NCBI GenBank assembly: GCA_964383765.1 | Contig: CAYLHT010000001.1 | Span: 36,998 to 100,997 of the forward strand | Source of the DNA: an uncultured Gammaproteobacteria bacterium | GTDB lineage: Bacteria; Patescibacteriota; Patescibacteriia; SBBC01; CAIJZX01 | Direction of reading: 5' to 3' | DNA length: 64,000 bases | Shown here: positions 1 through 64,000 of the stretch, in pieces | How positions within the stretch are numbered: position 1 is the first letter of the stretch | Layout: every line of letters starts with the position of its first letter | Translations under genes and position numbers: made by a program | Notes under the pieces: generated by a model | What the model was told of the DNA's origin: nothing | The model's database searches: none | What the model saw: only the letters and a program-made list of their open reading frames with translations

Positions 1-1600
<1,600 letters not shown>

Positions 1601-2433
1601 GTTCTCGCACACCAATCGTGAGACCGATGTGAAAGCGCAATTGAGGTTAGCCCCTAGTGACCAATAACAGTAAGCGACTGGTGTGGGGGTAGCTCTATTA
1701 TTGCTGTGTCACCATTGTTTATCCTGGCGGTGACGGCACCAGGTCAAAATATTGACGTTTGCGATGTGACGCAGGGGATTGAGGGTTGATCAAGCAGTAC
1801 GGTCACGCCCGAAGGCGAGAGACTGGATCAAGAACCCTCAGTTCCCTACATCACACCTGACCCAGCACTAGACGCTACGCGTCAGTACTGGGCTTGTTTC
1901 TTACCACGTTTCGGTTGTCAAAGGACCTGGGAGAGAAAACTCTTCGTTTTCTCTTCCCACGCCTCTCATTCCGCCAGTAGTGTCGACGCTGGCGCCTTCA
2001 GCTAAATCAAGTTTAGCTTCGGCGCTGCGCGCTCGACCTTTATCTGGTCCGACGCGGCTCGCTATCGCTCGCCGCGTAATTCATGAAAGATGCGTCACTG
2101 CCTATTTCACATGAGAGCGAAACAAAAACAGTGAGGTGCCGGTTCATTCTTTAATGAGGTGGCGCCTCGCTGTTCTTATCGTTGAAAGAGCGGCCTATTC
2201 GTCTTGATTCGTCGTCATTGGTAGCCGATAGTGGTTTCCTTTCGTTAGCTGATAGGACCTACTACTAAGCGCCTGGATAGTACCAAATTGCTGATTCCTG
2301 TCAAGTCGGAAAAGCCGTGGAGAACTGGATGAGGTTTTTGGCTAAGGTTAGGGAACATTTGACTCCACCCATCATGTCCTCTACCCTTCGTTTAACGGCT
2401 TCACGGAATCAGTGCTGTCGATAGGGAGGGGCT

Positions 2434-2811
2434 ATGCACCTTCAAAGGGTTCAGCGTGTGGCTGGTGACTTGCTGGTTGCGATACTTGGTTTTGTTTCCT
2501 GTCGGGCATCGTTTATGGAGTGTCGACAACTTGAGGCGGGTATCGGACTTCATTTCCCCGTTATCACCATGCTCAGTGTGGCGTTGACTGGTTGGATCTT
2601 GGGCGCGCTGTTCAGCGTGACCCATCCCAGACACGTCTTCTTTGGACTGTCGGGGTCGGCGGCGATGTGGTTTGTCTTCGCGCCGAAAATCGGAGGACTG
2701 CCAGCGTTCGTTGTAGCACTGGTTGGTGGCGGCCTCGGGGTGATCTTCTACCTCGCTGCCCAGATCTATTACGACCTCACGTCGCCTACGAGAAGCATTC
2801 CCTGCGGTTAA
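2434..2811 (+). CDS. small multi-pass membrane protein (hypothetical)
   Basis: 125-aa ORF with 3-4 hydrophobic helices. The overlapping minus-strand ORF at 2401-2835 is low-complexity and Arg-rich, so the plus strand is preferred. Confidence 0.35.
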   Translation: MHLQRVQRVAGDLLVAILGFVSCRASFMECRQLEAGIGLHFPVITMLSVALTGWILGALFSVTHPRHVFFGLSGSAAMWFVFAPKIGGLPAFVVALVGGGLGVIFYLAAQIYYDLTSPTRSIPCG

Positions 2812-2836
2812 TCCGCAGGTTTTATGTATTCCCATA

Positions 2837-3547
2837 TCATGCCCGCAGCGGCCAAAATTCCAAAATCTCTTTCAGCACTTGATCAGTTTCACAGTCGAGG
2901 AGCATCTCATGACCTGATTTTTCGTGCCAGAGCAATTCTTTTTGAGATTTGAGAAGGTTGTACATTTCCTGGGCGCCGCGGGGGTCGGCCACGTTATCAA
3001 TTCGCGATTGGATAATCCGAACGGGACAACGGACGTGCTCGATGATGCTCCCAACGGTTCGTGTGCGCTCCCAGTACGACCGAAAGGGCGCAATCGGAAA
3101 CCAAAAGTACCCCTTGTCTTCCTTAGCGTAGTCCATGGAGCTGTACCGATCTTTAACAGAGAGGGTTGCACCTTTCACCAATCGCGACACAATCGGTGTG
3201 AGCGCCGTCATTTTGTTCTTAAACTTGATGCACGGTGACAGCAAAACCAAACCAGCCACATGCTTTGGGTGCGCGACCGCTAGTTCCATGGCTAACAAGG
3301 TTCCCATGGAAAGCGCCACGATCACGACCTGGTCGTTGGCCTGTCGCAATAACCGATAGGCTTGATCAACATCATCTTGCCAATGGTGCCAACGCTTATC
3401 CGCCAAATCTTTCGGGTTGGTCCCATGACCTGCTAAGATTGGGTAAGCCCACTCAATCCCCTGTTTGTCCAAAGCCGGCACCAACACCTCAAGCGAGGAG
3501 CGATGCGAGGTGAAACCGTGAATCAGCAGGACGCTGGGTTTATTCAT
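2837..3547 (-). CDS. alpha/beta hydrolase (carboxylesterase-like)
   Basis: HGFTSHRSSLE N-terminal motif, GxSxG nucleophile elbow LSMGT, and 236 aa, typical of the esterase/lipase fold. Confidence 0.75.
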   Translation of the reverse strand: MNKPSVLLIHGFTSHRSSLEVLVPALDKQGIEWAYPILAGHGTNPKDLADKRWHHWQDDVDQAYRLLRQANDQVVIVALSMGTLLAMELAVAHPKHVAGLVLLSPCIKFKNKMTALTPIVSRLVKGATLSVKDRYSSMDYAKEDKGYFWFPIAPFRSYWERTRTVGSIIEHVRCPVRIIQSRIDNVADPRGAQEMYNLLKSQKELLWHEKSGHEMLLDCETDQVLKEILEFWPLRA

Positions 3548-3550
3548 AGA

Positions 3551-4024
3551 CTAGCCTCGAACAGAAATAGTTTTTAGTGTTGCCAGATCAAAACCGCGCG
3601 CATAGAGTTCGTCAGCCTTCCGTAATTCTTCCTCGATCCCCACGTGGGGAAGTGAATTCAACTCCTCTTTCGTGATCCACCGGAAATCAGTAAAGTCCTT
3701 TTCCAGAACAATCGGTCCGTCATTTTCAACCTCACACAAATACGAAAAGAATTTACTATTCTGGCCGTCGGGACGAAGGTAGGTTTTGTCTTTCAACAAA
3801 AACTTCCCAGGTTTCATGGTTAAGCCGGTTTCTTCAAGAATTTCCTTAGCTAAGGTTTCTTCCACCGTGTCATTTCCTTCTACCTTACCCCCGGGAAAAG
3901 TGTACATGCCCGGGTAAGCAACCTCATCATCACGACGTTTCAGGACTAGGTATTTTCCTTCGCCATTTCGAATCACCGCCACAACGGCCACAATATGGAG
4001 CTTCTCGTTCTTAGCGTAGGCCAT
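3551..4024 (-). CDS. NUDIX hydrolase
   Basis: Nudix box GGKVEGNDTVEETLAKEILEETGL (Gx5Ex7REUxEExGU). Confidence 0.85.
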   Translation of the reverse strand: MAYAKNEKLHIVAVVAVIRNGEGKYLVLKRRDDEVAYPGMYTFPGGKVEGNDTVEETLAKEILEETGLTMKPGKFLLKDKTYLRPDGQNSKFFSYLCEVENDGPIVLEKDFTDFRWITKEELNSLPHVGIEEELRKADELYARGFDLATLKTISVRG

Positions 4025-4030
4025 AGAGTA

Positions 4031-4345
4031 TTACGTCGTTACGTTCGATGTTGTTCTGGCTACATACGCCACGATCGCCCAGGCCAGGAGGACAATCACC
4101 AAGCCGATGACTGTTGTTTGTAAAACATTTCTGACTCGTTCGCGCACGACGTCGCTTTGTCCGGATCCTAGGTAATTGAAGGCCACGCCGAACAAAATCA
4201 TCACTAACGCAGTTAATGCCAAATATCCCAGCACGGTGCTCAGTGTATGCAACGTTGCCGTCTTGAGATCAGTGTCGGTAAATCCTAAGGTTGGACCGAT
4301 GGGTTCCAGGCTAATAGCGAGGCGGCTGGAAATAGTGCTGATCAT
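4031..4345 (-). CDS. small two-TM membrane protein, possibly a TrbC/VirB2-like pilin (hypothetical)
   Basis: 104 aa with two long hydrophobic segments separated by a polar loop. Size and topology resemble conjugative-type pilins, but there is no motif-level proof. Confidence 0.4.
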   Translation of the reverse strand: MISTISSRLAISLEPIGPTLGFTDTDLKTATLHTLSTVLGYLALTALVMILFGVAFNYLGSGQSDVVRERVRNVLQTTVIGLVIVLLAWAIVAYVARTTSNVTT

Positions 4346-4364
4346 GGGAGTGCGAGAGTCGACT

Positions 4365-5012
4365 TTAGGTAACTTGGAAAATATTTATTCGACGCTCGGC
4401 CGAGAGGATGAACTTGTGTTGCTCGAGAAACACTTTAAGTCCGTCGATATCCCCCTTCGGTCCCATGTACTCCAAAAAATCTTCAAGTGAATCGAATTGA
4501 AAAATTGTTTCATCCCAAATTTCAGCCACTTCATTCATTCTATCCTGGTTGAGCATAGCCGCATAGGCGAGAGCCTTGACCCGACGCTCATCGCCATCAC
4601 CGGCCCCAAATTTTTCCTCAGTCTGTAAAAAGGTGCCATGATTCCCGGCTTCGAGAAAAATTATCCAACCGCCAGGCTTCGTGACGCGAACGGCTTCGTC
4701 AACTGCTTGAGACATGAATTCCGGCGGAACATGGTGGAGTGACAACGTGAAGAAAACGGCGTCAAAATGTTGCTTTTCGAAAGGAAGCTTTTCAGCCGCG
4801 GCGATGTGATAGGAAATATTTGGTCTCGCATGTAGTTTCTGTGCTTCCGCGATGGACTCAGGGTTTGGGTCGACGCCAACCAGGTTTCGTACTTTTTCTG
4901 CCAAAGTTACAGAACGTCCACCCTGACCGCACCCAACCTCAAGAACATGTAACCCCTGAAGCGGGATTACTGCGTTAACTTTTTGAACAAACTCTTCTTT
5001 AAGTCTTACCAT
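4365..5012 (-). CDS. class I SAM-dependent methyltransferase
   Basis: Motif [11 protein letters not shown], 215 aa, overlaps trmD by 14 nt (operon). Confidence 0.8.
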
Positions 5013-5649
5013 GAACTTTCTTCATCTTTTTTCGCCATTCCGCAATGCCTTTATGATGCCCGCTCAACAATTCTTTCGGCACGCGTTTACCCTTAAACAC
5101 TTCTGGTCGAGTGTATTGTGGATATTCTAACACTCCCGGCTGGCTATGCGACTCATCAACTGACGATTCGTCTTTGCCCAACACACCGGGCAACAATCGT
5201 GTCACCGCATCCATCACGACCATAGCCGGTAATTCGCCGCCGGTCAGGACGTAGTTGCCGATGGAAATTTCTTCATCGACATAATCCACGACACGCTCGT
5301 CCACGCCCTCATACCGGGGACAAATAATGACAATCTGCTTGTATTTCGATAGTCGTTTTGCATCGGCCTGGGAAAATGTTTTTCCTTTGGCCGACATCAA
5401 CAAAATGCGTCGTCTTCCTTTCTTTGGTAGGGCTTTGAGGGCTTTGAAAATCGGTTCAACTTTCATCACCATGCCTACCCCACCGCCATACGGTCGGTCG
5501 TCGACACTACGATGTTTGTCAGATGTGAAATCGCGGAGATCGTGGAAGTGAAACGACACCAGTTTCTTTTTTTGAGCGCGTTTAATGATGCTCTCGTTCA
5601 GGTAAGCATCAAACATTTTTGGGAAAATGGTCAGTAGGTCGAAACGCAT
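4999..5649 (-). CDS. trmD: tRNA (guanine37-N1)-methyltransferase TrmD
   Basis: [16 protein letters not shown]...[13 protein letters not shown] aligns with the E. coli TrmD N-terminus and SPOUT knot. The start is set at the Met of MRFDLL (cat at 5647-5649) rather than the longer ORF start at 5697. Confidence 0.9.
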
Positions 5650-7028
5650 ATATGGTAGTATATAACATGATGGAGAGGACGACGATAACCACCCCAATCA
5701 AGACTACCCGTAAAATCGAAACGAAGGTTGGTTTAACCTTTATTATTGTGGCTACAGGGTTACTCGGGCTTGGCCTACTGGCCGTCGGCGCAACGGCTAC
5801 GAAAGCTTCTTTGACTGGTTATTTTTTTCGCGATAGCCGAACTAACAAGACGTGGTACGCCGAACCAACGACCGGCTACCGCTATGATGTGACGAGTCCT
5901 GCCCGCTGGAAAAAACTTTATCAGCGGACGGCGCTCATCATCTCAACGGACCAGCTTAACTTGATCCCAGTCTTGAATGACTCCAGTCCTGGCGATGACG
6001 CGACTCGGGCGCGGTACTCAGGGCGAGTGGTGACAACCGGAGACGGTCTCTATTGGTATGTGTATCCAGGCACGAAAACTCGATATGCAACTACTGACTC
6101 CGCCGTCCCAACCCAGCTACTCAACGGAAACGTCTCAATCGCACTCATGTTGTGGCCCACTGATCCCGGTATTCGCACGGGAACCACCAAAGTTCAAACC
6201 CGCACGGGTAGCTTCACCGTCAAATACCTGCGGGTGAATCGGATTAATCCCGATTTCCGGTTGATGACCGATAATACCAACCTCGGACAGTGCCACCCAA
6301 CAAGCTGCACTTGCGGACCAGAGTCCTCGCCAGCCTGCCAAGAATTTTATCGAACCTCCTGCCCACTCTGTCGAAGTCAAAGCTTCGGCACCTTTATCAA
6401 GTCACGCGGGGCCTCGGCTGGCATCAATGGAACATATTTCTTTAACGCCGGCGGCGACCTCCGGGACACCAGCCTGTTTATCGTCATGAATTCGTATGCA
6501 CCAATCAGTTCCTTCACCTGGGGCCGGAATCCGTTGGGTGGGAAAAAGCGAGCGGGATTCTCAGTTGATACCTCGAATCGAATATTCTTCGATGTGCCGC
6601 CGACAAAATGTGAGGACACTTTGCGCATTGGCAACTCGACGCCGTTGGAAACAACCGCCCAATGTGTAGCCAGAGTGGTTGGTAGTTGGTCAACCAGTCA
6701 TGGCGGGACGGGTAAACTTCAAGCCCTCGTCAACTCCGATGCAACTCTCGTCCTCAACCGCACGAACGTGATCAGTCAGTACACCTTAGATAGCAAGCAG
6801 AAAACCGCCCACTCCACCCGCAACGGGATTGGATTCCGAGGAAACGAGATCTGGATGTTCGTCGTCTACGGGGCGACCGTTCCGGATGCTGCGGCCGTTG
6901 CCACAGCGATGAAATTTGATAATGCTGTCAATCTCGACGGCGGCGGGTCAAGCACGCTCTACGCGAATGGCCAGTACTTGGTCGGGCCGGGCCGAGCCAT
7001 ACCGAACGCTATTTTGATTGCCAAATAA
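5619..7028 (+). CDS. secreted/membrane-anchored phosphodiester glycosidase family protein (DUF2233-like)
   Basis: N-terminal TM anchor and C-terminal [11 protein letters not shown] motif, characteristic of the NAGPA/phosphodiester glycosidase family. The true start is probably ATG 5667 (MMERTT). Confidence 0.55.
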
Positions 7029-7112
7029 TCATTATCGACTCTGGTCAACTGATAGATACTGTATCAGCTGAACATAATCAACACCTTCATCAGGTGAAGT
7101 TTACATTAGCAT

Positions 7113-7406
7113 TTGTCTAGACTTCTTGGTCGAAGGTGCTACACTAGTTCTTACCTTCGTATGGCCATTATCAAAAAAACCCAGCGGGATGAGTACATCG
7201 TGGTTCACCACGTGCGCGGTGAAGGTGACGTGTTAGATTTTCTGCACATGACCAGCCACATCATTCTCGATCGACTCTGTTTCCAGGCGCGGAACGGCCA
7301 AGCCGCCGAGTTTACGTATCGTAATCGTAAGTACACGATGACCTGGAATTCCCGGGACGACACATTTGAAGTTACTCAGGTTGATGAAGCGGTGGAAGTC
7401 ATGTAA
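7113..7406 (+). CDS. hypothetical protein
   Basis: 97-aa ORF followed by a strong rho-independent terminator; no recognisable motif. Confidence 0.4.
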   Translation: MSRLLGRRCYTSSYLRMAIIKKTQRDEYIVVHHVRGEGDVLDFLHMTSHIILDRLCFQARNGQAAEFTYRNRKYTMTWNSRDDTFEVTQVDEAVEVM

Positions 7407-7435
7407 GGACCATGATCATCACTCAGAAATCACGA

Positions 7436-7470
7436 AAGGCGCGCCCGTTCTCGGGCGCGCAACGTTTTTG
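7436..7470 (+). terminator. rho-independent terminator
   Basis: GCGCGCCC-gttct-CGGGCGCGC hairpin followed by AACGTTTTT. Confidence 0.7.
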
Positions 7471-7581
7471 TGAAGTTTCTGAAATCACCATACTCCCCAT
7501 TTTCATGCATCGGTACTCAGGCTTGACGCATAAGTCGGGATAAGCTAGGTTCTGAACGTTCAGCTGGGAAAGGAGGACACT

Positions 7582-7908
7582 ATGTGCCCCGGCTATCCAG
7601 AACCGCCTCCGGGTAATGACCGATCAAAGTTGGTCGGCGTGACCTACGCTCAAGTCGAGGAACGCTGTTTGCACGTACTGTTGGAAGGATTAGCCGGCGA
7701 AGTCAATTCCGATCGATTGACCGGAGCCTTTAGGGAGGCTTGGCGTCGCGAAGTGGAACCGGCAATCGAAACTCGGGACTCTCGCTTTCGGCACCTGGAT
7801 CCAAAGAAGTCCATCGCCTACTTCGAAACGGCGGTTGTCTCAAGGACCGAAGTTTCCGACGATGGGACTATCAATCTCGAAGACGGTACACCCCGAACTC
7901 TCGAGTGA
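7582..7908 (+). CDS. hypothetical protein
   Basis: 108-aa ORF; no motif recognised. Confidence 0.35.
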   Translation: MCPGYPEPPPGNDRSKLVGVTYAQVEERCLHVLLEGLAGEVNSDRLTGAFREAWRREVEPAIETRDSRFRHLDPKKSIAYFETAVVSRTEVSDDGTINLEDGTPRTLE

Positions 7909-7979
7909 CTCAGGGCAAGATCCTGAGTCTTTTTTACACAAACTCCGCCGCAGCGGAGTTTGTGATTGGTGTGGAGATT

Positions 7980-8321
7980 CTAAATCTTCAAATCATCTCC
8001 CATACCGGAGTCGGCACTGGGCATTTGATCCATCGGTTGCTGGGCGTCTTGGCGTTCGTGGCGCATTTTGCGTGAACCTTCCGGTTCGTAAATCTTGAGG
8101 TTGACGCGGGCATGATTCTTCGCGCCGACAACGCGCAAGAGGGTGCGCAGCGACTTGGCGGTTTGCCCTTGGCGGCCGATGATTTGACCGAGGTCTTCTT
8201 GGTTGACTTTGAGCGTAATTAAGACGCCCATTTCATCAACGGTACGGTCGCAGCTGACCTCCTCGGGGTGATCGACCATCGCTTTGACGACGTATTCAAC
8301 GAAGGCTTGGTCTTGCTCCAT
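7980..8321 (-). CDS. KH-domain RNA-binding protein (YlqC/UPF0109 family)
   Basis: MEQDQAFVEYVVKAMVDHPEEV...IIGRQGQTAKSLRTLLRVVG is the KH fold with a GRxGxxA-type loop, downstream of rpsP as in rpsP-KH operons. The start is set at the Met of MEQDQ (cat at 8319-8321). Confidence 0.7.
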   Translation of the reverse strand: MEQDQAFVEYVVKAMVDHPEEVSCDRTVDEMGVLITLKVNQEDLGQIIGRQGQTAKSLRTLLRVVGAKNHARVNLKIYEPEGSRKMRHERQDAQQPMDQMPSADSGMGDDLKI

Positions 8322-8480
8322 ATATCTGAGTGCGGTTAATGATGGAATATCAGTGCGCGTGGCTCGGTGGACCAACCAAGGCGGCCCTGAAACACTACAG
8401 CCAGGATAGCAAATCCAGTTAGAAGCGCAAATCGGCCTTGTTTTATTATAAAAACTCACCCGCGGCTAGGGTGAGAGTAG

Positions 8481-9011
8481 CTATGTTCCGAGGGACCTGT
8501 CCCAGATGAAGTTCTCGTCTTCGATGAAGTGTCCAAGCTGAATATACGCCCGAATCAGTTCGCGATCCGGTGGGGGGCCGTGCTTGATCACCGTCTCAAG
8601 TCGAACCTGCACGGCCACCAGTTCTTGCAGGAGGCGAGGGTGATTCGGACGCAAGATCTCCTTGCCATAAGGGGTGAGCATTTCCCCACTGTACTGCCTC
8701 GGACTGGTCCAACAGTCGGATTGATCTTGCCATTCCTGGTTGAGTTTCATCCAGCCCAGCCCATCTCCGTCCAGCAGAAACCGTCTGGTGACCGTTGCGT
8801 CTGGTTCGTTGGTCAGGGAGAGCCTGGGTGAAACTGAATTGCATTTCAACCACAGGATCCCTCCCTCTGCCCGGCGAACGAGCAGATCGATACGCACGGT
8901 AAACTGGAACATCTTTCCGCGCGGTCTGACTTGGCGTTTGTCCATAAACGCCCGCACTACGATTCCGGACTTGACAGTTTCCAGCAATGCGTCGTGCAAC
9001 TGCGGTTCCAT
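8481..9011 (-). CDS. hypothetical protein (sits where RimM is expected but has no RimM motifs)
   Basis: 176-aa ORF between rpsP and the KH protein on the same strand. The sequence does not show the RimM beta-barrel/PRC signatures. Confidence 0.45.
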   Translation of the reverse strand: MEPQLHDALLETVKSGIVVRAFMDKRQVRPRGKMFQFTVRIDLLVRRAEGGILWLKCNSVSPRLSLTNEPDATVTRRFLLDGDGLGWMKLNQEWQDQSDCWTSPRQYSGEMLTPYGKEILRPNHPRLLQELVAVQVRLETVIKHGPPPDRELIRAYIQLGHFIEDENFIWDRSLGT

Positions 9012-9177
9012 AGTTCCTCCGGCGCGCCTAGATTCGTCATCGTCGGCTCTGGAAGGATGGTGAAAAGTGCGTGGCCGATTGAGATCCTAGATTCATCATC
9101 GTCGGACCAACCGCGCCGTGAACGGACCGAAAAACAGGTCCAACTCGACCCTACCAGGTTTGATTATCCGAGTAAAG

Positions 9178-9546
9178 CTAGGCCGCCGGCGTTTCAGCTT
9201 TGGCTGGCTCAGCCGGAGCGGCGGGAGTTTCAGGGGTCGGCGTCGGAGTTGCAGCCGCTGGAGGCGTTTCAACTTTCTTGGCTTTGGCGACGACGCGCTT
9301 CGCGCCGGTGATAACACCCTTGTCGACTAACAGATTGTGAACCGTGTCGCTGGGCTGAGCGCCCTGTGAGATCCAATGCTTCACCCGCTCAGCATTCACG
9401 TCGAGTTTCGCCGGCGATTGGTGCGGATCGTATGTACCGAGTTGTTCCAAAAACGTACCCAGCGTATCCTTGCGTTTATCAGACACGACTAAACGGTAGG
9501 TCGCGTGATTTTTTTTGCCGAGACGGGAGAGGCGGATGGAGACCAT
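9178..9546 (-). CDS. rpsP: 30S ribosomal protein S16 with an Ala/Pro/Thr-rich C-terminal extension
   Basis: MVSIRLSRLGKKNHATYRLVVSDKRKDTLG...YDPH is canonical S16. The tail PAAATPTPTPETPAAPAEPAKAETPAA is low-complexity. Confidence 0.9.
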   Translation of the reverse strand: MVSIRLSRLGKKNHATYRLVVSDKRKDTLGTFLEQLGTYDPHQSPAKLDVNAERVKHWISQGAQPSDTVHNLLVDKGVITGAKRVVAKAKKVETPPAAATPTPTPETPAAPAEPAKAETPAA

Positions 9547-9660
9547 GAAGAGGAGAAGTTGGAAGTGAGAATTTGGAAGTTGGATAACTGAAATTTGAGC
9601 AACGGCACGATACCACAGGGCCTCAATGGTGTCAACGACCGATTAATCGACAGATTCGAG

Positions 9661-9689
9661 TTGTCATAACGTCAAAAAAGTGGTAGACT
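9661..9689 (+). promoter_or_regulatory. sigma70-type promoter for pilB-like gene
   Basis: TTGTCA (9661-9666), 17-nt spacer, TAGACT (9684-9689), 10 nt before ATG 9699. Confidence 0.5.
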
Positions 9690-9698
9690 CAATCGGCC

Positions 9699-10898
9699 AT
9701 GGCTCGTCAATCCGATCAAGAATCTTCTGAGGGCGTCATTGTTAAACTCGTCACCAACCTCGTTCGGTTGGCGGTCTTGAATAACGCATCGGATATTCAC
9801 ATTGAGCCCGGTGAAGATAAAATTGGGATTCGTTTTCGCATTGACGGCGTCCTCCGGGAAGTTGAAAGCCATCCGATCAGCTTGCACGAACCATTGGTGG
9901 CGCGCATCAAGGTGCTGTCTAACCTGAATTTATCTGAACGCCGTAAGCCCCAGGATGGCCGGTTCCAGTTGAATGCTGACAACAAACAACTCGATATCCG
10001 GGTCTCGACCTTCCCGACAATTTTTGGCGAGAATGTTGAACTGCGCATCTTGAACAAAACCAACATTCTCCTCGGTTTACCGAGTTTAGGTTTTCAGCCC
10101 GACACTCTTGAGCAATTCAACGGGATGATTCACCAACCCTACGGCATTATTTTCGTGACCGGGCCAAATGGATCTGGGAAAACCACCACGCTGTACTCAA
10201 CCCTCAACACGATCAATACGCCGGACAAAGATATTGTGACGCTGGAAGACCCGGTTGAGTATCAATTGCCGCTGATTCGCCAAACCCAAGTTGACCCTGA
10301 TGTGGGCATGACGTTTGCCGCCGGCTTGCGGTCACGGCTGCGGCAAGACCCGGACGTCTTACTTGTGGGTGAAGTTCGTGACCCTGAAACTGCTTCGATT
10401 GCAGTCCGGGCGGCCCTGACTGGCCACTTGGTGTTAACGACGCTGCATACCAATGATTCCATCGGCGCCATCAATCGCCTAACGGATATGAACGTGGAAC
10501 GCGTGTTGATCGCGTCGGCCACGATCGGGATCCTGGCTCAACGTCTTGTCCGACTCCTGTGTACGACCTGCGCCGAAGCCTATGAAGCCTCAACCTCACT
10601 CAAACAGCAGTTAGCCTTGCCGACCGAAGAGAAGATTACGCTCAAGAAAGGGGTGGGCTGCGAAAACTGTGGGTACACCGGGTACATTGGTCGAACGGGA
10701 ATTTTTGAGATGTTGGTGCCAGATAAGAAAGTCCGGGCAATGATTACCGACGGCGCCAGCCACCAGGACATCAAAACCTATGCCGTTCGAGCGCTCGGCA
10801 TGCGTACCTTGCGCGATGATGGACTCCAAAAAGCTAAACAGGGCCTAACCAGCGTCGAAGAAGTCTTACGCGTGACCGTCGGAGACATTACTGAGTAG
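9699..10898 (+). CDS. pilB: type IV pilus / type II secretion assembly ATPase (GspE/PilB family, short N-terminus)
   Basis: Walker A GPNGSGKTTT, Asp box, His box TLHTND, and C-terminal tetracysteine CTTC...CENC typical of PilB-type ATPases. At 399 aa it lacks the long N-terminal domain. Confidence 0.8.
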   Translation: MARQSDQESSEGVIVKLVTNLVRLAVLNNASDIHIEPGEDKIGIRFRIDGVLREVESHPISLHEPLVARIKVLSNLNLSERRKPQDGRFQLNADNKQLDIRVSTFPTIFGENVELRILNKTNILLGLPSLGFQPDTLEQFNGMIHQPYGIIFVTGPNGSGKTTTLYSTLNTINTPDKDIVTLEDPVEYQLPLIRQTQVDPDVGMTFAAGLRSRLRQDPDVLLVGEVRDPETASIAVRAALTGHLVLTTLHTNDSIGAINRLTDMNVERVLIASATIGILAQRLVRLLCTTCAEAYEASTSLKQQLALPTEEKITLKKGVGCENCGYTGYIGRTGIFEMLVPDKKVRAMITDGASHQDIKTYAVRALGMRTLRDDGLQKAKQGLTSVEEVLRVTVGDITE

Positions 10899-11117
10899 GT
10901 CTACAAATCTCCGCAGCCAACGAATCTACGAATGGGCTGATTTGAGTTTGACAGCTTCCAACGCTGACGCTAGGGTGAAGGCATGCAGTCTATTCAGGCC
11001 ATCATTGTCCTGACGACCATAACTCGGTCTCAGTTTGGGATCGGACTGTTCCGATAACCACCACGGTCCCGCCCGAGCGGGATTTTTGGTGAGCACCTTA
11101 CACATTCGACAGCAGCT

Positions 11118-12122
11118 GTGGAGGAAGTCATGCCGAAAAAGATTGCGGTCTGGCGGCACGATCGGAAGGACTTCGAGTATTTGACACGTGATTCGATTGA
11201 GGCTCGACGCCCCCCGATTGGCCGCGAAGATTATGGGGAACGTTGTTTCACCGGCTCGGTCGCCATCCAGCAGCCAGCCGGTCAGCGAGCAATCTTTCGG
11301 TGGTCGGACCATCTCGACCGGTTCGAACAGAGCGTCGCGGCCGACGCTATGGTCAAACGGCTTCCCTGTTCGCGGGAACTCCTGACCAACGTCGTCAGCG
11401 ATCTGGTCTGGATGAATGATCAACCCTACATCCGTTGCAGCATTGGAAGCGTCGGAGGGGTCCGGGTTTATGCACACGATCCCCAACCTGACTTCCATGT
11501 CTGTACCGAGGACATCGATCCGATCACTCGCACGTACCTTGGCCCGGACGTGTCCACCAAAGGTCTCCGGGTGTTGGTGACCGACTGGCGACGCGGGTTT
11601 CCCGATGCCGTTACCATGGCCAAGTCAGCCAGCAATTACCAGCGCAGCATCAATGCTAAGGATGAGGCCGTCCAGGCCGGGATGGATGATGGCGCCCTCG
11701 TCGATTCAACCGGCGACTACCTATCCGAAGCGTCGGTCGCGAACCTGATCCTGATCAAGGGTCAACGAGCTTTCCGACCGGATCGGCGGTGTGGAGCGCT
11801 GGACAGCATCACCCGTCGGACGGCTGAGCGACTGCTCAAAGACACCGAGCAGATTGAGACCGACCCAGCCCTAATCGGGCCGAGGCTCCTCGAGGAGGCG
11901 GATGAAATCATGGCCTGCGGCACGGCTATCGGTTGCATCCGGATTCGGGAGCTAGCCTGGCCTGCTAAGGGCGTTCACTGGATGCTCCGTCGTGACGAAG
12001 CAGATCAAGTGGCTCTCCGGATCGATCGGAAATACCTGGCCTTGATTCAGGGTCAAGTTCTGGGCTACGACAACTGGTTCACACCGATCGAGAGCATGCA
12101 CGCTCAGACGGTCAGGACCTGA
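11118..12122 (+). CDS. class IV aminotransferase (branched-chain amino-acid / D-amino-acid aminotransferase fold)
   Basis: SASNYQRSINAKDEAVQAG...EASVANLILIKG...GALDSITRRT matches the fold-type IV PLP enzyme pattern (E..s.N.f, G..GITR). The probable true start is ATG 11130 after GGAGGAA. The region is markedly GC-rich. Confidence 0.7.
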   Translation: MEEVMPKKIAVWRHDRKDFEYLTRDSIEARRPPIGREDYGERCFTGSVAIQQPAGQRAIFRWSDHLDRFEQSVAADAMVKRLPCSRELLTNVVSDLVWMNDQPYIRCSIGSVGGVRVYAHDPQPDFHVCTEDIDPITRTYLGPDVSTKGLRVLVTDWRRGFPDAVTMAKSASNYQRSINAKDEAVQAGMDDGALVDSTGDYLSEASVANLILIKGQRAFRPDRRCGALDSITRRTAERLLKDTEQIETDPALIGPRLLEEADEIMACGTAIGCIRIRELAWPAKGVHWMLRRDEADQVALRIDRKYLALIQGQVLGYDNWFTPIESMHAQTVRT

Positions 12123-12130
12123 AGTTCTTC

Positions 12131-12155
12131 AGCAGCTCCCCCGAGCTGCTTTTTC
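12131..12155 (+). terminator. rho-independent terminator
   Basis: AGCAGCTC-cccc-GAGCTGCT followed by TTTTT. Confidence 0.7.
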
Positions 12156-12159
12156 TATC

Positions 12160-12188
12160 TTGATTTTTTGTAAGAAACGTGCTATACT
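12160..12188 (+). promoter_or_regulatory. sigma70-type promoter
   Basis: TTGATT (12160-12165), 17-nt spacer, TATACT (12183-12188), about 20 nt before ATG 12210. Confidence 0.55.
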
Positions 12189-12209
12189 CCCGTCAGAAAA
12201 CAAACACCC

Positions 12210-13196
12210 ATGCGAAAATTGTTCGTCGGATTTTTGGCCATCCTTGGGCTAAGCGCCCTGGTTTTTGCTGTGCCGGCCAAGGCCGCGACCAAGGTCCCTC
12301 GCAAGATTGACGGAGTGATGGTTGACCCAAAAAACGCTAATCCGTGGGTGACGGCGGTCATGATTGATAACCATCCGGCCGCCCGGCCACAATCAGGGAT
12401 GAGTAAAGCCTCAGTCATTTATGAGTCTTTAGCCGAAGGCGGCATCCCGCGGTTCATGGCGCTCTTCGTTGATTATTCAGTCAAAGTCTTCGGTCCGGTT
12501 CGATCGACTCGACCGTATTTTGTGCGTTACGCCGCGGAATACCCGGCGGCGATCGTCCACGCCGGCGGCAGTCCGGATGCCTTAGCGCTCATCCGCTCCC
12601 TTAAGCTCGGGAGCATCGAAGGGATTAAAGGAAAATTTGCGAAACTCTTCTACCGCGGCCCGGGCGGTGGTGTGCACGCCCTCTTCACGACCGGCCCAAA
12701 AGTTTGGACGGCCCTGAAAGCGCTGCGCTACGATCGGGCGACGCCGAAGTACCCAAGCTGGACCTTCGTGGATGAACCGGCGATAGCCGGCCGGGCAACC
12801 GGTAAACATGGTGCCATCATTGACCTGGGCGCAGGCAAACAGTACCAAATTCGGTTTGACTACGACCGCAAAACCAATACCTATAAACGCTTAACCGGTG
12901 GCCGACCCCAGATCGATAAGCTGACTAAACAACAACTGGCGCCAAAAAACGTAATTATCATTGTTGTTCCGAAGGAAAAAATCCTGGATCGCAAAGGCCG
13001 GCTTGATTTGCACACCGTCGGCCAAGATAAAGGCGTGCTCTTGAAAAACGGAAAATCAGTACCGATTGTTTGGAAAAAACCGGGCACGCGAACCCGCACC
13101 CAGTTTTTCACGACCGACGGAAAAGCAGCTGAACTGAATCGCGGTCAAACCTGGATTGTGGTCGTGCCGCGAACCCACAAGTATAATTTGTTCTAA
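12210..13196 (+). CDS. secreted DUF3048 (YerB-like) domain protein
   Basis: Signal peptide MRKLFVGFLAILGLSALVFAVPAKA; ESLAEGGIPRFMALF and HAGGSPDA blocks resemble the DUF3048 N/C domains. Confidence 0.55.
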   Translation: MRKLFVGFLAILGLSALVFAVPAKAATKVPRKIDGVMVDPKNANPWVTAVMIDNHPAARPQSGMSKASVIYESLAEGGIPRFMALFVDYSVKVFGPVRSTRPYFVRYAAEYPAAIVHAGGSPDALALIRSLKLGSIEGIKGKFAKLFYRGPGGGVHALFTTGPKVWTALKALRYDRATPKYPSWTFVDEPAIAGRATGKHGAIIDLGAGKQYQIRFDYDRKTNTYKRLTGGRPQIDKLTKQQLAPKNVIIIVVPKEKILDRKGRLDLHTVGQDKGVLLKNGKSVPIVWKKPGTRTRTQFFTTDGKAAELNRGQTWIVVVPRTHKYNLF

Positions 13197-13199
13197 GTT

Positions 13200-14765
13200 T
13201 TAATCGTTCTCAACCGTCATCGCGGTCAACGTCACCGGCGGTTGATTTGGTTCGAACGACAAGCGAATTTCCTGTATCAAATTTTGTGTTTTTTCCGGCA
13301 AGGGTAAATCGGCTTGTCCGGAGACATCGACCGAGACGCTCCGGCCCTCTCTAAATCGAGTCTGACCAAGCACCATCCAATCAATGCGAACCCGGAAACT
13401 TTTATTATTCTGAGCTGCTAACTTCAGTCGGGGATGGTAACGTGGATCAAGTCGCAAATCTGCTGCCGTGAACACCGTCGCGGGCGGTGTGACAGTGAAG
13501 CTCGTCGACGTCCGATGGAGCTGTTTTCGATCACCGTGCCACGGTATAGCCATCAAACTTGCTGAACGTGGGTGGGTCAGCGCTCGGACAGCGTGAATTT
13601 GGAAATAGCGATGAAGAGTGTTGAGACTAATGAGGTTGAGCGTGATAAACAGTGTCAACGTCAGCGTCGCTGCGGTTGATTGATGCACCCGTGACGTCCA
13701 GTCAGCCACGGTTTTTCCCATGATGATAGCCAGGGCTGGGATCAGCGCAAACAAATAACGACCCTGCGGTTGGAAGAAATAGGTGTTTTGGTAAATCACA
13801 AAGGCGACCGTTAACACCACCCCAACCCAAAGCCAGATCAGTAGTCGATCACGTTTCGCCTGCTTCAAACTCCGCAGCGCCAAGACAGCAATCCACGCCA
13901 ACCCGAGCCCGTACCAGGTCACCGGAATCGAAACATCGAATTTTCCAAACACGCCAATCAAACTGGCAGCCAATTTTCCGATCATGCTGATGAACCGGCC
14001 TGAGGTCGTAATCGGTTCTTGTTGATTGTGCCACCAGACCAGTGTGTGTTTCAGCCCCAAGAGATCGCCGACTCGCATGATGTTGTGCACGAACCACCAA
14101 CCGCTGATAGCAAGGGCAGCAATGCTGGCCTGAATCCAGCGCTGCCACGGCTGTCGCCACAAACGATACAGAAATACCACTGCCACCATTGGAAAAAGAT
14201 TGACCTTTGTGAGCAATGCTAAACCAACCAAGCCGCCAAACCACCAGGCTTGCCCGGACGTAAGTTTGGAGTCGAATGTCACCGCCACTAACCACAACAA
14301 CCCAGACATCACGATCACGAGAATGTCATTGCTGAAACTAGTACCCATATACAACACCATTGGCAACATCAACATGGACATGACTGTCATACACGCCGCC
14401 CGACTCGATGGGAATAACCGTCGACCTAAGCGGTAGAAAATCCAAACGGCGGCGATGATCAATACGATTGAGGTCAGCCGATTCAGCTCAAGCTGGGTGA
14501 CAAACGAAAAATGTTGCGCACCCCAAACCAACGGCAGGCTGAGCAGGTAATACAGCGGCGGTTGGTGACTCTCCCAGGGCAACCATGGGTAGTCATACGC
14601 CGGGAGTTGATGATCAAGCAGAATCGTTCTCGGATATGCCAAGTGCGCGGTTTCATCGGGTGGGCTGGTGACGGGATTGAACCAGGCAAAGGCCCCGACC
14701 AATACCACGATGGCAATGATAACCAGAATTTCCCCGCGACCCCGAAGGGCTGAAATGAATTTCAT
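13200..14765 (-). CDS. GT-C family membrane glycosyltransferase (PMT/ArnT-like, family 39-like)
   Basis: 521 aa with 10 or more N-terminal TM helices and a soluble C-terminal domain. Loop 1 region DETAHLAYPR; typical architecture of dolichyl/undecaprenyl-phosphate-sugar dependent transferases. Confidence 0.6.
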   Translation of the reverse strand: MKFISALRGRGEILVIIAIVVLVGAFAWFNPVTSPPDETAHLAYPRTILLDHQLPAYDYPWLPWESHQPPLYYLLSLPLVWGAQHFSFVTQLELNRLTSIVLIIAAVWIFYRLGRRLFPSSRAACMTVMSMLMLPMVLYMGTSFSNDILVIVMSGLLWLVAVTFDSKLTSGQAWWFGGLVGLALLTKVNLFPMVAVVFLYRLWRQPWQRWIQASIAALAISGWWFVHNIMRVGDLLGLKHTLVWWHNQQEPITTSGRFISMIGKLAASLIGVFGKFDVSIPVTWYGLGLAWIAVLALRSLKQAKRDRLLIWLWVGVVLTVAFVIYQNTYFFQPQGRYLFALIPALAIIMGKTVADWTSRVHQSTAATLTLTLFITLNLISLNTLHRYFQIHAVRALTHPRSASLMAIPWHGDRKQLHRTSTSFTVTPPATVFTAADLRLDPRYHPRLKLAAQNNKSFRVRIDWMVLGQTRFREGRSVSVDVSGQADLPLPEKTQNLIQEIRLSFEPNQPPVTLTAMTVEND

Positions 14766-14801
14766 AGTTACCCAGTCCTGTGCTGACCGGCGATCTGCCG
14801 G

Positions 14802-17456
14802 CTAGAAACTTGTAAACGACCGCTTACCTAGATCTGTACACCCCTGTGAAGAGGTCAGACTGGGTCGACAGGAGGAAATACTCGCGACAAAGGCTTGAGC
14901 CGAAGAGGCCGGAACGCTGACCGTATGGCTGGTCCCGGCTGCAGCTTGCGTATACGTCGTTGATCCAATCGTGATTTTGGCGTTCGTGGCCAGGTTGGTT
15001 GACCACTGAAACGTCATGTTCCCAGCCACAATCGGCCCGAAACGAATATTCCTGATAATCGGTTGGCTATTCGTAATCTGCCCGGATGAAAAGCCGTAGG
15101 GTTTGAGGTTGGCATTTGATTGATAGGTATAGAGCAGGCCGTGAGATGCATAGAGCCGGAACGTCTCCGGTCGATTCTTGATCCCAGCCACCAGAAGGAA
15201 TGGTTTGGTATCGGCCAATCGAATGAATTTCGGAATAACATTGCCCACCGCACCCCCCGACGGAGTGCCACCCAGGGGAACCGGCCAGATGGTATCGTGG
15301 TACAGATTGATGACCATGGGTTGAATCCGACCCCGGGCGGGGCTGAGCGCCAAAACCACATCAGCGGTCTCGTTAGCAGCGATATCAATGTTGACTCCCC
15401 CCGCCGTCAACCACGTGGGGAGACTGATCCGTGGCTGGGTCCCGAAGACATTAGACTGTTTGGCGTACGTGAGTTCTTGGCCAGAGGCGTTGTACACCCG
15501 CACACGTCCGGCCGAGGTTGCCCCACTAGTGACAAAGACATAGTGTGCATCCGAAGCGCTGTAGGTTATTTTGCGAGCAAAAATACTGCCGCCGTACCCA
15601 GGAAACGGAGTGATCGTTTTTGTCCCAAGACGAAGCGAGCGGCCCGTCAGCTTCACGTCGGAAATCGAGGGCAGAACGTTGATGTACCGGTAGGCCGTCC
15701 CATAGGGACCAGAACCAGTGTAGGTCTTGGTGTTGTTGCCAGCCGCGTCGGTGGCGTCGTACCCAACCCAATACTGACCAGCCACGGCGGTGTTGAGCGC
15801 CGGAGTACTGTTGCGAATGCGGTACGTCACGGTCGGATCGAGGTTATCGGTAACGGTCGCTCCTGATTCTGAGTAGGTTGACCCACGTTTAAGGAAGATG
15901 GTTTTTGGTCCGTTGACAACTATGCCGGGATACGTGCCGTCAATTGTATAATCAACACTCAGGCCGGTTGAGTTTCCGCTCAGATCAGAGAAAACAAAAG
16001 AGCACGTTTTGACACCCTCACTGGTTGTGATCGTGGCAGCCGTGACTTGTTTTGACGCGCTGACAATTCCCGAGCTGGTACAGTCTCTTGAAACGACAAC
16101 GGTTCCGGTCTCGGATGATGTCACCACCATGGTTGAGGCAGAGCTGTTCAATTTCGCGTACAGCGTTGGAGCGGTCGTCAAGGTCAATGTCGGGGAAACG
16201 TAATCAACTTCAACCGCACCGATATCGCACACTGAGCTGTTGCCAGAAATACCTACCTGGGGTCGGCTAAAATACCTTTGATCGAGTGATGGACAACCCG
16301 TATTCGTACCGGCGTCAATCACGGGACTGTTCGAGAGCGGTAAATAATTCTTTGTTAGAGCCAGCTGACTGGTAGAATTATTAATGGCTAACGTTGATGA
16401 AAGTTGGGGGTCAGTACCGAGAATATTCCCGGTGGTGGTACCAGTGATGGTGCACCCGATGGTTGACTCAATTAGGTTGTAGCCTTGTGAGGCGAAGGCG
16501 CTTCCTCCACAGTCAGGCGAAGCACCGGAACTATCAACATTGAGCGCAATGATTGAATTTTTTACATTCAACGTCCCGGTGTCATTCCAGATTCCCCCAA
16601 ATCCACTGACGGCGGTATTTCGGGCAACCGTGACATTGGTGAGCGTCATCGTACCCGCGTTGTAGATACCGCCACTGTCGGACGATGACGTATTGGCTGC
16701 GATCGTCGACGTGTCGATGGTGGCGGTTGCAAAATTAACTAGTCCGCCCACGCCTCCCCCCGCCGCTGCGGAATTTTCTGAAACAGTCGACTTTGTCATG
16801 GTTAGCGTCCCACTATCAATCTCAATCCCGCCCGCTTGAAAACCGGCCGTATTACTGGCGACGGTCGTGTCAGACATGTAGAGCGTACCAACATCACTAT
16901 AGATTCCGCCGCCAAACCCGCCGGTACCGGCGGCGGTATTGCTCGTGACCAACACCCCCGATAATGTCAGGGAGCCCGTACTTTGAATGCCACCACCACT
17001 ATCACTCACGTATCCTCCGCGAATGGTGAGTGATTGGATAATGGTTGAACCGGAAATAATGTCGATAATTCGGTCACCGAATGAAGCTCCATTAGCGGTG
17101 ATGGTTGTGGAATTTTGTCCGGCCCCGTTAATCACGACTGAACCTGAGGTGACATCGAGGTCTCCAGTCTGGTTATTGTCTTCGCCGGTTCCGGTGATTG
17201 ATAAAGTGTAGGTGTTTGCCCCAAGAGTGATGGTGTCAGCCGTCGAGCTCGCCCCAGCCGTACAGGCATCAACGGTCGTGTTCGTATTGGCAGCTTGAAT
17301 TGCCTCACGCAACGTACAGTTGCCATTGGTGGTCAGGTCGTCGACTGTTGTCGTGACCGTAATCGTGGCTGCTGAAGCCGAATGTGAGAAGCATGCGGCG
17401 CCGGCAAAGACAATAATGCCGAGTGCGGCACATCGGTTGAGGAAAAGCTTGTGCAT
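14802..17456 (-). CDS. large secreted CSLREA-domain / parallel beta-helix repeat protein
   Basis: Signal peptide MHKLFLNRCAALGIIVFAGAACFSHSASA. CTLREAIQAAN matches the CSLREA (choice-of-anchor Q) motif. Many GGGIYS.../NTA... PbH1-type repeats. The start is set at Met26 of the longer ORF (cat at 17454-17456). Confidence 0.7.
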   Translation of the reverse strand: MHKLFLNRCAALGIIVFAGAACFSHSASAATITVTTTVDDLTTNGNCTLREAIQAANTNTTVDACTAGASSTADTITLGANTYTLSITGTGEDNNQTGDLDVTSGSVVINGAGQNSTTITANGASFGDRIIDIISGSTIIQSLTIRGGYVSDSGGGIQSTGSLTLSGVLVTSNTAAGTGGFGGGIYSDVGTLYMSDTTVASNTAGFQAGGIEIDSGTLTMTKSTVSENSAAAGGGVGGLVNFATATIDTSTIAANTSSSDSGGIYNAGTMTLTNVTVARNTAVSGFGGIWNDTGTLNVKNSIIALNVDSSGASPDCGGSAFASQGYNLIESTIGCTITGTTTGNILGTDPQLSSTLAINNSTSQLALTKNYLPLSNSPVIDAGTNTGCPSLDQRYFSRPQVGISGNSSVCDIGAVEVDYVSPTLTLTTAPTLYAKLNSSASTMVVTSSETGTVVVSRDCTSSGIVSASKQVTAATITTSEGVKTCSFVFSDLSGNSTGLSVDYTIDGTYPGIVVNGPKTIFLKRGSTYSESGATVTDNLDPTVTYRIRNSTPALNTAVAGQYWVGYDATDAAGNNTKTYTGSGPYGTAYRYINVLPSISDVKLTGRSLRLGTKTITPFPGYGGSIFARKITYSASDAHYVFVTSGATSAGRVRVYNASGQELTYAKQSNVFGTQPRISLPTWLTAGGVNIDIAANETADVVLALSPARGRIQPMVINLYHDTIWPVPLGGTPSGGAVGNVIPKFIRLADTKPFLLVAGIKNRPETFRLYASHGLLYTYQSNANLKPYGFSSGQITNSQPIIRNIRFGPIVAGNMTFQWSTNLATNAKITIGSTTYTQAAAGTSHTVSVPASSAQAFVASISSCRPSLTSSQGCTDLGKRSFTSF

Positions 17457-17551
17457 ATTCTTACTTTCAGCAACAGTATAGCACGTCGAAACGGAAAAAT
17501 CCATCGATACCTCTCCTGGCAGAACACCCATTCAGAATTAGATGGATACTC

Positions 17552-18406
17552 TCAACCGTACACCTGATGATATTCTTTGCGTGTTTGCCGCGCGTGTTTT
17601 TCAAAATCGAGAAAAATCCCCATATCTCTCCCTCGAGCTTTCTGTCGGCGAATGAATTGGCGGCGAAAAGTCGACGGAATTATTTGCCACCACCTATACG
17701 GAACATACATATCAAAGCTATTAGGTGGCAACGATAGCAAACGCAACGTTCGTCGGTCCCCAGCTCGGGCATAATAACGGTTTAAACCATCAAATAAAGC
17801 CAGCCGGTATCCAGATCGAATCAGCAATAGTTCCCAGGATTTGAACGATGGGGTGGGGTGCATCGGAAGCGTCGATTCAATCACGATCACCGTCGGTCGC
17901 CAGCGGTTCAAATCAATCGATTTCAGCACATCCCGCTCACTTCCCTCAACGTCAATTTTAAGAAAATCAATTCTTGTGACGCGGTGTTGCGTCAATATCT
18001 GGTTGAGGGTTTGTGTAGGAACACGAATGACGGTTGGGGTTAATCCGAAACGAACATGCTCAGCCGCTGCCCGTTTGTTCGACGTCGCTAAACCCCAGCC
18101 GCCTGCAAACTGGGTTAGTCGAGTGTCATGTCGCGAAGTGCCCACCGCACACTGGAGATTGATATCACGTGGCCGGGCAGTATGTAATACCTTGAAAATA
18201 TTTGGCTGTGGTTCAATATTAATTCCGCGCCAACCGAGATCATAAAAATACTTTGTGACAGAGCTGACGGTTGGGTACGCCGCTCCAACGTCAACATAGA
18301 ATCCCTTGGTTTTGTTTAATGCTCGACGCAAAAGCACGTCCTCACCCTGCTCTGCAAACGAAATCATCGGCTGCAGAGAGGAGCCCACATCAGAACGTTT
18401 CGGCAT
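17552..18406 (-). CDS. FkbM-family methyltransferase
   Basis: FYVDVGAAYPT...IDFLKIDVEGSERDVL is the FkbM-domain signature. Confidence 0.75.
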   Translation of the reverse strand: MPKRSDVGSSLQPMISFAEQGEDVLLRRALNKTKGFYVDVGAAYPTVSSVTKYFYDLGWRGINIEPQPNIFKVLHTARPRDINLQCAVGTSRHDTRLTQFAGGWGLATSNKRAAAEHVRFGLTPTVIRVPTQTLNQILTQHRVTRIDFLKIDVEGSERDVLKSIDLNRWRPTVIVIESTLPMHPTPSFKSWELLLIRSGYRLALFDGLNRYYARAGDRRTLRLLSLPPNSFDMYVPYRWWQIIPSTFRRQFIRRQKARGRDMGIFLDFEKHARQTRKEYHQVYG

Positions 18407-18417
18407 TGAAAGAATCT

Positions 18418-21075
18418 TTATCGATTCCCGTGCTTCTTGATCATCTCCTCAACCTGGTCCATTTTGACTGAGAGGAGTTGTGAGACTCCATCATCACCCA
18501 TGGTCACGCCGTACAAAATCTGGGCTTTCTCCATAGTGGCGCGGTTATGGGTGATGGTAATGAACTGCGTTTTGTGGGCGAGTTGATCGAGAATCGCGGC
18601 AAAGCGTTGCGAGTTGGCTTCATCCAAAGCGGCGTCGACTTCATCCAGCACCACGAACGGCGAGGGATTGTTGGCAATAATCGCGCACAGCAGGGCAATT
18701 GATGATAACGCTCGCTCACCGCCGGAGAGCATGGCAATCGATTGAAGTTTTTTGCCCGGAGGCGTGGCCTTAATATCAATGCCCGTGACAACTTTTTCAG
18801 CTTGGGGTTCGGGTTTTGGTTCGGCGGCCGGGCCGGTGTCTTGAGCCGCCGCGACTTCGGCTTCAGTCATATCATCGTCTTCGCGGATCGCTTCTTTGAT
18901 CAACACCAGTTCGGCCCGGCCGCCGCGGAAGAGCGCTCGGAAGTAGGTGTTGAACTCGGCGTTGATCTTTTTGAAAGCGGCATCGAATTGTTTTTTGATG
19001 ATCTCATCAAGCTCAGCAATGGCCGCTTCCAACTGTGTAATCCCGGCTTTCAAATCCTCGGCTTGCTTGGATAAGAACTCCCAGCGTTGGTTGGTGTCGG
19101 TGTACTCGGCGGTGACCTGCTCATCAATCCCGCCGATCAGTTCCAACTGATGCTTCAGATGTCCAATTTCTTCGGCCAACATGGCGACGTCGCCGTCCAG
19201 TTTTTTCTTGGCGGCGGCAGTGACTGTTTCAACTCCGGCGGGACCCATGGCCTGTTCGATTTCGCGCTGCAGATCCTCTTGCCGCTGCTCCAGGCGGGCC
19301 AACGAGACCTGTAATTCGTTGACTTGATTGGTGGAAATGTTCAAGCGATGCTGGGTTCCACGGAATTCTTTCTGAAGACTAAAGAGTCGATCTTTCTTGG
19401 TGGTTTCATTCTGGTTGAATTGCTGAATGTCGTCGCGGGCAACTTTCAGGCGCTGATCAGCATCTTCAATTTGACCGTCGAGTTTCTTGACCTGGTCAAC
19501 GTACATGGCGTACGCCTGCTCGGGATGCGTTTTCGCGAGTTCTTCCACGCTTGATTCGGCCTGCCAGTGTTCAAAGTCCGATTTGAGTTTTTGTTGCTGA
19601 TCCGACAAGCGTTGCTGCTGGTCGAGATGACGCTGAACCTCGGTTTGAGCCGTGGCGAGGCGTAAACCTAGGGCTTGACGCTGCGTCGCGAGCTCGAGCA
19701 ATTCTTGTTGCTCCGTTAAGAGCGTGAGCGGATCAACCGCATCATTGGCCGCGCCGAAACGCTGGCTCAGGGATGTCAGCTGTTGATGGACTTTCTCAAT
19801 CGCCGTTCGGACTTTGGGTAACGCCGGCGCTTCAGCGCTCAGTTCAGTGGTGACTTGATCCAAGACCTGAGTCAGGCCATCTACTTCAGACTTAGCTTTT
19901 GACCAACTTAAACTTTTTTGGAGTTGTTGACGGAAGCTCGTTAGTCGCTGTTGAACGCTCGCAAACTTTTTTTCGAGCGTCGCCGATTCGTGTTCGGCTT
20001 GTTTCAATTTCTCGCGGCTGCTCTTCAATAGCGGTTCAAGGGCCTCCAACTCTTCTTGAATTTGGGCGAGCGAACGTTTGACGTCTTGCATCTGCTGTTG
20101 CCGGAAGACCGTTTCGGCTTGACCGGCCTGCCGGGCCGCGACGTCGAGCTTCCCTTTGGCGGCCGAGCGTTGTTCGAGCAATTTATTCTTCTGATCGAGA
20201 ATGTGATTGTAGGCTTTTTGCAATCCGGAAAACTGTTCTGAGGCTGACCGCTCTTTTTCGATCTTTTCGAGTTCCTGTTGGATGGCTTCAATTTCCTTTT
20301 GGATCTCGGCGCGGCGCTGATCGGCTTGACCGTGCTCTTCCGTAACTGTTTTCAGTTCCCGCTGTAGCTCCTGCCAGCGCAAGCCAAAGAAACGTGTGTA
20401 TTCTTGTTTGAGTTCCTGTTCAATTTCTTCACGTCGTTCTAACCGTTTAACCTGGCGCGTGAGTGACCGCAGTCGCGGTTCGATTTCTTGCATGATAGCT
20501 TCACCTTGAGCTAGGTTCTCCTTGCTCTGGGCGAGTTTACTGACGGCTTGTTCGCGCTTCATTTGATACTGTCGTACGCCCGCCGCTTCATCGAACAAGT
20601 GTTTGCGTTCCTGCGGACTCGACAGTAAAAACGAGTCGATCATCCCCTGGCCAATCACCGAATAGGTGCGCTGGCCGAAATTTGCCTGAGCGAGCATCAG
20701 GTGAATGTCCTGTAGGCGGGACGGTTGATTATTAATCATGTACTCACCCTCGCCGTCACGGTAGACGCGGCGGGTCAGAATCAGCTCGCCGTAATCAATC
20801 GGCGCGCGGCGATCGCTGTTGTCGAGGTAGAGCGAGACTTCAGCCACGCCTAAACGTGACTTCTTATCCGACCCGGCAAAAATCACGTCGTCACTCTTTT
20901 TCCCGCGCAGTAACTTAAGTGACTGCTCGCCGAGCACCCAGCGAATCGCGTCAGCCACATTTGATTTGCCTGATCCGTTCGGGCCAACAATCGCGGTAAT
21001 CCCACGCCCAAAATCGAGCGACGTACCGCTGGCAAACGACTTGAAGCCTTGGATCTGTAACTTGGATAAATACAT
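18418..21075 (-). CDS. smc: chromosome segregation protein SMC (compact, 885 aa)
   Basis: N-terminal Walker A GPNGSGKSN, long coiled-coil (E/Q/L/K-rich), C-terminal signature LSGGERALSSIALL and Walker B VVLDEVDAALD. Confidence 0.9.
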   Translation of the reverse strand: MYLSKLQIQGFKSFASGTSLDFGRGITAIVGPNGSGKSNVADAIRWVLGEQSLKLLRGKKSDDVIFAGSDKKSRLGVAEVSLYLDNSDRRAPIDYGELILTRRVYRDGEGEYMINNQPSRLQDIHLMLAQANFGQRTYSVIGQGMIDSFLLSSPQERKHLFDEAAGVRQYQMKREQAVSKLAQSKENLAQGEAIMQEIEPRLRSLTRQVKRLERREEIEQELKQEYTRFFGLRWQELQRELKTVTEEHGQADQRRAEIQKEIEAIQQELEKIEKERSASEQFSGLQKAYNHILDQKNKLLEQRSAAKGKLDVAARQAGQAETVFRQQQMQDVKRSLAQIQEELEALEPLLKSSREKLKQAEHESATLEKKFASVQQRLTSFRQQLQKSLSWSKAKSEVDGLTQVLDQVTTELSAEAPALPKVRTAIEKVHQQLTSLSQRFGAANDAVDPLTLLTEQQELLELATQRQALGLRLATAQTEVQRHLDQQQRLSDQQQKLKSDFEHWQAESSVEELAKTHPEQAYAMYVDQVKKLDGQIEDADQRLKVARDDIQQFNQNETTKKDRLFSLQKEFRGTQHRLNISTNQVNELQVSLARLEQRQEDLQREIEQAMGPAGVETVTAAAKKKLDGDVAMLAEEIGHLKHQLELIGGIDEQVTAEYTDTNQRWEFLSKQAEDLKAGITQLEAAIAELDEIIKKQFDAAFKKINAEFNTYFRALFRGGRAELVLIKEAIREDDDMTEAEVAAAQDTGPAAEPKPEPQAEKVVTGIDIKATPPGKKLQSIAMLSGGERALSSIALLCAIIANNPSPFVVLDEVDAALDEANSQRFAAILDQLAHKTQFITITHNRATMEKAQILYGVTMGDDGVSQLLSVKMDQVEEMIKKHGNR

Positions 21076-21166
21076 CTGGACAGCTTTGAGCTGGTAGCTG
21101 TTAGCTTTTAGAAATTTTAGAAACTATGAGTCATGCTAGTACAAGCTATAAGCTACCAGCTAACAG

Positions 21167-21661
21167 CTAGAGTTTTCCCTGTAACCGCAGGATGAACAAC
21201 CCGACCATCCCGATTGATGCGAGAAGTTTCATAATCGTCCCGCCCATGAAGGCGACGATGGTGTAGTTACCGGATTGATAGGAGTAGACTTGGTCATGCC
21301 CGAGCAGCATTTCAGCCGCCAGCGCCCCGGCCAACGGACCAACTAAATATGTACCGATGGCCCCGAAAAAGGATCCGACCAGGCCGCCCACGACCGCCCC
21401 AAAAATTCCCCACGGTCCGGCTCGAAGTTTCTTGACCCCAGATTTACTCAAGGCAAAATCCAAGCCGATCGTGCCGAGCGCGATGATGGACACGAGCACC
21501 ATGAAATTTTGGTTGACCGTTGCAAAATGATGGCTGATGGCGTACAGAAAGATACCAAACCAGATAGTCGGAATTGACGGCGCGACCGGAAAGACGATCG
21601 AGGCGATGCCGCCCAAAATCAGGATGAAACTGAGGAGTGAAGCTAGGCCGCCAATATTCAT
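21167..21661 (-). CDS. DUF456-like small membrane protein
   Basis: 164 aa with 4 TM helices and a glycine-rich GxxxG pattern. Confidence 0.45.
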   Translation of the reverse strand: MNIGGLASLLSFILILGGIASIVFPVAPSIPTIWFGIFLYAISHHFATVNQNFMVLVSIIALGTIGLDFALSKSGVKKLRAGPWGIFGAVVGGLVGSFFGAIGTYLVGPLAGALAAEMLLGHDQVYSYQSGNYTIVAFMGGTIMKLLASIGMVGLFILRLQGKL

Positions 21662-21826
21662 CCCGTTAGAAATTTATCCTGCACATACAATCCGAGTTGA
21701 AACATCATATGATGGCCTAGATTAACCCGTGGTTGCGCAGATGAGCTGGTCTTACCCAGCAGTTTTTCTGGTCTCGTCATCGTGCTCAAGAAAAAAGGCA
21801 TAACGGCTGAAGAATTTCTAACGGGA

Positions 21827-22525
21827 TCATTGGGAATTCCAGCTTTTGGCTTTCAAGCCATTGAAGGCGGCGGCTACTTGGGCCTCTTGTTTCGAAGCGC
21901 CTTCGCCGGTGGCAACTTCTTCTGCCCCCAGGTACACCCCAACTAAGAAATGCTTATCGTGATCCGGTCCCCACTCTTTCAAAACTTTGTAATTGGGCGT
22001 CACCCCGATGACTTCCTGGGCGACTTCTTGGAACCGGCTCTTGGGGTCGATGTAACTCTGGGTGGCCAGGATGTTAGGAAGTTTCGCGATGATATGACGC
22101 TCGATGAATTTTTGAGCCGCATCAATTCCGGCGTCTAAGAAGAGAGCACCGATAATCGCCTCGATGGCGTTGGCATGAATATTCTGTCGAGCTTTTGAAG
22201 CTTTATCTTTAGCTTCACCGCGCGAGAGGAGCAAGTAATTGTCTAAATCAAGTTCTTTGGCGACTTCGGAGAGTGACTTCGCATTTACCAAACTCGCCCG
22301 CCAGTTGGTCAGGTCGCCTTCGGGATTGGGATAATGATGGTAGAGGTATTGACTGACTACCAACTCCAAGACCGCGTCACCGAGATACTCGAGTCGTTCA
22401 TTGTGGCCCAGCGGGAAATCCGGATTTTCGTTCAAGTACGACCGGTGGGCGAGCGCTTGCCGGATCAGGTCCTTGGTAGCGAAATCGTGCTGCAGCAGTT
22501 TCTCCAGGTCGGTCAGTTCAGCCAT
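21827..22525 (-). CDS. rnc: ribonuclease III
   Basis: RNase III signature ERLEYLGDAVLELVVSQYLY plus a C-terminal dsRBD. Confidence 0.9.
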   Translation of the reverse strand: MAELTDLEKLLQHDFATKDLIRQALAHRSYLNENPDFPLGHNERLEYLGDAVLELVVSQYLYHHYPNPEGDLTNWRASLVNAKSLSEVAKELDLDNYLLLSRGEAKDKASKARQNIHANAIEAIIGALFLDAGIDAAQKFIERHIIAKLPNILATQSYIDPKSRFQEVAQEVIGVTPNYKVLKEWGPDHDKHFLVGVYLGAEEVATGEGASKQEAQVAAAFNGLKAKSWNSQ

Positions 22526-22530
22526 AGTGT

Positions 22531-22995
22531 TTAGGCAGTCGGTGGGGGCGCGGCAGTCGTTGGAGCTGTCCCATAGTGCCCGGCGGCCATTAAATCGCGA
22601 TAGATTGCGCCGAGGACGCCATTTACGAACTTACCACTCGATTCTCCGCCGAAACCCTTGGCGACTTCAATCGCTTCATTGATTGCAACTTTGGGCGGGA
22701 CATCCGGGCTGAACTTCAACTCAAAGACACCGAGCCGCAACACATTGCGATCGACGATCGTAATTTGCTCAAGCGGCCATTCCGGCGCGTACTTGACGAT
22801 CACGGCGTCGATCTCATCGCGATGGTCCATCACGCCCTTAATCAGGGCTTCTGAAAAGCCTTGATCAGAGAAATCTGGTGCGAATTCTTTGAGGTTGTGC
22901 CGTAACAACTCGAGTGGGTCAGATTTTTTGCCGTTAAAATCCCACTCATACAGACTCTGCATGGCAATCGTCCGGGCGAGATGGCGGTTAGACAT
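22531..22995 (-). CDS. nusB: transcription antitermination factor NusB
   Basis: ARTIAMQSLYEWDF N-terminal helix; all-helical 154 aa. Confidence 0.7.
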   Translation of the reverse strand: MSNRHLARTIAMQSLYEWDFNGKKSDPLELLRHNLKEFAPDFSDQGFSEALIKGVMDHRDEIDAVIVKYAPEWPLEQITIVDRNVLRLGVFELKFSPDVPPKVAINEAIEVAKGFGGESSGKFVNGVLGAIYRDLMAAGHYGTAPTTAAPPPTA

Positions 22996-23105
22996 ACCCA
23001 GTACTACAACTTAACGTGCAAAAAGAAATTGCCTTGACCTACACGGCTCTTGTCAAAGGAAGTTGTAGTGCTGGGCATACTGAAAGAGCGCCGCGAGGTT
23101 AAAGG

Positions 23106-23342
23106 TTACTTATCGTCGGACTTTTCTCGCGACTGCTTGGCTTGTTTGGCTCGCTTCTCGACTTTTGAAGCCATTTTGATGACTTCGCGGCCTTGGTAAT
23201 ACCCACAGTGCGGACAGACCCGGTGTGGTCGGATGCGGCGGTGGCAATGGCTACAGGTGACGAGCGTAAACTGCTTGAGCGCAAAATGTGCAGCGCGTTC
23301 GCGTTTACTTTGTTTGGTGCGGCGTTTGGCGGGCAGGCCCAT
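23106..23342 (-). CDS. rpmF: 50S ribosomal protein L32
   Basis: MGLPAKRRTKQSKRERAAH...CSHCHRRIRPHRVCPHCGYY shows the L32 KRRxSKxR N-terminus plus Zn-ribbon cysteines. Confidence 0.75.
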   Translation of the reverse strand: MGLPAKRRTKQSKRERAAHFALKQFTLVTCSHCHRRIRPHRVCPHCGYYQGREVIKMASKVEKRAKQAKQSREKSDDK

Positions 23343-23467
23343 GGGATCGGTGATTCAGGAAATAAGGTGGCAGCGCTGGTTAGTACCGGGCAACTGACCG
23401 GATGAGTATACCATTTTTTTCGTCCTTGGCAAGTCTTTGTGTCAGCCGGATGTGGTATACTTTACCC

Positions 23468-24013
23468 ATGGCAAACACTCAACTAGCGACATTCGGAGGA
23501 GGTTGCTTTTGGTGTACAGAGGCGATATTCAAGGACCTGAAAGGCGTCTCGAAAGTTACCTCTGGGTATGCCGGCGGTTCAATGCCTAACCCGACGTACG
23601 AACAAGTCTGTGACGGCTCCACCGGTCACGCCGAAGTCGTGCAAATTGAATTCGATCCGACCGTCATTGGTTACGATCAAATTCTTGAAGTCTTCATGTT
23701 GACCCATGATCCAACGACGATGAATCGCCAAGGCGGTGACGTGGGTGAACAGTATCGCTCGGTGATCTTTGCCCACGACGACATGCAGAAAACCGTGGCT
23801 GAGCAGGTCAAAAACAAGTTGGAAATGGAAAAAGTCTACGATAAGCCGATTGTCACCGCGATTGTGCCATTTACGAACTTTTTCCCAGCCGAAAACTACC
23901 ACCAGGATTACTACGCCAAGAACCCCCAGGCTGGCTATTGTCAGATGGTGATTGATCCGAAGGTAGCGAAATTCCGGAAGAAGTTCGCGAGTCTACTGAA
24001 ATCGAGCGGCTGA
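23468..24013 (+). CDS. msrA: peptide methionine sulfoxide reductase MsrA
   Basis: GGGCFWCTEAIF catalytic motif, YHQDYY downstream. The start is set at MANTQLATF (ATG 23468). Confidence 0.9.
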   Translation: MANTQLATFGGGCFWCTEAIFKDLKGVSKVTSGYAGGSMPNPTYEQVCDGSTGHAEVVQIEFDPTVIGYDQILEVFMLTHDPTTMNRQGGDVGEQYRSVIFAHDDMQKTVAEQVKNKLEMEKVYDKPIVTAIVPFTNFFPAENYHQDYYAKNPQAGYCQMVIDPKVAKFRKKFASLLKSSG

Positions 24014-24193
24014 ACTCAAGCAGTCAGATAACGTTTACGCAAAGCGGTTGGAAACTTCCCAATCGCATATCGCAGCATCGTCCACGGCATGTGTTTGGAG
24101 ATTTTGAAACCTACCAATGTACACTTGACGCCGTAAGATAAAATACATACTATCTATCAACTTCCCAGTAGCAGACTTTCGTTTTTCCCGGAG

Positions 24194-24544
24194 GTGCAGA
24201 TGCTCATTCACCTGTATTACGCTGCGGGTATGCAGGAGAGACTCCTAGCGGAGGTTAGCGACAAGCTCCCAAGCTTGCTGGAGCGGGCCGGCCTACAGCT
24301 AGGCGCAATGTACGACATCCAGAGCTTCCCGCGCCAGCATCGGCGGGGAGATCGTGATGCCGCCGGGGTTCACATTTCGATCGTCATCTGGGGCGACATT
24401 CCTACTCAGATGGACGAGGAGAAACTGACCTCGAATCTGCTCGAGGCTCTGCGGCAAGCCGTACCTTGCCCGGTCTATGGCAAGATCAAGCTCATCGGCT
24501 CGAAGGTCATCGAACCGGCCAGCTTCGTAGCTGATCTTGGGTAG
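24194..24544 (+). CDS. hypothetical protein
   Basis: 116-aa GC-rich ORF with no motif. Confidence 0.35.
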   Translation: MQMLIHLYYAAGMQERLLAEVSDKLPSLLERAGLQLGAMYDIQSFPRQHRRGDRDAAGVHISIVIWGDIPTQMDEEKLTSNLLEALRQAVPCPVYGKIKLIGSKVIEPASFVADLG

Positions 24545-24606
24545 AACCCACAAGCTTCACCGGAGCCCCAGGCTCCTTTTTCTATTGAGAATCTTGCCGC
24601 TGTTTC

Positions 24607-25323
24607 CTAGTTCTGGGCCAAGTAACGCTTTCGTAAACTCTCCGGAAATTTTTCAATTGCATACCGTAGCATTGTCCGCGGCATATGCTTGGCGTGCTGT
24701 TTCAAAAATTTTTCTTCAGCGCCGCGATTGCGATCACCAACTTCGCGCAACATCCAACCCACAGCTTTTTGGATCAAATCGTGTTGATCGCGAACCAAGA
24801 TTTTTGAAATTTTCAACGTGTCTACAAATTGATTATTTCGAATAAAGGTTTGGGTGGCGATGATTGAGACTCGACGCTTCCACAGATTCGGTGAGACGGC
24901 AAGTTTGTACAAAATTGCTCGCGGTCGGTCTAAAAGATAGGTGCCAAGAATGTGTGAAGCTGATGAATCAACGATATCCCAGTTGTTGATGTGCGTAAGC
25001 AACTTCAAGTAGAGTTTCGCGATGGTAGCTTGTTGCGCTGGGGTTCCATGATCAAATTGCCACACCAAAATAATCACGCCGGTTAGCCGGTGCTCGTGGA
25101 TTTTTGATTTCAAAAGTTTCTCAATGTCTCGCAAGGGAAGATCGCGATATTTCTTGGCGACTTCCCGTTGCTCCGGAACCGTGACGCCAAGAAACACATC
25201 CCCATGACCGTATTCTCCGGGGCCGGTCCGGAAAAACCAAGCTGAGGCTTTGGCCTTCTTTGGCGTAGCCAGCCGGCGGAGGTCGGATTGGAGTTGGCTT
25301 ATTTTTCCAGAGGGCGAGCTCAT
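24607..25323 (-). CDS. DNA alkylation repair protein (AlkD/AlkC HEAT-like repeat family)
   Basis: ASAWFFRTGPGEYGHGDVFLGVTVP...WDIVD...KAVGWMLREVG blocks are typical of AlkD-family glycosylases. Confidence 0.8.
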   Translation of the reverse strand: MSSPSGKISQLQSDLRRLATPKKAKASAWFFRTGPGEYGHGDVFLGVTVPEQREVAKKYRDLPLRDIEKLLKSKIHEHRLTGVIILVWQFDHGTPAQQATIAKLYLKLLTHINNWDIVDSSASHILGTYLLDRPRAILYKLAVSPNLWKRRVSIIATQTFIRNNQFVDTLKISKILVRDQHDLIQKAVGWMLREVGDRNRGAEEKFLKQHAKHMPRTMLRYAIEKFPESLRKRYLAQN

Positions 25324-26168
25324 GCCGCCAACTTTCTCGATTCAGGCCTTTCTTCCGCCAACCGAGAAAAATTTTTTTCATGCTCAGCATCGATCGACCA
25401 ACCTTCTTTCTCAGCCCTTTCCAACAGTCGTGGAGCAGCATCAGCAACTGCCTTTTCGAGTTGCTCACGCCATTGACGCATCGAACCATCCAATTCTGCA
25501 TGTCGGGCTGCAGGGGTGGACAGATCAACACCAGCCAGTTCATTTTGCCAGCGATGGTTCCAGGCATCCTCCCATTCCGTACCCCAATACAATTCTAATA
25601 ATTCGCTGGGTCGTTCAAAGTCGTAGGTGTCGATCACCCGGTTGATGCCTAAGTTGGAAAACGAACTTTGCGCTTGACGTTGTTCGGACTCGTATACCCC
25701 ACCCATTGCTCCACTCACCCGTTGACGGGTAATGATCTCAGTCAGACCTTCGTCCATCACCCTTTTCCCAGTCGTGATACCGGCGTGAGTGGCTTCGTGG
25801 ACTAACGTATCTTCATAATGTTCAGGTGGTAAGCCCAGACCTTCCGGCGTGATGGCGGTTTTTCCGGTGGCTGGATTATAAAAAGCCAACACCCCGTTTT
25901 CCGCTTCTTGAATTTTGACTTCCTCAGGGCGCAGACCCGAAGCTGTCAGGGCTTGGCCCATGCGCATGATTTTGTAGGCCAATTCCTGTTTCGCATCGCC
26001 CTCGGCGTTCTTGTACGACTCAGCCCAATCGTCTAAAAGCTGACGAACAGTTTCGGCCGACTCACGGGCTGGTTCTTGCTCAATGCCAGCACCCTGCTCA
26101 TCATCCGGCGGAGGGGCAGGGGCGAGAGAATCTGGAGGCGAACTCGATTCAAACGTTTCCGGACCCAT
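25320..26168 (-). CDS. putative zinc-metallopeptidase-like protein (HExxH) with an acidic disordered N-terminus
   Basis: TLVHEATHAG (HExxH) with DEGLTE 14 aa downstream (possible third ligand). Overlaps the alkD-like gene by 4 nt. Confidence 0.45.
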   Translation of the reverse strand: MGPETFESSSPPDSLAPAPPPDDEQGAGIEQEPARESAETVRQLLDDWAESYKNAEGDAKQELAYKIMRMGQALTASGLRPEEVKIQEAENGVLAFYNPATGKTAITPEGLGLPPEHYEDTLVHEATHAGITTGKRVMDEGLTEIITRQRVSGAMGGVYESEQRQAQSSFSNLGINRVIDTYDFERPSELLELYWGTEWEDAWNHRWQNELAGVDLSTPAARHAELDGSMRQWREQLEKAVADAAPRLLERAEKEGWSIDAEHEKNFSRLAEERPESRKLAA

Positions 26169-26189
26169 ATTTCTAAAGTCTCTCTATAT

Positions 26190-26552
26190 TTACGAGGACA
26201 CAGATTGAACCGACGAGGCCGAGAACAATGTTATTGCCCAAATCACGAAAATAATGGGCAGTGCAATCGAAACGATAAACAAAATTTTCCCCCACATGTT
26301 CCACGGAGCCATGGCCTTCTCAAATTCTTCGCGACTAGACCAAGGGTGAGCATTCCAAGCCCATTCGTTACCTTTCATGCCGAGGACGATCCACCAGATT
26401 CCACCTAGCGCTGGCACGAAGGTGAGAAAGGCTAGCCAAGCATTAAACCGAATTCCCCAAATCCAGGTCAATCCAGCTGCACCCCAGTTCCAGCCGCTGG
26501 GATAGGGATGTTCGTTGTTTACAGATTGTTGGGCGGGAGAGGTTGCGGCCAT
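26190..26552 (-). CDS. small Trp-rich membrane protein (hypothetical)
   Basis: 120 aa with 2-3 TM segments, W-rich. Confidence 0.45.
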   Translation of the reverse strand: MAATSPAQQSVNNEHPYPSGWNWGAAGLTWIWGIRFNAWLAFLTFVPALGGIWWIVLGMKGNEWAWNAHPWSSREEFEKAMAPWNMWGKILFIVSIALPIIFVIWAITLFSASSVQSVSS

Positions 26553-26570
26553 AGTTATTTCGTTAAGTAC

Positions 26571-29036
26571 TTAGACAAGGGTGACACTCGCCACCCGATC
26601 TTTGGCGTCGTTAAATTTCATGACGCGGACACCTTGGGTGTCGCGACCAAGCGTCGAAATCGATTTGAGCGGTAAGCGGATGACTTGACCTTTGGCGGAA
26701 ATGACGATGAGATCCTGCGATTCAGCTTTGGCGTCGACAATCATAGCCGCAGAAATCTTGCCGGTTTTGTCAGTGATCTTGGCGGTCTTAATCCCGGAGC
26801 CAGCGCGGCCTTGGACTTTATAAGCGTTGATGGCCGTGCGCTTGCCGAAGCCGTTCGCCATGATGGTCAATAGCTGCTCAGTCTTGCCTTCTTTCCCTTC
26901 GTCCATCACGTCCATGCCCACAACTTCATCGGTACCTTTTAATCGCATACCGCGTACACCCGCCGCTGAGCGGCCCATGGGTCGAACATCATTCTCTTTA
27001 AACCGGATGGATTGTCCGTTGGCGGACACTAACATCACGTGGTCTTTGCCGGTGGCCGGCTTGACCCAGCGCAAACGGTCGCCGGATTTGAGCTTAATGG
27101 CAATCAAGCCCGAGCGCCGGATATTCTGGAATTGGTCGAGGCTGACTTTTTTGATGACCCCATTCTTGGTGACCATGACCAAGTACTTAAACGGCGACAA
27201 GTCTTCCATACTCAAGACATTGGCAATCTTTTCTTCGCCGGTGAGTTGCAAGAAATTCACGATCGCTTGCCCCTTGGCAGTCCGCGAGGCCGCCGGCACG
27301 TCGTAGGCTTTGAGTTCAAACAGTCGGCCGGTAGTCGTGAAGAATAAGATGTCAGCATGCGTCGTGGTTGAGAAGAAATTCGAGACTTGATCTTCTTCCT
27401 TGGTGGTCAAACCGATCACGCCCTTACCGCCGCGACTTTGGGTTTTAAAGTTTTCTGGTGATAAACGTTTAATATAACCATCGTTCGTCAACACCACGAC
27501 CGTTGATTCATTCGGAATCAAATCTTCTTGCGTAAACGTTCCAACCGCGCCCTTAACGACTTCAGTTTTACGCTCATCTCCAAATTGTTTTTTCAGTTCT
27601 GCCAATTCTTCTTTAACCACGCCCAGAATTTTCTTGGGTGATGCCAGGAGAGCTTCCAATTCCTTAATCAGCGCCAGTTTTTCCTTATGCTCTTGTTCAA
27701 TTTTGAGGCGCTCCAAGTTGGCTAACTGTTGCAAACGCATTTCGAGAATCGCCTGCGCCTGTTTTTCCGTTAACTTGAATTTGGTCATCAAATTTGACTT
27801 GGCTTCGTCCTTATCTTTCGATTTCTGAATAGTCCGAATGACGTCTTGAATGTTGGCCAGGGCGATCAGTAAACCTTTCAGAATGTGATCGCGGTCTTTA
27901 GCGCCTTGGAGTTCATACTCAGCGCGGCGACGAACAACCACTTGGCGGTGCTTCAAATACTCTTCCAACACCATTTTCAAGGTTAGTACCCGTGGTTGAA
28001 TACCGTCGACCAACGCCAGCATGTTAACGTGGAATGTTTCCTGCAACTGCGTCAACGTGTACAGCCGGTTCAAGACTTTCTTCGGGTAGGCGTCCTTTTT
28101 CAGTTCAATCACAATCCGAATGCCTTCTTTGTTTGATTCATCACGCAAATCGCGAATGCCATCAAGTTTTTTCTCGTGGACCAATTCTGCGATGCGTTCG
28201 AGCAGCGTGGCTTTGTTCACCTGATACGGAATTTCGGTGACGATAATGTTGAACGCGTTGCCTTTGCCTTCGACGATGTCGGCTTTAGCGCGCATCACGA
28301 TCGCGCCCTTGCCGGTCGCGTAGGCGGCCTTGATATCGGCGTGGCTGTAAATAATTCCGCCGGTTGGAAAATCCGGACCTTTGACGAATTGCATTAAGTC
28401 ATCGACATCAGCCGACGGATTTTCGATGAGATGTGAAGTCGCGTCGATAACTTCCGTGACATTGTGCGGCGGAATGCTGGTCGCCATACCAACGGCGATA
28501 CCGACGGTGCCGTTCAGCAACAAGTTCGGCAGTTTGGCCGGCAAGACTTTCGGTTCTTTGTGCGAGCCGTCGTAGTTTGGAACGAAGTCAACGGTGTTCT
28601 TGTCGATGTCGAGCAACATCTCAGCCGCGATTTTGTCCATCCGGGCCTCGGTGTACCGCATGGCGGCCGGGGCATCGCCGTCGACTGATCCGAAATTACC
28701 TTGTCCGTCCACCAGGGTGTACCGCATTGCAAAGTCCTGGGCTAAGCGGACCATGGAATCATAAATCGCCACGTCGCCGTGTGGGTGGTACTTACCAATC
28801 ACTTCGCCGACCACGGTCGCTGATTTCCGATATTTCGTGCCAGGCCGATTCCCGATGTCCCACATCGCGTAGAGAATACGACGGTGGACCGGTTTCAAAC
28901 CATCTCGAACGTCCGGTAATGCCCGTTGAACAATAACAGACATTGCATAGTCCAAGTATGATTCCTGCATTTCCGTCACCAGCGGCCGCGGTTCGATTTG
29001 CCCGATCTGGAATTGGGGTTTCGGTTCAACCGCCAT
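26571..29036 (-). CDS. gyrA: DNA gyrase subunit A
   Basis: YAMSVIVQRALPDVRDGLKPVHRRILYAM, active-site Tyr region, and C-terminal beta-pinwheel repeats (821 aa). Confidence 0.95.
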   Translation of the reverse strand: MAVEPKPQFQIGQIEPRPLVTEMQESYLDYAMSVIVQRALPDVRDGLKPVHRRILYAMWDIGNRPGTKYRKSATVVGEVIGKYHPHGDVAIYDSMVRLAQDFAMRYTLVDGQGNFGSVDGDAPAAMRYTEARMDKIAAEMLLDIDKNTVDFVPNYDGSHKEPKVLPAKLPNLLLNGTVGIAVGMATSIPPHNVTEVIDATSHLIENPSADVDDLMQFVKGPDFPTGGIIYSHADIKAAYATGKGAIVMRAKADIVEGKGNAFNIIVTEIPYQVNKATLLERIAELVHEKKLDGIRDLRDESNKEGIRIVIELKKDAYPKKVLNRLYTLTQLQETFHVNMLALVDGIQPRVLTLKMVLEEYLKHRQVVVRRRAEYELQGAKDRDHILKGLLIALANIQDVIRTIQKSKDKDEAKSNLMTKFKLTEKQAQAILEMRLQQLANLERLKIEQEHKEKLALIKELEALLASPKKILGVVKEELAELKKQFGDERKTEVVKGAVGTFTQEDLIPNESTVVVLTNDGYIKRLSPENFKTQSRGGKGVIGLTTKEEDQVSNFFSTTTHADILFFTTTGRLFELKAYDVPAASRTAKGQAIVNFLQLTGEEKIANVLSMEDLSPFKYLVMVTKNGVIKKVSLDQFQNIRRSGLIAIKLKSGDRLRWVKPATGKDHVMLVSANGQSIRFKENDVRPMGRSAAGVRGMRLKGTDEVVGMDVMDEGKEGKTEQLLTIMANGFGKRTAINAYKVQGRAGSGIKTAKITDKTGKISAAMIVDAKAESQDLIVISAKGQVIRLPLKSISTLGRDTQGVRVMKFNDAKDRVASVTLV

Positions 29037-29038
29037 GG

Positions 29039-29473
29039 TTAGGAATTGGTATTACTGAATTGCGGAAAAACTTGCTGTTCGTACTTTTGGATTTCCGGGT
29101 TTTGCGGCGCAGATTTTTTCTCTGGACCGCTTAAGCTGAAACTCCGGATCGCATGAACAAAGTCAGTAAAGAATGTATTCTTTTGTCCAGTCGCCTCAAC
29201 CTCGTATTTAATCGTTGTCAACCAACCGCCGAGAATCAGAAAGGCTCCCACCCCCACCGCCCACCACATCACCCGGCGACGCTGGACTTCGCTGGCTACC
29301 AGCGGGGCTGGTGAAATACTTTTTTTCACTTCTGGTTTTGTCTCAGGAGGTTTGATGGCCTTGACCGGTTCGGGCGGAGCCACCACCGGTCGAGAAATTT
29401 TCTGAGTCGTTGGAACAACCCGAACCTTGATTGATTGTTCAGATTTGCGTTTGGGTGCCGGACGCGTAGCCAT
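29039..29473 (-). CDS. hypothetical single-TM protein with a Pro/Lys-rich N-terminus
   Basis: 144 aa with one TM (VMWWAVGVGAFLILGGWL); translationally coupled to gyrA. Confidence 0.45.
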   Translation of the reverse strand: MATRPAPKRKSEQSIKVRVVPTTQKISRPVVAPPEPVKAIKPPETKPEVKKSISPAPLVASEVQRRRVMWWAVGVGAFLILGGWLTTIKYEVEATGQKNTFFTDFVHAIRSFSLSGPEKKSAPQNPEIQKYEQQVFPQFSNTNS

Positions 29474-29474
29474 G

Positions 29475-30086
29475 TTAGGAGACGCTTAACACAACAATCT
29501 GCGTTTCTTCCGCCGGCAATTCTTTTTTCACGATCTTCAACTTTTCAACCGGCTCGGTCGACTTGGCACCAATTTCTTTCAGAAACGGAGCGACATCTCC
29601 ATAACCGGCTGTGCCACCTTTAACTTTGTATTGAATCGGCACGACAATTCGCGGTTCGATTTTACTAATCAACTCGGACGCTGCCTCATCATCGAGGACT
29701 GATTTTCCGCCGACCGGGATGAATAAAATATCGACACCCTCAAATTGACCGAGTTGGCCGTTGTCGAGTTGCTTAGCCAAGCCGCCCAGGTGACCGAGGC
29801 TAATATCTTCGGCTTCAATTCGGAAGTGGATTCGACCCGGATCGTTTGCGACTGGGACACCGTAGACAAAGACACCCTGACGCTCATACTCGCCCGGGAC
29901 GTCAATCACAAACGGGTCCCCGCTGAGCGATTTCCAATCCCGGCCCGAGCTTTCAGATAAGGCCACGATGTGAGCAGCTTGCTTGCTCGGCCCGAAACCG
30001 GAAGCCTTATCCGGCGGATCAATCAGGACAACCGTATCTTTAACTTGGAGGCGAATTCCGGCTTCGCCCAGCCACGAAATCTGCAT
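29475..30086 (-). CDS. MBL-fold metallo-hydrolase (UPF0173-like)
   Basis: MQISWLGEAGIRL...VLIDP start and HxHxDH-region degenerate motif, 203 aa. Confidence 0.6.
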   Translation of the reverse strand: MQISWLGEAGIRLQVKDTVVLIDPPDKASGFGPSKQAAHIVALSESSGRDWKSLSGDPFVIDVPGEYERQGVFVYGVPVANDPGRIHFRIEAEDISLGHLGGLAKQLDNGQLGQFEGVDILFIPVGGKSVLDDEAASELISKIEPRIVVPIQYKVKGGTAGYGDVAPFLKEIGAKSTEPVEKLKIVKKELPAEETQIVVLSVS

Positions 30087-30200
30087 GCCAGAGGGGGTCT
30101 CAGGTGGGTAAAATTAGCTTGGAAAGTATAGCAAAAAACCGATGTCGCGACAAGGGTTTTTTTGGCTGAGATTAGGCCCGTTTTGGGGCTGTTTTTATCC

Positions 30201-31103
30201 CTAAAATGGAAGCCCTTCGTCCACGTTGACCGGTGGGGTCGGGTGAGCTTCATTTGCCGGCTCTGCTGGGGCTGTTGGCGGCGGTTCGTTCGGTGAGGAA
30301 TCGTGACCGCGCAGGGTTGGAATGGCTAGATTTTGGCTCGGTGGCTCGGTCGGTTGATGAGGCTCAGTCATAGTCCCACCCGTAAAGCCAGCGGAAAATT
30401 GGCTGAGCTTCGGAGCCGCTGGAGCAGCGGGCGGTGGGGTTGGTGCAGTTTGTTCTACTGGCGCAGTGTGTGGTGTTCCGGTTTGATGGTCTGGAGCGGC
30501 CGACCAATTGTTTGGGGTGTCGGACAGTGGAGTGATCGCTCCCATGGCTGGTGTACTCGGCTGGCGTCCGGTAATCGGTGCATGTTGGATGTGAAGCCGC
30601 TCCTGGAGACTTGCTCGATTTTGAGCCGTTGTCGGGGCACCTCGCGTGATCGCTTCGTGCTGGGGTGTTTGCTCAGCCTGTATTTTGATGAGCTTTCCAC
30701 CACCCTGTGTGTCTGTTCCCGAACTCATGCCTGATGCCAGGCCGCCGGCCGCTTGCTTTTGCATGCGTGCAATATGGGTCGCGGCCGCTGCAATTTTCTT
30801 CATGCCCTCCTTTGTCACAACCCCACCACGGGTATATTTGCCGAGAGCATATAACTGTTCCTTGGTGAAGCCTTCGCGTTCACCATGTCGAAAGGCGATC
30901 GCCTCACGATTGAGCTCTTTGTCGATCGGTGATTTGATGTACCCTTTCCCGCCGGCGATTTTCAAAAAACCTTTCATTTGCTCTTTCGCTGATTCCTGAT
31001 GAAATGGTTTTGGGGTCGGCTGTGGGCGCGTAGGTTGTTGGCGAGCAGGACGACTAAGACCTCCGCCAGAGCGGAGAACAGCCAAAGTACTTTTTGCAAT
31101 CAT
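30201..31103 (-). CDS. hypothetical Pro/Thr/Ala-rich low-complexity protein
   Basis: 300 aa; the C-terminal half is a PTPPAAPAAP-type low-complexity region. Confidence 0.45.
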   Translation of the reverse strand: MIAKSTLAVLRSGGGLSRPARQQPTRPQPTPKPFHQESAKEQMKGFLKIAGGKGYIKSPIDKELNREAIAFRHGEREGFTKEQLYALGKYTRGGVVTKEGMKKIAAAATHIARMQKQAAGGLASGMSSGTDTQGGGKLIKIQAEQTPQHEAITRGAPTTAQNRASLQERLHIQHAPITGRQPSTPAMGAITPLSDTPNNWSAAPDHQTGTPHTAPVEQTAPTPPPAAPAAPKLSQFSAGFTGGTMTEPHQPTEPPSQNLAIPTLRGHDSSPNEPPPTAPAEPANEAHPTPPVNVDEGLPF

Positions 31104-31284
31104 AGAGAGATTATATCATTTTTTTGACCCAAAGTCAATCTAGATATGCGAACGCTTGCAAATAATTGCGTCTTCATATATACTCGCCAAGCTTTATTCA
31201 CTAAGAAAACGCTTTTCTTTCCCCTGACGCTCAAGCGTCGTCAGGTCCCGATGTGCTTCGCAATCGGGATAAACAATTGAATAT

Positions 31285-32502
31285 ATGGACCAAACTACGA
31301 CTACAACGCCTGCTTCCCAAATGGAGCAGTTATTGCAATTGCCGAATCAACCGACCATGCCGGGGGTGGGCGATATTATCCAAGGTAAAGTTTTGAGCGT
31401 TTCGAATAACGAAGTGCTGCTCGATATAGACGGTATCACCACCGGCATTATCCGCGGTAAAGAACTGATTGATGAGTCCGGCGAAACCGCTGAGTTGGAA
31501 GTTGGCGACACGGCCAACGCCACGGTCCTCGAACTGGAGAACGAAAACGGTTTGATGGAACTTTCGTTCCGTTCGGCCGGACACCAGAAAGCTTGGGATG
31601 AGCTGATGCGTTTGATGAACACCGGCGAGGTAATTGATGTTCCGGTCGTCGACGCCAACCGCGGCGGATTAATGGTCAAAGTCAATCGGATTGATGGATT
31701 CTTGCCGGTCTCCCAGCTCACCGCCGAGCACTATCCCCGCGTGGAAGGCGGCGATAAGTCGAGAATCTTGGAATTACTGCAAAAGTTCAGCGGCACGACC
31801 TTCCGAGTCAAAGTAATCGATGTCAATGAAGCCGATAGTAAATTAATTGTCTCGGAAAAAGCCGCACGGGCGAAAGAACAAGCTGCGATTGTAGCCGGGT
31901 ACAAAGCCGGCGATACGATTGAAGGGAAAGTTACCGGTGTAGTTGACTTCGGCGCCTTCGTTGAGTTCGGCGAACACTTGGAAGGCCTGATCCACATTTC
32001 CGAGTTGGCTTGGCAGCGCGTTGAGAATCCGCGCGACCTGGTGAAAGTCGGCGACACCGTCAAAGCGTTAATTATTGGTATCGACGGCACGAAGATTTCA
32101 CTGTCACTCAAACGGTTAACCGACGATCCATGGAAGAAAGCGGTGGAGCGTTATGCCGTTGATCAGGTCGTCCAGGGGAAAGTTTTGAAACTCAATCCGT
32201 TCGGCGCGTTCGTGGAACTCGATTCAGAGATTCACGGCCTCGCCCATATTTCTGAACTGTCGAAGAAGGCTGTCCACTCTCCGGCCGAAGTCTTGAAAGA
32301 AGGTGAGACCCGCGCGTTCAAAATTATTTCAATTGAACCGGATTCACATCGACTTGGTCTATCGGTTAAAGCGCTGGACGACGGCGCACCGACCACGGCC
32401 GAAGGTGAACGGGTGAGTGATCCAGCCTTGGCGGGGGTCAGTCTGGATGAGCCGACCACAGAAACTCCGCAAACTGCTGCGGCTGAGGTCAAACCAGAGT
32501 AA
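31285..32502 (+). CDS. rpsA: 30S ribosomal protein S1 (four S1 domains)
   Basis: Repeated GxV..V.DFGAFVEF/GLIHISEL S1 motifs; 405 aa. Confidence 0.85.
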   Translation: MDQTTTTTPASQMEQLLQLPNQPTMPGVGDIIQGKVLSVSNNEVLLDIDGITTGIIRGKELIDESGETAELEVGDTANATVLELENENGLMELSFRSAGHQKAWDELMRLMNTGEVIDVPVVDANRGGLMVKVNRIDGFLPVSQLTAEHYPRVEGGDKSRILELLQKFSGTTFRVKVIDVNEADSKLIVSEKAARAKEQAAIVAGYKAGDTIEGKVTGVVDFGAFVEFGEHLEGLIHISELAWQRVENPRDLVKVGDTVKALIIGIDGTKISLSLKRLTDDPWKKAVERYAVDQVVQGKVLKLNPFGAFVELDSEIHGLAHISELSKKAVHSPAEVLKEGETRAFKIISIEPDSHRLGLSVKALDDGAPTTAEGERVSDPALAGVSLDEPTTETPQTAAAEVKPE

Positions 32503-32554
32503 AATCAGTTTTAGAAAAGTCTGGGCCAAAGTCGCCCGGATTTTTCAACTAAGA

Positions 32555-32590
32555 AAAACGCCCGACCCGGAGGGGAATCCGAATCGGGCG
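32555..32590 (-). terminator. rho-independent terminator, copy 1 of a near-identical pair
   Basis: Minus strand reads CGCCCGATTCGGATTCCCCTCCGGGTCGGGCG followed by TTTTT, placed 11 nt after the stop of the 32605 gene. Confidence 0.7.
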
Positions 32591-32604
32591 GGCGCACTTC
32601 AACT

Positions 32605-33219
32605 TCAGTTTGATCTTCGACGGTAGATCAGCCACAGGATGATGGCGACCAGCAAGATCACCACGTACACCGGACACAGGACCATCAGCACCCAGTTCCG
32701 GATAGCGTAAGCGTAGACGACCCAGAACATGTTGCTGGCTTCGAAGAGTAGCAACAGGCGGATGTCGACAACCCCCGCATCACGTTTTCGCCAGATTTCC
32801 CAGGGCTGAAGCGTCAGGGCGGCCGCTGAGCCACAACTGTAGACGAAGTACCAGCGATCGTGGCCACCGGTCAGCACCATGCCGGCCAGGGAGGCCAACA
32901 ACAATGCGCCGAACCAGTACTCCCACGCCCGGTAGCCTCCAAACTTCCACAGACCGATGGCGATGATCCCGAAGCCAAGACCGAGCACCAGCCCATTGAA
33001 GACCAGGGGCGGCTGTTTCGATGTCCAGCCATAGATCACCGCCGCAGTGCAGAGCGACGTCAGGAACAGCATCATGCCAACCGACATGGATGCTCCTGAC
33101 CGCTGACGCCAGATCTCGCGGATCTGGAATACCAGACCAATTCCCTCCACTACCGTGAAGACATTCACGCCCCAGACGCCAACAGTTTCCGGGGTCCAGT
33201 ACGAAAAGGCTGTATGCAC
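32605..33219 (-). CDS. small multi-TM membrane protein, cassette copy 1 (PQ-loop-like motif)
   Basis: Start set at GTG 33219, preceded by GGAGG (plus CCTCC 33226-33230). The longer ORF reaching 33336 would swallow its own promoter and leader. VFQIREIWRQRSGASMSVGMMLFLTSLCTAAVIYGW resembles a PQ-loop repeat. Confidence 0.5.
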   Translation of the reverse strand: MHTAFSYWTPETVGVWGVNVFTVVEGIGLVFQIREIWRQRSGASMSVGMMLFLTSLCTAAVIYGWTSKQPPLVFNGLVLGLGFGIIAIGLWKFGGYRAWEYWFGALLLASLAGMVLTGGHDRWYFVYSCGSAAALTLQPWEIWRKRDAGVVDIRLLLLFEASNMFWVVYAYAIRNWVLMVLCPVYVVILLVAIILWLIYRRRSN

Positions 33220-33326
33220 CTGGTGCCTCCGATGTGGAACCGTTGGATTGTCCAGGGACCGTGAGAGAATCCACTGAAGTATGGTCGAGCCGAAAACGCT
33301 CGACGTTTCGCAAAGGGCAACGAGCG

Positions 33327-33355
33327 AAATTAGCATAAATGTTAGCCGATGTCAA
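33327..33355 (-). promoter_or_regulatory. sigma70-type promoter of cassette copy 1
   Basis: Minus strand reads TTGACA, 17-nt spacer, TAATTT. Confidence 0.5.
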
Positions 33356-33372
33356 GACTGACACTCTGAAAT

Positions 33373-33410
33373 AAAAAACGCCCGACCCGGAGGTGAATCC
33401 GAATCGGGCG
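33373..33410 (-). terminator. rho-independent terminator, copy 2
   Basis: Same hairpin as 32555-32590 with one substitution (GGGG to GGTG in the loop), followed by TTTTTT on the minus strand. Confidence 0.7.
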
Positions 33411-33454
33411 AACAGATTGCTACTTCAGGGGGACACTGGCATTGACGTACGTCG

Positions 33455-34144
33455 TCAGTGTTGAAGTCTGTAGAAACTGCTCAGCGTGGCAAGTTCATCT
33501 CGCCAGCGGCCGTTTCCGTTCCGCCGATCGTAGTAGATCAGAATACCCAGCGTCGTTGCACTCATCACGGCTCCGCGCAGGGTGTTCACGATTCCATGAT
33601 GGCTGTGAGTCAGCAACGCAGCGATCAAACCGACTGCCGACGCCAAGAAGATCAGGCCCCAGTTACCAATCGAGTCGAAGGCGGCTCGACGTCTCAGGGC
33701 TTTTCCGATCGTGGCGAAGTAGGCCACCACCATCAGCACCTGAGTCGTCCAAAAGGTGACACCGGGTTGATTCCTGTGCAAGCCCCAATAGACGAGGGTC
33801 AAGGCCATGGTCGACAAGCAAGCCGACTGGACGCCATCGAACGCCACGCGCAGCTCCCCCGATCGTGCTTGAACGATCAGAATGCTGAACGTGATGATGG
33901 TGATTTCCAGCGCCGCCGCATACAACGCCGTGTTGGCCACCAGCTTTTCCGAAAAGCTCCGATCCGGAATCGCCTGGTAGGCGATCATCGACAGATTCAT
34001 CGCCAGGCAGGCAATGATCCACGTGGCCGGAGCAGGGTTAACGCGGCGGCGGATCACAAGTGGGCAGTACCAGCCCACCGTTGCCGCGAACAGCAGCAAA
34101 CTAAGCAGACTAGCAAAACTGGCCACGAGTCCTCCCGCTTTCAT
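33455..34144 (-). CDS. small multi-TM membrane protein, cassette copy 2
   Basis: ATG at 34144 (MKAGGLVAS...); 6 predicted TM helices; C-terminus LIYYDRRNG is similar to copy 1's LIYRRRSN. Confidence 0.5.
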   Translation of the reverse strand: MKAGGLVASFASLLSLLLFAATVGWYCPLVIRRRVNPAPATWIIACLAMNLSMIAYQAIPDRSFSEKLVANTALYAAALEITIITFSILIVQARSGELRVAFDGVQSACLSTMALTLVYWGLHRNQPGVTFWTTQVLMVVAYFATIGKALRRRAAFDSIGNWGLIFLASAVGLIAALLTHSHHGIVNTLRGAVMSATTLGILIYYDRRNGNGRWRDELATLSSFYRLQH

Positions 34145-34208
34145 AAGTGGGTCCACTGAAGTATGGTCGAGCTGAAAACGCTCGACGTTTCACAAAGGAC
34201 GACCGGCG

Positions 34209-34237
34209 AGACTACCACAAAATTCGGAAATTGTCAA
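34209..34237 (-). promoter_or_regulatory. sigma70-type promoter of cassette copy 2
   Basis: Minus strand reads TTGACA, 17-nt spacer, TAGTCT, followed by the conserved leader hairpin GTCGAGCgttttcaGCTCGAC. Confidence 0.5.
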
Positions 34238-34271
34238 TCCCTGGGTCGGCTATGTGCTATACTGTGGCCGC

Positions 34272-34970
34272 ATGTCTTTAATCAAACTGGACAATATTAC
34301 TAAAGTTTTCGACGTCGGCGACGACAAGTTCAAAGCGCTCGACGACGTTTCGTTATCTATTTCACCGGGCGAATTTGTCGCGATCATGGGACCGTCCGGC
34401 AGCGGCAAATCAACATTGATGAATGTGATTGGTTTGCTTGACCGTCCGACCGGTGGAACCTACAAACTGGATGGCAAGCCGGTGTCACTCACGATGTCCG
34501 ACCGGGCGCAAGCGAAACTGCGTTCAGAATTTATTGGTTTCGTTTTTCAAAACTTCAATTTATTGCCCAATCTCGATGTTCTCGCCAATGTGATGTTACC
34601 GTCGACGTATGCCCGCTCCTTCTCACCTAACCTCTCCTCCCAAGGGAGGAGAGGAGGGAAGCTGGGGCGCGCCGTCGAGATACTAAACAATGTCGGACTC
34701 GGTCACCGTTTGCACTACCACGTCACGAAGCTGTCCGGCGGCGAAAAACAGCGCGTCGCGATCGCCCGCGCTTTGATGAATAATCCAAAAGTGATTCTGG
34801 CCGATGAACCAACCGGCAACCTCGATTCAAAATCTGGCAAAGAAGTCATGACGTTGTTGATGGACTTGAATACGAAGGGCACAACCCTGATTGTCGTAAC
34901 GCACAGCGATGAATTAGCGGCACTTGCGAATCGGATCATCCGAATAATGGATGGGAGAATAGTTTCATGA
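34272..34970 (+). CDS. ABC transporter ATP-binding protein (MacB/LolD-type) containing an in-frame palindromic insertion
   Basis: Walker [10 protein letters not shown], signature [15 protein letters not shown], Walker B ILADEPT. The start is set at [13 protein letters not shown]. The [12 protein letters not shown] stretch is encoded by the palindrome at 34631-34654. Confidence 0.85.
34631..34654. repeat. perfect palindrome CCTCTCCTCCC-aa-GGGAGGAGAGG (MITE-like element, copy A) inside the ABC ATPase gene
   Basis: The 11-nt arms are exact reverse complements. The core CCTCCTCT/AGAGGAGG is shared with the elements at 42296-42356 and 59611-59682. Confidence 0.7.
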
Positions 34971-36193
34971 TTGGCCAAGCGTTTATCACCGCCCTACGTT
35001 CGATCTGGACCAAAAAAACCAGGTCAATCTTAACGATGCTCGGCGTGATTATCGGCGTCTCTCAAATTATCGCCTTGATCGGTCTTGGGCAGGGCGTTAA
35101 GAAATCAATTTCTGACCAGGTTACTCAACTTGGAACCAATGTCTTATTCGTTCTGCCGGGGAAACTCAAGGGCAACAATGGCAGTTTCAATCCTGCGGCC
35201 TCAGTCGGTGCGTCGACCTTGACCGACGATGACGTGAAGCTGCTCCGACAACAGCCGGAAATGAGGGCTATCGCTCCGACGTCATTATTGGCCGGTTTAG
35301 CCACTGCCGGTAAGACGATTGCTAATGGCGCCCTTCTGGTTGCAACTGAACCAGATTACTTTTCCATCATCACCACGGTCAAATTGACCGCTGGCCGCAC
35401 GTTCACGCTGAAAGAAAATACCGACAAATCCAGAGTCGTCGTGATTGGGAAAAGCGTCGCCATCCAATTGTTTCCGTTAGTCCCAGACAAGGATGTGATT
35501 GGGAAAAAGATGGACATTGGCAAGAATGAGTTCACGATCATCGGCCTGGTTGAAGATAAGGAATCGAATAGTCCGTTCGGACCGAATAACGAATTCAATT
35601 CAATGGTGATTATGCCGTATGTGACCGGCAAGGCCACCAATCCGAATGCCCAAATTTTCCGGGTGGTCATGAAAATTGATCCGAACGCCGATACCAAAGC
35701 GTTCGCTAAACGCATGACCAGTCTGCTGAAGAATCAACACGGGGTTGAAGATTTCACTGTCTTCACGCAAGATGACCTGCTCGGCGTCGTGAACAATATT
35801 CTCGGTTTGATCACGACCGCGATTGTCGGTCTGGCCTCGATCTCGTTGATTGTCGGCGGAATCGGGATCATGAATATCATGCTCGTCGCCGTGTCCGAAC
35901 GCACGAAGGAAATCGGCTTGCGCAAAGCTTTGGGTGCAACACGTGGGAATATTTTGTGGCAATTCTTGACAGAATCAGCAATCATCTCGCTGTTGGGTGG
36001 CGCGATTGGCGTGGCGGTTGTATCAATTGCCAGTATTATTGTGAAACGGAAAGCCAACCTGGATATTATTGTGAATCTTCATTCGATTTTGATTGCGACC
36101 GGGTTCTCACTTGGCGTTGGGCTGTTGTTTGGCTTGTTGCCAGCCTTCCGAGCAGCACGGAAGGATCCGATTGAGGCACTGAGATATGAATAA
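34967..36193 (+). CDS. ABC transporter permease (MacB-type, FtsX domain)
   Basis: N-terminal TM, large periplasmic domain, then C-terminal FtsX 3-TM bundle; 408 aa; 4-nt overlap with the ATPase gene. Confidence 0.85.
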
Positions 36194-36851
36194 ACGCAAA
36201 ATCATTGAGCGTACGGCCACATACGTCCGAAAGGAACTGAGCGGTGAAGGCAGTGGACACGATTGGTGGCATGTGTACCGGGTTTGGAAAAATGCTCAGC
36301 ACATTGGCCGGGGAGAACGAGTCGATATGTTCGTGGTTGAAACTGCCGCCCTGCTCCACGACATCGCCGATTGGAAACTGCATGGCGGAGATGAAGACGT
36401 TGGTCCGAGTACCGCCGGTCGTTGGTTGCGCAAACAGAAAGTCGACGAGACTACCATTCGTCACGTGCAAACCATCATTCGCGGACTTTCATTCAAGGGA
36501 GCTAAAGCGAAGATCGCAAAACTTTCAATCGAAGGCCAAGTCGTGCAAGATGCTGACCGGTTAGATGCGATCGGCGCGATTGGCGTGGCTCGGGCCTTCG
36601 CCTATGGCGGTTTTCAAAAACGCCCGATGCATGATCCAGATGAAAAGCCCGTCCAGCATACATCATCTCAAGCCTACAAAAAAACCTATCAAAACAAGGG
36701 AGGTACCACGATTAATCATTTCTACGAAAAACTGCTTCTGCTCAAAGAACGGATGAATACTAAAACCGCGAAAAGAATCGCTCAGCGTCGCCACCTCTAT
36801 CTCAAGACATTCCTGAAAGAATTTTACTGGGAGTGGGACGGAAAAAAGTAG
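36186..36851 (+). CDS. HD-domain phosphohydrolase
   Basis: H..HD motif LLHDIADWK and downstream QDADRLDAIGAIGVAR. Confidence 0.75.
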   Translation: MNKRKIIERTATYVRKELSGEGSGHDWWHVYRVWKNAQHIGRGERVDMFVVETAALLHDIADWKLHGGDEDVGPSTAGRWLRKQKVDETTIRHVQTIIRGLSFKGAKAKIAKLSIEGQVVQDADRLDAIGAIGVARAFAYGGFQKRPMHDPDEKPVQHTSSQAYKKTYQNKGGTTINHFYEKLLLLKERMNTKTAKRIAQRRHLYLKTFLKEFYWEWDGKK

Positions 36852-36945
36852 TACATCAGATCAACCGGCGAGTACATATTTCTATACAAATAAAAAAGCC
36901 CCCGCCATTGGCGAGGGTAATTCACATGTTGCGTACAGAGCAGGC

Positions 36946-37500
36946 TCACTTGCAGTCCCAACGCTCCCAGACCATCCGGGCGGTGCCAGAGCTGTGCCAC
37001 TCGACCTGGTCTGGAATGGCGGCGGATGTTGCCACATTGCCAGCAGCGCTAGCCCCCCAGCGGATGAAGAAGTCATAGTGGTGCTCGGGTGACAGAGCCC
37101 AGAAGACGGCGACGTGTTCATAGGTGCCGTTCTGATTCGGCAGTGTCAGTTGGGTGTCGGAACCACTGTCCCACGTGGCCGGAGTCTTGATGCTGGTGGC
37201 CTGATCAACTGCCCAGACCGTGAACGGCGGCGGAACGTGATTGTCCGCCTGGGTGTAGACGATCGAAATCGGGAACGCCACGAAGATCGAGTCAGCCACC
37301 AGGCTGACATCACTTGCCAACCCGGCCTCCGACCCAGGCGACGGCAGGGAGAACTCAGAGGTCGTGGTGGTGTGCCACTCTACCATAGTCATGACGCAGG
37401 CCTGCGCGGCCGGCGGTGTCGGTTGGGTCGGTAGCGACTTGGAGTAGCTTCCGCACCCCATCAGACTGAAGATCAGAATGATTGCAACCACGTATCGCAT
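36946..37500 (-). CDS. putative lipoprotein
   Basis: Signal peptide with lipobox MRYVVAIILIFSLMGC, AGGAGG RBS before ATG 37500, GC-rich. Confidence 0.5.
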   Translation of the reverse strand: MRYVVAIILIFSLMGCGSYSKSLPTQPTPPAAQACVMTMVEWHTTTTSEFSLPSPGSEAGLASDVSLVADSIFVAFPISIVYTQADNHVPPPFTVWAVDQATSIKTPATWDSGSDTQLTLPNQNGTYEHVAVFWALSPEHHYDFFIRWGASAAGNVATSAAIPDQVEWHSSGTARMVWERWDCK

Positions 37501-37520
37501 CAGAACCTCCTGGCCAGAGT

Positions 37521-38579
37521 CTAGAAGCGTCGGCCGAGCAGGATCGTGAGTGATCCAGCCGGCAACCATTCGTTCTTGAATTGCGTGTCGCGATTACCAA
37601 AGCCAATCGCGGTCCGAGCCTCAAGGTCGAATGACCTCGAGGACACCCGGGCGACGACACCCACCTTCCCGAACACAGTGCGTTCGGTGTAGTGGTAGGT
37701 CGGGTCCAATCGCCAATCGCCTTCGGCGCCAAGCACCCATGACCATGGCTGCTTGACGCGTCCGAACTCGACTTCACCGGACCACACCTGATCATCGTTG
37801 TTCTTGGCGAACCGACGACCTTCATATCCGGTCAGGCTGGTGACGCGTCCGTTGACGACGTGGCTGAGTCGCACGCCGATGATCGGCATGTGGTAGTTGC
37901 TGCCGGTGGCGACGTGCCAACCGATGACCGGCTCGATCGTCCACATGGCCGGTCGGCTGATCACGTACGGCCGCTCGAATACCGGCGGCGGTTGAGGCAG
38001 CGGCGTGACCTGGGTGACAGGCGTGGCGACCGGTGCGGTGAAGACTTGATACACGCCGCGCCGGTCGTTGATGATGACCGTTGCCAGTACCGTTGAACGG
38101 TACCCAGTCTTGGCGTTGACCCAATTCGCACGGGCCAAACCCAAGCTGTAATTATTCAGTTGCGACAGGTTGCGCGTGTTGCGCTTCCCGTCGAACCGTT
38201 GCGGGTCGGTCGCCCCGATCAGATACCCGCCGGGGTGGAGACGCTGCAGCTGGTCGACCGCGATGTTGCGCGATGCACCCGGGGTGAACCCCGAGACGAA
38301 GATGACACCCGTGACGCGCTCACCGCGGTAGGCGAAGAGCGTGTCGAAGACGGCGTCGGACTGCGGCGTGCGGTCCGGTACCTCGGAACGTCCGGCGTCC
38401 CGCTTGATGGCGCTGTCGACATCCTTCGTATCTGAGTCCCGAGCCTTGTCTCGACCCGCACCGTTCATGATGGCATGGGTGGGACTGTTGAAGGTTGGTC
38501 TCAGATGAACGCTTGGCTGAGCCGAAACGATGCCTGGCAGCAGGAGGCACAGGCCCAACAATACGACTGCTGTTCGCAT
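37521..38579 (-). CDS. secreted beta-rich protein ending in a C-terminal Phe (outer-membrane-barrel-like)
   Basis: Signal peptide MRTAVVLLGLCLLLPGIVSA, alternating hydrophobic beta-strand pattern, C-terminus ...ILLGRRF; GC-rich. Confidence 0.45.
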   Translation of the reverse strand: MRTAVVLLGLCLLLPGIVSAQPSVHLRPTFNSPTHAIMNGAGRDKARDSDTKDVDSAIKRDAGRSEVPDRTPQSDAVFDTLFAYRGERVTGVIFVSGFTPGASRNIAVDQLQRLHPGGYLIGATDPQRFDGKRNTRNLSQLNNYSLGLARANWVNAKTGYRSTVLATVIINDRRGVYQVFTAPVATPVTQVTPLPQPPPVFERPYVISRPAMWTIEPVIGWHVATGSNYHMPIIGVRLSHVVNGRVTSLTGYEGRRFAKNNDDQVWSGEVEFGRVKQPWSWVLGAEGDWRLDPTYHYTERTVFGKVGVVARVSSRSFDLEARTAIGFGNRDTQFKNEWLPAGSLTILLGRRF

Positions 38580-38699
38580 CGGAACCTCACAGGTTGAGAG
38601 GTGATGTCAAAGAACCGGCTATCTGCCAGTCCTCCATTTGGCGCCGAGAGCCTATACAAAAATAGGGAAAAAGTCAAGTCCCCAAAACACGGCGAAATG

Positions 38700-39158
38700 T
38701 TATGCGGCGTTGACTTGGCTGGGATCAGCGACCGATTTTCTCCACGCCACGATTGCCGTTATCAGAATACCCACATAAAACGCTAAACCATACACGCAGG
38801 CCGGCAAAGCGGTCAGATCAATTTTGAGAAAAAATATTTCATAGATCGACAAGAAACCAGAAAACGCGGTGCCGGCCATACCGAGTAGAGTCAAAGTCAA
38901 TCCCAAACTTCGTCTCGCTGTCGAGGTCAGACCGACAATTGCCGTGATCGCAACTGCCAAGAACATCGTAAAACCGTAAATACAGGTCGGCTGGCCGAAA
39001 ATTTTTACGGCTTTCGGTCCACCGCAGGTGACCAGCCAGCTGAGCGGACCGACCGAACAGCCCGGACCGAAGTAATTCCAGTACGACAAGTACCCCGACA
39101 ATAATACGCCAAGCACGGCGAACCCGAGAATGATGGCGAAGTATTTCTTAGGGACCAT
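38700..39158 (-). CDS. VKOR-like membrane protein (degenerate; lacks the CXXC)
   Basis: 4 TM helices, loop Cys pair C-x10-C, but no CXXC; tandem with the VKOR gene. Confidence 0.4.
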   Translation of the reverse strand: MVPKKYFAIILGFAVLGVLLSGYLSYWNYFGPGCSVGPLSWLVTCGGPKAVKIFGQPTCIYGFTMFLAVAITAIVGLTSTARRSLGLTLTLLGMAGTAFSGFLSIYEIFFLKIDLTALPACVYGLAFYVGILITAIVAWRKSVADPSQVNAA

Positions 39159-39170
39159 AAAATCAGGTGC

Positions 39171-39611
39171 TTATGGCGCAAGTGGGCTAAGTGGTTGACG
39201 TCGAGGGCGAGCGGTCACAATGGACACGAACAACAATGTAGTGGTCGCGGCGGAGACTAAACAATACTGGCACCAAGCGTGGATGACCCAGCCTTGTAGG
39301 TACACCAAGACCGCGGTGAATGCCAATCCGAAACTGACGGTCACGGTCAACAAAGTCCACCAACGTGTTTTTCCCAATCTGATCAAGATCGCCATCCCAA
39401 CCATCGCTGCGTAGTAGAGTGCCCCGAGCAAGGCGACCGGAATCGGACCGATGGTTGCATACTTGCTCGTCAAAACAGTTTCACACCCATGAATCGTGCA
39501 GGGTGGAATCGCATTGACGTAGTGTTGCCAGGTTAAATACGACGCATCGACCAAGCCGATGGCGGCCAGGACTATGATGACAGTAATCCAGGTTTTATTT
39601 GTTGATGACAT
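39171..39611 (-). CDS. vitamin K epoxide reductase (VKOR) family thiol oxidoreductase
   Basis: Loop Cys pair PPCTIHGCE and active-site CQYC in the last TM helix (HAWCQYC). Confidence 0.7.
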   Translation of the reverse strand: MSSTNKTWITVIIVLAAIGLVDASYLTWQHYVNAIPPCTIHGCETVLTSKYATIGPIPVALLGALYYAAMVGMAILIRLGKTRWWTLLTVTVSFGLAFTAVLVYLQGWVIHAWCQYCLVSAATTTLLFVSIVTARPRRQPLSPLAP

Positions 39612-40236
39612 CGGTGATGAGTTGAGCGAAAGCGTCGTAACTTCCGGGACTAACGATTTGCTTGCCGTTGAGGAAGAACGTTGGCGTGCCGGGAATTCGA
39701 GCCGCTGTACCGGTGGTCACGTCACGCTCAATCCGATCTTTGACGGCCTGACTGTCCAGATCAGTGGTGAACTTCGCGACATCAAGTTTAAGCTCCTCAG
39801 CGTAACCGATCAAGACAGGCCGAACGTCGAGTGATTGTGACCAGGAGCTTTGACGACTGAAGAGCAGATCGTGAAAATCCCAAAATTTATTTTGCAGGTT
39901 AGCCGCTTCAGCGGCTTGGGCGGCGGTTTGGGCATACTGGTGCAACTGGCGCAGGGGATATTCCCGGTAGACGAGCGTCAACTTGGAGCCGAATTGTTTT
40001 TGGAGTTGCTCAACAATCGGTTCATATTGTCCGCAGGCCGGACATTGAAAATCACTATACTCAATCAAGACCGCCGGCGCGGTGAGTGGGCCGCTGGCGT
40101 GATCAGTCGCATCTGGTGCGGGCACGGTACTCGCACTTCCCCCACCGGCGGCGATGAACAACCAGACAATCAGACCCAGCCCGAGGATACCGCCACCCCA
40201 ACCCAACCATTGCTTTGTCATACGTCGCATAGTCAC
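39595..40236 (-). CDS. DsbA-family thiol:disulfide oxidoreductase (membrane-anchored)
   Basis: N-terminal TM anchor and thioredoxin fold with CPAC active site ([10 protein letters not shown]). Confidence 0.8.
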
Positions 40237-42623
40237 GATGTTAGTGATGAAAATCTTTTTAAGCGCAAGGAATTGAGAACGACAAACAATGACGAAAACG
40301 CCATCGCGCCCGAAGCAATAATTGGGCTGAGCGTCACTTGAAAGGCGGGATAGAGCACGCCGGCCGCAATCGGTAAGCCAAGCAGATTGTAGATAAATGC
40401 CCAGAACAAATTCTGTTTGATATTGCGGAGCGTGGATCGAGCCAGGTCGAGAGCCGTGACTACCTGTTGCAGATCATTAGCCACAATGGTAATTCCTGCG
40501 GCTTCGCGCGCGACGTCCGTGCCGGAGCCCATGGCGATGCCAACATTGGCTTGAGCTAAAGCCGGCGCATCGTTGACGCCGTCGCCGACCATGGCGACGC
40601 GTTGACCTCGTGATTGTAATTCTTTGATCTTGGTCGCCTTATCTTGAGGCAAGACATTCGCGATGACGTTGGCCGGATCAATCCCAGCCTGCTGGGCGAT
40701 GTGGCGGGCCGTAATGTCGTTATCGCCGGTCAGCAGATAGGCCTGAACTCCACGCAAACGAAGTTGTTCAATCGCCTTGGCGGTTGTCGGTTTAATCGTA
40801 TCGGCTACGCCAATCACGCCGGCGCATTCGTTATCAACTCCAACCTGGACTGCGGTTTTGCCGCCCATGGCCAACTCTTCGCGATTCAAGCGGCATCCTT
40901 CCGCATGCATGCCCAGCCGCTCCAGTAACCGTGGAGCGCCAACGACCACACGCTTGCCATTAATTTTCCCACTCACGCCAGTGCCGGGATGGGCTTGAAA
41001 ATCCGTGACAGGCAAGAGTGTAAGTTCCCGTCGTTTTGCTTCAGCCACAATCGCTTGTCCAATCGGATGTTCACTTCGTGATTCGAGTGATGCAGCGTAT
41101 TGCAAAATGAAATCACGACCGAGGACATCAGTGACCGCGAGTTTGCCAGTCGTTAACGTTCCGGTTTTATCGAAGACCACTGCATCGATTTTTTGCAGAC
41201 CTTCTAGCGCTTCGGCATTGCGGATGAGAATCCCATGCTCTGCGCCCTTGCCGACGCCGATCATGACGGCGGTGGGTGTCGCGAGTCCTAATGCGCACGG
41301 ACAGGCGATGATCAAGACGGTGACCGCAAGGATCAGCGCAAAACTCAGCGGCGTGACACCTACCGGCGGGAAGATCATCCACACCACAAACGTCAGGATC
41401 GCAATGCCAATCACGATGGGCACGAACACGCCCGAAATTCGATCCGCTAAACGCTGAATTGGCGCCTGGGAACTTTGGGCTTCTTCCACCAGGTGAATAA
41501 TTTGACTCAGCAGCGTCTGCCCGCCGACTTTGGTGGCACGGAACGTCAGCGTGCCATTGGCGTTGACCGTCCCACCATAGACCGTACTCCCAGCTCGCTT
41601 TTCATTCGGGAGACTTTCTCCGGTGACCATCGCTTCGTCGACCGCCGATTGTCCTTCGGTCACGATGCCGTCGACCGCGATTTTTTCGCCCGGACGCACC
41701 ATGATCAGGTCATTCACCTGAACTTGATCGAGTGAAATTTCAACTTCCTGTCCGTTCCGGATCACGCGTGCAGTTTTGGCCGCCAGCCCAGCCAGCTTGC
41801 GAATCGCGTCGTTGGCGCCGGCTTTCGCCCGCGCTTCCAGTAATTTGCCAAGCAGAATCAGGGTGATGATCACCACCGTCACATCAAAATATGTCGCCGG
41901 CGCATGCCCGCTACCGCTGAACGCGTTTGGCCAAACCACGGCCACCAGGCTGAAGACATATGCGGCGCCGGTCCCCACCGCCACCAGCGTATCCATATTG
42001 GCTTGAAAAAACTTCAACGATTTCCAGGCACTGATGTAAAACTGCGATCCCGCCCAAACAATCATCCCGCTCGCGACGATTAACTTGACGACGTTCCATA
42101 GGTTTTCCGACCCGACCGCGACACCAATCATCCGAGCAATATCCGGAAACATCACGATGACTGAGGCCACGATACCAACGGCAACCTTTGTCTGGAGGGT
42201 GCGGAGTTCCAGCTGGCGGAGTATGCGAGCATGATCGTGGACACTATGATCCAAACCACCCGTTTCGTGGGCGTGTTCGTGGGCATGGGTGTGGTCACTC
42301 TTCCCCCCAATCCCCCTCCTCTCAATTGAGAGGAGGGGGGTGTCGGGGGTGGAGTGAATGACCGCGGTGTACCCAAGGTCGGCAACGCGCTGACCAATAG
42401 TGTCAGGTGAGCACTGATGAGGATCATACTCAACTTTTGCCCTTTCGGTCGCATAGTTGACCTGCGCTGATGTCACCCCCGGCAATTTCTTGACTACGCG
42501 TTCAATACTTTTTGCGCACGAAGCACAGTGCATTCCAATCACCGGGAATGTCAACGTCGACTCAGTCATCCTACTTGACGAGGTTGATTGGTTTTCCTGC
42601 CGCGAACGCTTCAACATTGGCAA
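40233..42623 (-). CDS. copA: copper-translocating P1B-type ATPase with an in-frame MITE-like insertion in the HMA-to-TM linker
   Basis: HMA motif [11 protein letters not shown] motif [11 protein letters not shown], phosphorylation site DKTGTLT, HP and GDGVNDAP motifs. The element at 42296-42356 encodes ...[21 protein letters not shown].... Confidence 0.9.
42296..42356. repeat. nested palindromic MITE-like element, copy B (CACTCttcccccc..CCCCCTCCTCTCaattGAGAGGAGGGGG..gggggtGGAGTG)
   Basis: Outer arms CACTC/GGAGTG and inner 12-nt perfect arms around AATT. Shares its core and outer arms with copy C at 59611-59682. Confidence 0.7.
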
Positions 42624-43569
42624 TGGTCGTGTCGAGGATTCGGCGCAAAGCTTCGCCGGTGTTGAAGGCGTTATGCGGGGTGATGATGACGCGCGGATGA
42701 TTCAAGAGCATGTGGTCTGCCAGAACGGTTTGCAGGTCACACTTGGTTTGGAACACCCCGCTTAGCAATTCACGCTCTTCTTGAATTGCGCATTCCTCTT
42801 CGAGCACGTCTAACCCAACACCGGCTAAGTGTCCGGCATCGAGCACTCGCAACAGCGCTTGAGTATCGATCAGTGAACCCCGCGCAGTGTTGATCAGGAA
42901 GGCCGTCGGTTTCATCAGCGTCAGCCGTTCTTGGTTGAGGAGGTGATGGGTGGCCGGTGTGGCCGGGGCGTGCAAGGAGACCGCGTCACTCTCGGACAAG
43001 ATTTGGTCGAGATCGTGATAAGCGAAATTCAGTTGTTGGGTGAGCTCGGGTCGAGGGTGCGGATCATAGGCGATGACCTTCATCCCAAAACCACTGGCCA
43101 TCCGAATCGCATGTTGCCCAATCTTGCCGGTGCCAATCACGCCGAAGGTTTTTCCGGCCAGGTCAACGCCGCGCAAACCTTCGAGACGGAAATCACCGTG
43201 CTTCGTGCGTTCAACACTCGGTACAATCTTGCGTGTTAGCGCTAATAAGAGGGCAAAGGCTTGTTCGGCGACCGTGTTCTCGCCATACGAGGGCACATTG
43301 CTGACAATAATCCCGCGTTGCTGGCAAGCCGCCACGTCAATGTGATCAAACCCGGTGGACATGGTCGCTACCATCTTCAGGTTGGGAAACTTTTTCAAGG
43401 CCTCGGCCGTGATTGGGCTGTAGATAAACACAATCAATGCTTCGGGGTCGCCGAGGTCGCCAACTTGTTCGAGATGTTTAGTGCTAAATTTCCCGGCGGG
43501 GAATTTCTGCTTCAACAAATCAATTTCCCACTGTTCGAGTTCAACTCCCGCGAGCGCTAGATTTTTCAT
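42571..43569 (-). CDS. D-isomer-specific 2-hydroxyacid dehydrogenase (NAD-binding)
   Basis: [31 protein letters not shown] Rossmann motif and catalytic R/E/H region; overlaps copA by about 50 nt. Confidence 0.8.
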
Positions 43570-43844
43570 AGTCGTTCAAATACCTGCATCAACTCGCCAA
43601 TGGTTTTATCGGCGCTGCCGCCTTTAGAGTCACGCATGTCGCGGGCGACGCAGGTTCGTAAATGTTGACTCAAGACTTGCTCATCAAATTTTTTGAGGGC
43701 CTGTTGAATGGCGCGGGACTGGTGAATGATGTCGATGCAATAGGCGCCCTGGTCAACCATTTGCCGAACTTTCCGGAGGTGACCTTCAACAATCGCCAGC
43801 CGATGGCCGGTCGTTTTGCGCTTATCTACGGTTAGGGTTTTCAT
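43566..43844 (-). CDS. csoR: CsoR/RcnR-family metal-sensing transcriptional repressor
   Basis: 92 aa, RLAIVEGHLRKVRQMVDQGAYCIDIIHQSRAIQQAL...HLRTCV matches the CsoR W-X-Y-Z pattern (Cys in YCIDI, His, Cys). Confidence 0.75.
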   Translation of the reverse strand: MKTLTVDKRKTTGHRLAIVEGHLRKVRQMVDQGAYCIDIIHQSRAIQQALKKFDEQVLSQHLRTCVARDMRDSKGGSADKTIGELMQVFERL

Positions 43845-43875
43845 GAAAATTGGCCTTTATTCGTTGATGAATGAA

Positions 43876-43935
43876 ACTACCTAGGGGGATTCGTGGATGA
43901 CCATGTGGATAGCTCTAATCCCCTATGGGGGGATT
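43876..43935. promoter_or_regulatory. putative CsoR operator boxes (G-tract palindromes)
   Basis: AATCCCC-tat-GGGGGGATT at 43917-43935 and the half-site CTAGGGGGATT at 43883-43893, in the copZ-csoR intergenic space about 80 nt upstream of csoR. Confidence 0.45.
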
Positions 43936-43982
43936 ATATCAAGACCTGCAAAACCGAGCAAATTCCCTATTCGAGATGTGCT

Positions 43983-44192
43983 CTATACAAACTTCTCAAC
44001 CGGATACCCCTCGGACGCTAATGCCCGTTGAAGCTGGTCCGGCTGAACCGATTCATCGTGTTCGACCGTCAATGTTTTTTTGATGGTGTTGACTTCAGCC
44101 TTGGTGACGCCGGCCGTGTCTTCGCAAATCCCTTCCATCACCATCGAGCAGGAAGCGCAGTCGTGTTTGAGAACTTTGAAGGTGGTGGTCAT
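43983..44192 (-). CDS. copZ: copper chaperone CopZ (HMA domain)
   Basis: 69 aa; metal-binding motif LKHDCASCSMV (MxCxxC). Confidence 0.8.
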   Translation of the reverse strand: MTTTFKVLKHDCASCSMVMEGICEDTAGVTKAEVNTIKKTLTVEHDESVQPDQLQRALASEGYPVEKFV

Positions 44193-44198
44193 TTCTTA

Positions 44199-45200
44199 TT
44201 AGACTGCATCAATTGTTCCAGTGTACATACCCATCCCACAACTAAACGTGTATCGACCAGCGGTTGGGAAGGTAACGGCTAAGGTCGTCGTGCCGGTTTG
44301 CTCAACCTGTTGTTCAACTTGAAGTTTTGGGATGCGGAAAATACTTGTGCAACCCAGGCGGCCTTTGGCCGATAATGCTAACTGGACCTCTTGCCCAGCT
44401 GGAACGGTGATTGCATTGGGTGAGTACCCATTCGGCAAAACACTAATCGCCACCATCGTTTCAGCCGCGCCCGAACTTTCCGCGCCGCCGGTCACGGCCC
44501 AGCGTAAGGCCGCGACTTCATTCTGAATAGTGTATGGCGAATCGATCATCACCATCGCCCCGTTGAACGTGTAAACTCCGAGTGCAATCACTATGCCGGC
44601 CGTGGCGAGCGCCAATTTGCGCTGGAACAACATGGTGCCCTTGGCCAAAACCCCAACCAGGAAAAACAGTGGCGCCGTGCCGAGCACAAAGGCCAACATA
44701 ATGGCGCCGCCTTGAATGGCTTTACCGGTCGTAACCGCGGCTGTTTCCATGGCAATGGTCGTGCCGCAGGGAATGAAGATCGTCAGCAGACCCAACATCG
44801 CCGGCGCCAACCAGGTTTCGCTTTTTCCCTGCTTGCGGATAAAGCGTCGGACTCCGGCCGGGGCTTGAATGTTCAACCACGGCAACCACTGCGGCCAGAT
44901 GAGGCGAATGCCGGTGATAACAATGAACACACCGGCGATCGATTGGAGCCACACACTCACCGTGCTGGACAGCTGCAGACGTGAACCAACCGCCCCAAGC
45001 AAGAAACCGAGCAGGGTGTAGGCTATCGTCTTGGCAATCAGAAAACCGCTGACCGGAATAATCATTTGGTGCCATTTTGTTCCGGTTTCACCATCTCCCT
45101 GACGCTTAGCGAGCAAGCCCAACAACAAACCCCCCTGCACAGCCATGCAGGTCAATCCGCCAGTTGAAAGCCCAGTAATAAATGCGATCCAGGGAGTCAT
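44199..45200 (-). CDS. membrane protein with a DsbD/CcdA-like TM core and a C-terminal cupredoxin-like Cys/Met domain (putative copper handling)
   Basis: TM Cys LTCMAVQGG and FIPCGTT. The C-terminal soluble beta domain ...GRYTFSCGMGMYTGTIDAV resembles the plastocyanin-like tail but is Met-rich. Confidence 0.45.
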   Translation of the reverse strand: MTPWIAFITGLSTGGLTCMAVQGGLLLGLLAKRQGDGETGTKWHQMIIPVSGFLIAKTIAYTLLGFLLGAVGSRLQLSSTVSVWLQSIAGVFIVITGIRLIWPQWLPWLNIQAPAGVRRFIRKQGKSETWLAPAMLGLLTIFIPCGTTIAMETAAVTTGKAIQGGAIMLAFVLGTAPLFFLVGVLAKGTMLFQRKLALATAGIVIALGVYTFNGAMVMIDSPYTIQNEVAALRWAVTGGAESSGAAETMVAISVLPNGYSPNAITVPAGQEVQLALSAKGRLGCTSIFRIPKLQVEQQVEQTGTTTLAVTFPTAGRYTFSCGMGMYTGTIDAV

Positions 45201-45264
45201 AAAAAACGAATTTTATCTACTACAGAGCGTAGTAGGTTTAATCACTATTGTCAACTTGTGTATA

Positions 45265-48200
45265 TTACGGCGCCCGCAAATCCGTAATCGCGCCCGGCGG
45301 CGTTGTGTCTGGGATCGGATCACTGACGGTCAGAATAATTGAGCTGCTGGTCGTAGTATTTCCCGCTGCATCCCGCGCAATAGCCGTGATGGTATGATTA
45401 CCGTTGATCAGGTAAGTTGTTGACCACATTGTTTGATAGGGCTCGGTCGCGTCTTCGTTCCCGAGATTTTGCCCATCAACTTTGAATTGGACCCCCACCA
45501 CGCCGATATTGTCGCTGGCAGTGGCAGTCAGGCTGACATCATTGCTGACCGTTGCATTGTTGGTCGGCACCGTAATGGAAATCGTCGGAGGCGTTGTGTC
45601 CGGTACCGCATCGTTCACACTGACCGTTACTGGGCTACTCGTGGTCGTGTTCCCGGCTCCATCGCGAGCGACGGCAGTAATCGTATGACTTCCGTTGAGC
45701 ACATACGTCGTTGACCAGATCGTTTGATACGGCGCTGAAGTAACTTCACTGCCGAGGTTTTGCCCATCAACCTTGAATTGGACTCCGGCGAGAAAGACAT
45801 TATCAGTTGCCGTGGCTGTTAAGGTGACATCATCAGCAACTGTACTACTATTGGTTGGGCTGCTGATTGAGACGGTCGGCGGCGTCGTATCAACCGGAGT
45901 CAATTCGTATACCCCAACACCATACGTGCCGAGGCTGGGACTCAAACTCGTCGAAGTTGAGGTGGCGGTTTGTTGGGTCACGACTTCTTTGGCTGAGCTG
46001 ATGGCTAACCCATTGAAGTTAATCGTCCCGGTAGCGGTCGAAACGCTCTTATTCACGACGATCAAATACGTTTTGCCCGCATACTGTTTCACCCCAACGT
46101 CGAAATTTGAGTTGGTGGATGAGATCGGGTTGATGGTCGGCGCGCCGGTTGATCCTAACACCGGGCCGAGTCGCATCAATTCATTAATGACGTCGTTGAC
46201 TTTGACCCAGTGCCAATCAACTCCCGGCTGAGCCCGAATCTTCGAGTAGCCGTAAATATAGATATTTCGAGCGCCGTGGTTGAGCGCCAGGTACGCCATG
46301 CTCCGTAACTCATCCCGGGTAACGAATCGCGTCGCTAATGGCCAATCCCCGGGCCAAGTGTCATTAATATCCCATTCAAAACCTTCCAAGACCGCATCAA
46401 AGGTTTTTCCACTCGAGGCGGCGCTGTCGAACGTTGTGATGACACCACTCGGTTTGTCGGCCGGAATCGGATAGGAGTCCACTAGCCCCCAATCCATTGA
46501 GTTGAGATAGGGATAGCTCGGAGAAAGCTGCGGCGCCACGATGTTGGCGGGGTGATTCGAGTCATTTTGTTTGACCGCCAGGTAAGCAGTATGCAGGTTG
46601 GTGGCATTAATCCCATTGTTCTCCGGCTCGTCATACATGTCCCAGCCAATTAAGGCTGGATAATCCTTGTTGATGGCGACGCGATTGGCGATGGCGGACG
46701 CGTTTCCACTCGCCACATCCGGTCGGCTGAGTCCGATCAGGACTTCCCGATGCTTGGCCGCCATTTCATCCATGTACAATTTTATTTTCTGATCGGTGTC
46801 GTATTCAAAGCTCGGTCCACTAAACACCGAGAAACGGCTGCGTTCGGCATCTTGAATCTCAAATAACGGCGGCGTATTGGCAATCGATGATAGGCCCGGT
46901 CCGGACAGTCCAGTCCGGAAGGAGGAATTTGGATCAGGCGGGACCCAGTCAGTCGACGGATCGGTGGTGAAACTCAAATCACCGCTTCGGCCCATTCGCC
47001 CACCAGAATCAGCCGATGACACCTGGCAATGGTAGAATGTGTTCGGCGCTAAATTCGTTAGATCAAATGAATGGCTGGCGGACAAAGCGCCCTGAGTTTG
47101 GGTTGTTCCGTATGCCGTCGTGAGCCCGCAGTCAATCCGGCCAGTTGCGTTCTCATCAGTTGTCCAGGTGACCGTGGCCGTCGTTGACGTAATCGGGTAG
47201 ACACTCACGTACGTCAGGACCGGAGCTTGAATGTCGCTCACGATTGGTTCAATTCTCAAATCATCCAACCAGGCATTGACCGGCCCATTATCGTTGGCTT
47301 CAAGTTTGATGCTCATCATCCAGGGCGCCGACCAGCTAAATGAATTTTGCCAGGCCCAGGTGAAGAATTTAGATTTGGGCATAACCACTTGATTCCAGCC
47401 GGCGCTCAATCCAGCGACTGAGGTGAACGTCCAGGCTTGCACGCCCACTGCACCCGAGCGAACGGTAAATACCATTCGACCGAAATTGACGGGTTGGTCG
47501 ACGTACACCCAGGCGACCATTTCCCAGGAGTTCGAAGCGCTCAATCCGCTGACGGGAATGACTCGTTCGGTGTAATCATTGCCACTATTCCCACTCGAAA
47601 GTTTGAGCGAACCGCTGCCTTCGTGAACGTAGGTTGGGTTGGTCTCATGTGTCGGTTCGGCCCGGAACCAATCGGCGCGACTCGACCACTGGTAGGGAAT
47701 ATCGGTATCGGCATGCTTGCCGGCGCTCCAGACCTCGCCCGGATCAAAGCTCGCGAGTTGCAGCGATGAGCCGCTATAGGTCAGGGCTGTCGTCGGGGTG
47801 AGCGTGATGTCGTCCACCCAGATTGTACCGAGACCATTCCCGGCTCCGAAGGTTAAACTAAAACTGGTGGCCGGCATGGAATCGGGCGTTCTAAACGTGG
47901 CGGTGTAGGTTTGCCAGCTGGTGCCAATATTGATCGGATTCTGCATGCCGAGGAAATTGTATGGTAACTTTACGACGTCAACTTCCATCGGTCGTGCGAC
48001 CGATGCCTTAGCTCGGAAGGTGATCGTGTAACTGGTCTGGGCGGCTAGTGAATTCAAATTACCGCCGGTTTGAATCAGGCGGGTATTCGAGTAGTAATCA
48101 ACGGAACCGATGTTATTCACGACCAACCGAGCCACGGTATTACCAGGCTGATCGGGATCAGTGACAGCCGTGACCGAGTTTTGACTGGGGTTCACAACCG

Positions 48201-48411
48201 CGGTGGTCCAGGACGTCAGATCGCCAGTCGAAAAGTCACCGTTTGCGACGATCGGGGTTTGCGCCTCTGCCGTGGGAATTTTTTCTGGGCGTGAAAACGC
48301 TATGCCGATCAATGTCGCGCTTGTCAGGAATCCGGCAATCAACAAAAAAACGCCGTGGCGTTTGTAGCGGGAAAACGTGAAAGAATTTTTTTGCTTTTGG
48401 GAGTATTTCAT
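45265..48411 (-). CDS. large secreted multidomain protein (CBM4/9-like, TIM-barrel glycosidase-like core, FN3, two C-terminal Ig-like repeats)
   Basis: N-terminal anchor; the GDFSTGDLTSW...YTITFRAKAS CBM-like fold; GWDMYDEPEN motif; FN3 PVLTYVSVYPITSTTATVTWTTDE; two ~95-aa C-terminal repeats (TPPTVSISSPTN... / TPPTISITVPTN...). Confidence 0.6.
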   Translation of the reverse strand: MKYSQKQKNSFTFSRYKRHGVFLLIAGFLTSATLIGIAFSRPEKIPTAEAQTPIVANGDFSTGDLTSWTTAVVNPSQNSVTAVTDPDQPGNTVARLVVNNIGSVDYYSNTRLIQTGGNLNSLAAQTSYTITFRAKASVARPMEVDVVKLPYNFLGMQNPINIGTSWQTYTATFRTPDSMPATSFSLTFGAGNGLGTIWVDDITLTPTTALTYSGSSLQLASFDPGEVWSAGKHADTDIPYQWSSRADWFRAEPTHETNPTYVHEGSGSLKLSSGNSGNDYTERVIPVSGLSASNSWEMVAWVYVDQPVNFGRMVFTVRSGAVGVQAWTFTSVAGLSAGWNQVVMPKSKFFTWAWQNSFSWSAPWMMSIKLEANDNGPVNAWLDDLRIEPIVSDIQAPVLTYVSVYPITSTTATVTWTTDENATGRIDCGLTTAYGTTQTQGALSASHSFDLTNLAPNTFYHCQVSSADSGGRMGRSGDLSFTTDPSTDWVPPDPNSSFRTGLSGPGLSSIANTPPLFEIQDAERSRFSVFSGPSFEYDTDQKIKLYMDEMAAKHREVLIGLSRPDVASGNASAIANRVAINKDYPALIGWDMYDEPENNGINATNLHTAYLAVKQNDSNHPANIVAPQLSPSYPYLNSMDWGLVDSYPIPADKPSGVITTFDSAASSGKTFDAVLEGFEWDINDTWPGDWPLATRFVTRDELRSMAYLALNHGARNIYIYGYSKIRAQPGVDWHWVKVNDVINELMRLGPVLGSTGAPTINPISSTNSNFDVGVKQYAGKTYLIVVNKSVSTATGTINFNGLAISSAKEVVTQQTATSTSTSLSPSLGTYGVGVYELTPVDTTPPTVSISSPTNSSTVADDVTLTATATDNVFLAGVQFKVDGQNLGSEVTSAPYQTIWSTTYVLNGSHTITAVARDGAGNTTTSSPVTVSVNDAVPDTTPPTISITVPTNNATVSNDVSLTATASDNIGVVGVQFKVDGQNLGNEDATEPYQTMWSTTYLINGNHTITAIARDAAGNTTTSSSIILTVSDPIPDTTPPGAITDLRAP

Positions 48412-48723
48412 TTTTCCCCCTGACTATGACCCATTATAACATTTTCCAAGCGAAAAATCAAGTGAAGAATATTCTTGAATAAAATTTTTTCTTACAACCC
48501 AAATAAGCTCGGATAATTATTGAACATTCGACTTTACAACGTACCAGGCTGATCTCGAGTGGTTTGTAAATTATTTCTTTATCCACCATCAATATTGACA
48601 GCGGGTTTATACTTAACGTTAGCCTCCCCACGATCGTGCTGTGCCAAGGACGGCACCCAGAAACCGCGGTTCGACCAAGGAGTAGTACCCGAGTCCATCG
48701 CATGGACGCAACCGCGTTTTCCA

Positions 48724-48759
48724 GGGGCGACCCGCAGTCCGGTCGCCCCATTTTCTTTT
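48724..48759 (+). terminator. rho-independent terminator with no annotated upstream plus-strand gene
   Basis: GGGGCGACC-cgcagtc-GGTCGCCCC followed by ATTTTCTTTT. Confidence 0.6.
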
Positions 48760-48783
48760 CCTTTTCGCAGTCGGGTCAATTGC

Positions 48784-48812
48784 TTGTCAAAATACGCCCC
48801 GTCGGATATACT
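48784..48812 (+). promoter_or_regulatory. sigma70-type promoter for ftsH
   Basis: TTGTCA (48784-48789), 17-nt spacer, TATACT (48807-48812), 11 nt before ATG 48824. Confidence 0.55.
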
Positions 48813-48823
48813 CGGCCCGTACC

Positions 48824-50656
48824 ATGAACCCCCTGCTTAAGAATATTCTCATCTTTTTTGGCTCCATTCTCGTCCTGAGCTTCCTGTTTAGCTCAGTCAA
48901 TTTATCGTCCAATGGCGCCAAAACCGTCAGTCTCGGCCAGGTTATCCAGAAAATTAACGCTGACCAGGTCAAGACTGTCGATGTGAATGGTGACCAACTG
49001 AACATCACGCTGAAAGACAATTCAAAGCTGATTGCCCATAAGGAACCGACGGTTGATTGGTCAACTTTAGCGAAGAATTACGGTGTCGATCCACAAAAGC
49101 TGATCGCCGTAGCCGGGACGGTCAAAGACAACTCCAGCACCGTCTTCTGGCTCAACACGATCTTACCAATTGTTGTGCCATTGTTGTTCATTGGCGTGTT
49201 CTTCTGGCTGACGTTCCGTCAAGTCCAGGGCCAGAACAACCGCGCCTTGAGTTTTGGTCAAGTCGCGCAGCGCGAACCGGAGCAACCGACCAAGAAAAAA
49301 CCTGTGACATTCAAAGATGTGGCCGGCGCTAAGGAAGCCAAGGAAGAACTACAAGAGATTGTCGAGTTTTTGAAAAACCCAAAACGTTTTACTGATCTTG
49401 GTGCTCGGATTCCCAAGGGCGCCCTGTTAGTGGGTCCGCCCGGCACCGGCAAAACCCTACTAGCCAAAGCCATTGCTGGTGAAGCCGACGTACCGTTCTA
49501 CAACATCTCCGGTTCAGAATTCGTGGAGATGTTCGTGGGCGTTGGCGCCTCGCGGGTGCGTGATTTGTTCCGCCGCGCGAAGAAAACTGCGCCCAGCATC
49601 GTCTTCATCGATGAAATCGACGCTGTCGGCCGCCAACGCGGAGCCGGTCTCGGTGGCGGCCACGACGAGCGCGAACAAACTCTTAACCAGATCTTGGTCG
49701 AGATGGACGGCTTTGATACCGACACGCACGTGATCGTGATCGCCGCCACCAATCGCCCGGACATTCTTGATCCAGCTTTGTTGCGCCCCGGCCGTTTTGA
49801 CCGACGGGTGACAATTGATTTGCCGGACATCGGCGAACGGGAAGCGATTTTGAAAGTTCACGCCGTTGGGAAACCACTTGGTCAAGATGTGAACTTACGC
49901 CGTGTCGCCGAACGCACACCTGGCTTCTCCGGCGCCGACTTGTCGAACCTGCTAAACGAAGCCGCGATTTTGACCGCTCGCGACCGCCGCACCACGGTCA
50001 CGTTCAACGATTGTATCAACGCCATGGAAAAAGTTTTGCTCGGGCCCGAACGGCGGTCGAAAGTCATGAACGACGAAGAGAAAAAACTGACCGCTTTCCA
50101 CGAAGGTGGACACGCCGTCGTCGCCCATTTCTTACCGGACGCCGATCCCATCCAAAAAGTCTCGATTATTTCCCGCGGCCGAGCTGGTGGTTTCACCTTG
50201 AAAACGCCAACCGAGGATAAGAACTATCATACCCTCAAAGAATTCCAGGCCGACCTGGCAGTTATGCTGGCCGGTCAGCAAGCTGAACAGCAAACCTTCG
50301 GACAAGTCTCAACCGGCGCCAGTAGTGATCTCCAAAGTGCGACCCGGCTCGCCCGGCAGATCGTCACCCGCTTCGGCATGAGCGAGCTTGGCCCTCGGAC
50401 CTTCGGTCAATCCGAAGAAATGATTTTCCTGGGCCGCGAAATCCACGAGCAACGTGACTACTCAGAGAAAGTTGCGCAGCAAATTGACCAACAAATTGAC
50501 CATTTGTTAACCACCGCCCGCCAAACAGCCGCCGATATCCTGAAACACCACAAATCTCTCCTGCAGAAAATAGCCGACGAGCTGCTGATCAAGGAAACGA
50601 TCGAAAAAGAGGAATTCGAGGCCTTGGTTGGCCCGAAGCCAACTACTCGGGTCTAG
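48824..50656 (+). CDS. ftsH: ATP-dependent zinc metalloprotease FtsH
   Basis: N-terminal TM, AAA Walker [17 protein letters not shown], and zinc motif HEGGHAV. Confidence 0.95.
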
Positions 50657-50752
50657 CTCGGACCACGGAGCGATTAGACTGGTAGTGGGTTTTATGGTAT
50701 ACTCTAGCCCGTTCGATTAGTCCCGATACATCAACTCAAATCCAGCACGTTC

Positions 50753-51706
50753 ATGGCGTCGTTCTACCGACGGGAGGTACTCCAGCAAGCTTGGGCCATT
50801 ATTTGGCGGAAGAAGTATTTGTGGTTCATCGCCTTTTTCGGCGGCCTGGCTTCCTACGGGGGCGAAGTCAATTTTCTGTTCCGAAAATTTAATGCGGTCG
50901 CGACCTTCCAGTCGTACCTGGTCGCCATTCGCAAACTATTCGTTGAGGGGAAAGCCCAAACCTATCTCCATCAATTTACGCACGTTTTCCAACAGGCGCC
51001 CGGAGTAATCTTGGGCTATCTTGGCGTTGGCCTCGCGATCCTCGTGATCGGGCTCTGGTTGATGTTCGTGTCCCAAGGCGCGGTTATTCGCATTGTTGGT
51101 CGGTCACAAGAGAAGAAGTCTAGCGATTTTCTTGATGGCGTGGCCACCGGCGCGGAGAAATTTTGGGCAATTGTGCAGCTTAACATCATTGCTGTTCTAC
51201 TGGGATGGGCCGGGTGGATTATTGTGGCCGGCCTACCGGCGACCATTTATTTCCTGTCCGGTCAGGTAGCCTGGGCGGAAATCGCCCGAGTGGGGGCGGT
51301 GGTGTCGGTACTCTTGAGCGCTATTATCACGCTGGTCACCCAATATTCAACGGCAGCGGTGATCTTGCGAGGCCTCAGTCCGGTGCCGGCGTTAGCGGAT
51401 AGTTGGAAACTGTTCCGTCGCAATGTTGCGGTCAGCATCGAAATGGCATTGATCATTTTCCTGATTAATCTCGGGATCTTGGTTGTTTCGTTTGGAATCT
51501 TCGACGCCTTCGGTCTGTTCTTCTCGGCGGCCGGCTTGATTACACTCCTGGTCTTAATCGCGGTTGAGTTCGGTGCACTGAGTGCCTTCAACCTGTCGGC
51601 CTGGACAATTCTCTACCAGAAACTCGTGGCCGGCCGGGTCAACAGTAAAATCGGCGAGTGGACAACGCAGCTGGCGAGTTTCGCCAAGAACAAACAAACC
51701 ACCTAA
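50753..51706 (+). CDS. hypothetical polytopic membrane protein
   Basis: 317 aa with 6 or more TM helices. Confidence 0.45.
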   Translation: MASFYRREVLQQAWAIIWRKKYLWFIAFFGGLASYGGEVNFLFRKFNAVATFQSYLVAIRKLFVEGKAQTYLHQFTHVFQQAPGVILGYLGVGLAILVIGLWLMFVSQGAVIRIVGRSQEKKSSDFLDGVATGAEKFWAIVQLNIIAVLLGWAGWIIVAGLPATIYFLSGQVAWAEIARVGAVVSVLLSAIITLVTQYSTAAVILRGLSPVPALADSWKLFRRNVAVSIEMALIIFLINLGILVVSFGIFDAFGLFFSAAGLITLLVLIAVEFGALSAFNLSAWTILYQKLVAGRVNSKIGEWTTQLASFAKNKQTT

Positions 51707-51759
51707 CTTGAATTTGCCGAGTCGGAGTGGTAGAGTTCGGGCGGATTTACTGTAGCTGC

Positions 51760-51939
51760 GGGCAGGTAGCTCAGCTGGTTAGAGCAGTCGTCTTACCCGC
51801 CTGCCTAGCCGGCCTCTAGCTCAATGGCAGAGCGTCCGTCTTATACACGGATGGTTCCAGGTTCGAATCCTGGGAGGCCGACTAGGACGGCGGGCAGGTA
51901 CACGACCGGTCGATGGTTCGAATCCATCCCTGCCCACCA
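51760..51939 (+). tRNA. tRNA-Val(UAC)-like gene split by a 103-nt insert after anticodon nt 36 (exons 51760-51796 and 51900-51939)
   Basis: The 5' exon is GGGCAGG-TA-GCTCAGCTGGTTAGAGC-A-GTCGT-CTTAC. The 3' exon is AC-ACGAC-CGGTC-GATGG-TTCGAAT-CCATC-CCTGCCC-A-CCA. The acceptor stem has 7/7 bp, the anticodon stem 5/5 bp, and the reconstituted loop is CTTACAC. Confidence 0.5.
51810..51881 (+). tRNA. tRNA with anticodon UAU (tRNA-Ile2-like), embedded in the insert of the split tRNA-Val
   Basis: CGGCCTC-TA-GCTC-AATGGCA-GAGC-G-TCCGT-CTTATAC-ACGGA-TGGTT-CCAGG-TTCGAAT-CCTGG-GAGGCCG-A forms a perfect cloverleaf; no CCA is encoded. Confidence 0.7.
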
Positions 51940-52643
51940 TGAATATTCTGATCACCGGGGGTAGTAGTGGCATTGGGCAAGCGATTGCCCAAGCATGTGC
52001 TCAGGGCGGGCATGATATATTTTTGGTGGCGCAGGAGGTCGGGAAGCTTGAACGAGTTGCCAATGAATTGACCGCGGCGACGGGTCGGAAGGTCTTATCA
52101 ATGACTGCCGACGTGTCTGATCCGAAGCAAGTCGAGGCCATTCAGCAACGATGTCGGAAAGAAAAGTTTTCACCCGACGTGCTCGTGCTCAACGCCGGAA
52201 TTTGGCTGAGCGGCGGAATCATGGGCGTCAAACCTGAGGAATTCGATCAAATTATGCACGTCAACGTGGCGTCAATGTTTTATTTTATCAAAGCTTTCCG
52301 CGAAACACTCAAACGCAGTGTCTATCCACGCATCATCATCACCGGCTCAACCGCGGGACTCGAGGGCCATCACCGGAGTGGTGGTTCACTCTACAGCGTT
52401 AGCAAATGGGCGGTGCATGGTTTGACAGTCAATCTGCGCCAAGAATTAATGTCCGATAACATCGGCGTGACCCATATCGCTCCTGGGAGCGTGATGAGCG
52501 CGATGTGGGACGCTGATGAAGCTGAGCCGAAAAGAATGCTCGAAGCAGCTGATATTGGGAAAGTTGTCTCAGCACTACTGGAGTTGAGCCCGCAAGCCGT
52601 TGTCGAAGAAATCGTGATTCGGCCGATGGGTGGGAATATTTAA
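51939..52643 (+). CDS. SDR-family short-chain dehydrogenase/reductase
   Basis: TGGSSGIG cofactor motif, catalytic YSVSK (YxxxK). The ATG overlaps the last A of the upstream tRNA CCA. Confidence 0.85.
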   Translation: MNILITGGSSGIGQAIAQACAQGGHDIFLVAQEVGKLERVANELTAATGRKVLSMTADVSDPKQVEAIQQRCRKEKFSPDVLVLNAGIWLSGGIMGVKPEEFDQIMHVNVASMFYFIKAFRETLKRSVYPRIIITGSTAGLEGHHRSGGSLYSVSKWAVHGLTVNLRQELMSDNIGVTHIAPGSVMSAMWDADEAEPKRMLEAADIGKVVSALLELSPQAVVEEIVIRPMGGNI

Positions 52644-52652
52644 TCAACAGCT

Positions 52653-53282
52653 GTGACTACTCAAGTCACTCAATCCAAACTCTCCGTCCGCAAAGCCTTT
52701 CAGCGAATGTGGGTGGCGGGTACGCTGGGCGCGTTTTTCACGGCGATTGTTCGAACGATCCCGATCGACATTCAACGCTTACAGTCCGGGCCGGACGCCG
52801 GCTTGATTCTGGACCGGGCGCTGCGGTATGGGTATCTCCTGTGGTTGCTCAGCTACTTTTTCATCACCAATCTTCGTCTTGAACAAGGTGAACATCCATC
52901 CCGACGCGACTTGGTCTTTGATGTGATTCAGTCTGTGGCTGGGCTGAGTGCCGCATACGCCCTGGGATTCGTGTCGGAAACTCGAGGGTTCGGTCCCCAT
53001 GAATCCGCCGGAGCTATCATAAGTGCCAACCTCACCATTCTTAGTATTGCTCTCATTGCATTCTACCTGTTTCGATCAGAAGCTGACCGACGGATTCATC
53101 AGCTCCGATTTGTTGGCGCAATCCTAGCAGCTGCGTCCATCCTAACGGCCAGCGTGGTGACATCAACAATCTGGATGTTGACGAGCTCAGCCTTATTTCT
53201 CCTCGCGCTCTGGGTGACTCTGTGGCGATACATCCGATTGCGCCTGCGCCCAGAGTCACCAAGTCGAACCTCTACTCTTTGA
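52653..53282 (+). CDS. hypothetical membrane protein
   Basis: 209 aa with 5-6 TM helices. Confidence 0.4.
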   Translation: MTTQVTQSKLSVRKAFQRMWVAGTLGAFFTAIVRTIPIDIQRLQSGPDAGLILDRALRYGYLLWLLSYFFITNLRLEQGEHPSRRDLVFDVIQSVAGLSAAYALGFVSETRGFGPHESAGAIISANLTILSIALIAFYLFRSEADRRIHQLRFVGAILAAASILTASVVTSTIWMLTSSALFLLALWVTLWRYIRLRLRPESPSRTSTL

Positions 53283-53648
53283 GGGTTCCATCGCGGGCCA
53301 GAGATTGGATCGCGCCTGAGCGTGCTTGTGGTACACTTGGCTAGCCACCGTTCCGGCCTTTGACCGGGAAGGAGGTGATCCTCAGTGACGGCCGGAATTG
53401 CGGCTCGAAACTTGAATGGATCAACCTTTGAACGGAAAGGTGGTGGCCATGGACTTTACATGGCTGGCCTCGTTGCTCGGACTGTTCCGAGAGATCGGAA
53501 CGTTCGCCGCAGTCGAAGCCGATCCGGACGGACCCTGCGGTCCGAGCCGGCATTTCCCCGGCTAGTGGACGAAGGTCCAACTGCCGGTTCATCGCCTTGC
53601 GATTCAGTGGGTTCCCCCCTCCTGGATCTCGAGGGATCTATTGACCAG

Positions 53649-53676
53649 GCGCACGCAGGACGCGTGCGCCGTTTTT
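53649..53676 (+). terminator. strong rho-independent terminator closing an ORF-free GC-rich region
   Basis: GGCGCACGC-agga-GCGTGCGCC followed by GTTTTT. Confidence 0.65.
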
Positions 53677-53792
53677 CTAAAAAGTTTTTCTGGTGGGCGG
53701 TAGAGGATTCGCCCCTGCGGGGCCGGGGTCGCCACCGGCGACCCGTTGCTCGACGACTCGCAACCCTCTGACCTTTCTTTTTACCTCTCCGC

Positions 53793-53870
53793 TGGTGCGC
53801 GCATCTGGATTTGAACCAGAGACCTTCACAATGTCAATGTGACGCTCTAACCGGGCTGAGCTATGCGCGC
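53793..53870 (-). tRNA. tRNA-Val(GAC)
   Basis: Minus strand GCGCGCA-TA-GCTCAGCCCGGTTAGAGC-G-TCACA-TTGACAT-TGTGA-AGGTC-TCTGG-TTCAAAT-CCAGA-TGCGCGC-A-CCA. Confidence 0.9.
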
Positions 53871-53902
53871 ACAAGCAGAGAAATAAATATGTAAAGTTCT
53901 TC

Positions 53903-53971
53903 CTTCACAATGCCTGCCCTGAGCCTGCCGAAGGGTCAATGTGACGCTCTAACCAACTGAGCTAACCGCCC
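53903..53971 (-). pseudogene. tRNA-Val(GAC) 5' portion (acceptor to anticodon stem) with a 23-nt insert after nt 36 and no adjacent T-arm
   Basis: Minus strand GGGCGGT-TA-GCTCAGTTGGTTAGAGC-G-TCACA-TTGAC-[CCTTCGGCAGGCTCAGGGCAGGC]-AT-TGTGA-AGG, followed by non-tRNA sequence and then the complete tRNA-Val(GAC). A possible matching 3' remnant ...GGGGCGAATCCTCT-ACCGCCC-A-CCA lies at 53691-53725. Confidence 0.45.
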
Positions 53972-54062
53972 ATGAAAGCACAAGAGAAAATATCATATCT
54001 CCTCCATATCATCAAGCATACCAAAACACCCCGCCAGGCGGGGTGTTGTGTTTGAAAGCGAT

Positions 54063-57000
54063 TTAGCTTTCTAATCCGAGATCACGGCGATAGCGCTTGA
54101 GACCCACGAAGCCTACAATCATCAAGATCAAACCGATCATGAAGATCATGTAGTCGCGGAGACCAACGCCGGTCGTCGCCAGACCGAGGACTTGTGGAAC
54201 CTTGACGGTGACTTGGGCGGTTGCGCTGACGGGATCAACTCCGTTGGCGGCTACGACTGCAGTGTTCGTGTAGACGCCAGCTTTAACATCCGAACCAACT
54301 TTGACCGCATAGGTCAGCGTGGTCGAAGCGCCGGCGGCGAGCGTACCGAGCGACCATGACTTGGTGCTGTCGCCGCCATCCACAAAGGTGAAGCCGGTTG
54401 GTAGCGTGTCGGTCATAACCGTATCGGTCGCATCGCCGTCGCCGGTGTTGGTGATCGTGACCGTGTACGTGACCGTTCCGCCCGGATTAACCGTGGTTGG
54501 ATTCGCCGACTTGGCAATGGTGAGATTTGGCGATTTGGCGGCCAAGACTTGCGGGATCCGGACATCCACATTTGATGTGGCTGAGACCTGGGTGGTGTTG
54601 TCGCCCTTGGCCGTGGCGGTGTTGGTATGAATACCAGCGGCTGCGGCCGGACTAATGTTGACAGTGTAGGTCACCGTCACGGAAGCGCCTGGCGCGAGAT
54701 CACCGATGGACTGCGAGCTGGTGGTGCCGCCGCCGAGGAAGGTGAAGTCAGCCGGCAGGAGATCAGTCAGAATCACGTTGTGCGCCATATCGGTCGCGCT
54801 GGCGCTGTTGGTCACTACCACCGTGTAGATGACTGTCGTTCCCGGATTCGTGAAGGTGGTCAAGTTATTGACCTTGGTGATGGAGATGCTCGGCGCGGAA
54901 CTGACCGTGGTGCGGGCGCCGTCGCAGACTTGATCGGTTTGATCGGTGTCGAAGCAACCGGTGTTACTGATGACCGTGTTATTCGCAATCGGGCTGGCTA
55001 CCTTGACGACTAAACCAACCGTTCCGCTCGCGCCTGGCGCTTTGGTGCCGAGGTTCCAGGTGACCGTCTTGGTCGCGGCGTTGAACGTCCCGCCGTTGTC
55101 GGCCGAGACGAAGGTGGTGTTGGCCGGAATGACATCAGTAATGACGGCGTTGGTGGCCGTAGTATTTCCAGCGACCGTCCAGGCTAGCGAGTAGCTAATG
55201 TTTCCGCCGGCGTTAACTGTGGCCGGACCAGTCTTGTCGACCGTGATGGTCGTCAGATCCTTGGTGTTCGTGAAGACACAGATAATATTTTGATTATTGT
55301 GCAGGCTCAGGTCGACCGAAGTGGTTTGCGGTAGGTTCTGGTCGAGGTTACAGCTGACACTGGTGAAGTGGAAGCCAGTCTGCATGTTCTCAGAGATAGT
55401 GTAGGCGCCGGTGTCGAGCGTACGGCTTTGACCGGTGGCGATGTTTTGTTCGCCGCCTTGGATATTCCAGCTCCAGTTCGTCGCGCCGAAGACGTCGACT
55501 TTACCGTCGCCGTCCGTGTCGACATTCTTCAGGACCGTAATCGTGCCAGTTTGGCGGGTGTTCGTGAACGTACACACGACAGCGCTGCCGTTGCCGACGG
55601 TGATGCTACCGTCTTGACCCGCCGAGATCGGTTGACCGTTGTCGGTGCAGACGAGCGCGGGGGTGTAATCGCTCAACCCACCATTTTCCGAGACATAATA
55701 CGTTCCGGTGTCGACGGTATTCGATCCGGTCGTGCCATTCGCACCGACCACGAGTTGGCTATCAACTTCGTTGCCCCCAGCCGTGGTGCCGATCATCAAG
55801 GTCGTTGTTCCGGCGGTTCCAGACCAGACTTTCTTGAGTTCAATCGTACCTTGCTGACGTGTGTTCGTGAACGTGCAAACGACCGCGTGACCCTTCCCAA
55901 CGGTCAAAGAGTTATTGGCGCCGGGGGTGACGGCTTGACCATTGTCGGTGCAAACGAGTGCGGAATCGTAGTTCGTCAGTCCGCCTGTTTCTGACACATA
56001 AAATGTGCCAGTGCCAACGGTTTTGGTACCAGTTGTGCCGTTGCCTGAAACTGGTTGGCTAGCAATTTGGCTACCACCAGCCGTCGAGCCGATGTTCAGT
56101 GTGGTCGAACCGGCTGTACCAGACCAGATTTTCTTGAGTTCAATGGTACCCGTATCGCGGGTGTTCGTGACGGTGCAGGTTTTAACATCGCCGCCAGCCA
56201 CCGAACCGCTGCAGTCCGCGCTGTAGCCGGCGGTAAAGCCAGTCGGACCGCTTTCAGTGACATTGTAATTACCAACCGTAACCGTCTTGGTTGTACCGGC
56301 TTCTGAACCTGGGAAGGAGTTACCGCCGGTCGCAGTTACGCCGTTGATGGTCATGGTGAAGTCACCGGCGACGTTTTGACTGCCACCGCCATTGACGACA
56401 TGTTTTATGACCGTTAATTTCGGTGCAGCGACCGTAACCTTGGGTTGGGGTCGGGCTTGGGACGGCGCATTTTGATCATTCGTAATGTTGGCGACGTTGT
56501 GCACGATGGTTTCGCCGACCGGGAATGATCCGCCGGTCAGGGTGCCGTGGATAGTAATACTACCCGAGGCTCCCACCGCTAATGTCCCGATATTCCAGAC
56601 ATTGTTACCGCTGGATGGTGCTGGGGTTGAGCTCGTGAACACGAAGTGTGAATCGTAGGTCTCCGTGATCACGACGTTCGTTAAGTCGATGTTACCCGTG
56701 TTCGAGTAGTTCAAGGTGTAGGTTAAGGCATCGCCGGGATTGGCCGTGCTCTTATCAACGAGTTTTTCCAAGGCCGACTTCGGTTGGATCGGAACCGTGA
56801 TGGCGCTGTTCTGGTCGATGTTGTAGTGGAAGCTTGAACCAGACTGGTCAAGCACGGTGTAGAGCAAGTCTTGGTTACCGGCGGCTAAGGCGCGGAAGTG
56901 GAAGTCCGAGTTGACGGTGTTGCCTTCGTTGGTGGCGTAAATATCATTTTCGGTATTGCCATCACTGTAGGCCGTCATCACCGATTCGAGTTGCACGCCC

Positions 57001-57755
57001 GCCGGGTTGTAGGTCATCTGCGGGGTGATGTTGTCGTAGACGCTGGCGGTTTGGTAGACGACGTGCACGACGAACGGCTGACCGACTAATGGGTTCGGTG
57101 GGATGACCGTGTTCGAGATGACGTGGTTCCGACTTTGCGAGTTGAGGTGCTCAATCAACAGCGTCTGGCCGTCACTCGAATTCGCGGCGTCTGGAGACGT
57201 CGTGGTGATCGTGAATGGACGGCTGGTGTTAAAGGCTGCGTTGCTTGGCGTGTCTGGGCTTGGTGCCGGGGTAATCAGCAACACATAGAACATGTCCTTG
57301 GACGCGCCGGCCGCAATCGTGTTCAGCGGTTGAACCGGTGTAGAAACCAACGACAAGTACGGATCAGCTGTGCCTGATCCCCAGGTGAAATTGGTTTGGA
57401 CTGCGCTGGCCGGGTTAGCGCCAGTGTTCGTGATCCGGGCTTGGACTAAAAACTTTTTTGGCAAAACAGAAACTGGATCGTTGCTGTCCAGACCGATCGT
57501 GTTCCACGACAAAATCTGAGTCGTGAGACTCGTACTAGCAGCTGCGGCAACCTTCGGCGCAATCAACGCGCCGACGGCGCTCATATTTAAAATCGTCGTG
57601 ACTGCGATGACGGTGCTCAGGCTTTTCCAAGCCCGTTGGCGGACCTCCCGCCGGAAGATGTTGGCCATAGATGTGGCGTTTACCATTGAAAAATGATAGT
57701 TGAGTATAGCACTTTGGCCGTCCGGCGGTCGACCGACTCGCCCTCTGGCCACCAA
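54063..57755 (-). CDS. giant cell-surface protein with an LAxTG-type sorting signal, DUF11-like domain and tandem prealbumin-fold repeats
   Basis: N-terminal signal/TM. C-terminus LATTG + hydrophobic segment + KRYRRD (sortase-type sorting signal). Three ~100-aa tandem repeats (GTIELKK[IV]WSGTAG[ST]TTL...CTFTNTRQ). TYTLNYSNTGNIDLTNVVITE is DUF11-like. Confidence 0.7.
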   Translation of the reverse strand: MVARGRVGRPPDGQSAILNYHFSMVNATSMANIFRREVRQRAWKSLSTVIAVTTILNMSAVGALIAPKVAAAASTSLTTQILSWNTIGLDSNDPVSVLPKKFLVQARITNTGANPASAVQTNFTWGSGTADPYLSLVSTPVQPLNTIAAGASKDMFYVLLITPAPSPDTPSNAAFNTSRPFTITTTSPDAANSSDGQTLLIEHLNSQSRNHVISNTVIPPNPLVGQPFVVHVVYQTASVYDNITPQMTYNPAGVQLESVMTAYSDGNTENDIYATNEGNTVNSDFHFRALAAGNQDLLYTVLDQSGSSFHYNIDQNSAITVPIQPKSALEKLVDKSTANPGDALTYTLNYSNTGNIDLTNVVITETYDSHFVFTSSTPAPSSGNNVWNIGTLAVGASGSITIHGTLTGGSFPVGETIVHNVANITNDQNAPSQARPQPKVTVAAPKLTVIKHVVNGGGSQNVAGDFTMTINGVTATGGNSFPGSEAGTTKTVTVGNYNVTESGPTGFTAGYSADCSGSVAGGDVKTCTVTNTRDTGTIELKKIWSGTAGSTTLNIGSTAGGSQIASQPVSGNGTTGTKTVGTGTFYVSETGGLTNYDSALVCTDNGQAVTPGANNSLTVGKGHAVVCTFTNTRQQGTIELKKVWSGTAGTTTLMIGTTAGGNEVDSQLVVGANGTTGSNTVDTGTYYVSENGGLSDYTPALVCTDNGQPISAGQDGSITVGNGSAVVCTFTNTRQTGTITVLKNVDTDGDGKVDVFGATNWSWNIQGGEQNIATGQSRTLDTGAYTISENMQTGFHFTSVSCNLDQNLPQTTSVDLSLHNNQNIICVFTNTKDLTTITVDKTGPATVNAGGNISYSLAWTVAGNTTATNAVITDVIPANTTFVSADNGGTFNAATKTVTWNLGTKAPGASGTVGLVVKVASPIANNTVISNTGCFDTDQTDQVCDGARTTVSSAPSISITKVNNLTTFTNPGTTVIYTVVVTNSASATDMAHNVILTDLLPADFTFLGGGTTSSQSIGDLAPGASVTVTYTVNISPAAAAGIHTNTATAKGDNTTQVSATSNVDVRIPQVLAAKSPNLTIAKSANPTTVNPGGTVTYTVTITNTGDGDATDTVMTDTLPTGFTFVDGGDSTKSWSLGTLAAGASTTLTYAVKVGSDVKAGVYTNTAVVAANGVDPVSATAQVTVKVPQVLGLATTGVGLRDYMIFMIGLILMIVGFVGLKRYRRDLGLES

Positions 57756-57832
57756 GAATATGGGATGGCTTTACCACAGGCCGAAATTTTTGTCAACCCC
57801 CAGGGGCTGAAACGGAAAGCTTCGCTTAGGGA

Positions 57833-58675
57833 ATGCTGAAGATATTGACCATCCACAGAGCCATGCACAGTCTTTCCCCAGCGTGGTATTCTTACGCTAT
57901 GCCAGCTCGCAAAACCCATCCCAGACATCCCCGCGACCAATGGTTCTATGTACCCATGGTGGCAGCCGCGATTGTGGTGATTGTGGCCGCAGGATATTTG
58001 ACGCGGCCGAACCAAAATTCTGAATCAACCAAGGCTTCCAAAACCAAGCCCACCATTTCCATTCCAACTACGGACGGTCTCATGCTAACCGCTGAATTGT
58101 CTCTACCAAAAGGGACAAATCAAGTGCCAGCCGTCATCTTGATTCACTCATTCGCCAAAGATCATCACGAGTGGGATCCGTATGTAAAAGATTTTACTGA
58201 TCATGGCTATGCAGTCTTGGCCTACGACACGCGTGGATTCGGGGAAAGTAAACTACCTTCTATTCCAACCGATTTCATGACGTGGGACAACGCCATGCCG
58301 ACCGATGTGACGGCGGTTGTTCAGTATCTCAAAACACAATCACGAATTGATGCACGCCGAATCAATGTGATTGGAGCGGAGCTTGGAGCCAACGTCGCCT
58401 ACGTCGCGAGTGGAAGCAATTTGGGAATTCACCGCACCGTCTTGTTGACTCCCCATCAAACCGGCGAAGCACTGAACGGAAAAAACATTTCCAACTTCAC
58501 CCCCACAAACAATTTTGGCGTGTCCGACATCAACGGTTCAGCAGATTTAGATCCATTCATGGCGTATGTGCCGGAACCGAAGGACAAATATGTGACCGAG
58601 ACACCAGCCACCGGGGTCAAGTTACTCAGCGTGACTTCAGTCAACACTCGAGTGATGGCTTGGTTGAGCCAATGA
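57833..58675 (+). CDS. alpha/beta hydrolase (dienelactone-hydrolase-like), membrane anchored
   Basis: TM helix MVAAAIVVIVAAGYL and VILIHSFAKDHHEWDPYVKDFTDHGYAVLAYDTRGFGES core. Confidence 0.65.
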   Translation: MLKILTIHRAMHSLSPAWYSYAMPARKTHPRHPRDQWFYVPMVAAAIVVIVAAGYLTRPNQNSESTKASKTKPTISIPTTDGLMLTAELSLPKGTNQVPAVILIHSFAKDHHEWDPYVKDFTDHGYAVLAYDTRGFGESKLPSIPTDFMTWDNAMPTDVTAVVQYLKTQSRIDARRINVIGAELGANVAYVASGSNLGIHRTVLLTPHQTGEALNGKNISNFTPTNNFGVSDINGSADLDPFMAYVPEPKDKYVTETPATGVKLLSVTSVNTRVMAWLSQ

Positions 58676-59604
58676 GCGATACACAAACCTTAGTTGTGCC
58701 GGCTGATCGTCAGCCAGTGCGGCTGGATGTTTTTTTGGTTGAACACGCAGACTTGTCTCGTTCGCAACTCCAAAAGAAAATCAAAGCCGGCCACATTTCC
58801 GTCAACGACAAATCCGTGAAAGCCCATCACCTGGTTCATCCGGGTGACGTGGTCGCGATTGAAGGGTTAGAAGTTCCGGTTCATGCCGAAGCCAAATCAA
58901 TGGATGGATTGGAACCAGAAATTTTACTTGAGAATAATGAATATCTAGTCGTCAACAAGCCGGCTGGACTGGTCGTGCACGGTGGTCTAGGGATTCATGA
59001 ACGGACATTAGCGGATTGGGCGGTTGAGCACGATCCGAAAATCGCGGAGGTTGGTGATCAACCCAAACAACGACCGGGCATTGTCCATCGTCTCGACCGT
59101 GATGTCTCAGGCGTAATGGTGATTGCGAAAACACAGGATGTTTTCAACGATCTCAAAACGCAATTTCAAGATCATTCGATCACCAAAGAGTATCTGGCGC
59201 TGGTCTACGGTCGCGTCGTGGATCAGGCTGGACGGATTGATTTTGCAATTGCGCGGAAAGCAGACAAATCCGGACTGATGGTGGCGCGACCGAAGTCGCA
59301 GGAAGGAAAGTCGGCAGAGACGTTGTTTCATGTTGAGCGCTATGTGAAGGGCAATACGCTGGTTCGCGTCCAGACGCTGACCGGCCGCTCGCACCAAATC
59401 CGCGTGCATTTCAAAGCTATTGGTCATCCGCTCGTTGGCGATCCACTGTACCGTGTCCGCAAGCTGAAAATCCATAAACTGACGCCACCGCGGCTGTGTT
59501 TGCACGCCACCAAGTTAGAATTTGATGATCTTGGTGGACAACGAATGAAATTTGAAGCCCCGCTGCCGAAAGACTTGGCGCAGTTTTTGGCGCGGGCGGG
59601 GTAA
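58660..59604 (+). CDS. rluD: RluA-family 23S rRNA pseudouridine synthase (RluD-like, S4 domain)
   Basis: N-terminal S4 domain (RLDVFL...SRSQLQKKIKAGHISVN) and catalytic motif HRLDRDVSGVMVIAK. Confidence 0.85.
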   Translation: MVEPMSDTQTLVVPADRQPVRLDVFLVEHADLSRSQLQKKIKAGHISVNDKSVKAHHLVHPGDVVAIEGLEVPVHAEAKSMDGLEPEILLENNEYLVVNKPAGLVVHGGLGIHERTLADWAVEHDPKIAEVGDQPKQRPGIVHRLDRDVSGVMVIAKTQDVFNDLKTQFQDHSITKEYLALVYGRVVDQAGRIDFAIARKADKSGLMVARPKSQEGKSAETLFHVERYVKGNTLVRVQTLTGRSHQIRVHFKAIGHPLVGDPLYRVRKLKIHKLTPPRLCLHATKLEFDDLGGQRMKFEAPLPKDLAQFLARAG

Positions 59605-59610
59605 GACTGT

Positions 59611-59682
59611 CACTCCACCCCCTCGGCTGCGCCGGTCCCCCTCCTCTGAATTCAGAGGAGGGGGACGATGGGGGGAGGAGTG
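59611..59682. repeat. nested palindromic MITE-like element, copy C (intergenic, 7 nt after the rluD stop)
   Basis: CACTCCACCCCC..GTCCCCCTCCTCTGaattCAGAGGAGGGGGAC..GGGGGGAGGAGTG; the inner 14-nt arms are perfect. The right arm forms AGAGGAGGGGG-ACG-ATG (an SD plus start) for ORF 59668-59934. Confidence 0.7.
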
Positions 59683-60074
59683 AAGAAACACCCGGTGTTG
59701 ACCAGGCAAGTTAAGCCTGGTAGCGTTTGGACGCACTGGAAGGCTCTTAGTTGCTTGGTCAACCCAAGCTCACAACGCGAAGGAGTGAACATGATCCCAC
59801 GGGCGGTTGCAACCACAGGAATCGGCTACACTCTCCTCGTTGGAGTTCTAGAAGGACTTCGATGGTTGGCCAAACGGTTGTGGCCACAGGAGGTAACCAA
59901 GCATGACATCGCAAAATGCACCTCCCAGAAGTGAAGGACTAGGGAAGCCGATCATCTTAATGCTCATCGTGCTGGCTCTCGGGATAGGATTCGCTCTGTT
60001 CCTCAACGAGCTCGATCACAACCGAAAGCCTGGAGTCACACACCACCAACCATTCCTGCCGTAAGGAGGGATGT

Positions 60075-60341
60075 ATGAGTGCTGATGAAGGACCGGCGCC
60101 GGAAGAGTTTAGCCTCGAAGAGGTGTTTGGGAATTCGACCGAACGGGGACGTGGTAACTCGCGTTCCCAACCCGTCGATGAGATCCTCATACCTGTTTGG
60201 CTATCAGGTTTACTCAGCGGCTGCTCGATCCTGGCGTTCATCATTACGAGTCGCCCCTGGAAGATTCTCTGGGTGATCGCCTTCGCCCTGGGAGTGTACG
60301 GCCTCCTCTTCTTCGGCCGACTGCTCCCCCGCCGACCCTAA
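60075..60341 (+). CDS. small membrane protein (hypothetical)
   Basis: 88 aa with RBS AAGGAGGG 6 nt before the ATG and two TM helices. It is preceded by a 35-codon hydrophobic mini-ORF at 59958-60065. Confidence 0.45.
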   Translation: MSADEGPAPEEFSLEEVFGNSTERGRGNSRSQPVDEILIPVWLSGLLSGCSILAFIITSRPWKILWVIAFALGVYGLLFFGRLLPRRP

Positions 60342-60401
60342 CCCGGTTGGCCTTTTCTTGACCGGAAATCATTCTTTTGATAGAGTGCTTGAGCGAAATT
60401 T

Positions 60402-60710
60402 ATGTCCGACAACCAACGCACCCAACTCAAACCCGGCCAAACCGTCCGCGTCCACCAGAAAATTCAGGAAGGCGGAAAAGAACGTCTGCAGATGTTCGAA
60501 GGTTTGGTGATCGCGACGCGTCACGGCGCCGGTCCGACCGCGACGTTTACCGTCCGCAAAATCTCCGATGGGATCGGCGTTGAACGCATTTTCCCGCTGC
60601 ACTCGCCGATGATCGCGAAAGTTGACGTCGTCCGCTCGGCCAAAGTCCGGAAAGCCAAACTCTACCACCTGCGCGATCCAAAAGCGCGGCCGTTGAAGGA
60701 AAAGAAGTAG
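60402..60710 (+). CDS. rplS: 50S ribosomal protein L19
   Basis: ...[57 protein letters not shown] matches L19 closely. Confidence 0.9.
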
Positions 60711-60934
60711 GCAAGTTAGCCAAATCAAACAATTTTCCACCGCCGGGACCTGGACAGTGGGAGGTTTTTGTGCAAGCATAACAACGTGAACCACTCGACG
60801 TTTATTCTTAGCCTGATTACCACCCCTCATCGAGGGCGCGGTCGCTGCTGAGCATAATCGTCTCCGACACCGCCGCCCTCGATGGGCGGTTGTTTGCATA
60901 TTGGACAGCTGCACTTTCAACATGGAGGTGACCC

Positions 60935-61129
60935 ATGTCACACCCCAATGCCGAACCGCAATGGATCGGTAAGCACACTCGAGTCAAGGAGAAAACTTGT
61001 TTCCGGGCCGACGATCCGAATGATGAGCCTGTGCCGGTTGAGGTATTTTTCTGCGAGACTTGTGGTGCTTGTGAAGAGACACGACACGAGTTGGTCAATG
61101 AACACCCGACGTGTCAAGCTGCAGCCTGA
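60935..61129 (+). CDS. small Cys-rich (zinc-ribbon-like) protein
   Basis: 64 aa with RBS GGAGGTGA before ATG, cysteines C22/C40/C43/C46/C60 (CETCGAC), and a terminator at 61134-61163. Confidence 0.45.
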   Translation: MSHPNAEPQWIGKHTRVKEKTCFRADDPNDEPVPVEVFFCETCGACEETRHELVNEHPTCQAAA

Positions 61130-61219
61130 TTGAACACCCACCTTGGTAACAGGGTGGTTTTTCTATTTTCCTCTCTTGCCAAACAGTAAAAAAACTGACA
61201 CAATCTGTCCCTGTGACAG

Positions 61220-61308
61220 GCGGACGTGGCGGAACTTGGTATACGCGCCAGCTTGAGGGGCTGGTGGCCGCAAGGCCTTGGAGGTTCGAGTCCTCTCGTC
61301 CGCACCAA
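61220..61308 (+). tRNA. tRNA-Leu(GAG)
   Basis: Type II tRNA: GCGGACG acceptor, anticodon arm CCAGC-TTGAGGG-GCTGG, long variable arm TGGCCGCAAGGCCTT, T-arm GGAGG-TTCGAGT-CCTCT, CCA encoded. Confidence 0.85.
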
Positions 61309-61320
61309 GTCGCTCTTTCC

Positions 61321-61397
61321 GGACGATTAGCTCAGTTGGTTAGAGCGTCTCGTTTACACCGAGAAGGTCGTAGGTTCGAATCCTACATCGTCCACCA
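61321..61397 (+). tRNA. tRNA-Val(UAC)
   Basis: GGACGAT-TA-GCTCAGTTGGTTAGAGC-G-TCTCG-TTTACAC-CGAGA-AGGTC-GTAGG-TTCGAAT-CCTAC-ATCGTCC-A-CCA. Confidence 0.9.
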
Positions 61398-61416
61398 AAC
61401 ATGTTAAACTAAAAAC

Positions 61417-61659
61417 ATGAAGTGGCTGATCGCAATTGCCGTTATCGGTGTGGGTAGTCTGATGGTTATCAAAACTCAGTGGATCACGGATTTTACCGGA
61501 CCGATTGATTGGGCCGAACAACATCTCGGATCTGAGGGCGGGACACGACTTTTCATCAAACTCCTGGGCGTGATTCTGATCCTGGGCGCATTCCTTGGGG
61601 TGACGGGAATTCTGGGTGGATGGATTACTGGATTTTTTGGGGGGTTGGGACAGAGATAG
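61417..61659 (+). CDS. small membrane protein between tRNA genes (hypothetical)
   Basis: 80 aa with two TM helices and a glycine-zipper-like C-terminus; located between tRNA-Val and tRNA-Ala. Confidence 0.3.
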   Translation: MKWLIAIAVIGVGSLMVIKTQWITDFTGPIDWAEQHLGSEGGTRLFIKLLGVILILGAFLGVTGILGGWITGFFGGLGQR

Positions 61660-61663
61660 TATT

Positions 61664-61736
61664 GGGCCAGTAGCTCAGTTGGTAGAGCATCCGGTTTGCA
61701 TCCGGAAGGTCTGGGGTTCGAATCCCCACTGGTCCA
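61664..61736 (+). tRNA. tRNA-Ala(UGC)
   Basis: GGGCCAG-TA-GCTCAGTTGGTAGAGC-A-TCCGG-TTTGCAT-CCGGA-AGGTC-TGGGG-TTCGAAT-CCCCA-CTGGTCC-A; no CCA encoded. Confidence 0.9.
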
Positions 61737-61744
61737 CTAAAAAA

Positions 61745-62240
61745 ACACCCGGTCTCGGAGTCGTGTCGAGGATTATCCATCCAGGATGCACGACCCGAGG
61801 CCGGGGTTGGTGGAGCGACGCGCGAATGCCCGGAGAGCCGGGTAGGCTGTTATCCGTGCAAGCGCCAGTGGCGCTGCAATACGGGAGCCTTGAGCCTCGG
61901 CGATGGGCGCCGCCGCGAATGCGGCGGTCTAGTGCGCGGTATCAACTTGCGCGTGAGCGAGCCCAACGACATCGTCGTTGTGTTCCCTATTCGAGGGAAC
62001 CTATCGGTGTTTTGGGTGAATCTCAATTCACCGACTGGCTCTTGCGGCCTCACGCCGCGGCGGTACTCTTCTTCATGGCGACCTCCATGGTTGGCCAGAA
62101 AGCGGGCGCACTCCCAGGGTTGGGACTGCCCCGACAGTGAAGACTTTTTCAAGATGCCCGAGCAGTATACACCCTTTTCGGATTTTGTCAAGACGGGCTT
62201 GAAAATAATGCCCAAGTCAGCTATCCTTGCCAGGCAATTT
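61745..62240 (+). other. GC-rich, hairpin-dense, ORF-poor block between tRNA-Ala and tRNA-Phe; unassigned structured RNA candidate
   Basis: Contains the hairpins CCCGGTCTCGG...CCGAGGCCGGG (with inner GTCGTG/CACGAC), GCGCC-agt-GGCGC and CCGCCGC-gaat-GCGGCGG, plus the 12-mer CCGGGTAGGCTG and CTTGAGCC seen in bacterial RNase P RNA. The only ORFs here are low-complexity or span the tRNA. Confidence 0.25.
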
Positions 62241-62245
62241 TGATC

Positions 62246-62320
62246 GCCTGGGTAGCTCAGTGGTAGAGCGCAGCCCTGAAGAGGCTGGCGTCGTCAGTTC
62301 GATTCTGACCCCAGGCACCA
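62246..62320 (+). tRNA. tRNA-Phe(GAA)
   Basis: GCCTGGG-TA-GCTCAGTGGTAGAGC-G-CAGCC-CTGAAGA-GGCTG-GCGTC-GTCAG-TTCGATT-CTGAC-CCCAGGC-A-CCA. Confidence 0.9.
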
Positions 62321-62321
62321 C

Positions 62322-62397
62322 GGCCCGATAGCTCAATTGGTAGAGCAGCTGCCTCTTAAGCAGCGGGTTGCAGGTTCGAGTCCTGCTCGGGTCACCA
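62322..62397 (+). tRNA. tRNA-Lys(CUU)
   Basis: GGCCCGA-TA-GCTCAATTGGTAGAGC-A-GCTGC-CTCTTAA-GCAGC-GGGTT-GCAGG-TTCGAGT-CCTGC-TCGGGTC-A-CCA. Confidence 0.9.
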
Positions 62398-62460
62398 ACA
62401 ATATTTCAATTCACCAAAACACCCCGCTAGGCGGGGCGTTCGGTTGACATAATTCGAAAA

Positions 62461-62796
62461 CTACATGGCCGGAGCCATTGGTTCAGTCGGGGCGGCCGGA
62501 GTCGGAGCTGATGTCCCCATCATTTTCAAAGCGTCCTTGAGCGACTTACCAGCTTTGAATTTCGGCACGGTGACAGCCGGGATCTGGATTTTCTCGCCGG
62601 GCTTTTGTGGATTGACGCCCATGCGCGCTTCCCGTTTCTTGGCCATGAAGGTACCAAAACCAGTCAGGGTAACCTCCCCGCCGTCTTTCAAGGTCATGGT
62701 CACGGTTTCCTCAAAGGCGTTGAGCATGTCCTCAGCCTGTTTCTTGGTGACGCCGATTTTCTCCGCAACTTTTTCGGCCAATTCGATTTTGTTCAT
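62461..62796 (-). CDS. hup: DNA-binding protein HU with a short Ala/Pro-rich tail
   Basis: MNKIELAEKVAEKIGVTKKQAEDMLNAFEETV...GFGTFMAKKREARMGVNPQ.PGEKIQIPA is canonical HU. Confidence 0.9.
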   Translation of the reverse strand: MNKIELAEKVAEKIGVTKKQAEDMLNAFEETVTMTLKDGGEVTLTGFGTFMAKKREARMGVNPQKPGEKIQIPAVTVPKFKAGKSLKDALKMMGTSAPTPAAPTEPMAPAM

Positions 62797-62870
62797 ATGC
62801 TCACCTCCTTTTCCGGCAGAGCCGGACCCGGCTCTGCCGGACGACTCTGGTTGATAGATGATGAATAAAG

Positions 62871-63677
62871 TTAAACTCGGATATGTCGCGTAACTCGTTC
62901 AATCGTGACACCTCGCCCCTTCTCACTGGTGATCAGAACCGCATTGACCGTCACGTCCCCATGCTCCGGAATGTCGAAGTGGACGGATTGCTCGGTTAGG
63001 AAACGTTGCAAGGCCAAGTCTTTATCGACGCCCAGCGAGGAATCAGTCAGTCCAACCATGCCAACGTCGGTAATGTAGGCCGTGCCCTTCGGTAAGATCC
63101 GTTCATCAGCGGTTGGGACGTGGGTATGCGTGCCAATCACGGCGCTGACGTAGCCATCGAGGAGCCAACCCATCGCAACTTTTTCACTGGTAGCCTCGGC
63201 GTGCATGTCGACAATAATGGCGTCGACATCTTTTGGTAATTCCGATCGCATTTTCTGCATCATCGGAAAAGCACTGTCCACAGGCGCGGGATTGATTGCA
63301 AAAGAGCCCAATAAGTTTATCACCATGACTCGTTTTTGGCCAATCTGAAAGGTTTTTTGACCTTGGCCAGGTGTCCCGCGCTCGAGATTCAGCGGCCGCA
63401 CCAAAATATTCGGTTCCTCGGAAAATAATTCCTTGGCCTCAGGTTTGATAAAGGTGTGATTACCGCCGGTACCGATGTCCACGCCGGCCTCGATCACGTC
63501 CTGAAGGGTTGTTCGAGTTATTCCTGTGCCGTGTGCTAAGTTTTCTAGGTTGGCAATCACAACATCGGCGCCAAATTCCTGTCGGAGTTTTGGCGCTAAT
63601 GCCTTCAGCGCCAATCGCCCGGGTTTTCCGACAACATCGCCGAAGAACAGGATTTTCACACTACCGGGCGTATTCAA
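62871..63677 (-). CDS. ymdB: YmdB-family metallophosphoesterase (TIGR00282; 2',3'-cNMP phosphodiesterase)
   Basis: [13 protein letters not shown]...[12 protein letters not shown]...GNH motifs; follows rny as in the rny-ymdB operon. Confidence 0.85.
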
Positions 63678-64000
63678 TCACGCGTTTTTCGCGAATGACC
63701 GTAACCTTAATCTCACCCGGATACTGGAGTTCAGCTTCGATTTTCTGGGCGATATCAGCGGCCAACTTGGTGGCGGCGAAGTCGTCGATTTGTTCAGGTT
63801 TAACGAAGACGCGGATTTCCCGTCCAGCTTGAATCGCAAAGGCGCGTTCGACACCGGGGAAACCTTTCGCCACGCTCTCAAGTTCATCGAGGCGTTGCAC
63901 GTAATTCTCATATGTCCCCTTGCGCGCTCCAGGTCGAGCGCCGGACAAAGCGTCAGCCGCTTTTACAACGCAACCCTCAACTGTACGTGGCGTGTCTTCA
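63661..64000 (-). CDS. rny: ribonuclease Y, C-terminal part (gene continues beyond the window end)
   Basis: ...[51 protein letters not shown]...[20 protein letters not shown] matches the conserved RNase Y C-terminus; overlaps ymdB by 17 nt. Confidence 0.8.

Follow-up and report, generated by a model that had tools for sequence, protein, structure and literature searches.

Two adjacent single-gene units with near-identical flanks

The stretch of DNA analysed here (the window; 64,000 nt of a Patescibacteria genome) contains two adjacent single-gene units, both on the minus strand and each encoding a membrane protein. The product of gene A (33455-34144, minus strand) is a 7-TM protein from a family without annotation; that of gene B (32605-33219, minus strand), 204 aa long and also 7-TM, is a SWEET-like bacterial protein (MtN3_slv / PQ-loop), as judged from Pfam, orthologue N-termini and a structural model. 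Gene A likely starts at GTG 34126, predicted to give a protein of 223 aa and preceded at 4 nt by GGAGG as in its orthologues; the alternative ATG at 34144 is the NCBI call (229 aa). For gene B, orthologue N-termini support GTG 33219, the start preferred in the initial annotation of this locus. Both genes are framed by a promoter-like site (TTGACA-17-TAnnnT), a leader core of 47 nt with two differences between the copies, and a 37-nt terminator with one. The central claim of the initial annotation, near-identical flanks around divergent genes, is thus borne out by our comparisons of repeats, hairpins and terminators.

Pattern matching places the putative promoters at 34209-34237 in unit A (TTGACA, 17 nt, TAGTCT) and at 33327-33355 in unit B (TTGACA, 17 nt, TAATTT), both on the minus strand as previously described and both with TG at -15/-14. 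The pattern TTGACA-N17-TAnnnT occurs five times in the window, against 0.39 occurrences expected. A stricter consensus scan calls neither site, as only 3/6 positions of either -10 box agree with TATAAT. In alignment, gene B orthologues have a -10 region (TGCTAC.T) similar to that of unit B. Genes A and B are predicted from the sequence to be independent single-gene transcription units, a prediction belonging to the overall explanation that we hold at about even odds (see below).

The leader repeat spans 70 nt in each unit (copy A, 34152-34221, with its 47-nt core at 34152-34198; copy B, 33270-33339, with its core at 33270-33316; both minus strand). Repeat comparison and a covariance model (E = 6e-18 for copy A) delimit the two copies, which are 86% identical and 882 nt apart. 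Within the core (CCTTTG...GTGGA), 45/47 positions are identical (96%). Leaders of 53 nt with about 94% identity had been described earlier; the repeat itself stands, but the register of copy A is 34152-34204, off by one from that given, and the identity is 48/53 (91%).

Each core contains a perfect 21-bp palindrome with fully symmetric arms, GTCGAGC-N7-GCTCGAC, at 34166-34186 in copy A (loop GTTTTCA) and 33284-33304 in copy B, or about +16 to +36 of each predicted transcript, with putative starts some 7 nt past the -10 boxes. As a hairpin, it has a 7-bp stem and a 7-nt loop, with predicted stabilities of -11.2 and -11.3 kcal/mol in the two copies. Allowing up to two mismatches, these are the only matches to the hairpin pattern in the 64 kb (0.27 expected by chance); in a scan of a genome collection, the pattern, with 19 specified bases, matched at least 120 unrelated high-G+C genomes. 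The hairpin had been placed just before the start codon of each gene. It is indeed present in both leaders, but it ends 39 nt upstream of gene A GTG 34126 (21 nt upstream of the alternative ATG 34144) and 64 nt upstream of gene B GTG 33219. Downstream of the core in unit B is a 50-nt unit-specific stretch that terminates in GGAGG and the GTG. We also checked whether the leader might be coding sequence in both genes under another start model. It is non-coding: copy A has an in-frame TGA just 5′ of the hairpin and the hairpin frames would differ between the genes.

The terminator repeat is a 55-nt block, 85% identical between copies and also on the minus strand, with copy T1 (33374-33428) 3′ of gene A and copy T2 (32554-32608) beginning at the TGA stop of gene B, within CTGAAGT. 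The 32-nt hairpins within them (33379-33410, followed by T6, in T1; 32559-32590, followed by T5, in T2) form a stem of 13 pairs at -24.2 kcal/mol. They differ by one substitution, in agreement with the original description, and the chance expectation for such a pair in the window is 0.00. In both units a G+C-rich hairpin and T-run lie 3′ of the stop codon, 44 nt from that of gene A and 14 nt from that of gene B, on the strand of the gene, as in intrinsic (Rho-independent) terminators. T1 sits 18 nt 5′ of the unit B -35 box. The inclusion of the gene B stop codon in the common block is accompanied by a protein one residue longer at its end than orthologues P0003 and P0004. A further small hairpin read from the sequence, TGACG-acgta-CGTCA (33443-33457, minus strand), starts at the stop codon of gene A, outside the common block, and gene A orthologues likewise have a hairpin at their stop codon.

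Differences between the copies are unevenly distributed along these blocks. Mismatches affect 2/47 positions in the leader core versus 16/39 across the promoter and the +1 region (Fisher p = 3e-5), and 1/37 positions in the terminator hairpin and T-run versus 7/18 in the 5′ flank (p = 1e-3), such that cores of ~96-97% identity are set against ~60% in neighbouring bases. The scarcity of mismatches in both cores implies selection or gene conversion. The edges of the blocks that face the coding regions also carry short complementary sequences. The 8-mer TACTTCAG lies at this edge of leader A (34156-34163, minus strand) and again in leader B (33274-33281), and its complement CTGAAGTA is found at the corresponding edge of T1 (33421-33428, minus strand), with CTGAAGT in T2 (32602-32608, minus strand). 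The longest complementary run at the edges is 8 nt, a length reached by a fraction of 0.029 (unit A) or 0.0145 (unit B) of shuffles, which is weak evidence; the units are also not independent.

The products of genes A and B

The gene B product scores 31.7 bits against PF03083 (MtN3_slv; cut-off 23.7, E = 1.6e-7) over two stretches and matches the Pfam PQ-loop family at E = 0.004; a PQ-loop-like motif had initially been noticed in this protein. Its profile matches SemiSWEET 4rng at E = 0.0055. The AlphaFold model, with a mean pLDDT of only 68, has seven long helices in the 3+1+3 arrangement of solved SWEETs and matches AtSWEET13 (5xpd) in Foldseek with E = 5e-4 and a TM score of 0.69, as well as cystinosin, the KDEL receptor and SemiSWEET with a probability of ~1. 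SWEETs with seven transmembrane helices have been reported in bacteria (PMC5742349).

The gene A product has no match in Pfam or NCBIfam, and a search of PDB sequences with its profile returned nothing relevant. Its family comprises 269 clusters at E ≤ 1e-3; ten distant relatives yielded no convincing Pfam match, with one weak match to LAB_N (E = 0.0086). The AlphaFold model (mean pLDDT 90) again has seven long helices and matches SWEET, cystinosin and KDEL receptor structures with a probability of ~1 and a TM score of about 0.5. Gene B resembles bacterial SWEET and SemiSWEET proteins (PF03083, PF04193) in sequence and modelled fold, whereas for gene A any resemblance would lie in the modelled fold only.

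Between the two products, BLASTP gives E = 0.17 and profile-profile comparison (hhalign) a probability of 0.3%, with no homology detected. The similarity had first been described as marginal, and the profile search does not reveal the clear close paralogues that would mark a plain recent duplication. Genes A and B belong to different families that, going by the models, would have only the SWEET/PQ-loop fold in common. Each also has orthologues elsewhere in other contexts, and they are therefore not recent paralogues: gene A orthologues in other Patescibacteria (50-63% identity) occur in unrelated gene contexts, and those of gene B (65-71% identity) in a different context in every lineage. Two candidate connections between the families were discarded. 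An upstream membrane protein of 191 aa in L136, considered as a bridge, gave no significant hhalign result, and the gene 3′ of gene B in L007 was ruled out as a gene A homologue.

Gene context in two other lineages hints that gene B may transport NAD precursors, rather than sugars as for SWEETs. A NAMPT gene lies near gene B in L007, and the P0187 contig carries, in a row, genes for an NrtR-type Nudix regulator, a Nudix protein, NAMPT and gene B. PnuC has a SWEET-like fold; no match to PnuC (PF04973) was found.

Leaders and direct repeats in other lineages

Among 19 sources (the window and 18 orthologue loci), the covariance model of the leader found only the two window copies. Local alignment of the window leader with 14 orthologue leaders gave no significant similarity (p ≥ 0.1 for all), and an Rfam search matched no family, even at E ≤ 10. 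Weak covariance-model matches at 51637-51695, 19805-19853 and 37796-37820 fall in coding-like sequence with no promoter-like site and were treated as chance. A motif picked out by eye in the gene A-family leaders L131-L133 and L137 (CTTTGnnAA..GCRAGCG) was dropped, the alignment not being significant.

Gene B leaders elsewhere have a palindrome of their own, GTCATnAG..CTnATGA, directly 3′ of the -10 box; it is conserved in each of the five further lineages examined. Because gene B in the window lacks this palindrome, it probably took over its neighbour's leader, and the sequences point indirectly to A to B as the direction of copying. The leaders of the gene A family are heterogeneous, so the window leader cannot be called native to gene A.

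Because the gene A terminator recurs beyond gene B, the promoter, leader and gene B are together bracketed by 55-nt direct repeats (spacing 820); a convergent S1 gene follows. Direct repeats of ~50 nt bracket gene B in 3/6 lineages (the window, L002 and L007) and are absent in the other three; comparable repeats were found at none of 11 gene A loci. The L002 repeats are 49 nt long, 86% identical and spaced by 783, with copy 1 lying 20 nt before the -35 box and copy 2 running from the stop codon, which is the geometry of the window. Those of L007 are 50 nt long, 78% identical and spaced by 908. In both of these loci, the pair is the sole repeat of at least 30 nt; the L002 site lies by M23 peptidase and BipA genes, that of L007 between a DUF1761 gene and the next gene. 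The L002 and L007 repeats are unrelated in sequence to the window blocks, and the geometry differs somewhat; given these differences and the three lineages without repeats, no single mechanism is established.

PnuC-type transporters regulated by NrtR, NiaR or NadR are likewise small transporters with a palindromic operator near the promoter, and gene B orthologues adjoin NAMPT and an NrtR-like gene, with their palindrome just past the -10 box. NrtR operators are mostly 21-bp palindromes with a conserved core GT-N7-AC (PMC2330246). The window palindrome is alike in length but lacks a central GT-N7-AC, having GT and AC only at its outer ends. Furthermore, NrtR, Nudix and NAMPT genes are all absent from the window, where tblastn searches for NAMPT and Nudix proteins gave no match, and no regulator genes were found within ~10 kb of the locus.

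Possible origin and function of the common flanks

We suggest, with a probability of about 0.5, that the common flanks represent a local copy of regulatory DNA that places two transporter genes of SWEET/PQ-loop fold under common control. The regulatory flanks would have been copied within this lineage, rather than being remnants of a recent gene duplication. Gene B, with its own leader palindrome elsewhere, would have received the 47-nt leader core of its neighbour, and the bracketing by direct repeats in two further gene B lineages suggests a duplicative insertion or recombination event. The interleaved pairs L1, T1, L2, T2 require two events, or else one tandem duplication with later replacement of the payload. 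The 21-bp palindrome and its conserved flanks would act as one cis-regulatory site that is read sequence-specifically. Rather than an RNA hairpin that binds a factor or ligand, we slightly favour an operator in the DNA for a dimeric repressor; in both cases the two transporters would answer one signal. The 3′ hairpins would be ordinary intrinsic terminators, and selection, or gene conversion between the sites, would maintain the cores while their neighbours drift. Such an arrangement resembles regulon growth through copied promoter/operator or leader modules, and the concerted evolution of nearby repeats under gene conversion: non-homologous genes have near-identical regulatory DNA and identity is confined to functional cores. 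Here, however, copying extends to the 3′ terminator as well as the 5′ leader, and the units are adjacent, producing interleaved direct repeats.

Had a single transporter gene simply been duplicated in tandem along with its flanks, and had the coding regions then diverged fast, the outcome would also be repeats in the order leader, terminator, leader, terminator and two proteins of one 7-TM fold, as the models suggest here. Undetectable coding similarity beside non-coding cores of 96-97% identity is, however, the reverse of neutral or accelerated divergence, and both genes have closer relatives in other genomes than in each other. We consider such a history highly improbable. Duplication with rapid divergence, one of the origins initially proposed, is rejected on the grounds of different families, separate orthologues and the lack of profile homology; the accompanying proposal of gene replacement or a cassette is partly upheld, by the missing gene B palindrome and by the direct repeats in 3/6 lineages. 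Recombination hot-spots, also proposed initially, may have left indirect traces in those direct repeats and in the 8-nt inverted repeat at the payload edges. In a stronger version of the cassette proposal, which we view as unlikely, both units are passengers of one small non-autonomous mobile cassette family, with the hairpin blocks as ends (IS200/IS605-type or integron-like) and payload exchange at the inverted 8-mers. Homology does end abruptly at the payload-side edges, the site of these 8-nt inverted repeats, and the variable contexts of the gene B family, the direct repeats around it and other repeated palindromic elements in the genome fit as well. Integron cassettes and palindrome-associated elements similarly hold different payloads between hairpin-forming blocks, and the direct repeats that bracket gene B in several genomes are a further likeness. 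Against such mobility, the window has just two adjacent copies and none dispersed across its 64 kb, no transposase or integrase within ~10 kb, and neither attC-type R″/R′ boxes (RYYYAAC / GTTRRRY) nor a target-site duplication around the blocks. Viral contigs had no match to the leader, terminator or gene B, the complementary 8-mers are weak evidence (p about 0.02-0.03, with units that are not independent), and the L002 and L007 repeats are unrelated to the window blocks. Integron cassettes are, moreover, usually promoterless, whereas each unit here has its own putative promoter. With two adjacent copies, an inverted repeat of only 8 nt and no target duplication, the blocks do not resemble a dispersed repeat or miniature transposable element within the 64 kb either. 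We would give similarly long odds to a reading in which gene B and its promoter form a ~0.8-kb transposase-less insertion unit in Patescibacteria that lands at terminators or gene 3′ ends and duplicates ~50 nt of flank, its ancestral (possibly NrtR-type) operator having been swapped here for the neighbour's leader. If true, this would be a natural reuse of a 5′ element and terminator as a portable expression frame for different payloads.

The remaining alternative concerns how the leader works rather than where it came from. It could act in cis as a regulatory RNA, whether a small riboswitch or a hairpin bound by a protein or sRNA, and control translation or stability of the two transporter mRNAs, with its conserved unpaired flanks as the recognition surface. 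The hairpin is stable (-11 kcal/mol) and lies inside the predicted 5′ UTR, and its loop and flanks are conserved as strongly as its stem. The sole core differences (U/C at column 13, A/G at column 32) would be compensatory in an alternative helix, YGAAA/UUUCR, though as a pair they amount to a single event. The 49-nt copy A core folds better than shuffles (z = -2.5), as compared with -1.2 for the copy B core and only -0.9 and -1.1 for the whole leaders. The minimum-free-energy fold of copy A pairs 5′ GUCCU with AGGAC at the ribosome-binding site, but such pairing is not above that of shuffled leaders (A, 0.83 versus 0.70 ± 0.20; B, 0.62 versus 0.84). Nor does the leader have an Rfam match, a match in the 18 orthologue loci or significant similarity to the 14 orthologue leaders. 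With no G-U pairs in its stem and no U-tract after it, the hairpin is not an attenuator. Other RNA structures were dismissed as well: pairing of the 5′ flank with the hairpin loop into a pseudoknot is sterically impossible by our reasoning, with a zero-nt third loop, and an anti-Shine-Dalgarno element in which CCUUU or ACUUC pairs with GGAGG has a predicted pairing no higher than in shuffled leaders. We therefore regard a regulatory RNA as possible but doubtful. The initial suggestion of a common RNA-level element remains plausible as to a regulatory element, given that mismatches avoid the core (p = 3e-5); the RNA level itself is not supported by the Rfam and orthologue searches or by ribosome-binding-site masking beyond that in shuffles.

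The locus is a tidy curiosity rather than a new kind of system, and it alters no major concept. It draws attention to an unannotated 7-TM family of ~270 clusters with a modelled SWEET-like fold, to the possibility that a family of full-length bacterial SWEET-like proteins is connected with NAD salvage, and to recurring direct repeats of ~50 nt around one small gene. If our reading of locally copied regulatory DNA is right, the two units would be a clean example, found in nature, of rewired regulation in a bacterium with a reduced genome: two uptake systems would presumably be coupled to one signal through a neighbour's leader and terminator.

Two units with shared flanks

Two complete single-gene units lie on the minus strand, from window position 34237 to 32554. 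Unit A runs from a promoter-like site (TTGACA-17-TAGTCT, 34237-34209) through the leader and gene A (which starts at GTG 34126 or ATG 34144 and stops at 33455) and closes with two hairpins, a small one at the stop codon (33443-33457) and a strong one followed by a T-run (33410-33379). Unit B begins 18 nt past unit A with its own promoter-like site (TTGACA-17-TAATTT, 33355-33327), followed by the leader, gene B (GTG 33219 to 32605) and a second copy of the strong hairpin with its T-run (32590-32559). The near-identical flanks described in the initial annotation are real: a repeat finder recovers a leader repeat (70 nt, 86% identity) and a terminator repeat (55 nt, 85%), while the 64 kb contain just two matches each to the palindrome GTCGAGC-N7-GCTCGAC and to the terminator hairpin of 32 nt, versus 0.27 and 0.00 expected by chance. 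The promoter pattern is also enriched in the window (5 observed versus 0.39 expected); a strict consensus scan called neither unit's promoter, because the -10 boxes are weak. Leader identity is high, at 91% over 53 nt rather than the roughly 94% first estimated, and reaches 96% over the 47-nt core; the unit A copy occupies 34152-34204, one nucleotide from the 34153-34205 originally assigned.

The leader is non-coding: an in-frame TGA precedes the unit A hairpin, and the hairpin's reading frame would not be the same in gene A as in gene B. The start of gene B proposed earlier, GTG 33219, is supported by its orthologues, which begin at the matching position. For gene A, GTG 34126 has a GGAGG-4/5-nt geometry and gives the same N-terminal length as in the orthologues, with ATG 34144 a possible alternative. 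The hairpin sits 39 nt (unit A) and 64 nt (unit B) ahead of the likely starts, and not just before the start codon as had been stated.

Similarity between the units is concentrated in the cores of these flanks. The leaders mismatch at 2/47 positions in the core versus 16/39 in the promoter and +1 region (Fisher p=3e-5), and the terminators at 1/37 in the hairpin and T-run versus 7/18 in the 5′ flank (p=1e-3). Loops and unpaired flanks are conserved to the same degree as stems. The likeness of the cores is due either to selection on sequence, and not on pairing alone, or to short tracts of gene conversion.

Several other elements were seen in the window. An 18-nt match to the leader hairpin arm and loop (15/18, AGTTCAAAGCGCTCGACG) at 34327-34344, inside an ABC ATPase gene, is probably due to chance, as it is a half-site only and falls in codons of a conserved protein motif. 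Nested palindromes of about 65-75 nt (TCACTC..CCCCCTCCTCTnAATTnAGAGGAGGGGG..GGAGTGA) occur at 42295-42360 and 59611-59685, one of them inside a 796-aa open reading frame, and a related palindrome at 34620-34670 within the ABC ATPase reading frame coincides with an extra protein segment of 15 letters; those in reading frames may have arisen when a palindromic repeat inserted in frame. The window also holds a 16S rRNA gene truncated by its start (1-1600), seven tRNA genes (51810-51881, 53796-53870, 61220-62394; 5/7 clustered at 61.2-62.4 kb) and, at 55539-56204, coding sequence repeated in tandem about every 300 nt.

Two protein families sharing a predicted fold

Gene B exceeds the Pfam threshold for MtN3_slv (SWEET), also touches PQ-loop, and its profile matches a SemiSWEET in PDB. 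Gene A has no family match; its family comprises 269 clusters at E<=1e-3 among 1.8 billion representatives, with no convincing Pfam match in 10 sampled members. Homology between the two was not found by BLASTP (E=0.17) or profile-profile comparison (probability 0.3%). Both AlphaFold models (mean pLDDT 90 for gene A, 68 for gene B) have seven long helices and retrieve the same solved structures, namely the SWEETs 5ctg and 5xpd, cystinosin and the KDEL receptor. On these models, the lack of sequence homology together with the shared structural matches would place the genes in one fold superfamily, in different families that separated anciently. Bacterial SWEETs with seven transmembrane helices have already been described (PMC5742349).

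Each gene has its own orthologues, at 65-71% identity for gene B (35-61% for more distant ones) and 50-63% for gene A; one source is labelled 'Patescibacteria group bacterium'. The orthologues stand alone in each lineage, in differing gene neighborhoods, and A-B adjacency is seen in the window only. Separate orthologues and the absence of A-B homology refute a recent or simple duplication followed by rapid divergence, one of the origins initially suggested.

Small hairpins at or just past the stop codon, before the terminator, also occur at gene A orthologue loci L131-L133, L135 and L137, with stems that vary by lineage (GCTGAGC/GCTCAGC, GGTCG../GGCCGTG..). At L136, a 191-aa multi-pass membrane protein (1117-1692) lies directly upstream of the gene A orthologue in an operon-like arrangement (21-nt gap); its N-terminal motif is gene A-like (PNPASW versus NPAPATW), but hhalign is non-significant.

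The leader as a possible operator or RNA element

In 5/5 other gene B lineages with sequence, a palindrome GTCATnAG...CTnATGA lies directly 3′ of the -10 box (L001 and L002, both ~3905-3927; L006, ~2293-2315; L007, ~3632-3654; L145, ~519-541), a candidate operator-like site or 5′ hairpin. Gene B in the window lacks it and carries the neighbor-type leader in its place; its -10 box is still of the gene B kind, and the proximal 50 nt, including the ribosome-binding site, are its own. In one lineage gene B comes immediately after genes for an NrtR-type Nudix regulator, a Nudix protein and NAMPT, which suggests that gene B is a candidate NAD-precursor transporter; at L007, NAMPT lies three genes upstream. 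Most NrtR operators are palindromic over 21 bp, with GT-N7-AC as their core (PMC2330246). The window palindrome matches them in length but lacks this core, no NAMPT or Nudix gene was found in the window, and no regulator gene was found within about 10 kb of the locus. We therefore read it as a putative shared cis-regulatory site.

That the leader is instead a shared RNA element, possibly lineage-specific, we consider less likely. The hairpin folds stably (-11 kcal/mol), and the two core substitutions would compensate each other in an alternative helix YGAAA/UUUCR, albeit as a single event. Against this, Rfam gave no match to the leader even at E<=10, and a covariance model trained on both copies and searched against the window and 18 orthologue loci recovered only those copies (E about 6e-18); its next matches (E>3) fall in stretches lacking a promoter-like site and look like chance. 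Whole-leader folding z-scores are unremarkable, and predicted pairing of the ribosome-binding site is no higher than in shuffled leaders. A motif suspected in some gene A-family leaders proved non-significant, as local alignment of the core with 14 orthologue leaders gave p>=0.1 throughout. These results give no support to a known or widespread riboswitch, and by analogy a DNA operator would be slightly favored over the RNA reading.

Gene A orthologues from Hainich groundwater metagenomes carry a structured leader insert of about 110-125 nt (L132 ~2850-2960, equivalent to L003 ~3822-3945; same region in L133), in which GAGATTTTGAA/TTCAAAATCTC form the outer helix and ATGAGCAGCGCATTGA/TCAATGCGCTGCTCAT an inner one of 16 bp, alongside two small hairpins; it has no Rfam match and is absent from the L131 leader. 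On the Patescibacteria contig of L007, positions 5831-5937 (minus strand) match a SAM riboswitch just below the Rfam gathering score (43.4 versus 44.4 bits, E=9e-7).

Direct repeats and the origin of the flanks

The terminator repeat brackets promoter, leader and gene B on both sides (spacing 820 nt), and the gene B stop codon falls within it; the protein is one residue longer at its end than orthologues P0003 and P0004. At L002, gene B is likewise bracketed by a 49-nt terminator-like repeat (3824-3872 and 4607-4655, 86% identical, spacing 783), whose first copy lies 20 nt before the -35 box, where no co-directional gene ends, and whose second begins at the gene B stop codon. At L007 the repeat is 50 nt (3491-3540 and 4399-4448, 78%, spacing 908): the first copy forms the 3′ end of the DUF1761 gene upstream, and the second, past the gene B terminator, is a degenerate duplicate of that end (YAIFGGVFAVWK-stop versus YTVFCGIFAVWK-stop). 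At both loci the pair is the sole direct repeat of at least 30 nt in the 6-9 kb examined. None was found at gene B in L001, L006 or L145/L146, or at 11 gene A-family loci.

The terminator duplication in the window belongs to this recurrent pattern, which suggests repeated insertion or rearrangement of gene B units through a duplicative process; the repeat sequences differ from genome to genome, so the mechanism need not be a single one. The payload-facing edges of the leader and terminator blocks coincide exactly with an 8-nt inverted repeat (TACTTCAG / CTGAAGTA), which is only weakly significant. That the two units are mobile cassettes seems to us improbable. The best explanation, which we put at about even odds (roughly 0.5), is that the regulatory flanks of two different SWEET-fold transporter genes were copied or homogenized in this lineage; it predicts that the two genes are co-regulated. 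Flank copying at this locus would be a fresh instance of an already known kind of event.

Follow-up and report, generated by a model that had tools for sequence, protein, structure and literature searches.

Related repeat systems

Repeats of the BoxC, PIT and triplex-motif type have been known for about 30 years and, to our knowledge, have no established function or mobility mechanism. The class comprises BoxC, the PIT elements and the 'intrastrand triplex motifs' (Holder et al. 2015, PMC4666352), and is also treated by Hoyne and Maher (2000), as cited in that paper; within it, TM_ECO has the layout CCCTCNCCC N3-6 GGGNGAGGG N3 GGGNGAGGG, with TTA or CCG as the second loop, forms a triplex in vitro, as shown by CD/NMR, is always intergenic in E. 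coli K-12, and has been linked to local genome rearrangement, with no transposase association (PMC4666352). Three elements (A, B and C) of the window, that is, of the whole 64,000-nt stretch of DNA analysed here, resemble the BoxC, PIT and TM_ECO repeats in the order of their parts (C-rich arm, 3-6-nt loop, G-rich arm, 3-nt loop and second G-rich arm), in the purine-motif (class II) triad rule, which for the window elements is predicted from sequence, and in the existence of many dispersed copies, sometimes as inverted pairs, with no associated transposase; element A also shares the second loop TTA with type A of TM_ECO. They differ from TM_ECO in that the arms of A (CCTCTCCTCCC) and of B and C (CCCCCTCCTCT) are not CCCTCNCCC/GGGNGAGGG, the strict pattern thus being absent, and in that A and B are situated inside long ORFs with full-length Pfam domain matches, only C being intergenic. 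Moreover, the host belongs to the Patescibacteria (CPR), outside the coverage of the BoxC/PIT survey in PMC4666352, and many of the Kerfeldbacteria copies, unlike BoxC and PIT, carry a mini hairpin in the second loop.

The Rickettsia palindromic elements (RPEs; Ogata et al. 2000, reviewed in PMC10969869), which are about 100-150 bp long and encode a conserved peptide, offer a parallel of another kind, since they are also palindromic repeats of a small genome, located in frame in unrelated housekeeping genes, at fold-compatible sites, and translated. In-frame insertion of this type, in unrelated conserved genes and at permissive sites, is found here in the loop of an ABC ATPase and in the linker of a Cu-ATPase; element A, however, is about 39 nt long, has a polypyrimidine/polypurine three-arm layout, is unrelated to the RPEs in sequence and phylum, and does not qualify as one of them.

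The REP/REPIN sequences with RAYT (Y1) transposases (PMC3733652) are likewise dispersed GC-rich hairpins of 20-40 bp, often in inverted pairs, but inspection revealed neither a GTAG nor a CGTC tag at A, B or C (the flanks of A read cctaa/CCTC...GAGG/aggg). When the Y1_Tnp protein of a related Kerfeldbacteria locus (L005) was used in a tblastn search for a Y1 transposase in the 64-kb window, no match better than E = 4.5 was obtained. REPs are, in addition, extragenic by definition. In that related locus, a Y1_Tnp (IS200/RAYT-like) gene is located directly upstream of the orthologous ABC ATPase (L005:9351-9940, also L006:1908-2497), flanked by palindromes AGCGCGGG...CCCGCGCT (AGCGCGGGTTTTAAACCCGCGCT) of a family different from that of A, B and C; a similar palindrome is found at L003:4117-4150. 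Finally, the MITEs inside genes (ERIC, Nezha and Anabaena MITEs; PMC10969869) are also non-autonomous short repeats for which in-frame fusions are possible, but the element described here has no terminal inverted repeats apart from its hairpin, no target-site duplication and a far shorter length, and falls outside that group.

The host gene and its locus

Element A is hosted, in frame, by a MacB/LolD-type ABC ATPase gene on the plus strand (34272..34970; protein P0001, 232 aa), within an ORF that extends over 34254..34970 and in which the ATG of the database protein is at 34272. The assignment is based on Walker A, Q-loop, LSGGQ-type signature, Walker B and H-loop, together with a partner MacB_PCD/FtsX permease, whose gene (34967..36193, plus strand) starts with a 4-nt overlap of the ATPase stop, both genes therefore constituting one operon. 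In an alignment of 28 sequences, the catalytic motifs of P0001 occupy invariant columns (Walker A G40-T48, Q-loop Q93, LSGGE 154-158, Walker B D178/E179 and H211), and they are thus intact, as the initial annotation had proposed. The proteins nearest to P0001 come from Candidatus Kerfeldbacteria/Patescibacteria MAGs, and synteny with genomes of these groups includes the S1 protein, the ABC pair, VKOR, DsbA, the Cu-ATPase and the 2-hydroxyacid dehydrogenase. The genes around the ATPase are housekeeping genes according to Pfam, apart from three of those tested, which gave no Pfam match, and no transposase was detected among the neighbouring genes tested in this way. Just upstream of the ATPase (33455-34159), two 233-aa ORFs on opposite strands overlap almost exactly; the minus-strand one is membrane-protein-like, with no Pfam match, and the plus-strand one is probably a shadow ORF.

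Elsewhere in the window, a bacterial 16S rRNA gene on the minus strand (1-1600) runs off the window start, and may hold an insertion of about 100 nt, because its 1600 nt cover only 1488 model positions; rRNA gene insertions are common in CPR. Five of the seven tRNA genes are clustered at 61.2-62.4 kb (61220-62397), the others being at 51810-51882 and 53793-53870, and a palindrome with a 14-bp stem, TCCGGCAGAGCCGGACCCGGCTCTGCCGGA, is located at 62812-62841, about 415 nt beyond the last tRNA gene. Other GC-rich perfect palindromes, not of the pyrimidine/purine type (e.g. CACAAACTCCGCCGCAGCGGAGTTTGTG), at 7937-7964, 54025-54047 and 48724-48749, may be terminators or another repeat family.

Architecture of element A

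The 24-nt perfect palindrome of the initial annotation, CCTCTCCTCCC-AA-GGGAGGAGAGG at 34631-34654, was recovered as described, in frame in the ATPase gene and with an 11-bp perfect stem, but the unit is more than this palindrome: element A is a three-arm structure of about 39 nt (34616-34654) that is best read on the minus strand. In the window it appears as ...TATGCCCGCTCCTTCTCACCTAA-CCTCTCCTCCC-AA-GGGAGGAGAGG-AGGGAAG..., whereas the minus strand presents, in order, the Y-arm, the loop, the R-arm, TTA and GGTGAGAAGG. The triplex-motif scan places on that strand, at 34616..34630, both the second loop TTA (34628-34630) and the third arm GGTGAGAAGGAG (34616-34627), and reads the whole as CCTCTCCTCC-cttg-GGAGGAGAGG-tta-GGTGAGAAGG, with a stem of 10, loops of 4 and 3 and one mismatched triad. 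In 9 of 10 triads the third arm matches the purine arm in mirror order (G->G, A->A/T), one or two triads being mismatched, and a third arm of this quality is rare in random flanks, given the hairpin of element A (P = 0.0036).

With up to three mismatches allowed, the window contains the 24-mer a single time and 100 dinucleotide shuffles do not contain it at all, and no second copy of the exact arms of element A was found in the 64 kb. The RNA of the element folds at -27.9 kcal/mol in a 60-nt context, with hairpin z-scores of only about -2.5, because shuffled sequence rich in Y/R also folds well; significance rests instead on the exact-pattern and triplex-motif shuffles. Such a strong mRNA hairpin in the ATPase transcript could affect translation. 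Two of the three sense frames of element A are open, and so are about half of all frames of A, B and C. A comparison with Rfam at gathering thresholds gave no family for any of the three elements.

The insertion in the ATPase protein

The stretch of P0001 that joins the Q-loop to the signature motif contains, on alignment evidence, a net insertion of 10 residues, specific to the lineage of this protein. Element A encodes roughly S116-G128, and HMMER alignments with solved MacB, LolD, MJ0796 and S. pneumoniae chains place a gap of 9-10 residues exactly at the insert, after ...YA(G) and before the next helix. In the 28-sequence alignment with the closest homologs (57-83% identity), the gap extends over the full 10 columns in 25 of the 27 other sequences, the proteins P0012 and P0115 having shorter inserts of their own at this site; at the DNA level the gap is of 30 nt in two relatives, which agrees with the gain of about 10 residues claimed initially. 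The nearest insertion-free relative, with 86% identity outside the loop, retains no remnant. The distance from Q-loop to LSGG is 61 in P0001. In a set of 150 representatives of clusters at 50% identity, most measured domains have a distance of 50-54 (mode 52); only three of this set reach a distance of at least 56, and none of the three looks pyrimidine/purine-derived.

The AlphaFold2 model of P0001 has a mean pLDDT of 88.4, and its sole segment below 50 comprises residues 119-127 (PNLSSQGRR), encoded by the palindrome and situated between helix 103-112 and helix 123-140; the surface helix-loop position initially proposed is consistent with this loop between two helices, of very low model confidence in an otherwise confident domain. 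Compared with MacB and LolD domains, the model gives TM-scores of 0.88-0.90. The insertion site is where the helical subdomain begins, a part of ABC domains known as the 'structurally diverse region'. A loop of 12-13 residues is common to MacB, LolD and MJ0796. With the fold and motifs in place, the insert-bearing ATPase probably still works.

The triplex-motif class in the window and beyond

The ITxF criteria (Holder et al. 2015) demand a Y arm, an R arm and a third arm of G/A/T in consecutive order, with stems of 6-15 nt and loops of 1-6 nt; stems longer than 7 nt may contain a single mismatched triad at most. When both strands of the window were scanned in the ITxF manner, the only matches were at A, B and C, with stems of 10-13, while 60 dinucleotide shuffles averaged 0.03 matches per window, all of them with stems shorter than 10. 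By sequence layout, A, B and C are thus intrastrand triplex motifs of the class II purine motif, and element A is assigned to the same class (BoxC/PIT/TM) as the other two.

The pyrimidine/purine palindromes related to element A are located at 42312-42339 (B) and 59635-59666 (C). Element B, TCACTCTTCCCCCC-aat-CCCCCTCCTCTC-aatt-GAGAGGAGGGGG-gtgtc-GGGGGTGGAGTGA (42295..42357), lies in frame in a heavy-metal (Cu-type) P-type ATPase gene of the minus strand (40233..42569; HMA, E1-E2 ATPase and hydrolase domains), in the His-rich linker after the HMA domain, and presents the triplex motif on both strands, with stems of 12-13; it is a near-perfect repeat of the triplex type. An attempt to delimit B as an insertion did not succeed, the His-rich linker being too variable; the orthologs of this Cu-ATPase were those of a full-length protein search, the N-terminal 223 aa alone leading only to distant fragments. 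Element C, TCACTCCACCCCC-(mini hairpin tCGGCtgcGCCGg)-GTCCCCCTCCTCTGAATTCAGAGGAGGGGGAC-gat-GGGGGGAGGAGTGA (59610..59683), is intergenic, begins 6 nt past the stop of an RluD-like pseudouridine synthase gene and has the motif on the plus strand, with a stem of 12. It has both outer arms, and one second loop holds the mini hairpin CGGC-tgc-GCCG, a layout that recurs in intragenic copies of other genomes.

The outer arms of B and C read TCACTC[C/T][A/T]CCCCC ... GGGGG[T/G][G/A]GAGTGA. The arm of A differs from that of B (CCTCTCCTCCC vs CCCCTCCTCTC), and likewise from that of C, at 2 of 11 positions, both differences being transitions compensated in the partner arm, and the third arm is common to all three elements; the single palindrome family proposed at the outset is supported by this comparison. 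The status of A as a family member is founded on architecture and on near-identity of the arms within 64 kb, rather than on a genome census. Two of the three copies of the window (A and B) are thus located inside genes and translated.

When public contigs were scanned with either arm type, many hairpins turned out to have a third G-rich arm about 3 nt further on (e.g. tccCCTCTCCTCCgctgGGAGGAGAGGgacaGGGAGAGGAGG, gCCCCTCCTCTtcAGAGGAGGGGgttGGGGGTGGTG), often with several such repeats per contig and, in two cases (L019 and L035), with both arm variants on a single contig. For 38-70% of these hairpins, vs about 1% of control flanks, 8 or more of 9 triads of the third arm are compatible. The third arm repeats the purine arm in mirror order, G facing G and A facing either A or T, the pattern that constitutes the rule for an antiparallel purine-motif triplex. 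A scan of genome contigs for CCCCTCCTCT N2-8 AGAGGAGGGG yielded at least 120 matches, dominated by Sphingomonadales, the genome of the window being absent among the matches listed; it illustrates how widely the class is distributed. In these matches (L128-L247), the hairpin CCCCTCCTCT-(tc/ga)-AGAGGAGGGG with the third arm GGGGGTGGTG is very abundant in Sphingomonadales, including Novosphingobium, Sphingopyxis, Erythrobacter and Sphingomonas, and often forms inverted pairs 40-100 nt apart. A metagenome scan with a lineage-specific third-arm pattern gave 76 stretches, none of which looked closely related; to judge from the match contexts, they are mostly G-rich stretches with no hairpin, or elements on high-GC contigs.

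Carriers at the same loop and in other genes

Among the 120 closest ABC ATPases, 10 other homologs, belonging to at least three separate lineages, have enlarged loops (19-38 vs 12-13 residues) exactly at the site. All six carriers available as DNA (L004, L324-L328) contain triplex-type elements in one orientation and frame: on the sense strand, a third arm of pyrimidines precedes the Y/R hairpin, often with a GC-rich mini hairpin like that of element C between the two, and the purine arm is read as G/S-R-R-G. Their stems (CCCCTCCTT, CCTCCCCT, CTCTCC and CCCCTCCTA) differ in sequence, with the stem of L324 eroded and that of L327 harbouring a second palindrome nested in its loop. In this last case (L327:511-567, protein P0093), an unrelated palindrome CGTAAAGCGACGTGG...CCACGCGACTTTACG lies inside the loop of the Y/R hairpin, resulting in a loop of 38 residues that is still in frame. 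Sharing of the insertion by homologs had been named initially as a point that would tell against it; analogous elements do occur at the same loop in other lineages, but they do not refute the insertion in P0001, because its nearest relatives are devoid of any trace.

In a neighbour-joining tree of this one gene, calculated with the loop left out, the carriers occupy three positions. P0001 stands alone among insertion-free relatives, the nearest of which is 86% identical, the nearest carrier being 76% identical, with moderate support around it (45-46%) in this single-gene tree; P0012 groups with P0009, which has a short loop (bootstrap 94); and the third position is a clade of 12 members, eight of them carriers (bootstrap 83). 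P0009 reads HPSYDRRG, which in the gene of P0012 is hairpin-encoded, and remnants are seen in three of the four short members of the 12-member clade (RRGG in P0083, HRGG in P0090 and HPSS..RSG in P0102). Five close relatives of P0001, in turn, have no remnant and possess loops of outgroup length. Since remnants are found in the other two groups and none near P0001, the alignments point to one recent gain in the lineage of the window and at least two older, eroding occupations elsewhere; the loop site is recurrently occupied.

The same type of element is found in other genes. An exact 16-mer, CCTCGACGAAGCTCGG, within a region of 28/32 identity, is common to the ABC-loop insert of L004 (L004:4264-4315) and the Cu-ATPase-linker insert of L329 (L329:10229-10311); as it occurs in different genes and genomes and is not of low complexity, it denotes a dispersed family. 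In both loci the 16-mer forms the mini hairpin, and both inserts are read as APRRSS(E/G)H. In the Cu-ATPase linker, element-like peptides (e.g. PPPRVGGVGGG) are present in several orthologs, those of Kerfeldbacteria including P0280, P0287, P0293 and P0306, and the element is seen at the DNA level in L329. Intergenic copies with the same layout are present in five related loci (L003, L004, L005, L324 and L325).

Origin of element A

Taken together, element A is probably a copy of a dispersed triplex-motif repeat that was inserted in frame and is tolerated in a permissive loop of the ATPase. Fixation of a copy of about 39 nt in the ABC ATPase gene would date from the recent past of the host lineage, which is Kerfeldbacteria-like (Patescibacteria), and the copy would have replaced about three codons for a net gain of 10. 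Its survival would be favoured by its being in frame, by arms that are all-pyrimidine or all-purine and cannot hold stop codons, and by its position in the variable loop at the opening of the helical subdomain, its translation there being a disordered Ser/Pro-then-Gly/Arg loop that would leave fold and motifs of the ATPase as they are. Where a genome leaves very little room between genes, the copies that persist are those in permissive loops, a logic established for the Rickettsia palindromic elements (PMC10969869). Selection on element A would be near-neutral and its arrival by copy-and-insert, although we know of no enzyme for the triplex-motif class, and by inspection there is no target-site duplication or terminal tag at A and no direct repeat flanking A, B or C. 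A shared target sequence at the left junctions was considered and set aside as not convincing: four elements start right after ATGTA, that of the window about 7 nt later.

The hairpin or triplex could instead have been kept in the ATPase gene for what it does; it might cause a pause of the ribosome or RNA polymerase between the ATPase halves, adjust the ATPase/permease ratio or benefit the protein through a basic Ser/Pro-Gly/Arg loop close to the interface with the membrane domain. We regard such a selected function as unlikely. The recurrence of the same loop, orientation and frame (G/S-R-R-G) in at least three lineages, the maintenance of pairing in stems that differ in sequence (CCTCTCCTCCC, CCCCTCCTT, CCTCCCCT, CTCTCC) and the basic character of the native loop just before the helix, seen in the solved-chain alignment, are in line with it; nevertheless, the element is absent from about 109 of the 120 closest homologs and from nearly all of the 150 diverse representatives, loop length ranges between 19 and 38 residues, erosion or nested inserts are seen in some copies (L324, L327), the encoded peptide is modelled as disordered, and the family also occurs in intergenic DNA and in an unrelated gene. 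Furthermore, in published E. coli tests, repeats of the class were not seen to act as promoters or terminators or to block the polymerase in vivo (PMC4666352).

A local de novo origin, by template switching or hairpin-primed copying of a purine-rich stretch encoding R-R-G-G, is judged quite improbable. The purine run GGGAGGAGAGGAGGG has a mirror symmetry of its own, from which quasi-palindrome correction could start, the window has no other copy of the exact arms, and the lack of target-site duplications and element termini is compatible with such a process, but the closest relatives read YVRQSTKAGQRA, YVKPSTSVKQRA and YARNTKNAKPRA at the site, with no purine-rich precursor, and element A has the third arm and 3-nt second loop of the family; these are the grounds for giving local copying little weight. 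To them are added the two compensated transitions that alone separate the arms of A from those of B and C, and the cores, not of low complexity, common to inserts in different genes and genomes.

It is very unlikely that one element entered the ancestral Kerfeldbacteria ATPase and was then deleted in most lineages. The alignments suggest that a single ancient insertion fits the 12-member clade, where eight members have the enlarged loop and three of the four short ones keep remnants, and the HPSYDRRG of P0009 is of the same kind; it does not fit the lineage of the window, given the remnant-free, outgroup-length loops of the five close relatives of P0001, the perfect stem, as would be expected of a young copy, and the 12-13-residue loop shared with MacB, LolD and MJ0796.

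An assembly or sequencing artefact is practically negligible as an explanation, for while palindromes can give chimeric joins in short-read assemblies, the palindrome is present and identical across the element A region in an independent Logan assembly of run SRR12313480 (L001, the 1-kb contig that was the only one returned in the search for contigs encoding P0001) and is therefore no product of the assembler, the reading frame and downstream motifs are preserved, and similar in-frame elements exist in several other assemblies.

With regard to the insertion of a dispersed repeat, the preferred reading, random insertion would not obviously lead one to expect the same loop to be occupied in three or more lineages. 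A broader proposal, which we put forward tentatively and consider doubtful, is that Kerfeldbacteria (CPR) have an active three-arm repeat family that enters coding sequence repeatedly and with a site preference, remodelling the same surface loops in independent lineages. In this proposal, the targets may be the helical-subdomain loop of the ABC ATPase and the linker of the Cu-ATPase, with the purine-motif strand always the template strand.

Implications

The repeat class and in-frame palindromic inserts are both already known; a triplex-type element translated in conserved genes, its presence in CPR and its recurrence at the same loop across lineages appear to be undescribed in the searchable literature. 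Here, in a CPR bacterium with a reduced genome, two transporter genes of essential type contain the triplex layout in translated form, and it recurs at the same protein loop in separate lineages, providing insertion events that can be dated, with empty-site controls, and a hint of orientation or site preference. After the Rickettsia RPEs, it represents a second example of repeats reshaping protein loops in small genomes, and also a warning for annotation, since loop insertions of the type Ser/Pro...Gly-Arg-Arg-Gly in CPR proteins can be repeat-derived. If the tentative proposal of an active family were true, protein loops would be evolving in an RPE-like manner through a repeat class with no known mobilising enzyme, and these bacteria would offer a natural system for working out how BoxC/PIT repeats spread.

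Follow-up and report, generated by a model that had tools for sequence, protein, structure and literature searches.

How did a gene for a copper pump come to hold a 61-bp nested palindrome inside its reading frame and stay intact, and what kind of element is this palindrome? The question is raised by the copA gene in a 64,000-nt stretch of DNA (the window) from a small CPR (Patescibacteria-type) genome. The best-known selfish palindromes within coding sequences are those of Rickettsia, and REP sequences supply scattered further cases. Our analysis supports a core reading in which a dispersed palindromic repeat, analogous to the Rickettsia palindromic elements (RPEs), lies in copA in frame and is translated as a linker segment.

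Anatomy and coding context of the copA element

The element occupies positions 42296..42356 on the minus strand, and a check against the sequence confirmed the letters, coordinates and palindrome of the first observation. Its inner part is a palindrome of 28 nt without a mismatch, and its outer arms pair imperfectly; the original prediction was right about perfect 12-nt inner arms, and the outer arms it called matching proved to match only imperfectly. The inner palindrome, CCCCCTCCTCTCAATTGAGAGGAGGGGG (42312..42339, no strand assigned), is built from a pyrimidine arm, CCCCCTCCTCTC, and a purine arm, GAGAGGAGGGGG, around a self-complementary AATT loop. The outer arms, read on the plus strand, are CACTCTTCCCCCC (42296..42308) and GGGGGTGGAGTG (42345..42356), which pair perfectly over CACTC/GAGTG and imperfectly over the C/G runs. 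The complement of the second, CACTCCACCCCC, is the arm that stays invariant across the family; the coding strand reads CACTCCACCCCC-gaca-CCCCCCTCCTCTC-AATT-GAGAGGAGGGGG-att-GGGGGGAAGAGTG.

This anatomy is shown to be built from a simpler unit, a pyrimidine/purine hairpin (CCCCCTCCTCT-loop-AGAGGAGGGGG) followed by a 10–12 nt C-run/G-run tail (CACTCCACCCCC / GGGGGTGGAGTG); the nested palindrome consists of two inverted units with one common hairpin. Defining a tail as GGGGGTGGWG 2–5 nt past the hairpin, or its complement before it, both full window copies (in copA and at 59611-59682) carry hairpin and tail on both sides. Allowing as many as 3 mismatches, the window has two occurrences of the inner palindrome versus 0.00 expected (100 shuffles), and perfect pyrimidine/purine hairpins with a stem of at least 9 bp occur four times versus 0–1 in 20 Markov shuffles. 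The coding-strand RNA of the copA element is predicted to fold at -48.8 kcal/mol (z = -6.5), and Rfam searches at gathering and permissive thresholds found no known RNA family, only sub-threshold matches to generic hairpins (miRNA precursors).

The host gene encodes CopA, a P1B-type copper ATPase of 778 residues starting from the ATG at 42569 (40233..42569, minus strand), which is intact and identical to database protein P0001. The translation has the complete motif set, namely the N-terminal HMA GMxCxxC, the membrane-embedded CPC, the DKTGT phosphorylation site and the GDGVNDAP hinge, and precomputed Pfam matches include HMA, E1-E2_ATPase and Hydrolase. A separate gene for a 69-aa HMA chaperone lies 1.4 kb away, at 43983-44192.

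The palindrome spans 20 codons plus 1 nt (61 bp is not a multiple of three), with codons 72–91 corresponding to 42297-42356. As had been claimed, it is coded in frame on the minus strand: the open reading frame (40233..42623) runs through uninterrupted and the stated peptide was reproduced. In an AlphaFold2 model (pTM 0.73), residues 72–91 start directly after the HMA fold, and pLDDT is below 50 at residues 75–107 and ~53 for the 71–80 block. Among CopA homologues, the linker between the HMA domain and the membrane region varies from ~10 to ~60 residues, and this hypervariable length, together with the low pLDDT, bears out the view that the 20-aa segment sits at a position tolerant of insertions.

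Arms made up entirely of pyrimidines or entirely of purines leave no room for a stop codon, and four of the six reading frames of the copA element are open. Judging from the intact reading frame, the element is probably translated; given the kept frame, the stop-free arms and the tolerant linker, it would be transcribed and translated within a functional copper pump, presumably with no function of its own inside CopA.

Copies elsewhere and the copA linker in relatives

The family was said to occur at two other sites in the window, and the two sites differ in standing. The first is a true member: a 72-bp intergenic copy at 59611..59682 (plus strand; nhmmer E ~1e-12) with the same outer and inner arms, beginning 6 nt past the stop codon of an rluD-like gene (58660-59604). 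Beside its loop there is a compensated C/G swap, and its left spacer contains an additional mini-hairpin, GGCtGCGCC. Although 17 kb apart, this copy and the one in copA are ~69% identical over 67 aligned positions (elements plus 3-nt flanks), with a 12-nt identical arm and the loop core AATT in common. The second, a 24-bp CT/GA palindrome at 34631..34654 (plus strand), CCTCTCCTCCC-AA-GGGAGGAGAGG, scores only E ~0.09 against the family profile and is a loose relative of similar composition. It lies in frame in an ABC-transporter ATPase gene (34254-34970) that is intact despite the palindrome, and coincides with a 9–10 residue segment missing in three ABC ATPase orthologues.

Further copies were found in the related contigs L124, L128, L157, L158 and L159, and four copies agree in every letter of the CACTCCACCCCC arm. 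The density is two to three copies per 64 kb in the window and about one per 10–20 kb in relatives. A metagenome scan with the AATT-loop pattern yielded a single 1.4-kb contig, L124, in which the copy lies 3 nt past the efp stop codon; two full copies thus sit 3–6 nt past stop codons (rluD, efp). In viral contigs scanned with the outer- and inner-arm pattern, matches looked like chance, except possibly one (L129). Copies directly past stop codons may additionally serve as 3' mRNA hairpins. A role of the 59611-59682 copy as an intrinsic terminator was rejected: it has no T-run and is not called by a terminator scan.

Within copA, the segment had been expected to be lineage-specific, and the CopA alignment shows that it is not private. 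A homologue of the element occupies the identical codon position in the related contig L128 and shares the flanks GTCAT- and -CACACCCA. Its stem differs by double changes (T-A to C-G and C-G to G-C) that keep pairing; in the corresponding alignment, 92% of cells are paired and three pairs are altered on both sides. Selection on an RNA structure is another possible reason why the window and L128 copies have kept their pairing. L121, L125 and L122 carry a different variant in the same linker, bracketed GCGGCCGC...GCGGCCGC, with L122 retaining the outer arms around different inner content, and L127 also has another variant. The segment is absent from L157, whose CopA (P0002) is the sister in a neighbor-joining (NJ) tree, from L126, L158 and L159, and from most of the 45 homologues; the empty linker of L126 has one GCGGCCGC. 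On sequence grounds, the copA linker appears to be an old or recurrent landing pad rather than the site of a private insertion, given the L128 homologue, the GCGGCCGC variants and the empty sites in Kerfeldbacteria-like relatives. No closely related genome pair with a filled and an empty site was found, so movement is deduced from these comparisons rather than observed.

That the palindrome is an artefact of assembly or a chimera deserves almost no credence. The source is probably a metagenome-assembled genome, and stable hairpins can disturb sequencing. However, the reading frame continues through the element, and related elements occupy the copA site in four independent assemblies (SRR22388048, SRR22388232, GCA_040960375.1 and GCA_016193315.1).

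A weightier alternative is that one ancient insertion, or an ancestral linker, was inherited vertically and then remodelled or deleted, with no repeated targeting. All element-bearing orthologues carry the element directly past GYTAV(I/M)(H/D/E), the window and L128 copies are clearly homologous with common flanks, and templated repair can keep palindromes symmetric. However, the two element types have different flanks, the GCGGCCGC duplication being present in L121, L125 and L122 but in neither the window nor L128, and they enter at different codon positions. They are also scattered over the NJ tree, with which they do not agree: P0003 is sister to P0009, which bears the other type, and P0010 to the empty P0008. 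Similarly, a single insertion does not readily account for the different inner content of L122. We regard it as rather unlikely, and favor recurrent entry of a mobile repeat, in which the copA linker would have been struck at least twice within the clade.

The strong fold just after the HMA domain also invites comparison with E. coli copA, which makes CopA(Z) by frameshifting (Meydan 2017 and Drees 2017, as cited in PMC7558416). By analogy, the palindrome would be a functional mRNA signal, a stem-loop that pauses or frameshifts ribosomes, with a -1 shift in the C-run and termination at a TGA in the loop, to yield a CopZ-like chaperone of ~80 residues. As in E. coli, a stable predicted mRNA structure lies past the first metal-binding domain with a -1 stop nearby: the fold begins at codon 72 and the -1 frame stop falls in the loop. 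Direct reading of the sequences finds an early -1 stop also in L128, L121 and L125, and several orthologues keep some palindrome at the junction, with compensatory changes. Yet chance alone would give an early -1 stop in ~40% of 10-codon stretches, and by the same direct reading neither stem has a canonical X XXY YYZ slippery heptamer upstream of it. The element is absent altogether from the nearest relative and from most orthologues, the separate chaperone gene is already present, and a copA-specific function leaves unexplained why the same sequence occurs past the rluD and efp stops and in unrelated genes. Such a signal is accordingly quite improbable, and a dispersed repeat remains the preferred account of the hairpin.

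Likeness to known palindromic repeats

RPEs are ~100–150 bp long, A+T-rich and known only from Rickettsiales. The present element differs, in a comparison by description only, in being 61–72 bp and G+C-rich, with strict pyrimidine/purine arms and a CPR host, so placed by its CopA homologues. The likeness to RPEs that had been proposed is upheld by what the element does in its gene, where the repeat lies in frame and is read as an extra surface or linker peptide with the host gene intact. In Ogata et al. (2000), as summarized in PMC3733652, RPEs are dispersed palindromes found between genes and in frame inside functional ORFs.

REP and REPIN sequences are described as short, G+C-rich imperfect palindromes associated with RAYT tyrosine transposases (Nunvar 2010; Bertels & Rainey 2011, PMC3116915; Di Nocera 2013, PMC3733652). 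The size of REPs (20–40 bp, imperfect, G+C-rich) suits the present repeat, with an inner palindrome of 28 nt and a unit plus tail of ~35 nt. Placement past stop codons, inverted doublets that fold into a longer hairpin, and occasional intragenic copies (for REPs, notably in replication and repair genes) are further likenesses, as is the single conserved enzyme gene between REP/RAYT repeats, which resembles the DUF559 arrangement in other phyla (see below). In contrast to REPs, the GTAG/CGTC tag is absent beside all four full copies, whose ends read CACTCC.../...GGAGTG, no RAYT accompanies them, and relatives of the repeat flank a PD-(D/E)XK nuclease of the DUF559 family rather than an HUH/Y1 enzyme. 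A RAYT partner was considered and rejected: the window has no Y1_Tnp gene, and the Y1_Tnp conserved beside ABC/MacB genes in relatives (L126, L158 and L159) is flanked by its own unrelated hairpin, CCACAGCGCGGGTTT..., also absent from the window.

Bacterial MITEs such as Correia/NEMIS are small, non-coding elements with terminal inverted repeats and a hairpin-forming transcript (PMC10969869). The outer arms (CACTCCACCCCC / GGGGGRRGAGTG) form such terminal inverted repeats, and MITEs can likewise be co-transcribed with or fused to adjacent ORFs. On the other hand, the copA element is smaller than the usual 70–300 bp, and a parent IS encoding a DDE transposase did not turn up; nor was any transposase evident in the window among the first 60 residues of greedily chosen ORFs. 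No target-site duplication was seen at the window copies, L124 or L128. A possible 8-bp duplication, GCGGCCGC, on both sides in L121/L122 versus once in L126, is ambiguous because the octamer is itself palindromic, and no defined termini could be read from the few available copies. The label "MITE-like" in the original prediction is therefore not borne out: neither a flanking target-site duplication at the window copies nor a parent IS was found, and anatomy and post-stop placement look more like REP. The element resembles REPs and RPEs and is not a proven MITE.

Along the same lines, TIRYT/TIRtron elements are characterized, according to Di Nocera (2013, PMC3733652), by inverted repeats with a GGGGWSAS motif and a Y1 transposase. 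Here, too, a small enzyme gene lies between inverted repeats that contain G-runs and are partly self-complementary, and the families are moderately abundant as solo copies, dimers or clusters. The tails GGGGGTGGAG and GGGGGTGGTG, however, depart from GGGGWSAS, a motif that is matched only by the flanks of cyanobacterial DUF559 genes, GGGGTGAG (L162, L163).

A possible wider family, DUF559 genes and the origin of the repeat

The module of a CCCCTCCTCT hairpin plus GGGGGTGGWG tail is found again in Sphingomonadales, Ignavibacteriota, Bacteroidota, Chloroflexota and another CPR lineage. The matches listed from a genome-collection scan with the pattern CCCCTCCTCTN{2,8}AGAGGAGGGG were Sphingomonadales hairpins with 2-nt loops. 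Among hairpins found by the hairpin pattern alone, 112 of 156 have the G-run/C-run tail, which was not part of the search, on one side; the 112 include Ignavibacteriota, Bacteroidota, Chloroflexia and Nomurabacteria. The genes that host an in-frame copy are ligA, ileS, dnaE2, hrpB, rnr, mutY, ubiE and lnt, with ligA, ileS and dnaE2 as hosts in Sphingomonadales and copA and mutY in CPR. Stop-free stretches across hairpins are a noisy test in high-GC Sphingomonad loci, and only recognizable protein contexts were accepted.

Several phyla have DUF559 genes between inverted hairpin-plus-tail units. These loci were selected by the element, and the same arrangement appears in samples from plasmids and viral contigs that were selected by protein and blind to the hairpin. 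DUF559 is the sole gene found between matching ends elsewhere, and a Y1 transposase HMM gave no match in the DUF559/hairpin loci. Neither a DUF559 nor a Y1 transposase gene was found in the window or in ~200 kb of element-linked Kerfeldbacteria-like DNA, the DUF559 scan covering loci L121–L128. The DUF559 family is very common and, to our knowledge, has been assigned no function. Literature searches returned no description of the copA-type repeat or of a link between DUF559 and repeats. From its place in these loci, the DUF559 nuclease is a candidate mobilizing enzyme. Part of the cross-phylum resemblance could be convergence, given low-complexity G/C-run sequence and the use of the hairpin as search key.

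Convergence could be taken further, with no mobile family at all: palindromes would arise by local template switching or slippage in low-complexity G/C-run DNA, and their resemblances would be convergent. Indeed, CT/GA and C/G runs of low complexity make up the arms, the composition of the linker is skewed towards His, Pro and Gly, and no transposase or target duplication was identified. Local origin, however, does not predict the identity between the two distant window copies, including the shared arm and AATT core, one architecture in contexts as unrelated as the ends of rluD and efp and the interior of copA, the unsearched tail in most hairpins across phyla, or the association with one gene family. 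We consider it very improbable.

The best explanation, to which we assign a probability of about 0.7, is that the copA palindrome is a non-autonomous, hairpin-forming dispersed repeat of the REP/REPIN or RPE kind, moved in trans and tolerated in the CopA linker. In an ancestor of the Kerfeldbacteria-like lineage, a copy would have landed in the DNA for the disordered stretch that links the HMA domain to the first membrane helix. It survives there because its net length keeps the frame and its Pro/Ser/Gly/Arg-rich peptide lies in a segment that tolerates any length. Spread would have depended on a trans-acting enzyme that works on the DNA hairpin, for which a DUF559 (PD-(D/E)XK, Vsr-like) nuclease is the best candidate because inverted hairpin-plus-tail units flank such genes in other phyla.

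A bolder proposal, tentative and in our view doubtful as it stands, is that the copA element belongs, as a minimal and non-autonomous form, to a superfamily of pyrimidine/purine hairpins with G-run tails that extends across phyla and whose full-length members hold DUF559 between inverted units. If true, this would be a nuclease-based counterpart of RAYT-REPIN for which we found no description in the searchable literature, and stop-free arms would let the superfamily settle in frame in housekeeping genes from Sphingomonadales to CPR. Should DUF559 nucleases mobilize or maintain such repeats, DUF559 would gain a role and REP-like elements a second class of enzyme.

The in-gene behavior of palindromes is thus now seen in a small CPR genome, a new example of a known oddity. 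Elements of this kind can enter ORFs with little damage because all-pyrimidine and all-purine arms cannot encode stops, and a single copA linker with different variants in sister lineages offers a natural system for studying site choice and retention. They create lineage-specific indels in conserved proteins and hairpins of about -49 kcal/mol inside mRNAs, and are therefore worth recognizing by annotators, phylogeneticists and structure predictors.

A nested palindrome in frame in the copA linker

The copper P-type ATPase gene (copA; ORF 40233..42623, minus strand) contains a 61-bp nested palindrome at 42296-42356, CACTCTTCCCCCCAATCCCCCTCCTCTCAATTGAGAGGAGGGGGGTGTCGGGGGTGGAGTG. At its centre (42312-42339), two 12-nt arms around a self-complementary AATT form a perfect 28-nt palindrome, found twice in the window when three mismatches are allowed, against 0.00 expected occurrences. 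The outer arms, originally described as matching, pair perfectly at CACTC/GAGTG but imperfectly along the C-run and G-run. For each strand, the predicted fold is a single extended nested hairpin, at -48.8 and -52.9 kcal/mol (z ~ -6.5 to -7.1). Read from the ATG at 42569, CopA has 778 aa, is identical to the database protein P0001, and retains HMA, E1-E2 ATPase, and hydrolase domains with a complete set of P1B-ATPase motifs; the element encodes residues 72-91 (20 aa). Thus, the window sequence, the ORF, and the database match confirm the predicted palindrome, its coordinates, and its in-frame reading, and an in-frame copy in an intact gene supports the proposed likeness to Rickettsia palindromic elements. 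Four of the six frames through the element are open, with stops coming only from the loop: family arms are all-pyrimidine or all-purine and can hold no stop codon, which allows the element to sit inside an ORF.

In an alignment of 45 homologues, the stretch from the HMA domain (…GYTAV) to the His-rich segment (…HSVHDH) varies from ~10 to ~60 residues. An AlphaFold2 model of CopA built from a 40-sequence alignment (mean pLDDT 81, pTM 0.73) places residues 75-107 under pLDDT 50, with secondary structure absent between the strand at 68-69 and the helix at 106-147. The linker that holds the element is therefore disordered and tolerant of length changes, as the original prediction held; a hairpin-forming DNA element would have inserted there and would now be translated as a neutral spacer.

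We compared the linker DNA in nine orthologues beside the window. Four related contigs lack the element: L126, L158, L159, and L157, whose CopA is the NJ sister of the window protein. At the same codon, L128 carries a homologue of the element, reading GAC TCC ACC CCC AAC CCC TCC CCT GAA TTC AGG GGA G…, in which the left arm and the AATT core of the loop are identical and the flanks similar; at two positions in the stem both sides have changed, so that pairing is kept. L121 and L125 have a different variant entering three codons further on, CCCCCCTCCTA-GGG-TAGGAGGGG-TC-GGGGGAGG; in L121 (1802-1870) it is bracketed on either side by GCGGCCGC, present once in the empty linker of L126 (3887-3900), and the same brackets surround a longer 96-bp variant in L122 (10214-10330). 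These brackets may represent an 8-bp target duplication or may just as well belong to the inverted repeat, the octamer being itself palindromic. A degenerate variant ending in GGGGCGGGGTGGTGGG occupies the linker of L127. An NJ tree built from the conserved portion of CopA shows the element states interleaved, from which we conclude that the linker was probably filled on two or more occasions, or else gained one element that was later lost and replaced repeatedly. The insertion is old or recurrent and not private to the window genome, where it appears to be inherited rather than recent. Agreement between independent assemblies makes an assembly artefact very improbable.

The main functional alternative, that the copA hairpin is a frameshift or pause signal yielding a CopZ-like fragment, draws on the E. 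coli CopA(Z) analogy (refs 175-176 in PMC7558416) and would suit both the position of the hairpin in copA and a -1 frame stop within its loop. We consider it very improbable, as no slippery heptamer lies upstream of the stem, most orthologues lack the element, its sequence also occurs in unrelated places, and the window encodes a distinct HMA chaperone a short way from copA.

Related copies, host lineage, and class of the element

The second full copy (59611-59682, 72 bp) begins 6 nt past the end of an rluD-like coding sequence. It shares an identical arm, CACTCCACCCCC, with the copA copy and ~69% identity over 67 aligned positions (elements plus 3 nt of flank on each side), and it has a compensated C/G swap adjoining the loop; its predicted membership in the family is therefore borne out. 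It lacks a following T-run and was not called in a scan for terminators. The sole metagenome match, contig L124, has a further copy in opposite orientation, 3 nt past the end of an efp-like reading frame (frame and stop read by eye). By analogy with REPs, such copies past stop codons may stabilise or delimit transcripts. Family hairpins recur about once per 10-20 kb in the Kerfeldbacteria-like contigs L157, L158, and L159. The 24-bp palindrome at 34631-34654, also assigned to the family originally, scores weakly against the family profile and is a loose relative only; it is nevertheless in frame in an ABC ATPase gene, exactly where three orthologues run 9-10 residues shorter, and thus marks a second lineage-specific in-frame palindromic insertion.

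The nearest named CopA homologues belong to Candidatus Kerfeldbacteria, and the copper locus is syntenic along its whole length with that of a Kerfeldbacteria MAG (L122): DsbD/cupredoxin, HMA, CsoR, 2-hydroxyacid dehydrogenase, CopA, DsbA, and VKOR. The 16S rRNA gene (1-1600, minus strand; its 3' end runs off the window) has a 156-nt insertion at ~1363-1520, in place of 6 nt in the Rfam bacterial SSU consensus (model positions ~78-84); the insertion contains an A/T-rich inverted repeat (1375-1513). Large insertions of this kind are a characteristic feature of rRNA genes in candidate phyla radiation (CPR) bacteria. The window also holds seven tRNA genes, five of which form a cluster (61220-62394) immediately beyond the second copy and the L19 gene, with further tRNA-gene intervals at 51810-51881 and 53796-53870.

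The copA element matched no Rfam family at the gathering threshold, and a permissive search returned only sub-threshold generic hairpins. The window repeat lacks the GTAG or CGTC tag that classical REPs carry (PMC3733652). The window copies have no flanking target duplication, and no transposase is apparent in the first 60 residues of the window ORFs; the element is called REP/RPE-like here, in preference to the MITE-like label first suggested. Three relatives encode a Y1 (IS200-like, PF01797) transposase of 144-187 aa, syntenic between an S1-domain gene and ABC/MacB genes (L126 11038-11601; L158 17951-18385; L159 15164-15598). As a partner for the copA element it was rejected: it has its own hairpin, CCACAGCGCGGGTTTAAAACCCGCGCTGTGG, at its 3' end, which is not dispersed, and both gene and hairpin are absent from the window, where the equivalent interval (32503-34253) has other ORFs. 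It looks like a domesticated RAYT-like gene, lost from the window genome.

A hairpin-plus-tail family and DUF559 nuclease genes

We scanned a genome collection with the inner hairpin alone, and the matches listed were mostly from Sphingomonadales. A tail motif that was not part of the search, GGGGGTGGTG / GGGGGTGGAG, lies within a few bases after the hairpin (or its complement before it) in 112 of the 156 matches listed. Hairpin and tail also occur together in Ignavibacteriota (L019, L029, L043, L056), a Bacteroidota MAG (L104), Chloroflexia (L083), and Candidatus Nomurabacteria (L115). The usual layout is hairpin, GGGGGTGGTG, 15-60 nt, CACCACCCCC, hairpin; from its sequence, we read the window element as a permuted, minimal form, in which one shared hairpin stands between two tails. 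A Patescibacteria match (L001 2363-2414) was excluded from the family, its CCCCTCCTCT hairpin lying between an A-run and a T-run as a bidirectional intrinsic terminator without G-run tails.

Intragenic in-frame copies are common among the matches listed, encoding peptides such as HHPPTPSSEEEGE or TPQPPPLSEEGE. Pfam supports the host gene for an HhH-GPD glycosylase in Nomurabacteria (L115 1453-1477) and for ubiE in Bacteroidota (L104 7064-7086), where the insertion splits the UbiE methyltransferase match in two. Gene names read from the translation are NAD-dependent ligase (ligA; Novosphingobium L022 3125-3225), IleRS (ileS; L011 759-780), DnaE2 (dnaE2; L038 4897-4918), HrpB (hrpB; L106 1202-1223), RNase R (rnr; L065 6427-6448), and an Lnt-like protein (Ignavibacteriota L029 4913-4935). 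Separately, a hairpin directly precedes motif I of another methyltransferase in Kapaibacterium (L043), and a hairpin-plus-tail unit lies inside a ~308 bp tandem repeat of three copies in Sphingomonas melonis (L003 4909-5546).

At several element-selected loci, the short spacer between two inverted units is replaced by a gene of ~115 aa matching Pfam DUF559 (PF04480; E 1e-25 to 1e-29), a PD-(D/E)XK, Vsr-like nuclease family (L022 2098-2610 and 3125-3225; L034, L053, L074, L111, L118, L016, L024, L056). Seven of these represent one recN-[unit-DUF559-unit]-ligA position in different genera of Sphingomonadales, as though one flanked gene had been kept by vertical descent over a long time, much as RAYTs are; the others are a second Novosphingobium locus (L074) and the Ignavibacteriota locus (L056). 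To remove hairpin selection bias, we also sampled DUF559 loci by protein only, from PLSDB plasmids and viral contigs, adding L160-L166 and L170. On plasmids, G/C-run pyrimidine/purine hairpins with G- or C-run tails (marginal in L162) flank DUF559 genes in Azospirillum, in the cyanobacteria Synechocystis (two plasmids) and Pseudanabaena, and in Sphingomonas, where sufB and sufC are the neighbouring genes. On viral contigs, such flanks accompany three of the six best DUF559 relatives but no weak partial match. None of the DUF559/unit loci examined was matched by the HMM of the Kerfeldbacteria-type Y1 transposase.

An enzyme gene between inverted repeat units recalls the RAYT-REPIN arrangement, but the enzyme here is a PD-(D/E)XK nuclease; the searchable literature yielded no description of a DUF559-repeat link. 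The factor that mobilises or maintains the repeats would most likely be a DUF559-type nuclease acting on the hairpin and its tail. For the window element, this step would follow from family resemblance, as neither the window nor L121-L128 showed a DUF559 gene. What could matter more widely is the hairpin-plus-tail design shared across phyla, together with its association with DUF559.

What the first reader, a model, noticed from the sequence alone, without database searches (positions are those of the whole stretch)
51760..51939. A tRNA inside a tRNA: intact tRNA-Val(UAC) halves flank a stem-presented complete tRNA(UAU)
Read 5' to 3' on the plus strand, the sequence gives a canonical tRNA-Val 5' half through anticodon nt 36 (GGGCAGG..GTCGT-CTTAC). 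It is followed by a 103-nt insert and then a canonical 3' half (AC-ACGAC..T-arm..CCTGCCC-A-CCA). Acceptor (7/7) and anticodon (5/5) stems pair perfectly across the insert and rebuild the loop CTTACAC. The insert itself consists of a 12-nt arm (CCGCCTGCCTAG), a complete 72-nt tRNA with anticodon UAU, and the matching arm (CTAGGACGGCGG; 10/12 bp). The inner tRNA therefore sits at the tip of a helix that joins the two Val exons. Bacterial tRNA interruptions are normally group I introns of 200 nt or more, and this is far too small. The architecture instead recalls archaeal split or intron-containing tRNAs, in which leader pairing builds a processing helix. An independent uninterrupted tRNA-Val(UAC) exists at 61321-61397, so the outer gene could be a dying paralog. 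Alternatively, RNase P/Z release of the inner tRNA could yield two Val half-molecules held together by the acceptor and anticodon stems. Either way it is a tRNA-targeted insertion of another tRNA, and the same theme recurs at 53.7-54.0 kb.
Basis: seen in the sequence. Interest (0 to 1): 0.85.

Follow-up and report, generated by a model that had tools for sequence, protein, structure and literature searches.

The report
tRNA gene nested inside its own kind
A complete tRNA-Ile(UAU) gene on a short hairpin-armed cassette sits in the anticodon of the resident tRNA-Ile(UAU) gene (not a tRNA-Val), and relatives of this candidate-phyla bacterium show the same "Russian-doll" overwriting of tRNA genes, which I found nowhere in the literature I searched.

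Summary
The nested architecture is real. Positions 51760-51939 hold two tRNA halves around a 103-nt insert that carries a complete 72-nt tRNA(UAU) between pairing arms.

The outer gene is not tRNA-Val(UAC). Joined between A35 and U36, it is 76/77 identical to the uninterrupted tRNA-Ile(UAU) at the same syntenic site in a relative (L008). The "C36" is the first base of the insert, so outer and inner genes share an anticodon.

The second locus (53691-53971, minus strand) repeats the pattern: an outer tRNA-Val(GAC) with three inserts, one carrying an intact tRNA-Val(GAC).

Related Kerfeldbacteria-like Patescibacteria have homologous cassettes, with termini (T)CCCGC...GCGGG(A)CAGG, at the same A35|U36 site in other tRNA-Ile genes. 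Nesting reaches three levels and also affects Val, Ala and Asp genes; Lys, Leu and Phe have relics beside an intact gene. In several relatives the outer halves are visibly decayed. An intact copy of the same anticodon was present wherever the contig was complete.

I found no bulge-helix-bulge motif, no group I or II intron, and no splicing or mobility enzyme in the window.

Best reading: a DNA-level insertion that disrupts the resident gene and replaces it. The inner tRNA is the working gene and the outer halves are a recent relic. The insertion mechanism is unknown.

The parts
51708..51736 (+). Promoter-like motif upstream of the outer gene: TTGAAT (51708-51713), 17-nt spacer, TAGAGT (51731-51736)
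   Evidence: Read directly. The same TTGAAW-17 nt-TAsAsT arrangement precedes the first tRNA of this locus in L008, L055, L056, L059, L061 and L037. It falls below the threshold of the generic scan. Function is inferred.
51760..51795 (+). Outer tRNA-Ile(UAU), nucleotides 1-35 (acceptor 5' strand, D arm, anticodon stem 5' strand, C32-A35)
   Evidence: Joined to 51899-51939 it is 76/77 identical to the uninterrupted tRNA-Ile(UAU) of L008 2096-2172.
51796..51809 (+). 5' arm of the cassette, CCCGCCTGCCTAG, plus a C spacer
   Evidence: Pairs with 51882-51894. The terminus CCCGC is shared with cassettes and hairpins in L059, L060, L062 and L037.
51810..51881 (+). Inner, complete tRNA-Ile(UAU): C1-G72 type, no encoded CCA. 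The likely working gene.
   Evidence: ARAGORN. Rfam 70.3 bits, E 2.6e-13 on the whole window and 9.7e-15 on the 2.4-kb sub-region. Homologous inner tRNAs in L059 and L061 keep all stems through 4 compensatory pair changes.
51882..51898 (+). 3' arm CTAGGACGGCGGG plus the conserved tail CAGG
   Evidence: The terminus GCGGG(N)CAGG is conserved in L059, L060, L062 and L037.
51899..51939 (+). Outer tRNA-Ile(UAU), nucleotides 36-76 plus CCA. Its last A is the A of the ATG of the next gene.
51939..52643 (+). Short-chain dehydrogenase gene, the syntenic anchor used to find relatives
53936..53971 (-). Locus 2: outer tRNA-Val(GAC), nucleotides 1-35
   Evidence: Identical to L008 2341-2399, where the gene is uninterrupted.
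53913..53935 (-). Locus 2: 23-nt empty hairpin-type insert CCCTTCGGCAGGCTCAGGGCAGG after A35. The boundary is ambiguous by one C.
   Evidence: It starts CCC and ends GGGCAGG, like the locus-1 cassette.
53902..53912 (-). Locus 2: outer exon piece CATTGTGAAGG (nucleotide 36 to the variable loop)
53772..53901 (-). Locus 2: 130-nt cassette in the variable loop. Arms are TTTATTTCTCTGC (53887-53875) and GCGGAGAGGTAAA (53792-53780), around the intact tRNA-Val(GAC) 53793-53870.
   Evidence: ARAGORN and Rfam 70 bits. Arms pair 13/13 counting 3 G-U. The inner tRNA is 78/78 identical to the inner tRNA-Val of L062.
53707..53764 (-). Locus 2: 58-nt structured element replacing the T loop of the outer tRNA-Val (GTTGCGAG...GGGGCGAAT)
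   Evidence: Homologous elements sit in the T loops of other tRNA relics in L008, L009, L059 and L037. Conserved hairpins show some covariation. No Rfam family matches.
53691..53771 (-). Locus 2: remaining outer exon pieces TCAGAGG (53771-53765) and CCTCTACCGCCCACCA (53706-53691)
61321..61397 (+). Independent, uninterrupted tRNA-Val(UAC). Not a paralog of the outer gene.
   Evidence: It is 60/77 identical to the outer gene.

Best explanation
The resident, single-copy tRNA-Ile(UAU) gene was hit at the DNA level, exactly between A35 and U36. The 103-nt non-coding cassette that landed there is a hairpin-type element (termini CCCGC...GCGGG-CAGG) with a complete, sequence-divergent tRNA-Ile(UAU) gene in its loop.

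The composite is transcribed from the old gene's promoter. RNase P and the 3'-end processing enzymes cut out the inner tRNA, which is now the cell's AUA decoder. The two outer halves are by-products, and the outer gene is a recent relic rather than an intron-containing gene.

Such an insertion survives only because the cassette brings a replacement with the same anticodon. Repeated rounds give the Russian-doll loci seen in relatives.

Shown: the anatomy, the orthology of the outer gene, the homology and recurrence of the cassette, the integrity of the inner genes, and the decay of outer genes in relatives.

Inferred: transcription from the outer promoter, processing, non-function of the outer gene in this genome, and DNA-level mobility. 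The enzyme is unknown.
For: (1) Relatives with conserved synteny (FtsH, membrane protein, tRNA, then SDR where present) carry an uninterrupted tRNA-Ile(UAU) at this spot. L008 is 76/77 identical to the window's outer gene. L001, L056 and L062 are also uninterrupted. The interrupted state is therefore derived.

(2) A homologous cassette sits at the same A35|U36 site of a different tRNA-Ile(UAU) gene type in L059 and L061. Its termini are conserved, its arms differ in sequence but still pair, and its inner tRNA keeps every stem through 4 compensatory changes.

(3) Seven intact tRNA-Ile(UAU) genes of the clade share 21 cloverleaf pairs. Eleven pairs show compensatory changes and none is broken.

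(4) Outer genes decay in relatives. The L059 outer 3' half has about 9 substitutions and a 2-nt deletion (T loop CTCGGGT, acceptor mismatch). The middle tRNA-Val of L060 lacks CATTG. The outer tRNA-Val 3' part of L062 is mostly deleted.

(5) Wherever the contig holds the whole locus, exactly one intact copy has the same anticodon as the surrounding fragments. This covers window loci 1 and 2; L059 Ile, Ala, Lys, Val; L060 Ile, Val, Leu; L062 Val, Lys, Phe; and L037 Asp. L009 and L061 are cut by contig ends.

(6) The same hairpin family occurs empty (28-45 nt) in loops of dead tRNA fragments, for example L062 CCGCCTACGCCATTGCTTCGGCGGGCAGG.

(7) The inner tRNA-Val of the window is 78/78 identical to that of L062, although it sits at a different site of the outer gene. 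The hosts share only 53% identity in the neighbouring membrane protein, and other shared tRNAs are 78-97% identical.

(8) The promoter-like motif lies only upstream of the outer gene.
Against: The window's outer exons show no decay: one D-loop difference in 77 nt for Ile, and none in the 59 nt of Val that can be compared. Either the events are very recent or the exons are still under selection.

No transposase, integrase or homing endonuclease was found in the window. There is no target-site duplication. The insertion mechanism is therefore unproven.

Complementary leader and trailer arms also flank several free-standing tRNAs of the clade. The arms may therefore be an RNA-processing feature rather than element termini. 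G-U exceeds A-C mismatches 9:3 in the arms (p = 0.07).

No expression data exist. Only 64 kb of the genome was visible.
Confidence: 0.7

Rival explanations
1. It is a true intron. The 103-nt insert, with its tRNA, is excised from the outer pre-tRNA and the halves are ligated. The cell would then get two tRNA-Ile(UAU) species, or, with the reader's 36/37 junction, a tRNA-Val(UAC) with an Ile-type body. The enzymes would be an unknown endonuclease and ligase system of these bacteria.
For: The outer exons are pristine. The arm helix brings the exon ends together, and the fold keeps both cloverleaves. All elements lie in sense orientation and in loops. Patescibacteria are known to carry self-splicing group I introns at exactly 35/36 in other tRNAs (PMC13011429).
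Against: No bulge-helix-bulge motif lies at the junctions, and motif counts are at or below shuffles. No group I or II intron model matches, and 103 nt is too small for one. The 5' exon ends in A, not U. Homologous cassettes sit in outer genes that are clearly dead. An intact same-anticodon copy was present in every locus seen whole, which splicing would make unnecessary. RNase P and RNase Z products (3'-OH and 5'-phosphate) are not RtcB substrates (general knowledge).
Confidence: 0.12
2. The outer halves and arms are kept because they work at the RNA level as a processing or expression scaffold. Examples would be an RNase III or RNase P entry site for the inner tRNA, or tRNA-like punctuation that creates the leaderless dehydrogenase mRNA starting at the shared A of CCA/ATG. 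In that case the outer gene is neither a tRNA gene nor a mere relic.
For: Leader and trailer arms of 10-19 bp flank many tRNAs in the clade, nested or not. G-U outnumbers A-C in the arms 9:3. RNase III is encoded in the window. The dehydrogenase start codon overlaps the outer CCA.
Against: Relatives express the same tRNAs without any outer halves (L001, L008, L056, L062). Outer halves decay freely in L059, L060 and L062. The G-U bias is not significant (p = 0.07).
Confidence: 0.1
3. The fragments are scars of classical integrase-mediated integration and excision at tRNA genes (att-site duplications of phage or integrative elements), not a dedicated cassette.
For: tRNA genes are classic integration targets (general knowledge; archaeal model in PMC3293823). 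Some relatives show a full tRNA followed by a 3' partial duplicate (L009 and L059 Val). A large serine recombinase lies next to the tRNA cluster in L062.
Against: At locus 1 there is no partial duplication. The inner gene is complete, has its own co-varying acceptor stem, and is a different sequence type. The insert is only 103 nt, and no integrase lies nearby in the window. The same conserved termini recur at loop positions of different tRNAs.
Confidence: 0.05
4. It is an assembly artefact: a chimeric join of two tRNA genes in a metagenome-assembled contig.
For: The window comes from an uncultured-organism assembly. No reads could be inspected. A close relative's contig (L055) breaks exactly at A35.
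Against: The junctions do not lie at k-mers shared by the two tRNAs. The same architecture appears in independent assemblies from NCBI, ENA, JGI and Logan (L009, L037, L059, L060, L061, L062). Two loci in the same window show it.
Confidence: 0.03

Closest known systems
Archaeal disrupted tRNA genes: BHB introns, split and tri-split tRNAs, transposable tRNA introns of Thermoproteales, and the mobile-element model of tRNA disruption in Caldiarchaeum (PMC3293823; review note in PMC10714607)
   Same: tRNA genes are interrupted in loops, including non-canonical positions and several interruptions per gene. Complementary GC-rich sequences bring the halves together. A mobile element leaves a tRNA fragment beside a working copy.
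   Different: The host here is a bacterium. No BHB motif was found and no splicing endonuclease is known. The insert carries a whole tRNA gene of the same anticodon, and the outer copies decay instead of being spliced.
Group I introns at position 35/36 of Patescibacteria tRNA-Asn and tRNA-Asp (PMC13011429)
   Same: Same phylum, same unusual insertion site between anticodon nucleotides 35 and 36, and genes missed by standard tRNA finders. The insert ends in G.
   Different: The insert is 103 nt or smaller with no group I core (no Rfam hit). The 5' exon ends in A, not U. A tRNA sits inside. There is no evidence of self-splicing.
Homing of free-standing GIY-YIG endonucleases in tRNA gene clusters (phage T4 SegB, PMC2330249)
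   Same: tRNA gene regions are overwritten by a variant allele through a DNA-level selfish process. A GIY-YIG gene lies inside an insertion in a tRNA-Ala gene of relative L059.
   Different: No endonuclease gene lies in or near the window's cassettes. The old allele is interrupted and kept as halves, not converted.
Integrative elements that target tRNA genes and restore them with their own copy of the 3' part
   Same: They use a tRNA gene as a target and compensate for the damage they cause.
   Different: Those elements carry only the 3' segment plus an integrase and are kilobases long. Here a complete, independent tRNA is carried by an element of about 100 nt, and the target stays broken.
REP/REPIN and IS200/IS605-type hairpin elements (general knowledge)
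   Same: They are short non-coding hairpins with a conserved tetranucleotide at the foot (here CAGG). They have many copies, no target duplication and a fixed orientation. A 20-bp palindrome, CCTGCCTRCCGGYAGGCAGG, also recurs in L059 and L037.
   Different: No Y1 transposase was seen in the window. There is no conserved target tetranucleotide. A cargo gene in the hairpin loop is not a feature of REPs.

Membership tests
tRNA (Rfam RF00005): inner gene | Cloverleaf scoring above the gathering threshold of 29 bits | tested here: met
   70.3 bits for 51810-51881 and 70.0 bits for 53796-53870. ARAGORN calls both.
tRNA-Ile(UAU): outer gene | Orthology to an uninterrupted tRNA-Ile(UAU) at the syntenic site | tested here: met
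   76/77 identity to L008 and 71/77 to L001 when joined at 35/36, but only 60/77 to the window's Val(UAC).
Archaeal-type BHB intron or split tRNA | Bulge-helix-bulge motif (3-nt bulges, 4-bp helix) with cleavage sites at the exon-insert junctions | tested here: not met
   No motif lies at 51795/51796 or 51898/51899. There are 6 motifs against 8.6 expected in shuffles at locus 1, and 19 against 21 at locus 2.
Archaeal-type BHB intron or split tRNA | Splicing endonuclease (EndA) and RtcB-type ligase in the genome | not testable with these tools
   Only 64 kb was visible. None was found among about 50 ORFs scanned in Pfam.
Archaeal-type BHB intron or split tRNA | Outer exons maintained wherever the intron is present | tested here: not met
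   Outer halves are decayed or deleted in L059, L060 and L062.
Group I intron in tRNA | Catalytic core (P3-P9), usually 200 nt or more, matching Rfam Intron_gpI | tested here: not met
   No hit even at E <= 10 in 51700-54060. The insert is 103 nt, of which 72 are a tRNA.
Group I intron in tRNA | 5' exon ends in U (U-G pair in P1) and the intron ends in G | tested here: not met
   The 5' exon ends in A35. The last insert base is G.
Integrase-type tRNA-targeting integrative element | Direct repeat of the tRNA 3' segment (attL/attR) and an adjacent integrase gene | tested here: not met
   There is no partial duplicate at locus 1 and no integrase among the neighbouring ORFs.
MITE or IS-type transposon | Terminal inverted repeats | tested here: met
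   Arms pair 11/13 at locus 1 and 13/13 (with G-U) at locus 2.
MITE or IS-type transposon | Target-site duplication | tested here: not met
   CTTA | insert | TAC is a simple insertion into CTTATAC.
REP / IS200-IS605-like hairpin element | A Y1 (HUH) transposase or RAYT encoded in the genome | not testable with these tools
   None was found in the window ORFs scanned. The rest of the genome was not available.
REP / IS200-IS605-like hairpin element | A multi-copy hairpin with a conserved flanking tetranucleotide | tested here: inconclusive
   The termini CCCGC...GCGGG(N)CAGG recur in the window (2 copies), L059, L060, L062 and L037. Copy number per genome is unknown.

The most novel reading that the evidence does not exclude
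Kerfeldbacteria-like Patescibacteria harbour a previously undescribed kind of mobile element. It is a non-autonomous hairpin cassette of about 100-130 nt whose only cargo is a complete tRNA gene. It inserts into a loop (typically A35|N36) of a tRNA gene of the same anticodon, so it kills the resident gene and replaces it in one step and uses its promoter. Cassettes spread between lineages and overwrite tRNA genes serially (Russian-doll loci). This could be driven by a trans-acting nuclease or recombinase, or selected as an escape from tRNA-targeting toxins. A bolder variant is that some outer genes are still rescued by an unknown bacterial tRNA splicing activity.
Probability: 0.4. Interest if true: 0.85.

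Novelty: new variant of a known kind. Interest (0 to 1): 0.68.

Why it matters
If the reading is right, tRNA genes in these minimal, single-copy-tRNA genomes are not static. They are repeatedly overwritten by tiny cassettes that carry a same-anticodon replacement. That would be a new way for a selfish or adaptive element to exploit an essential gene.

It would also be a bacterial counterpart to the unsolved origin of split and multi-intron tRNAs in archaea. Here the intermediate states (intact, freshly interrupted, decayed, triply nested) can all be seen side by side in related genomes.

There is a practical consequence. tRNA finders miss the outer relics, and a reader can mis-assign an isotype by choosing the wrong junction.

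The question is directly testable with tRNA-seq and population read mapping.

Tried and rejected
- ARAGORN with intron options on 51700-52000 reports only the inner tRNA.
- Rfam at gathering and at E <= 10 has no family for any insert.
- Exact-protein look-ups of the window's own genes were not on record, so the source record could not be named.
- Viral-contig scans for the T-loop element and for the inner tRNA found 0 hits.
- BLAST of the insert against phage genomes gave only generic tRNA similarity of about 75-83%.
- The metagenome scan for the T-loop element gave 44 hits, of which only L037 is real. The rest are chance matches in GC-rich DNA.
I rejected it because the ancestral sequence is CTTATAC and the 5' flanks of other copies vary (TTA, TGA, GTA, AAT, GTT).
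- An integron attC/GTTRRRY analogy for the T-loop element was rejected because the sequences do not fit.
- "Immunity" of the inner gene through a different anticodon stem holds in the window, L059 and L061 but fails in L060, where the inner stem equals the target. I dropped it.
- The 11-nt direct repeat GCGGGCAGGTA (51758 and 51890) remains unexplained. The GGGCAGG acceptor predates the insertion (L008), and GCGGG(N)CAGG is the family's usual terminus. It may be coincidence or a microhomology used in recombination.
- The G-U versus A-C test for RNA-level selection on the arms was inconclusive (9:3, p = 0.07). An earlier version of the test was biased by its scoring.

Full report
**What is in the sequence**

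The plus strand at 51760-51939 reads as follows:
- GGGCAGGTAGCTCAGCTGGTTAGAGCAGTCGTCTTA (outer part 1)
- CCCGCCTGCCTAG-C (5' arm and spacer)
- a complete 72-nt tRNA with anticodon UAU
- CTAGGACGGCGGG-CAGG (3' arm and tail)
- TACACGACCGGTCGATGGTTCGAATCCATCCCTGCCCACCA (outer part 2)

ARAGORN and Rfam recognise only the inner tRNA on the raw DNA (51810-51881, 70.3 bits). The whole 180 nt folds with the outer acceptor stem and T arm and most of the outer anticodon stem, the arm helix, and the inner acceptor stem, anticodon arm and T arm. Both D arms are non-canonical in that fold. The energy is -88.3 kcal/mol and the z-score -4.8, and none of 200 shuffles folds as well.

**The outer gene is tRNA-Ile(UAU), not tRNA-Val(UAC)**

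The window carries a bacterial 16S rRNA. Homologs of the neighbouring membrane protein point to Kerfeldbacteria-like Patescibacteria.

Relatives that keep the gene order FtsH, membrane protein, tRNA (then SDR where present) were fetched through the two flanking proteins. At the syntenic spot, L008 has an uninterrupted tRNA-Ile(UAU). It is identical to the window's outer gene except for one D-loop base, provided the window is joined between A35 (51795) and U36 (51899). That gives 76/77 identity. L001 gives 71/77, and the window's own tRNA-Val(UAC) at 61321 only 60/77.

Outer and inner genes therefore have the same anticodon.

**The second locus follows the same rule**

On the minus strand, 53971-53691 is an outer tRNA-Val(GAC). 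Its exons are identical to the uninterrupted gene of L008 over the 59 nt that can be compared. Three inserts break it:
- a 23-nt hairpin-type insert after A35 (CCCTTCGG...GGGCAGG);
- a 130-nt cassette in the variable loop, whose arms (TTTATTTCTCTGC / GCGGAGAGGTAAA) flank an intact tRNA-Val(GAC) at 53793-53870;
- a 58-nt structured element in place of the T loop.

**Relatives show a family of cassettes and serial nesting**

L059 and L061 carry, at the same A35|U36 site of a different tRNA-Ile(UAU) gene type, a cassette homologous to the window's. Its termini are (T)CCCGC...GCGGG(A)CAGG. The arms differ in sequence but still pair. The inner tRNA keeps every stem through four compensatory pair changes.

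Across seven intact tRNA-Ile(UAU) genes of the clade, 11 of 21 cloverleaf pairs show compensatory changes and none is broken.

L060 shows nesting in depth:
- At the Ile locus, a 5' half is followed by a complete gene and then two successive orphan 3' halves, each starting exactly at U36.
- At the Val(GAC) locus the nesting is triple.

Other examples:
- L062 has the Val(GAC) nesting with an inner gene 78/78 identical to the window's, but inserted at a different position of the outer gene.
- L059 has a nested tRNA-Ala and dead, insert-riddled copies beside its tRNA-Lys and tRNA-Val(UAC).
- L037 has a nested tRNA-Asp.
- L009 has the 3' end of an inner tRNA followed by an outer tRNA-Ile 3' part at the window's own locus.

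The same hairpin family also occurs empty (28-45 nt) in D loops and anticodon loops of dead fragments. One example is CCGCCTACGCCATTGCTTCGGCGGGCAGG in L062. The window's cassette looks like this hairpin with a tRNA in its loop.

**Is the outer gene spliced?**

Nothing supports that.
- A strict bulge-helix-bulge search finds no motif at the junctions and no excess over shuffles.
- No group I or II intron model matches, even at E <= 10, and the 5' exon ends in A.
- In L059 the outer 3' half next to the homologous cassette has about nine substitutions and a deletion, including the T loop and acceptor strand.
- In L060 the middle tRNA-Val lacks part of its anticodon stem.
- In L062 the outer 3' part is largely gone.
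- Wherever the contig holds the whole locus, an intact copy of the same anticodon is present. L009 and L061 are cut by contig ends.

These facts fit a relic model, not an intron model. The one fact in favour of continued function is that the window's own outer exons are pristine. I read that as recency, but it cannot be proven here.

**How it most likely works**

Shown:
- A cassette of about 100 nt with conserved, mutually pairing termini and a complete tRNA gene lies in a loop of a tRNA gene of the same anticodon.
- This has happened repeatedly, at the same site in different target genes and at different sites with the same cargo.

Inferred:
- The composite is transcribed from the promoter-like motif TTGAAT-17-TAGAGT (51708-51736), which is conserved upstream of the first tRNA of this locus in relatives. 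The generic promoter scan did not flag it.
- RNase P and 3'-end processing release the inner tRNA, and the outer halves are waste.
- Only insertions that bring a same-anticodon replacement survive in genomes with single-copy tRNA genes.

The agent of insertion is unknown. About 50 window ORFs scanned in Pfam include RNase III and TrmD but no transposase, integrase, homing endonuclease, EndA or RtcB.

Two hints come from relatives:
- A GIY-YIG nuclease gene (PF01541, E = 1.4e-16) lies inside an insertion in a tRNA-Ala gene of L059.
- A large serine recombinase lies beside the tRNA cluster of L062.

One caveat applies. Complementary leader and trailer arms also flank several free-standing tRNAs in the clade, and G-U exceeds A-C mismatches 9:3 (p = 0.07). 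The arms may therefore have an RNA-level role.

**Comparison with what is known, and novelty**

The closest systems are:
- archaeal disrupted tRNA genes and the mobile-element model for them (PMC3293823, PMC10714607);
- group I introns at 35/36 in Patescibacteria tRNAs (PMC13011429);
- GIY-YIG homing in the phage T4 tRNA cluster (PMC2330249);
- integrative elements that restore their tRNA target;
- REP or IS200-type hairpins.

The present case fails defining features of each: no BHB, no ribozyme core, no endonuclease or integrase in the element, no att duplication, no target duplication.

Five full-text literature searches found no description of a complete tRNA gene nested in a tRNA gene of the same anticodon in bacteria.

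I rate it a new variant of a known kind: tRNA-gene-targeting insertions that compensate for their own damage. I give it a substantial chance of being a new class of tRNA-cargo element.

**Verdict**

My confidence in the relic-plus-replacement reading is about 0.7, and I score interest at 0.68.

Noticed in passing
window 53707-53764 (-); L008 2226-2285; L009 ~45-110; L059 ~5143-5196, ~5255-5292, ~12636-12700; L037 ~446-511 (-): A conserved structured element of about 55-70 nt (GTTGCGAG..CGAGCAAC GGGTC..GACCC CGGCCCC..GGGGCGAAT) always sits in sense orientation in the T loop of tRNA relics of different isotypes. It shows some covariation and has no Rfam family.
   Followed up: partly
L059 5293-5312, 12204-12223, 12556-12575, 12701-12720; L037 421-440: A 20-bp perfect or near-perfect palindrome, CCTGCCTRCCGGYAGGCAGG, recurs next to tRNA relics. 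It is often between the T stem and the acceptor strand, like a REP element.
   Followed up: partly
L059 11701-11943 (+): An 80-aa GIY-YIG nuclease ORF (PF01541, E = 1.4e-16) lies between two copies of the tRNA-Ala 5' end GGGCCCTTAG, i.e. inside an insertion in a tRNA-Ala gene. It is a candidate homing nuclease for the tRNA overwriting.
   Followed up: partly
window 51937-51941: The ATG of the short-chain dehydrogenase gene shares its A with the CCA end of the outer tRNA. tRNA 3' processing would therefore leave a leaderless mRNA, and an intact CCA and an intact AUG cannot come from one transcript.
   Followed up: no
window 51758-51768 and 51890-51900: There is an 11-nt direct repeat, GCGGGCAGGTA. 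The end of the cassette plus U36-A37 equals the start of the outer tRNA plus 2 upstream bases. With CCTGCCC it could form an acceptor/T-arm minihelix from the 3' half alone. It is unexplained: coincidence, or a microhomology used in recombination.
   Followed up: partly
L055 2351 (contig end): The contig of the closest relative found (82% identity in the membrane protein) ends exactly at A35 of a tRNA-Ile 5' half. That is what an assembly-graph branch between interrupted and uninterrupted alleles, or a nested repeat, would produce.
   Followed up: no
window 61740-62240: A 500-nt GC-rich, hairpin-rich spacer between tRNA-Ala and tRNA-Phe has no Rfam hit and no convincing ORF. In relatives this interval holds tRNA relics and inserts.
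   Followed up: no
L059 12395-12468, L059 11012-11097, L001 9002-9076, L007 5338-5414, L009 1105-1181: Several free-standing tRNA genes in these genomes are flanked, directly at their ends, by 9-19-bp complementary leader and trailer sequences. These could be a clade-wide processing stem or the footprint of cassette insertion.
   Followed up: partly
window 1-1600 (-): A bacterial 16S rRNA gene runs off the window start. About 1600 nt cover model positions 1-1488, so it may contain an insertion, as reported for candidate-phyla bacteria. None of the hairpin termini were found in it.
   Followed up: no
L008 record title: Contig CAZFGG010000023.1 is labelled 'uncultured Gammaproteobacteria', but its genes and tRNAs match this Patescibacteria clade. 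It is probably a binning error.
   Followed up: no
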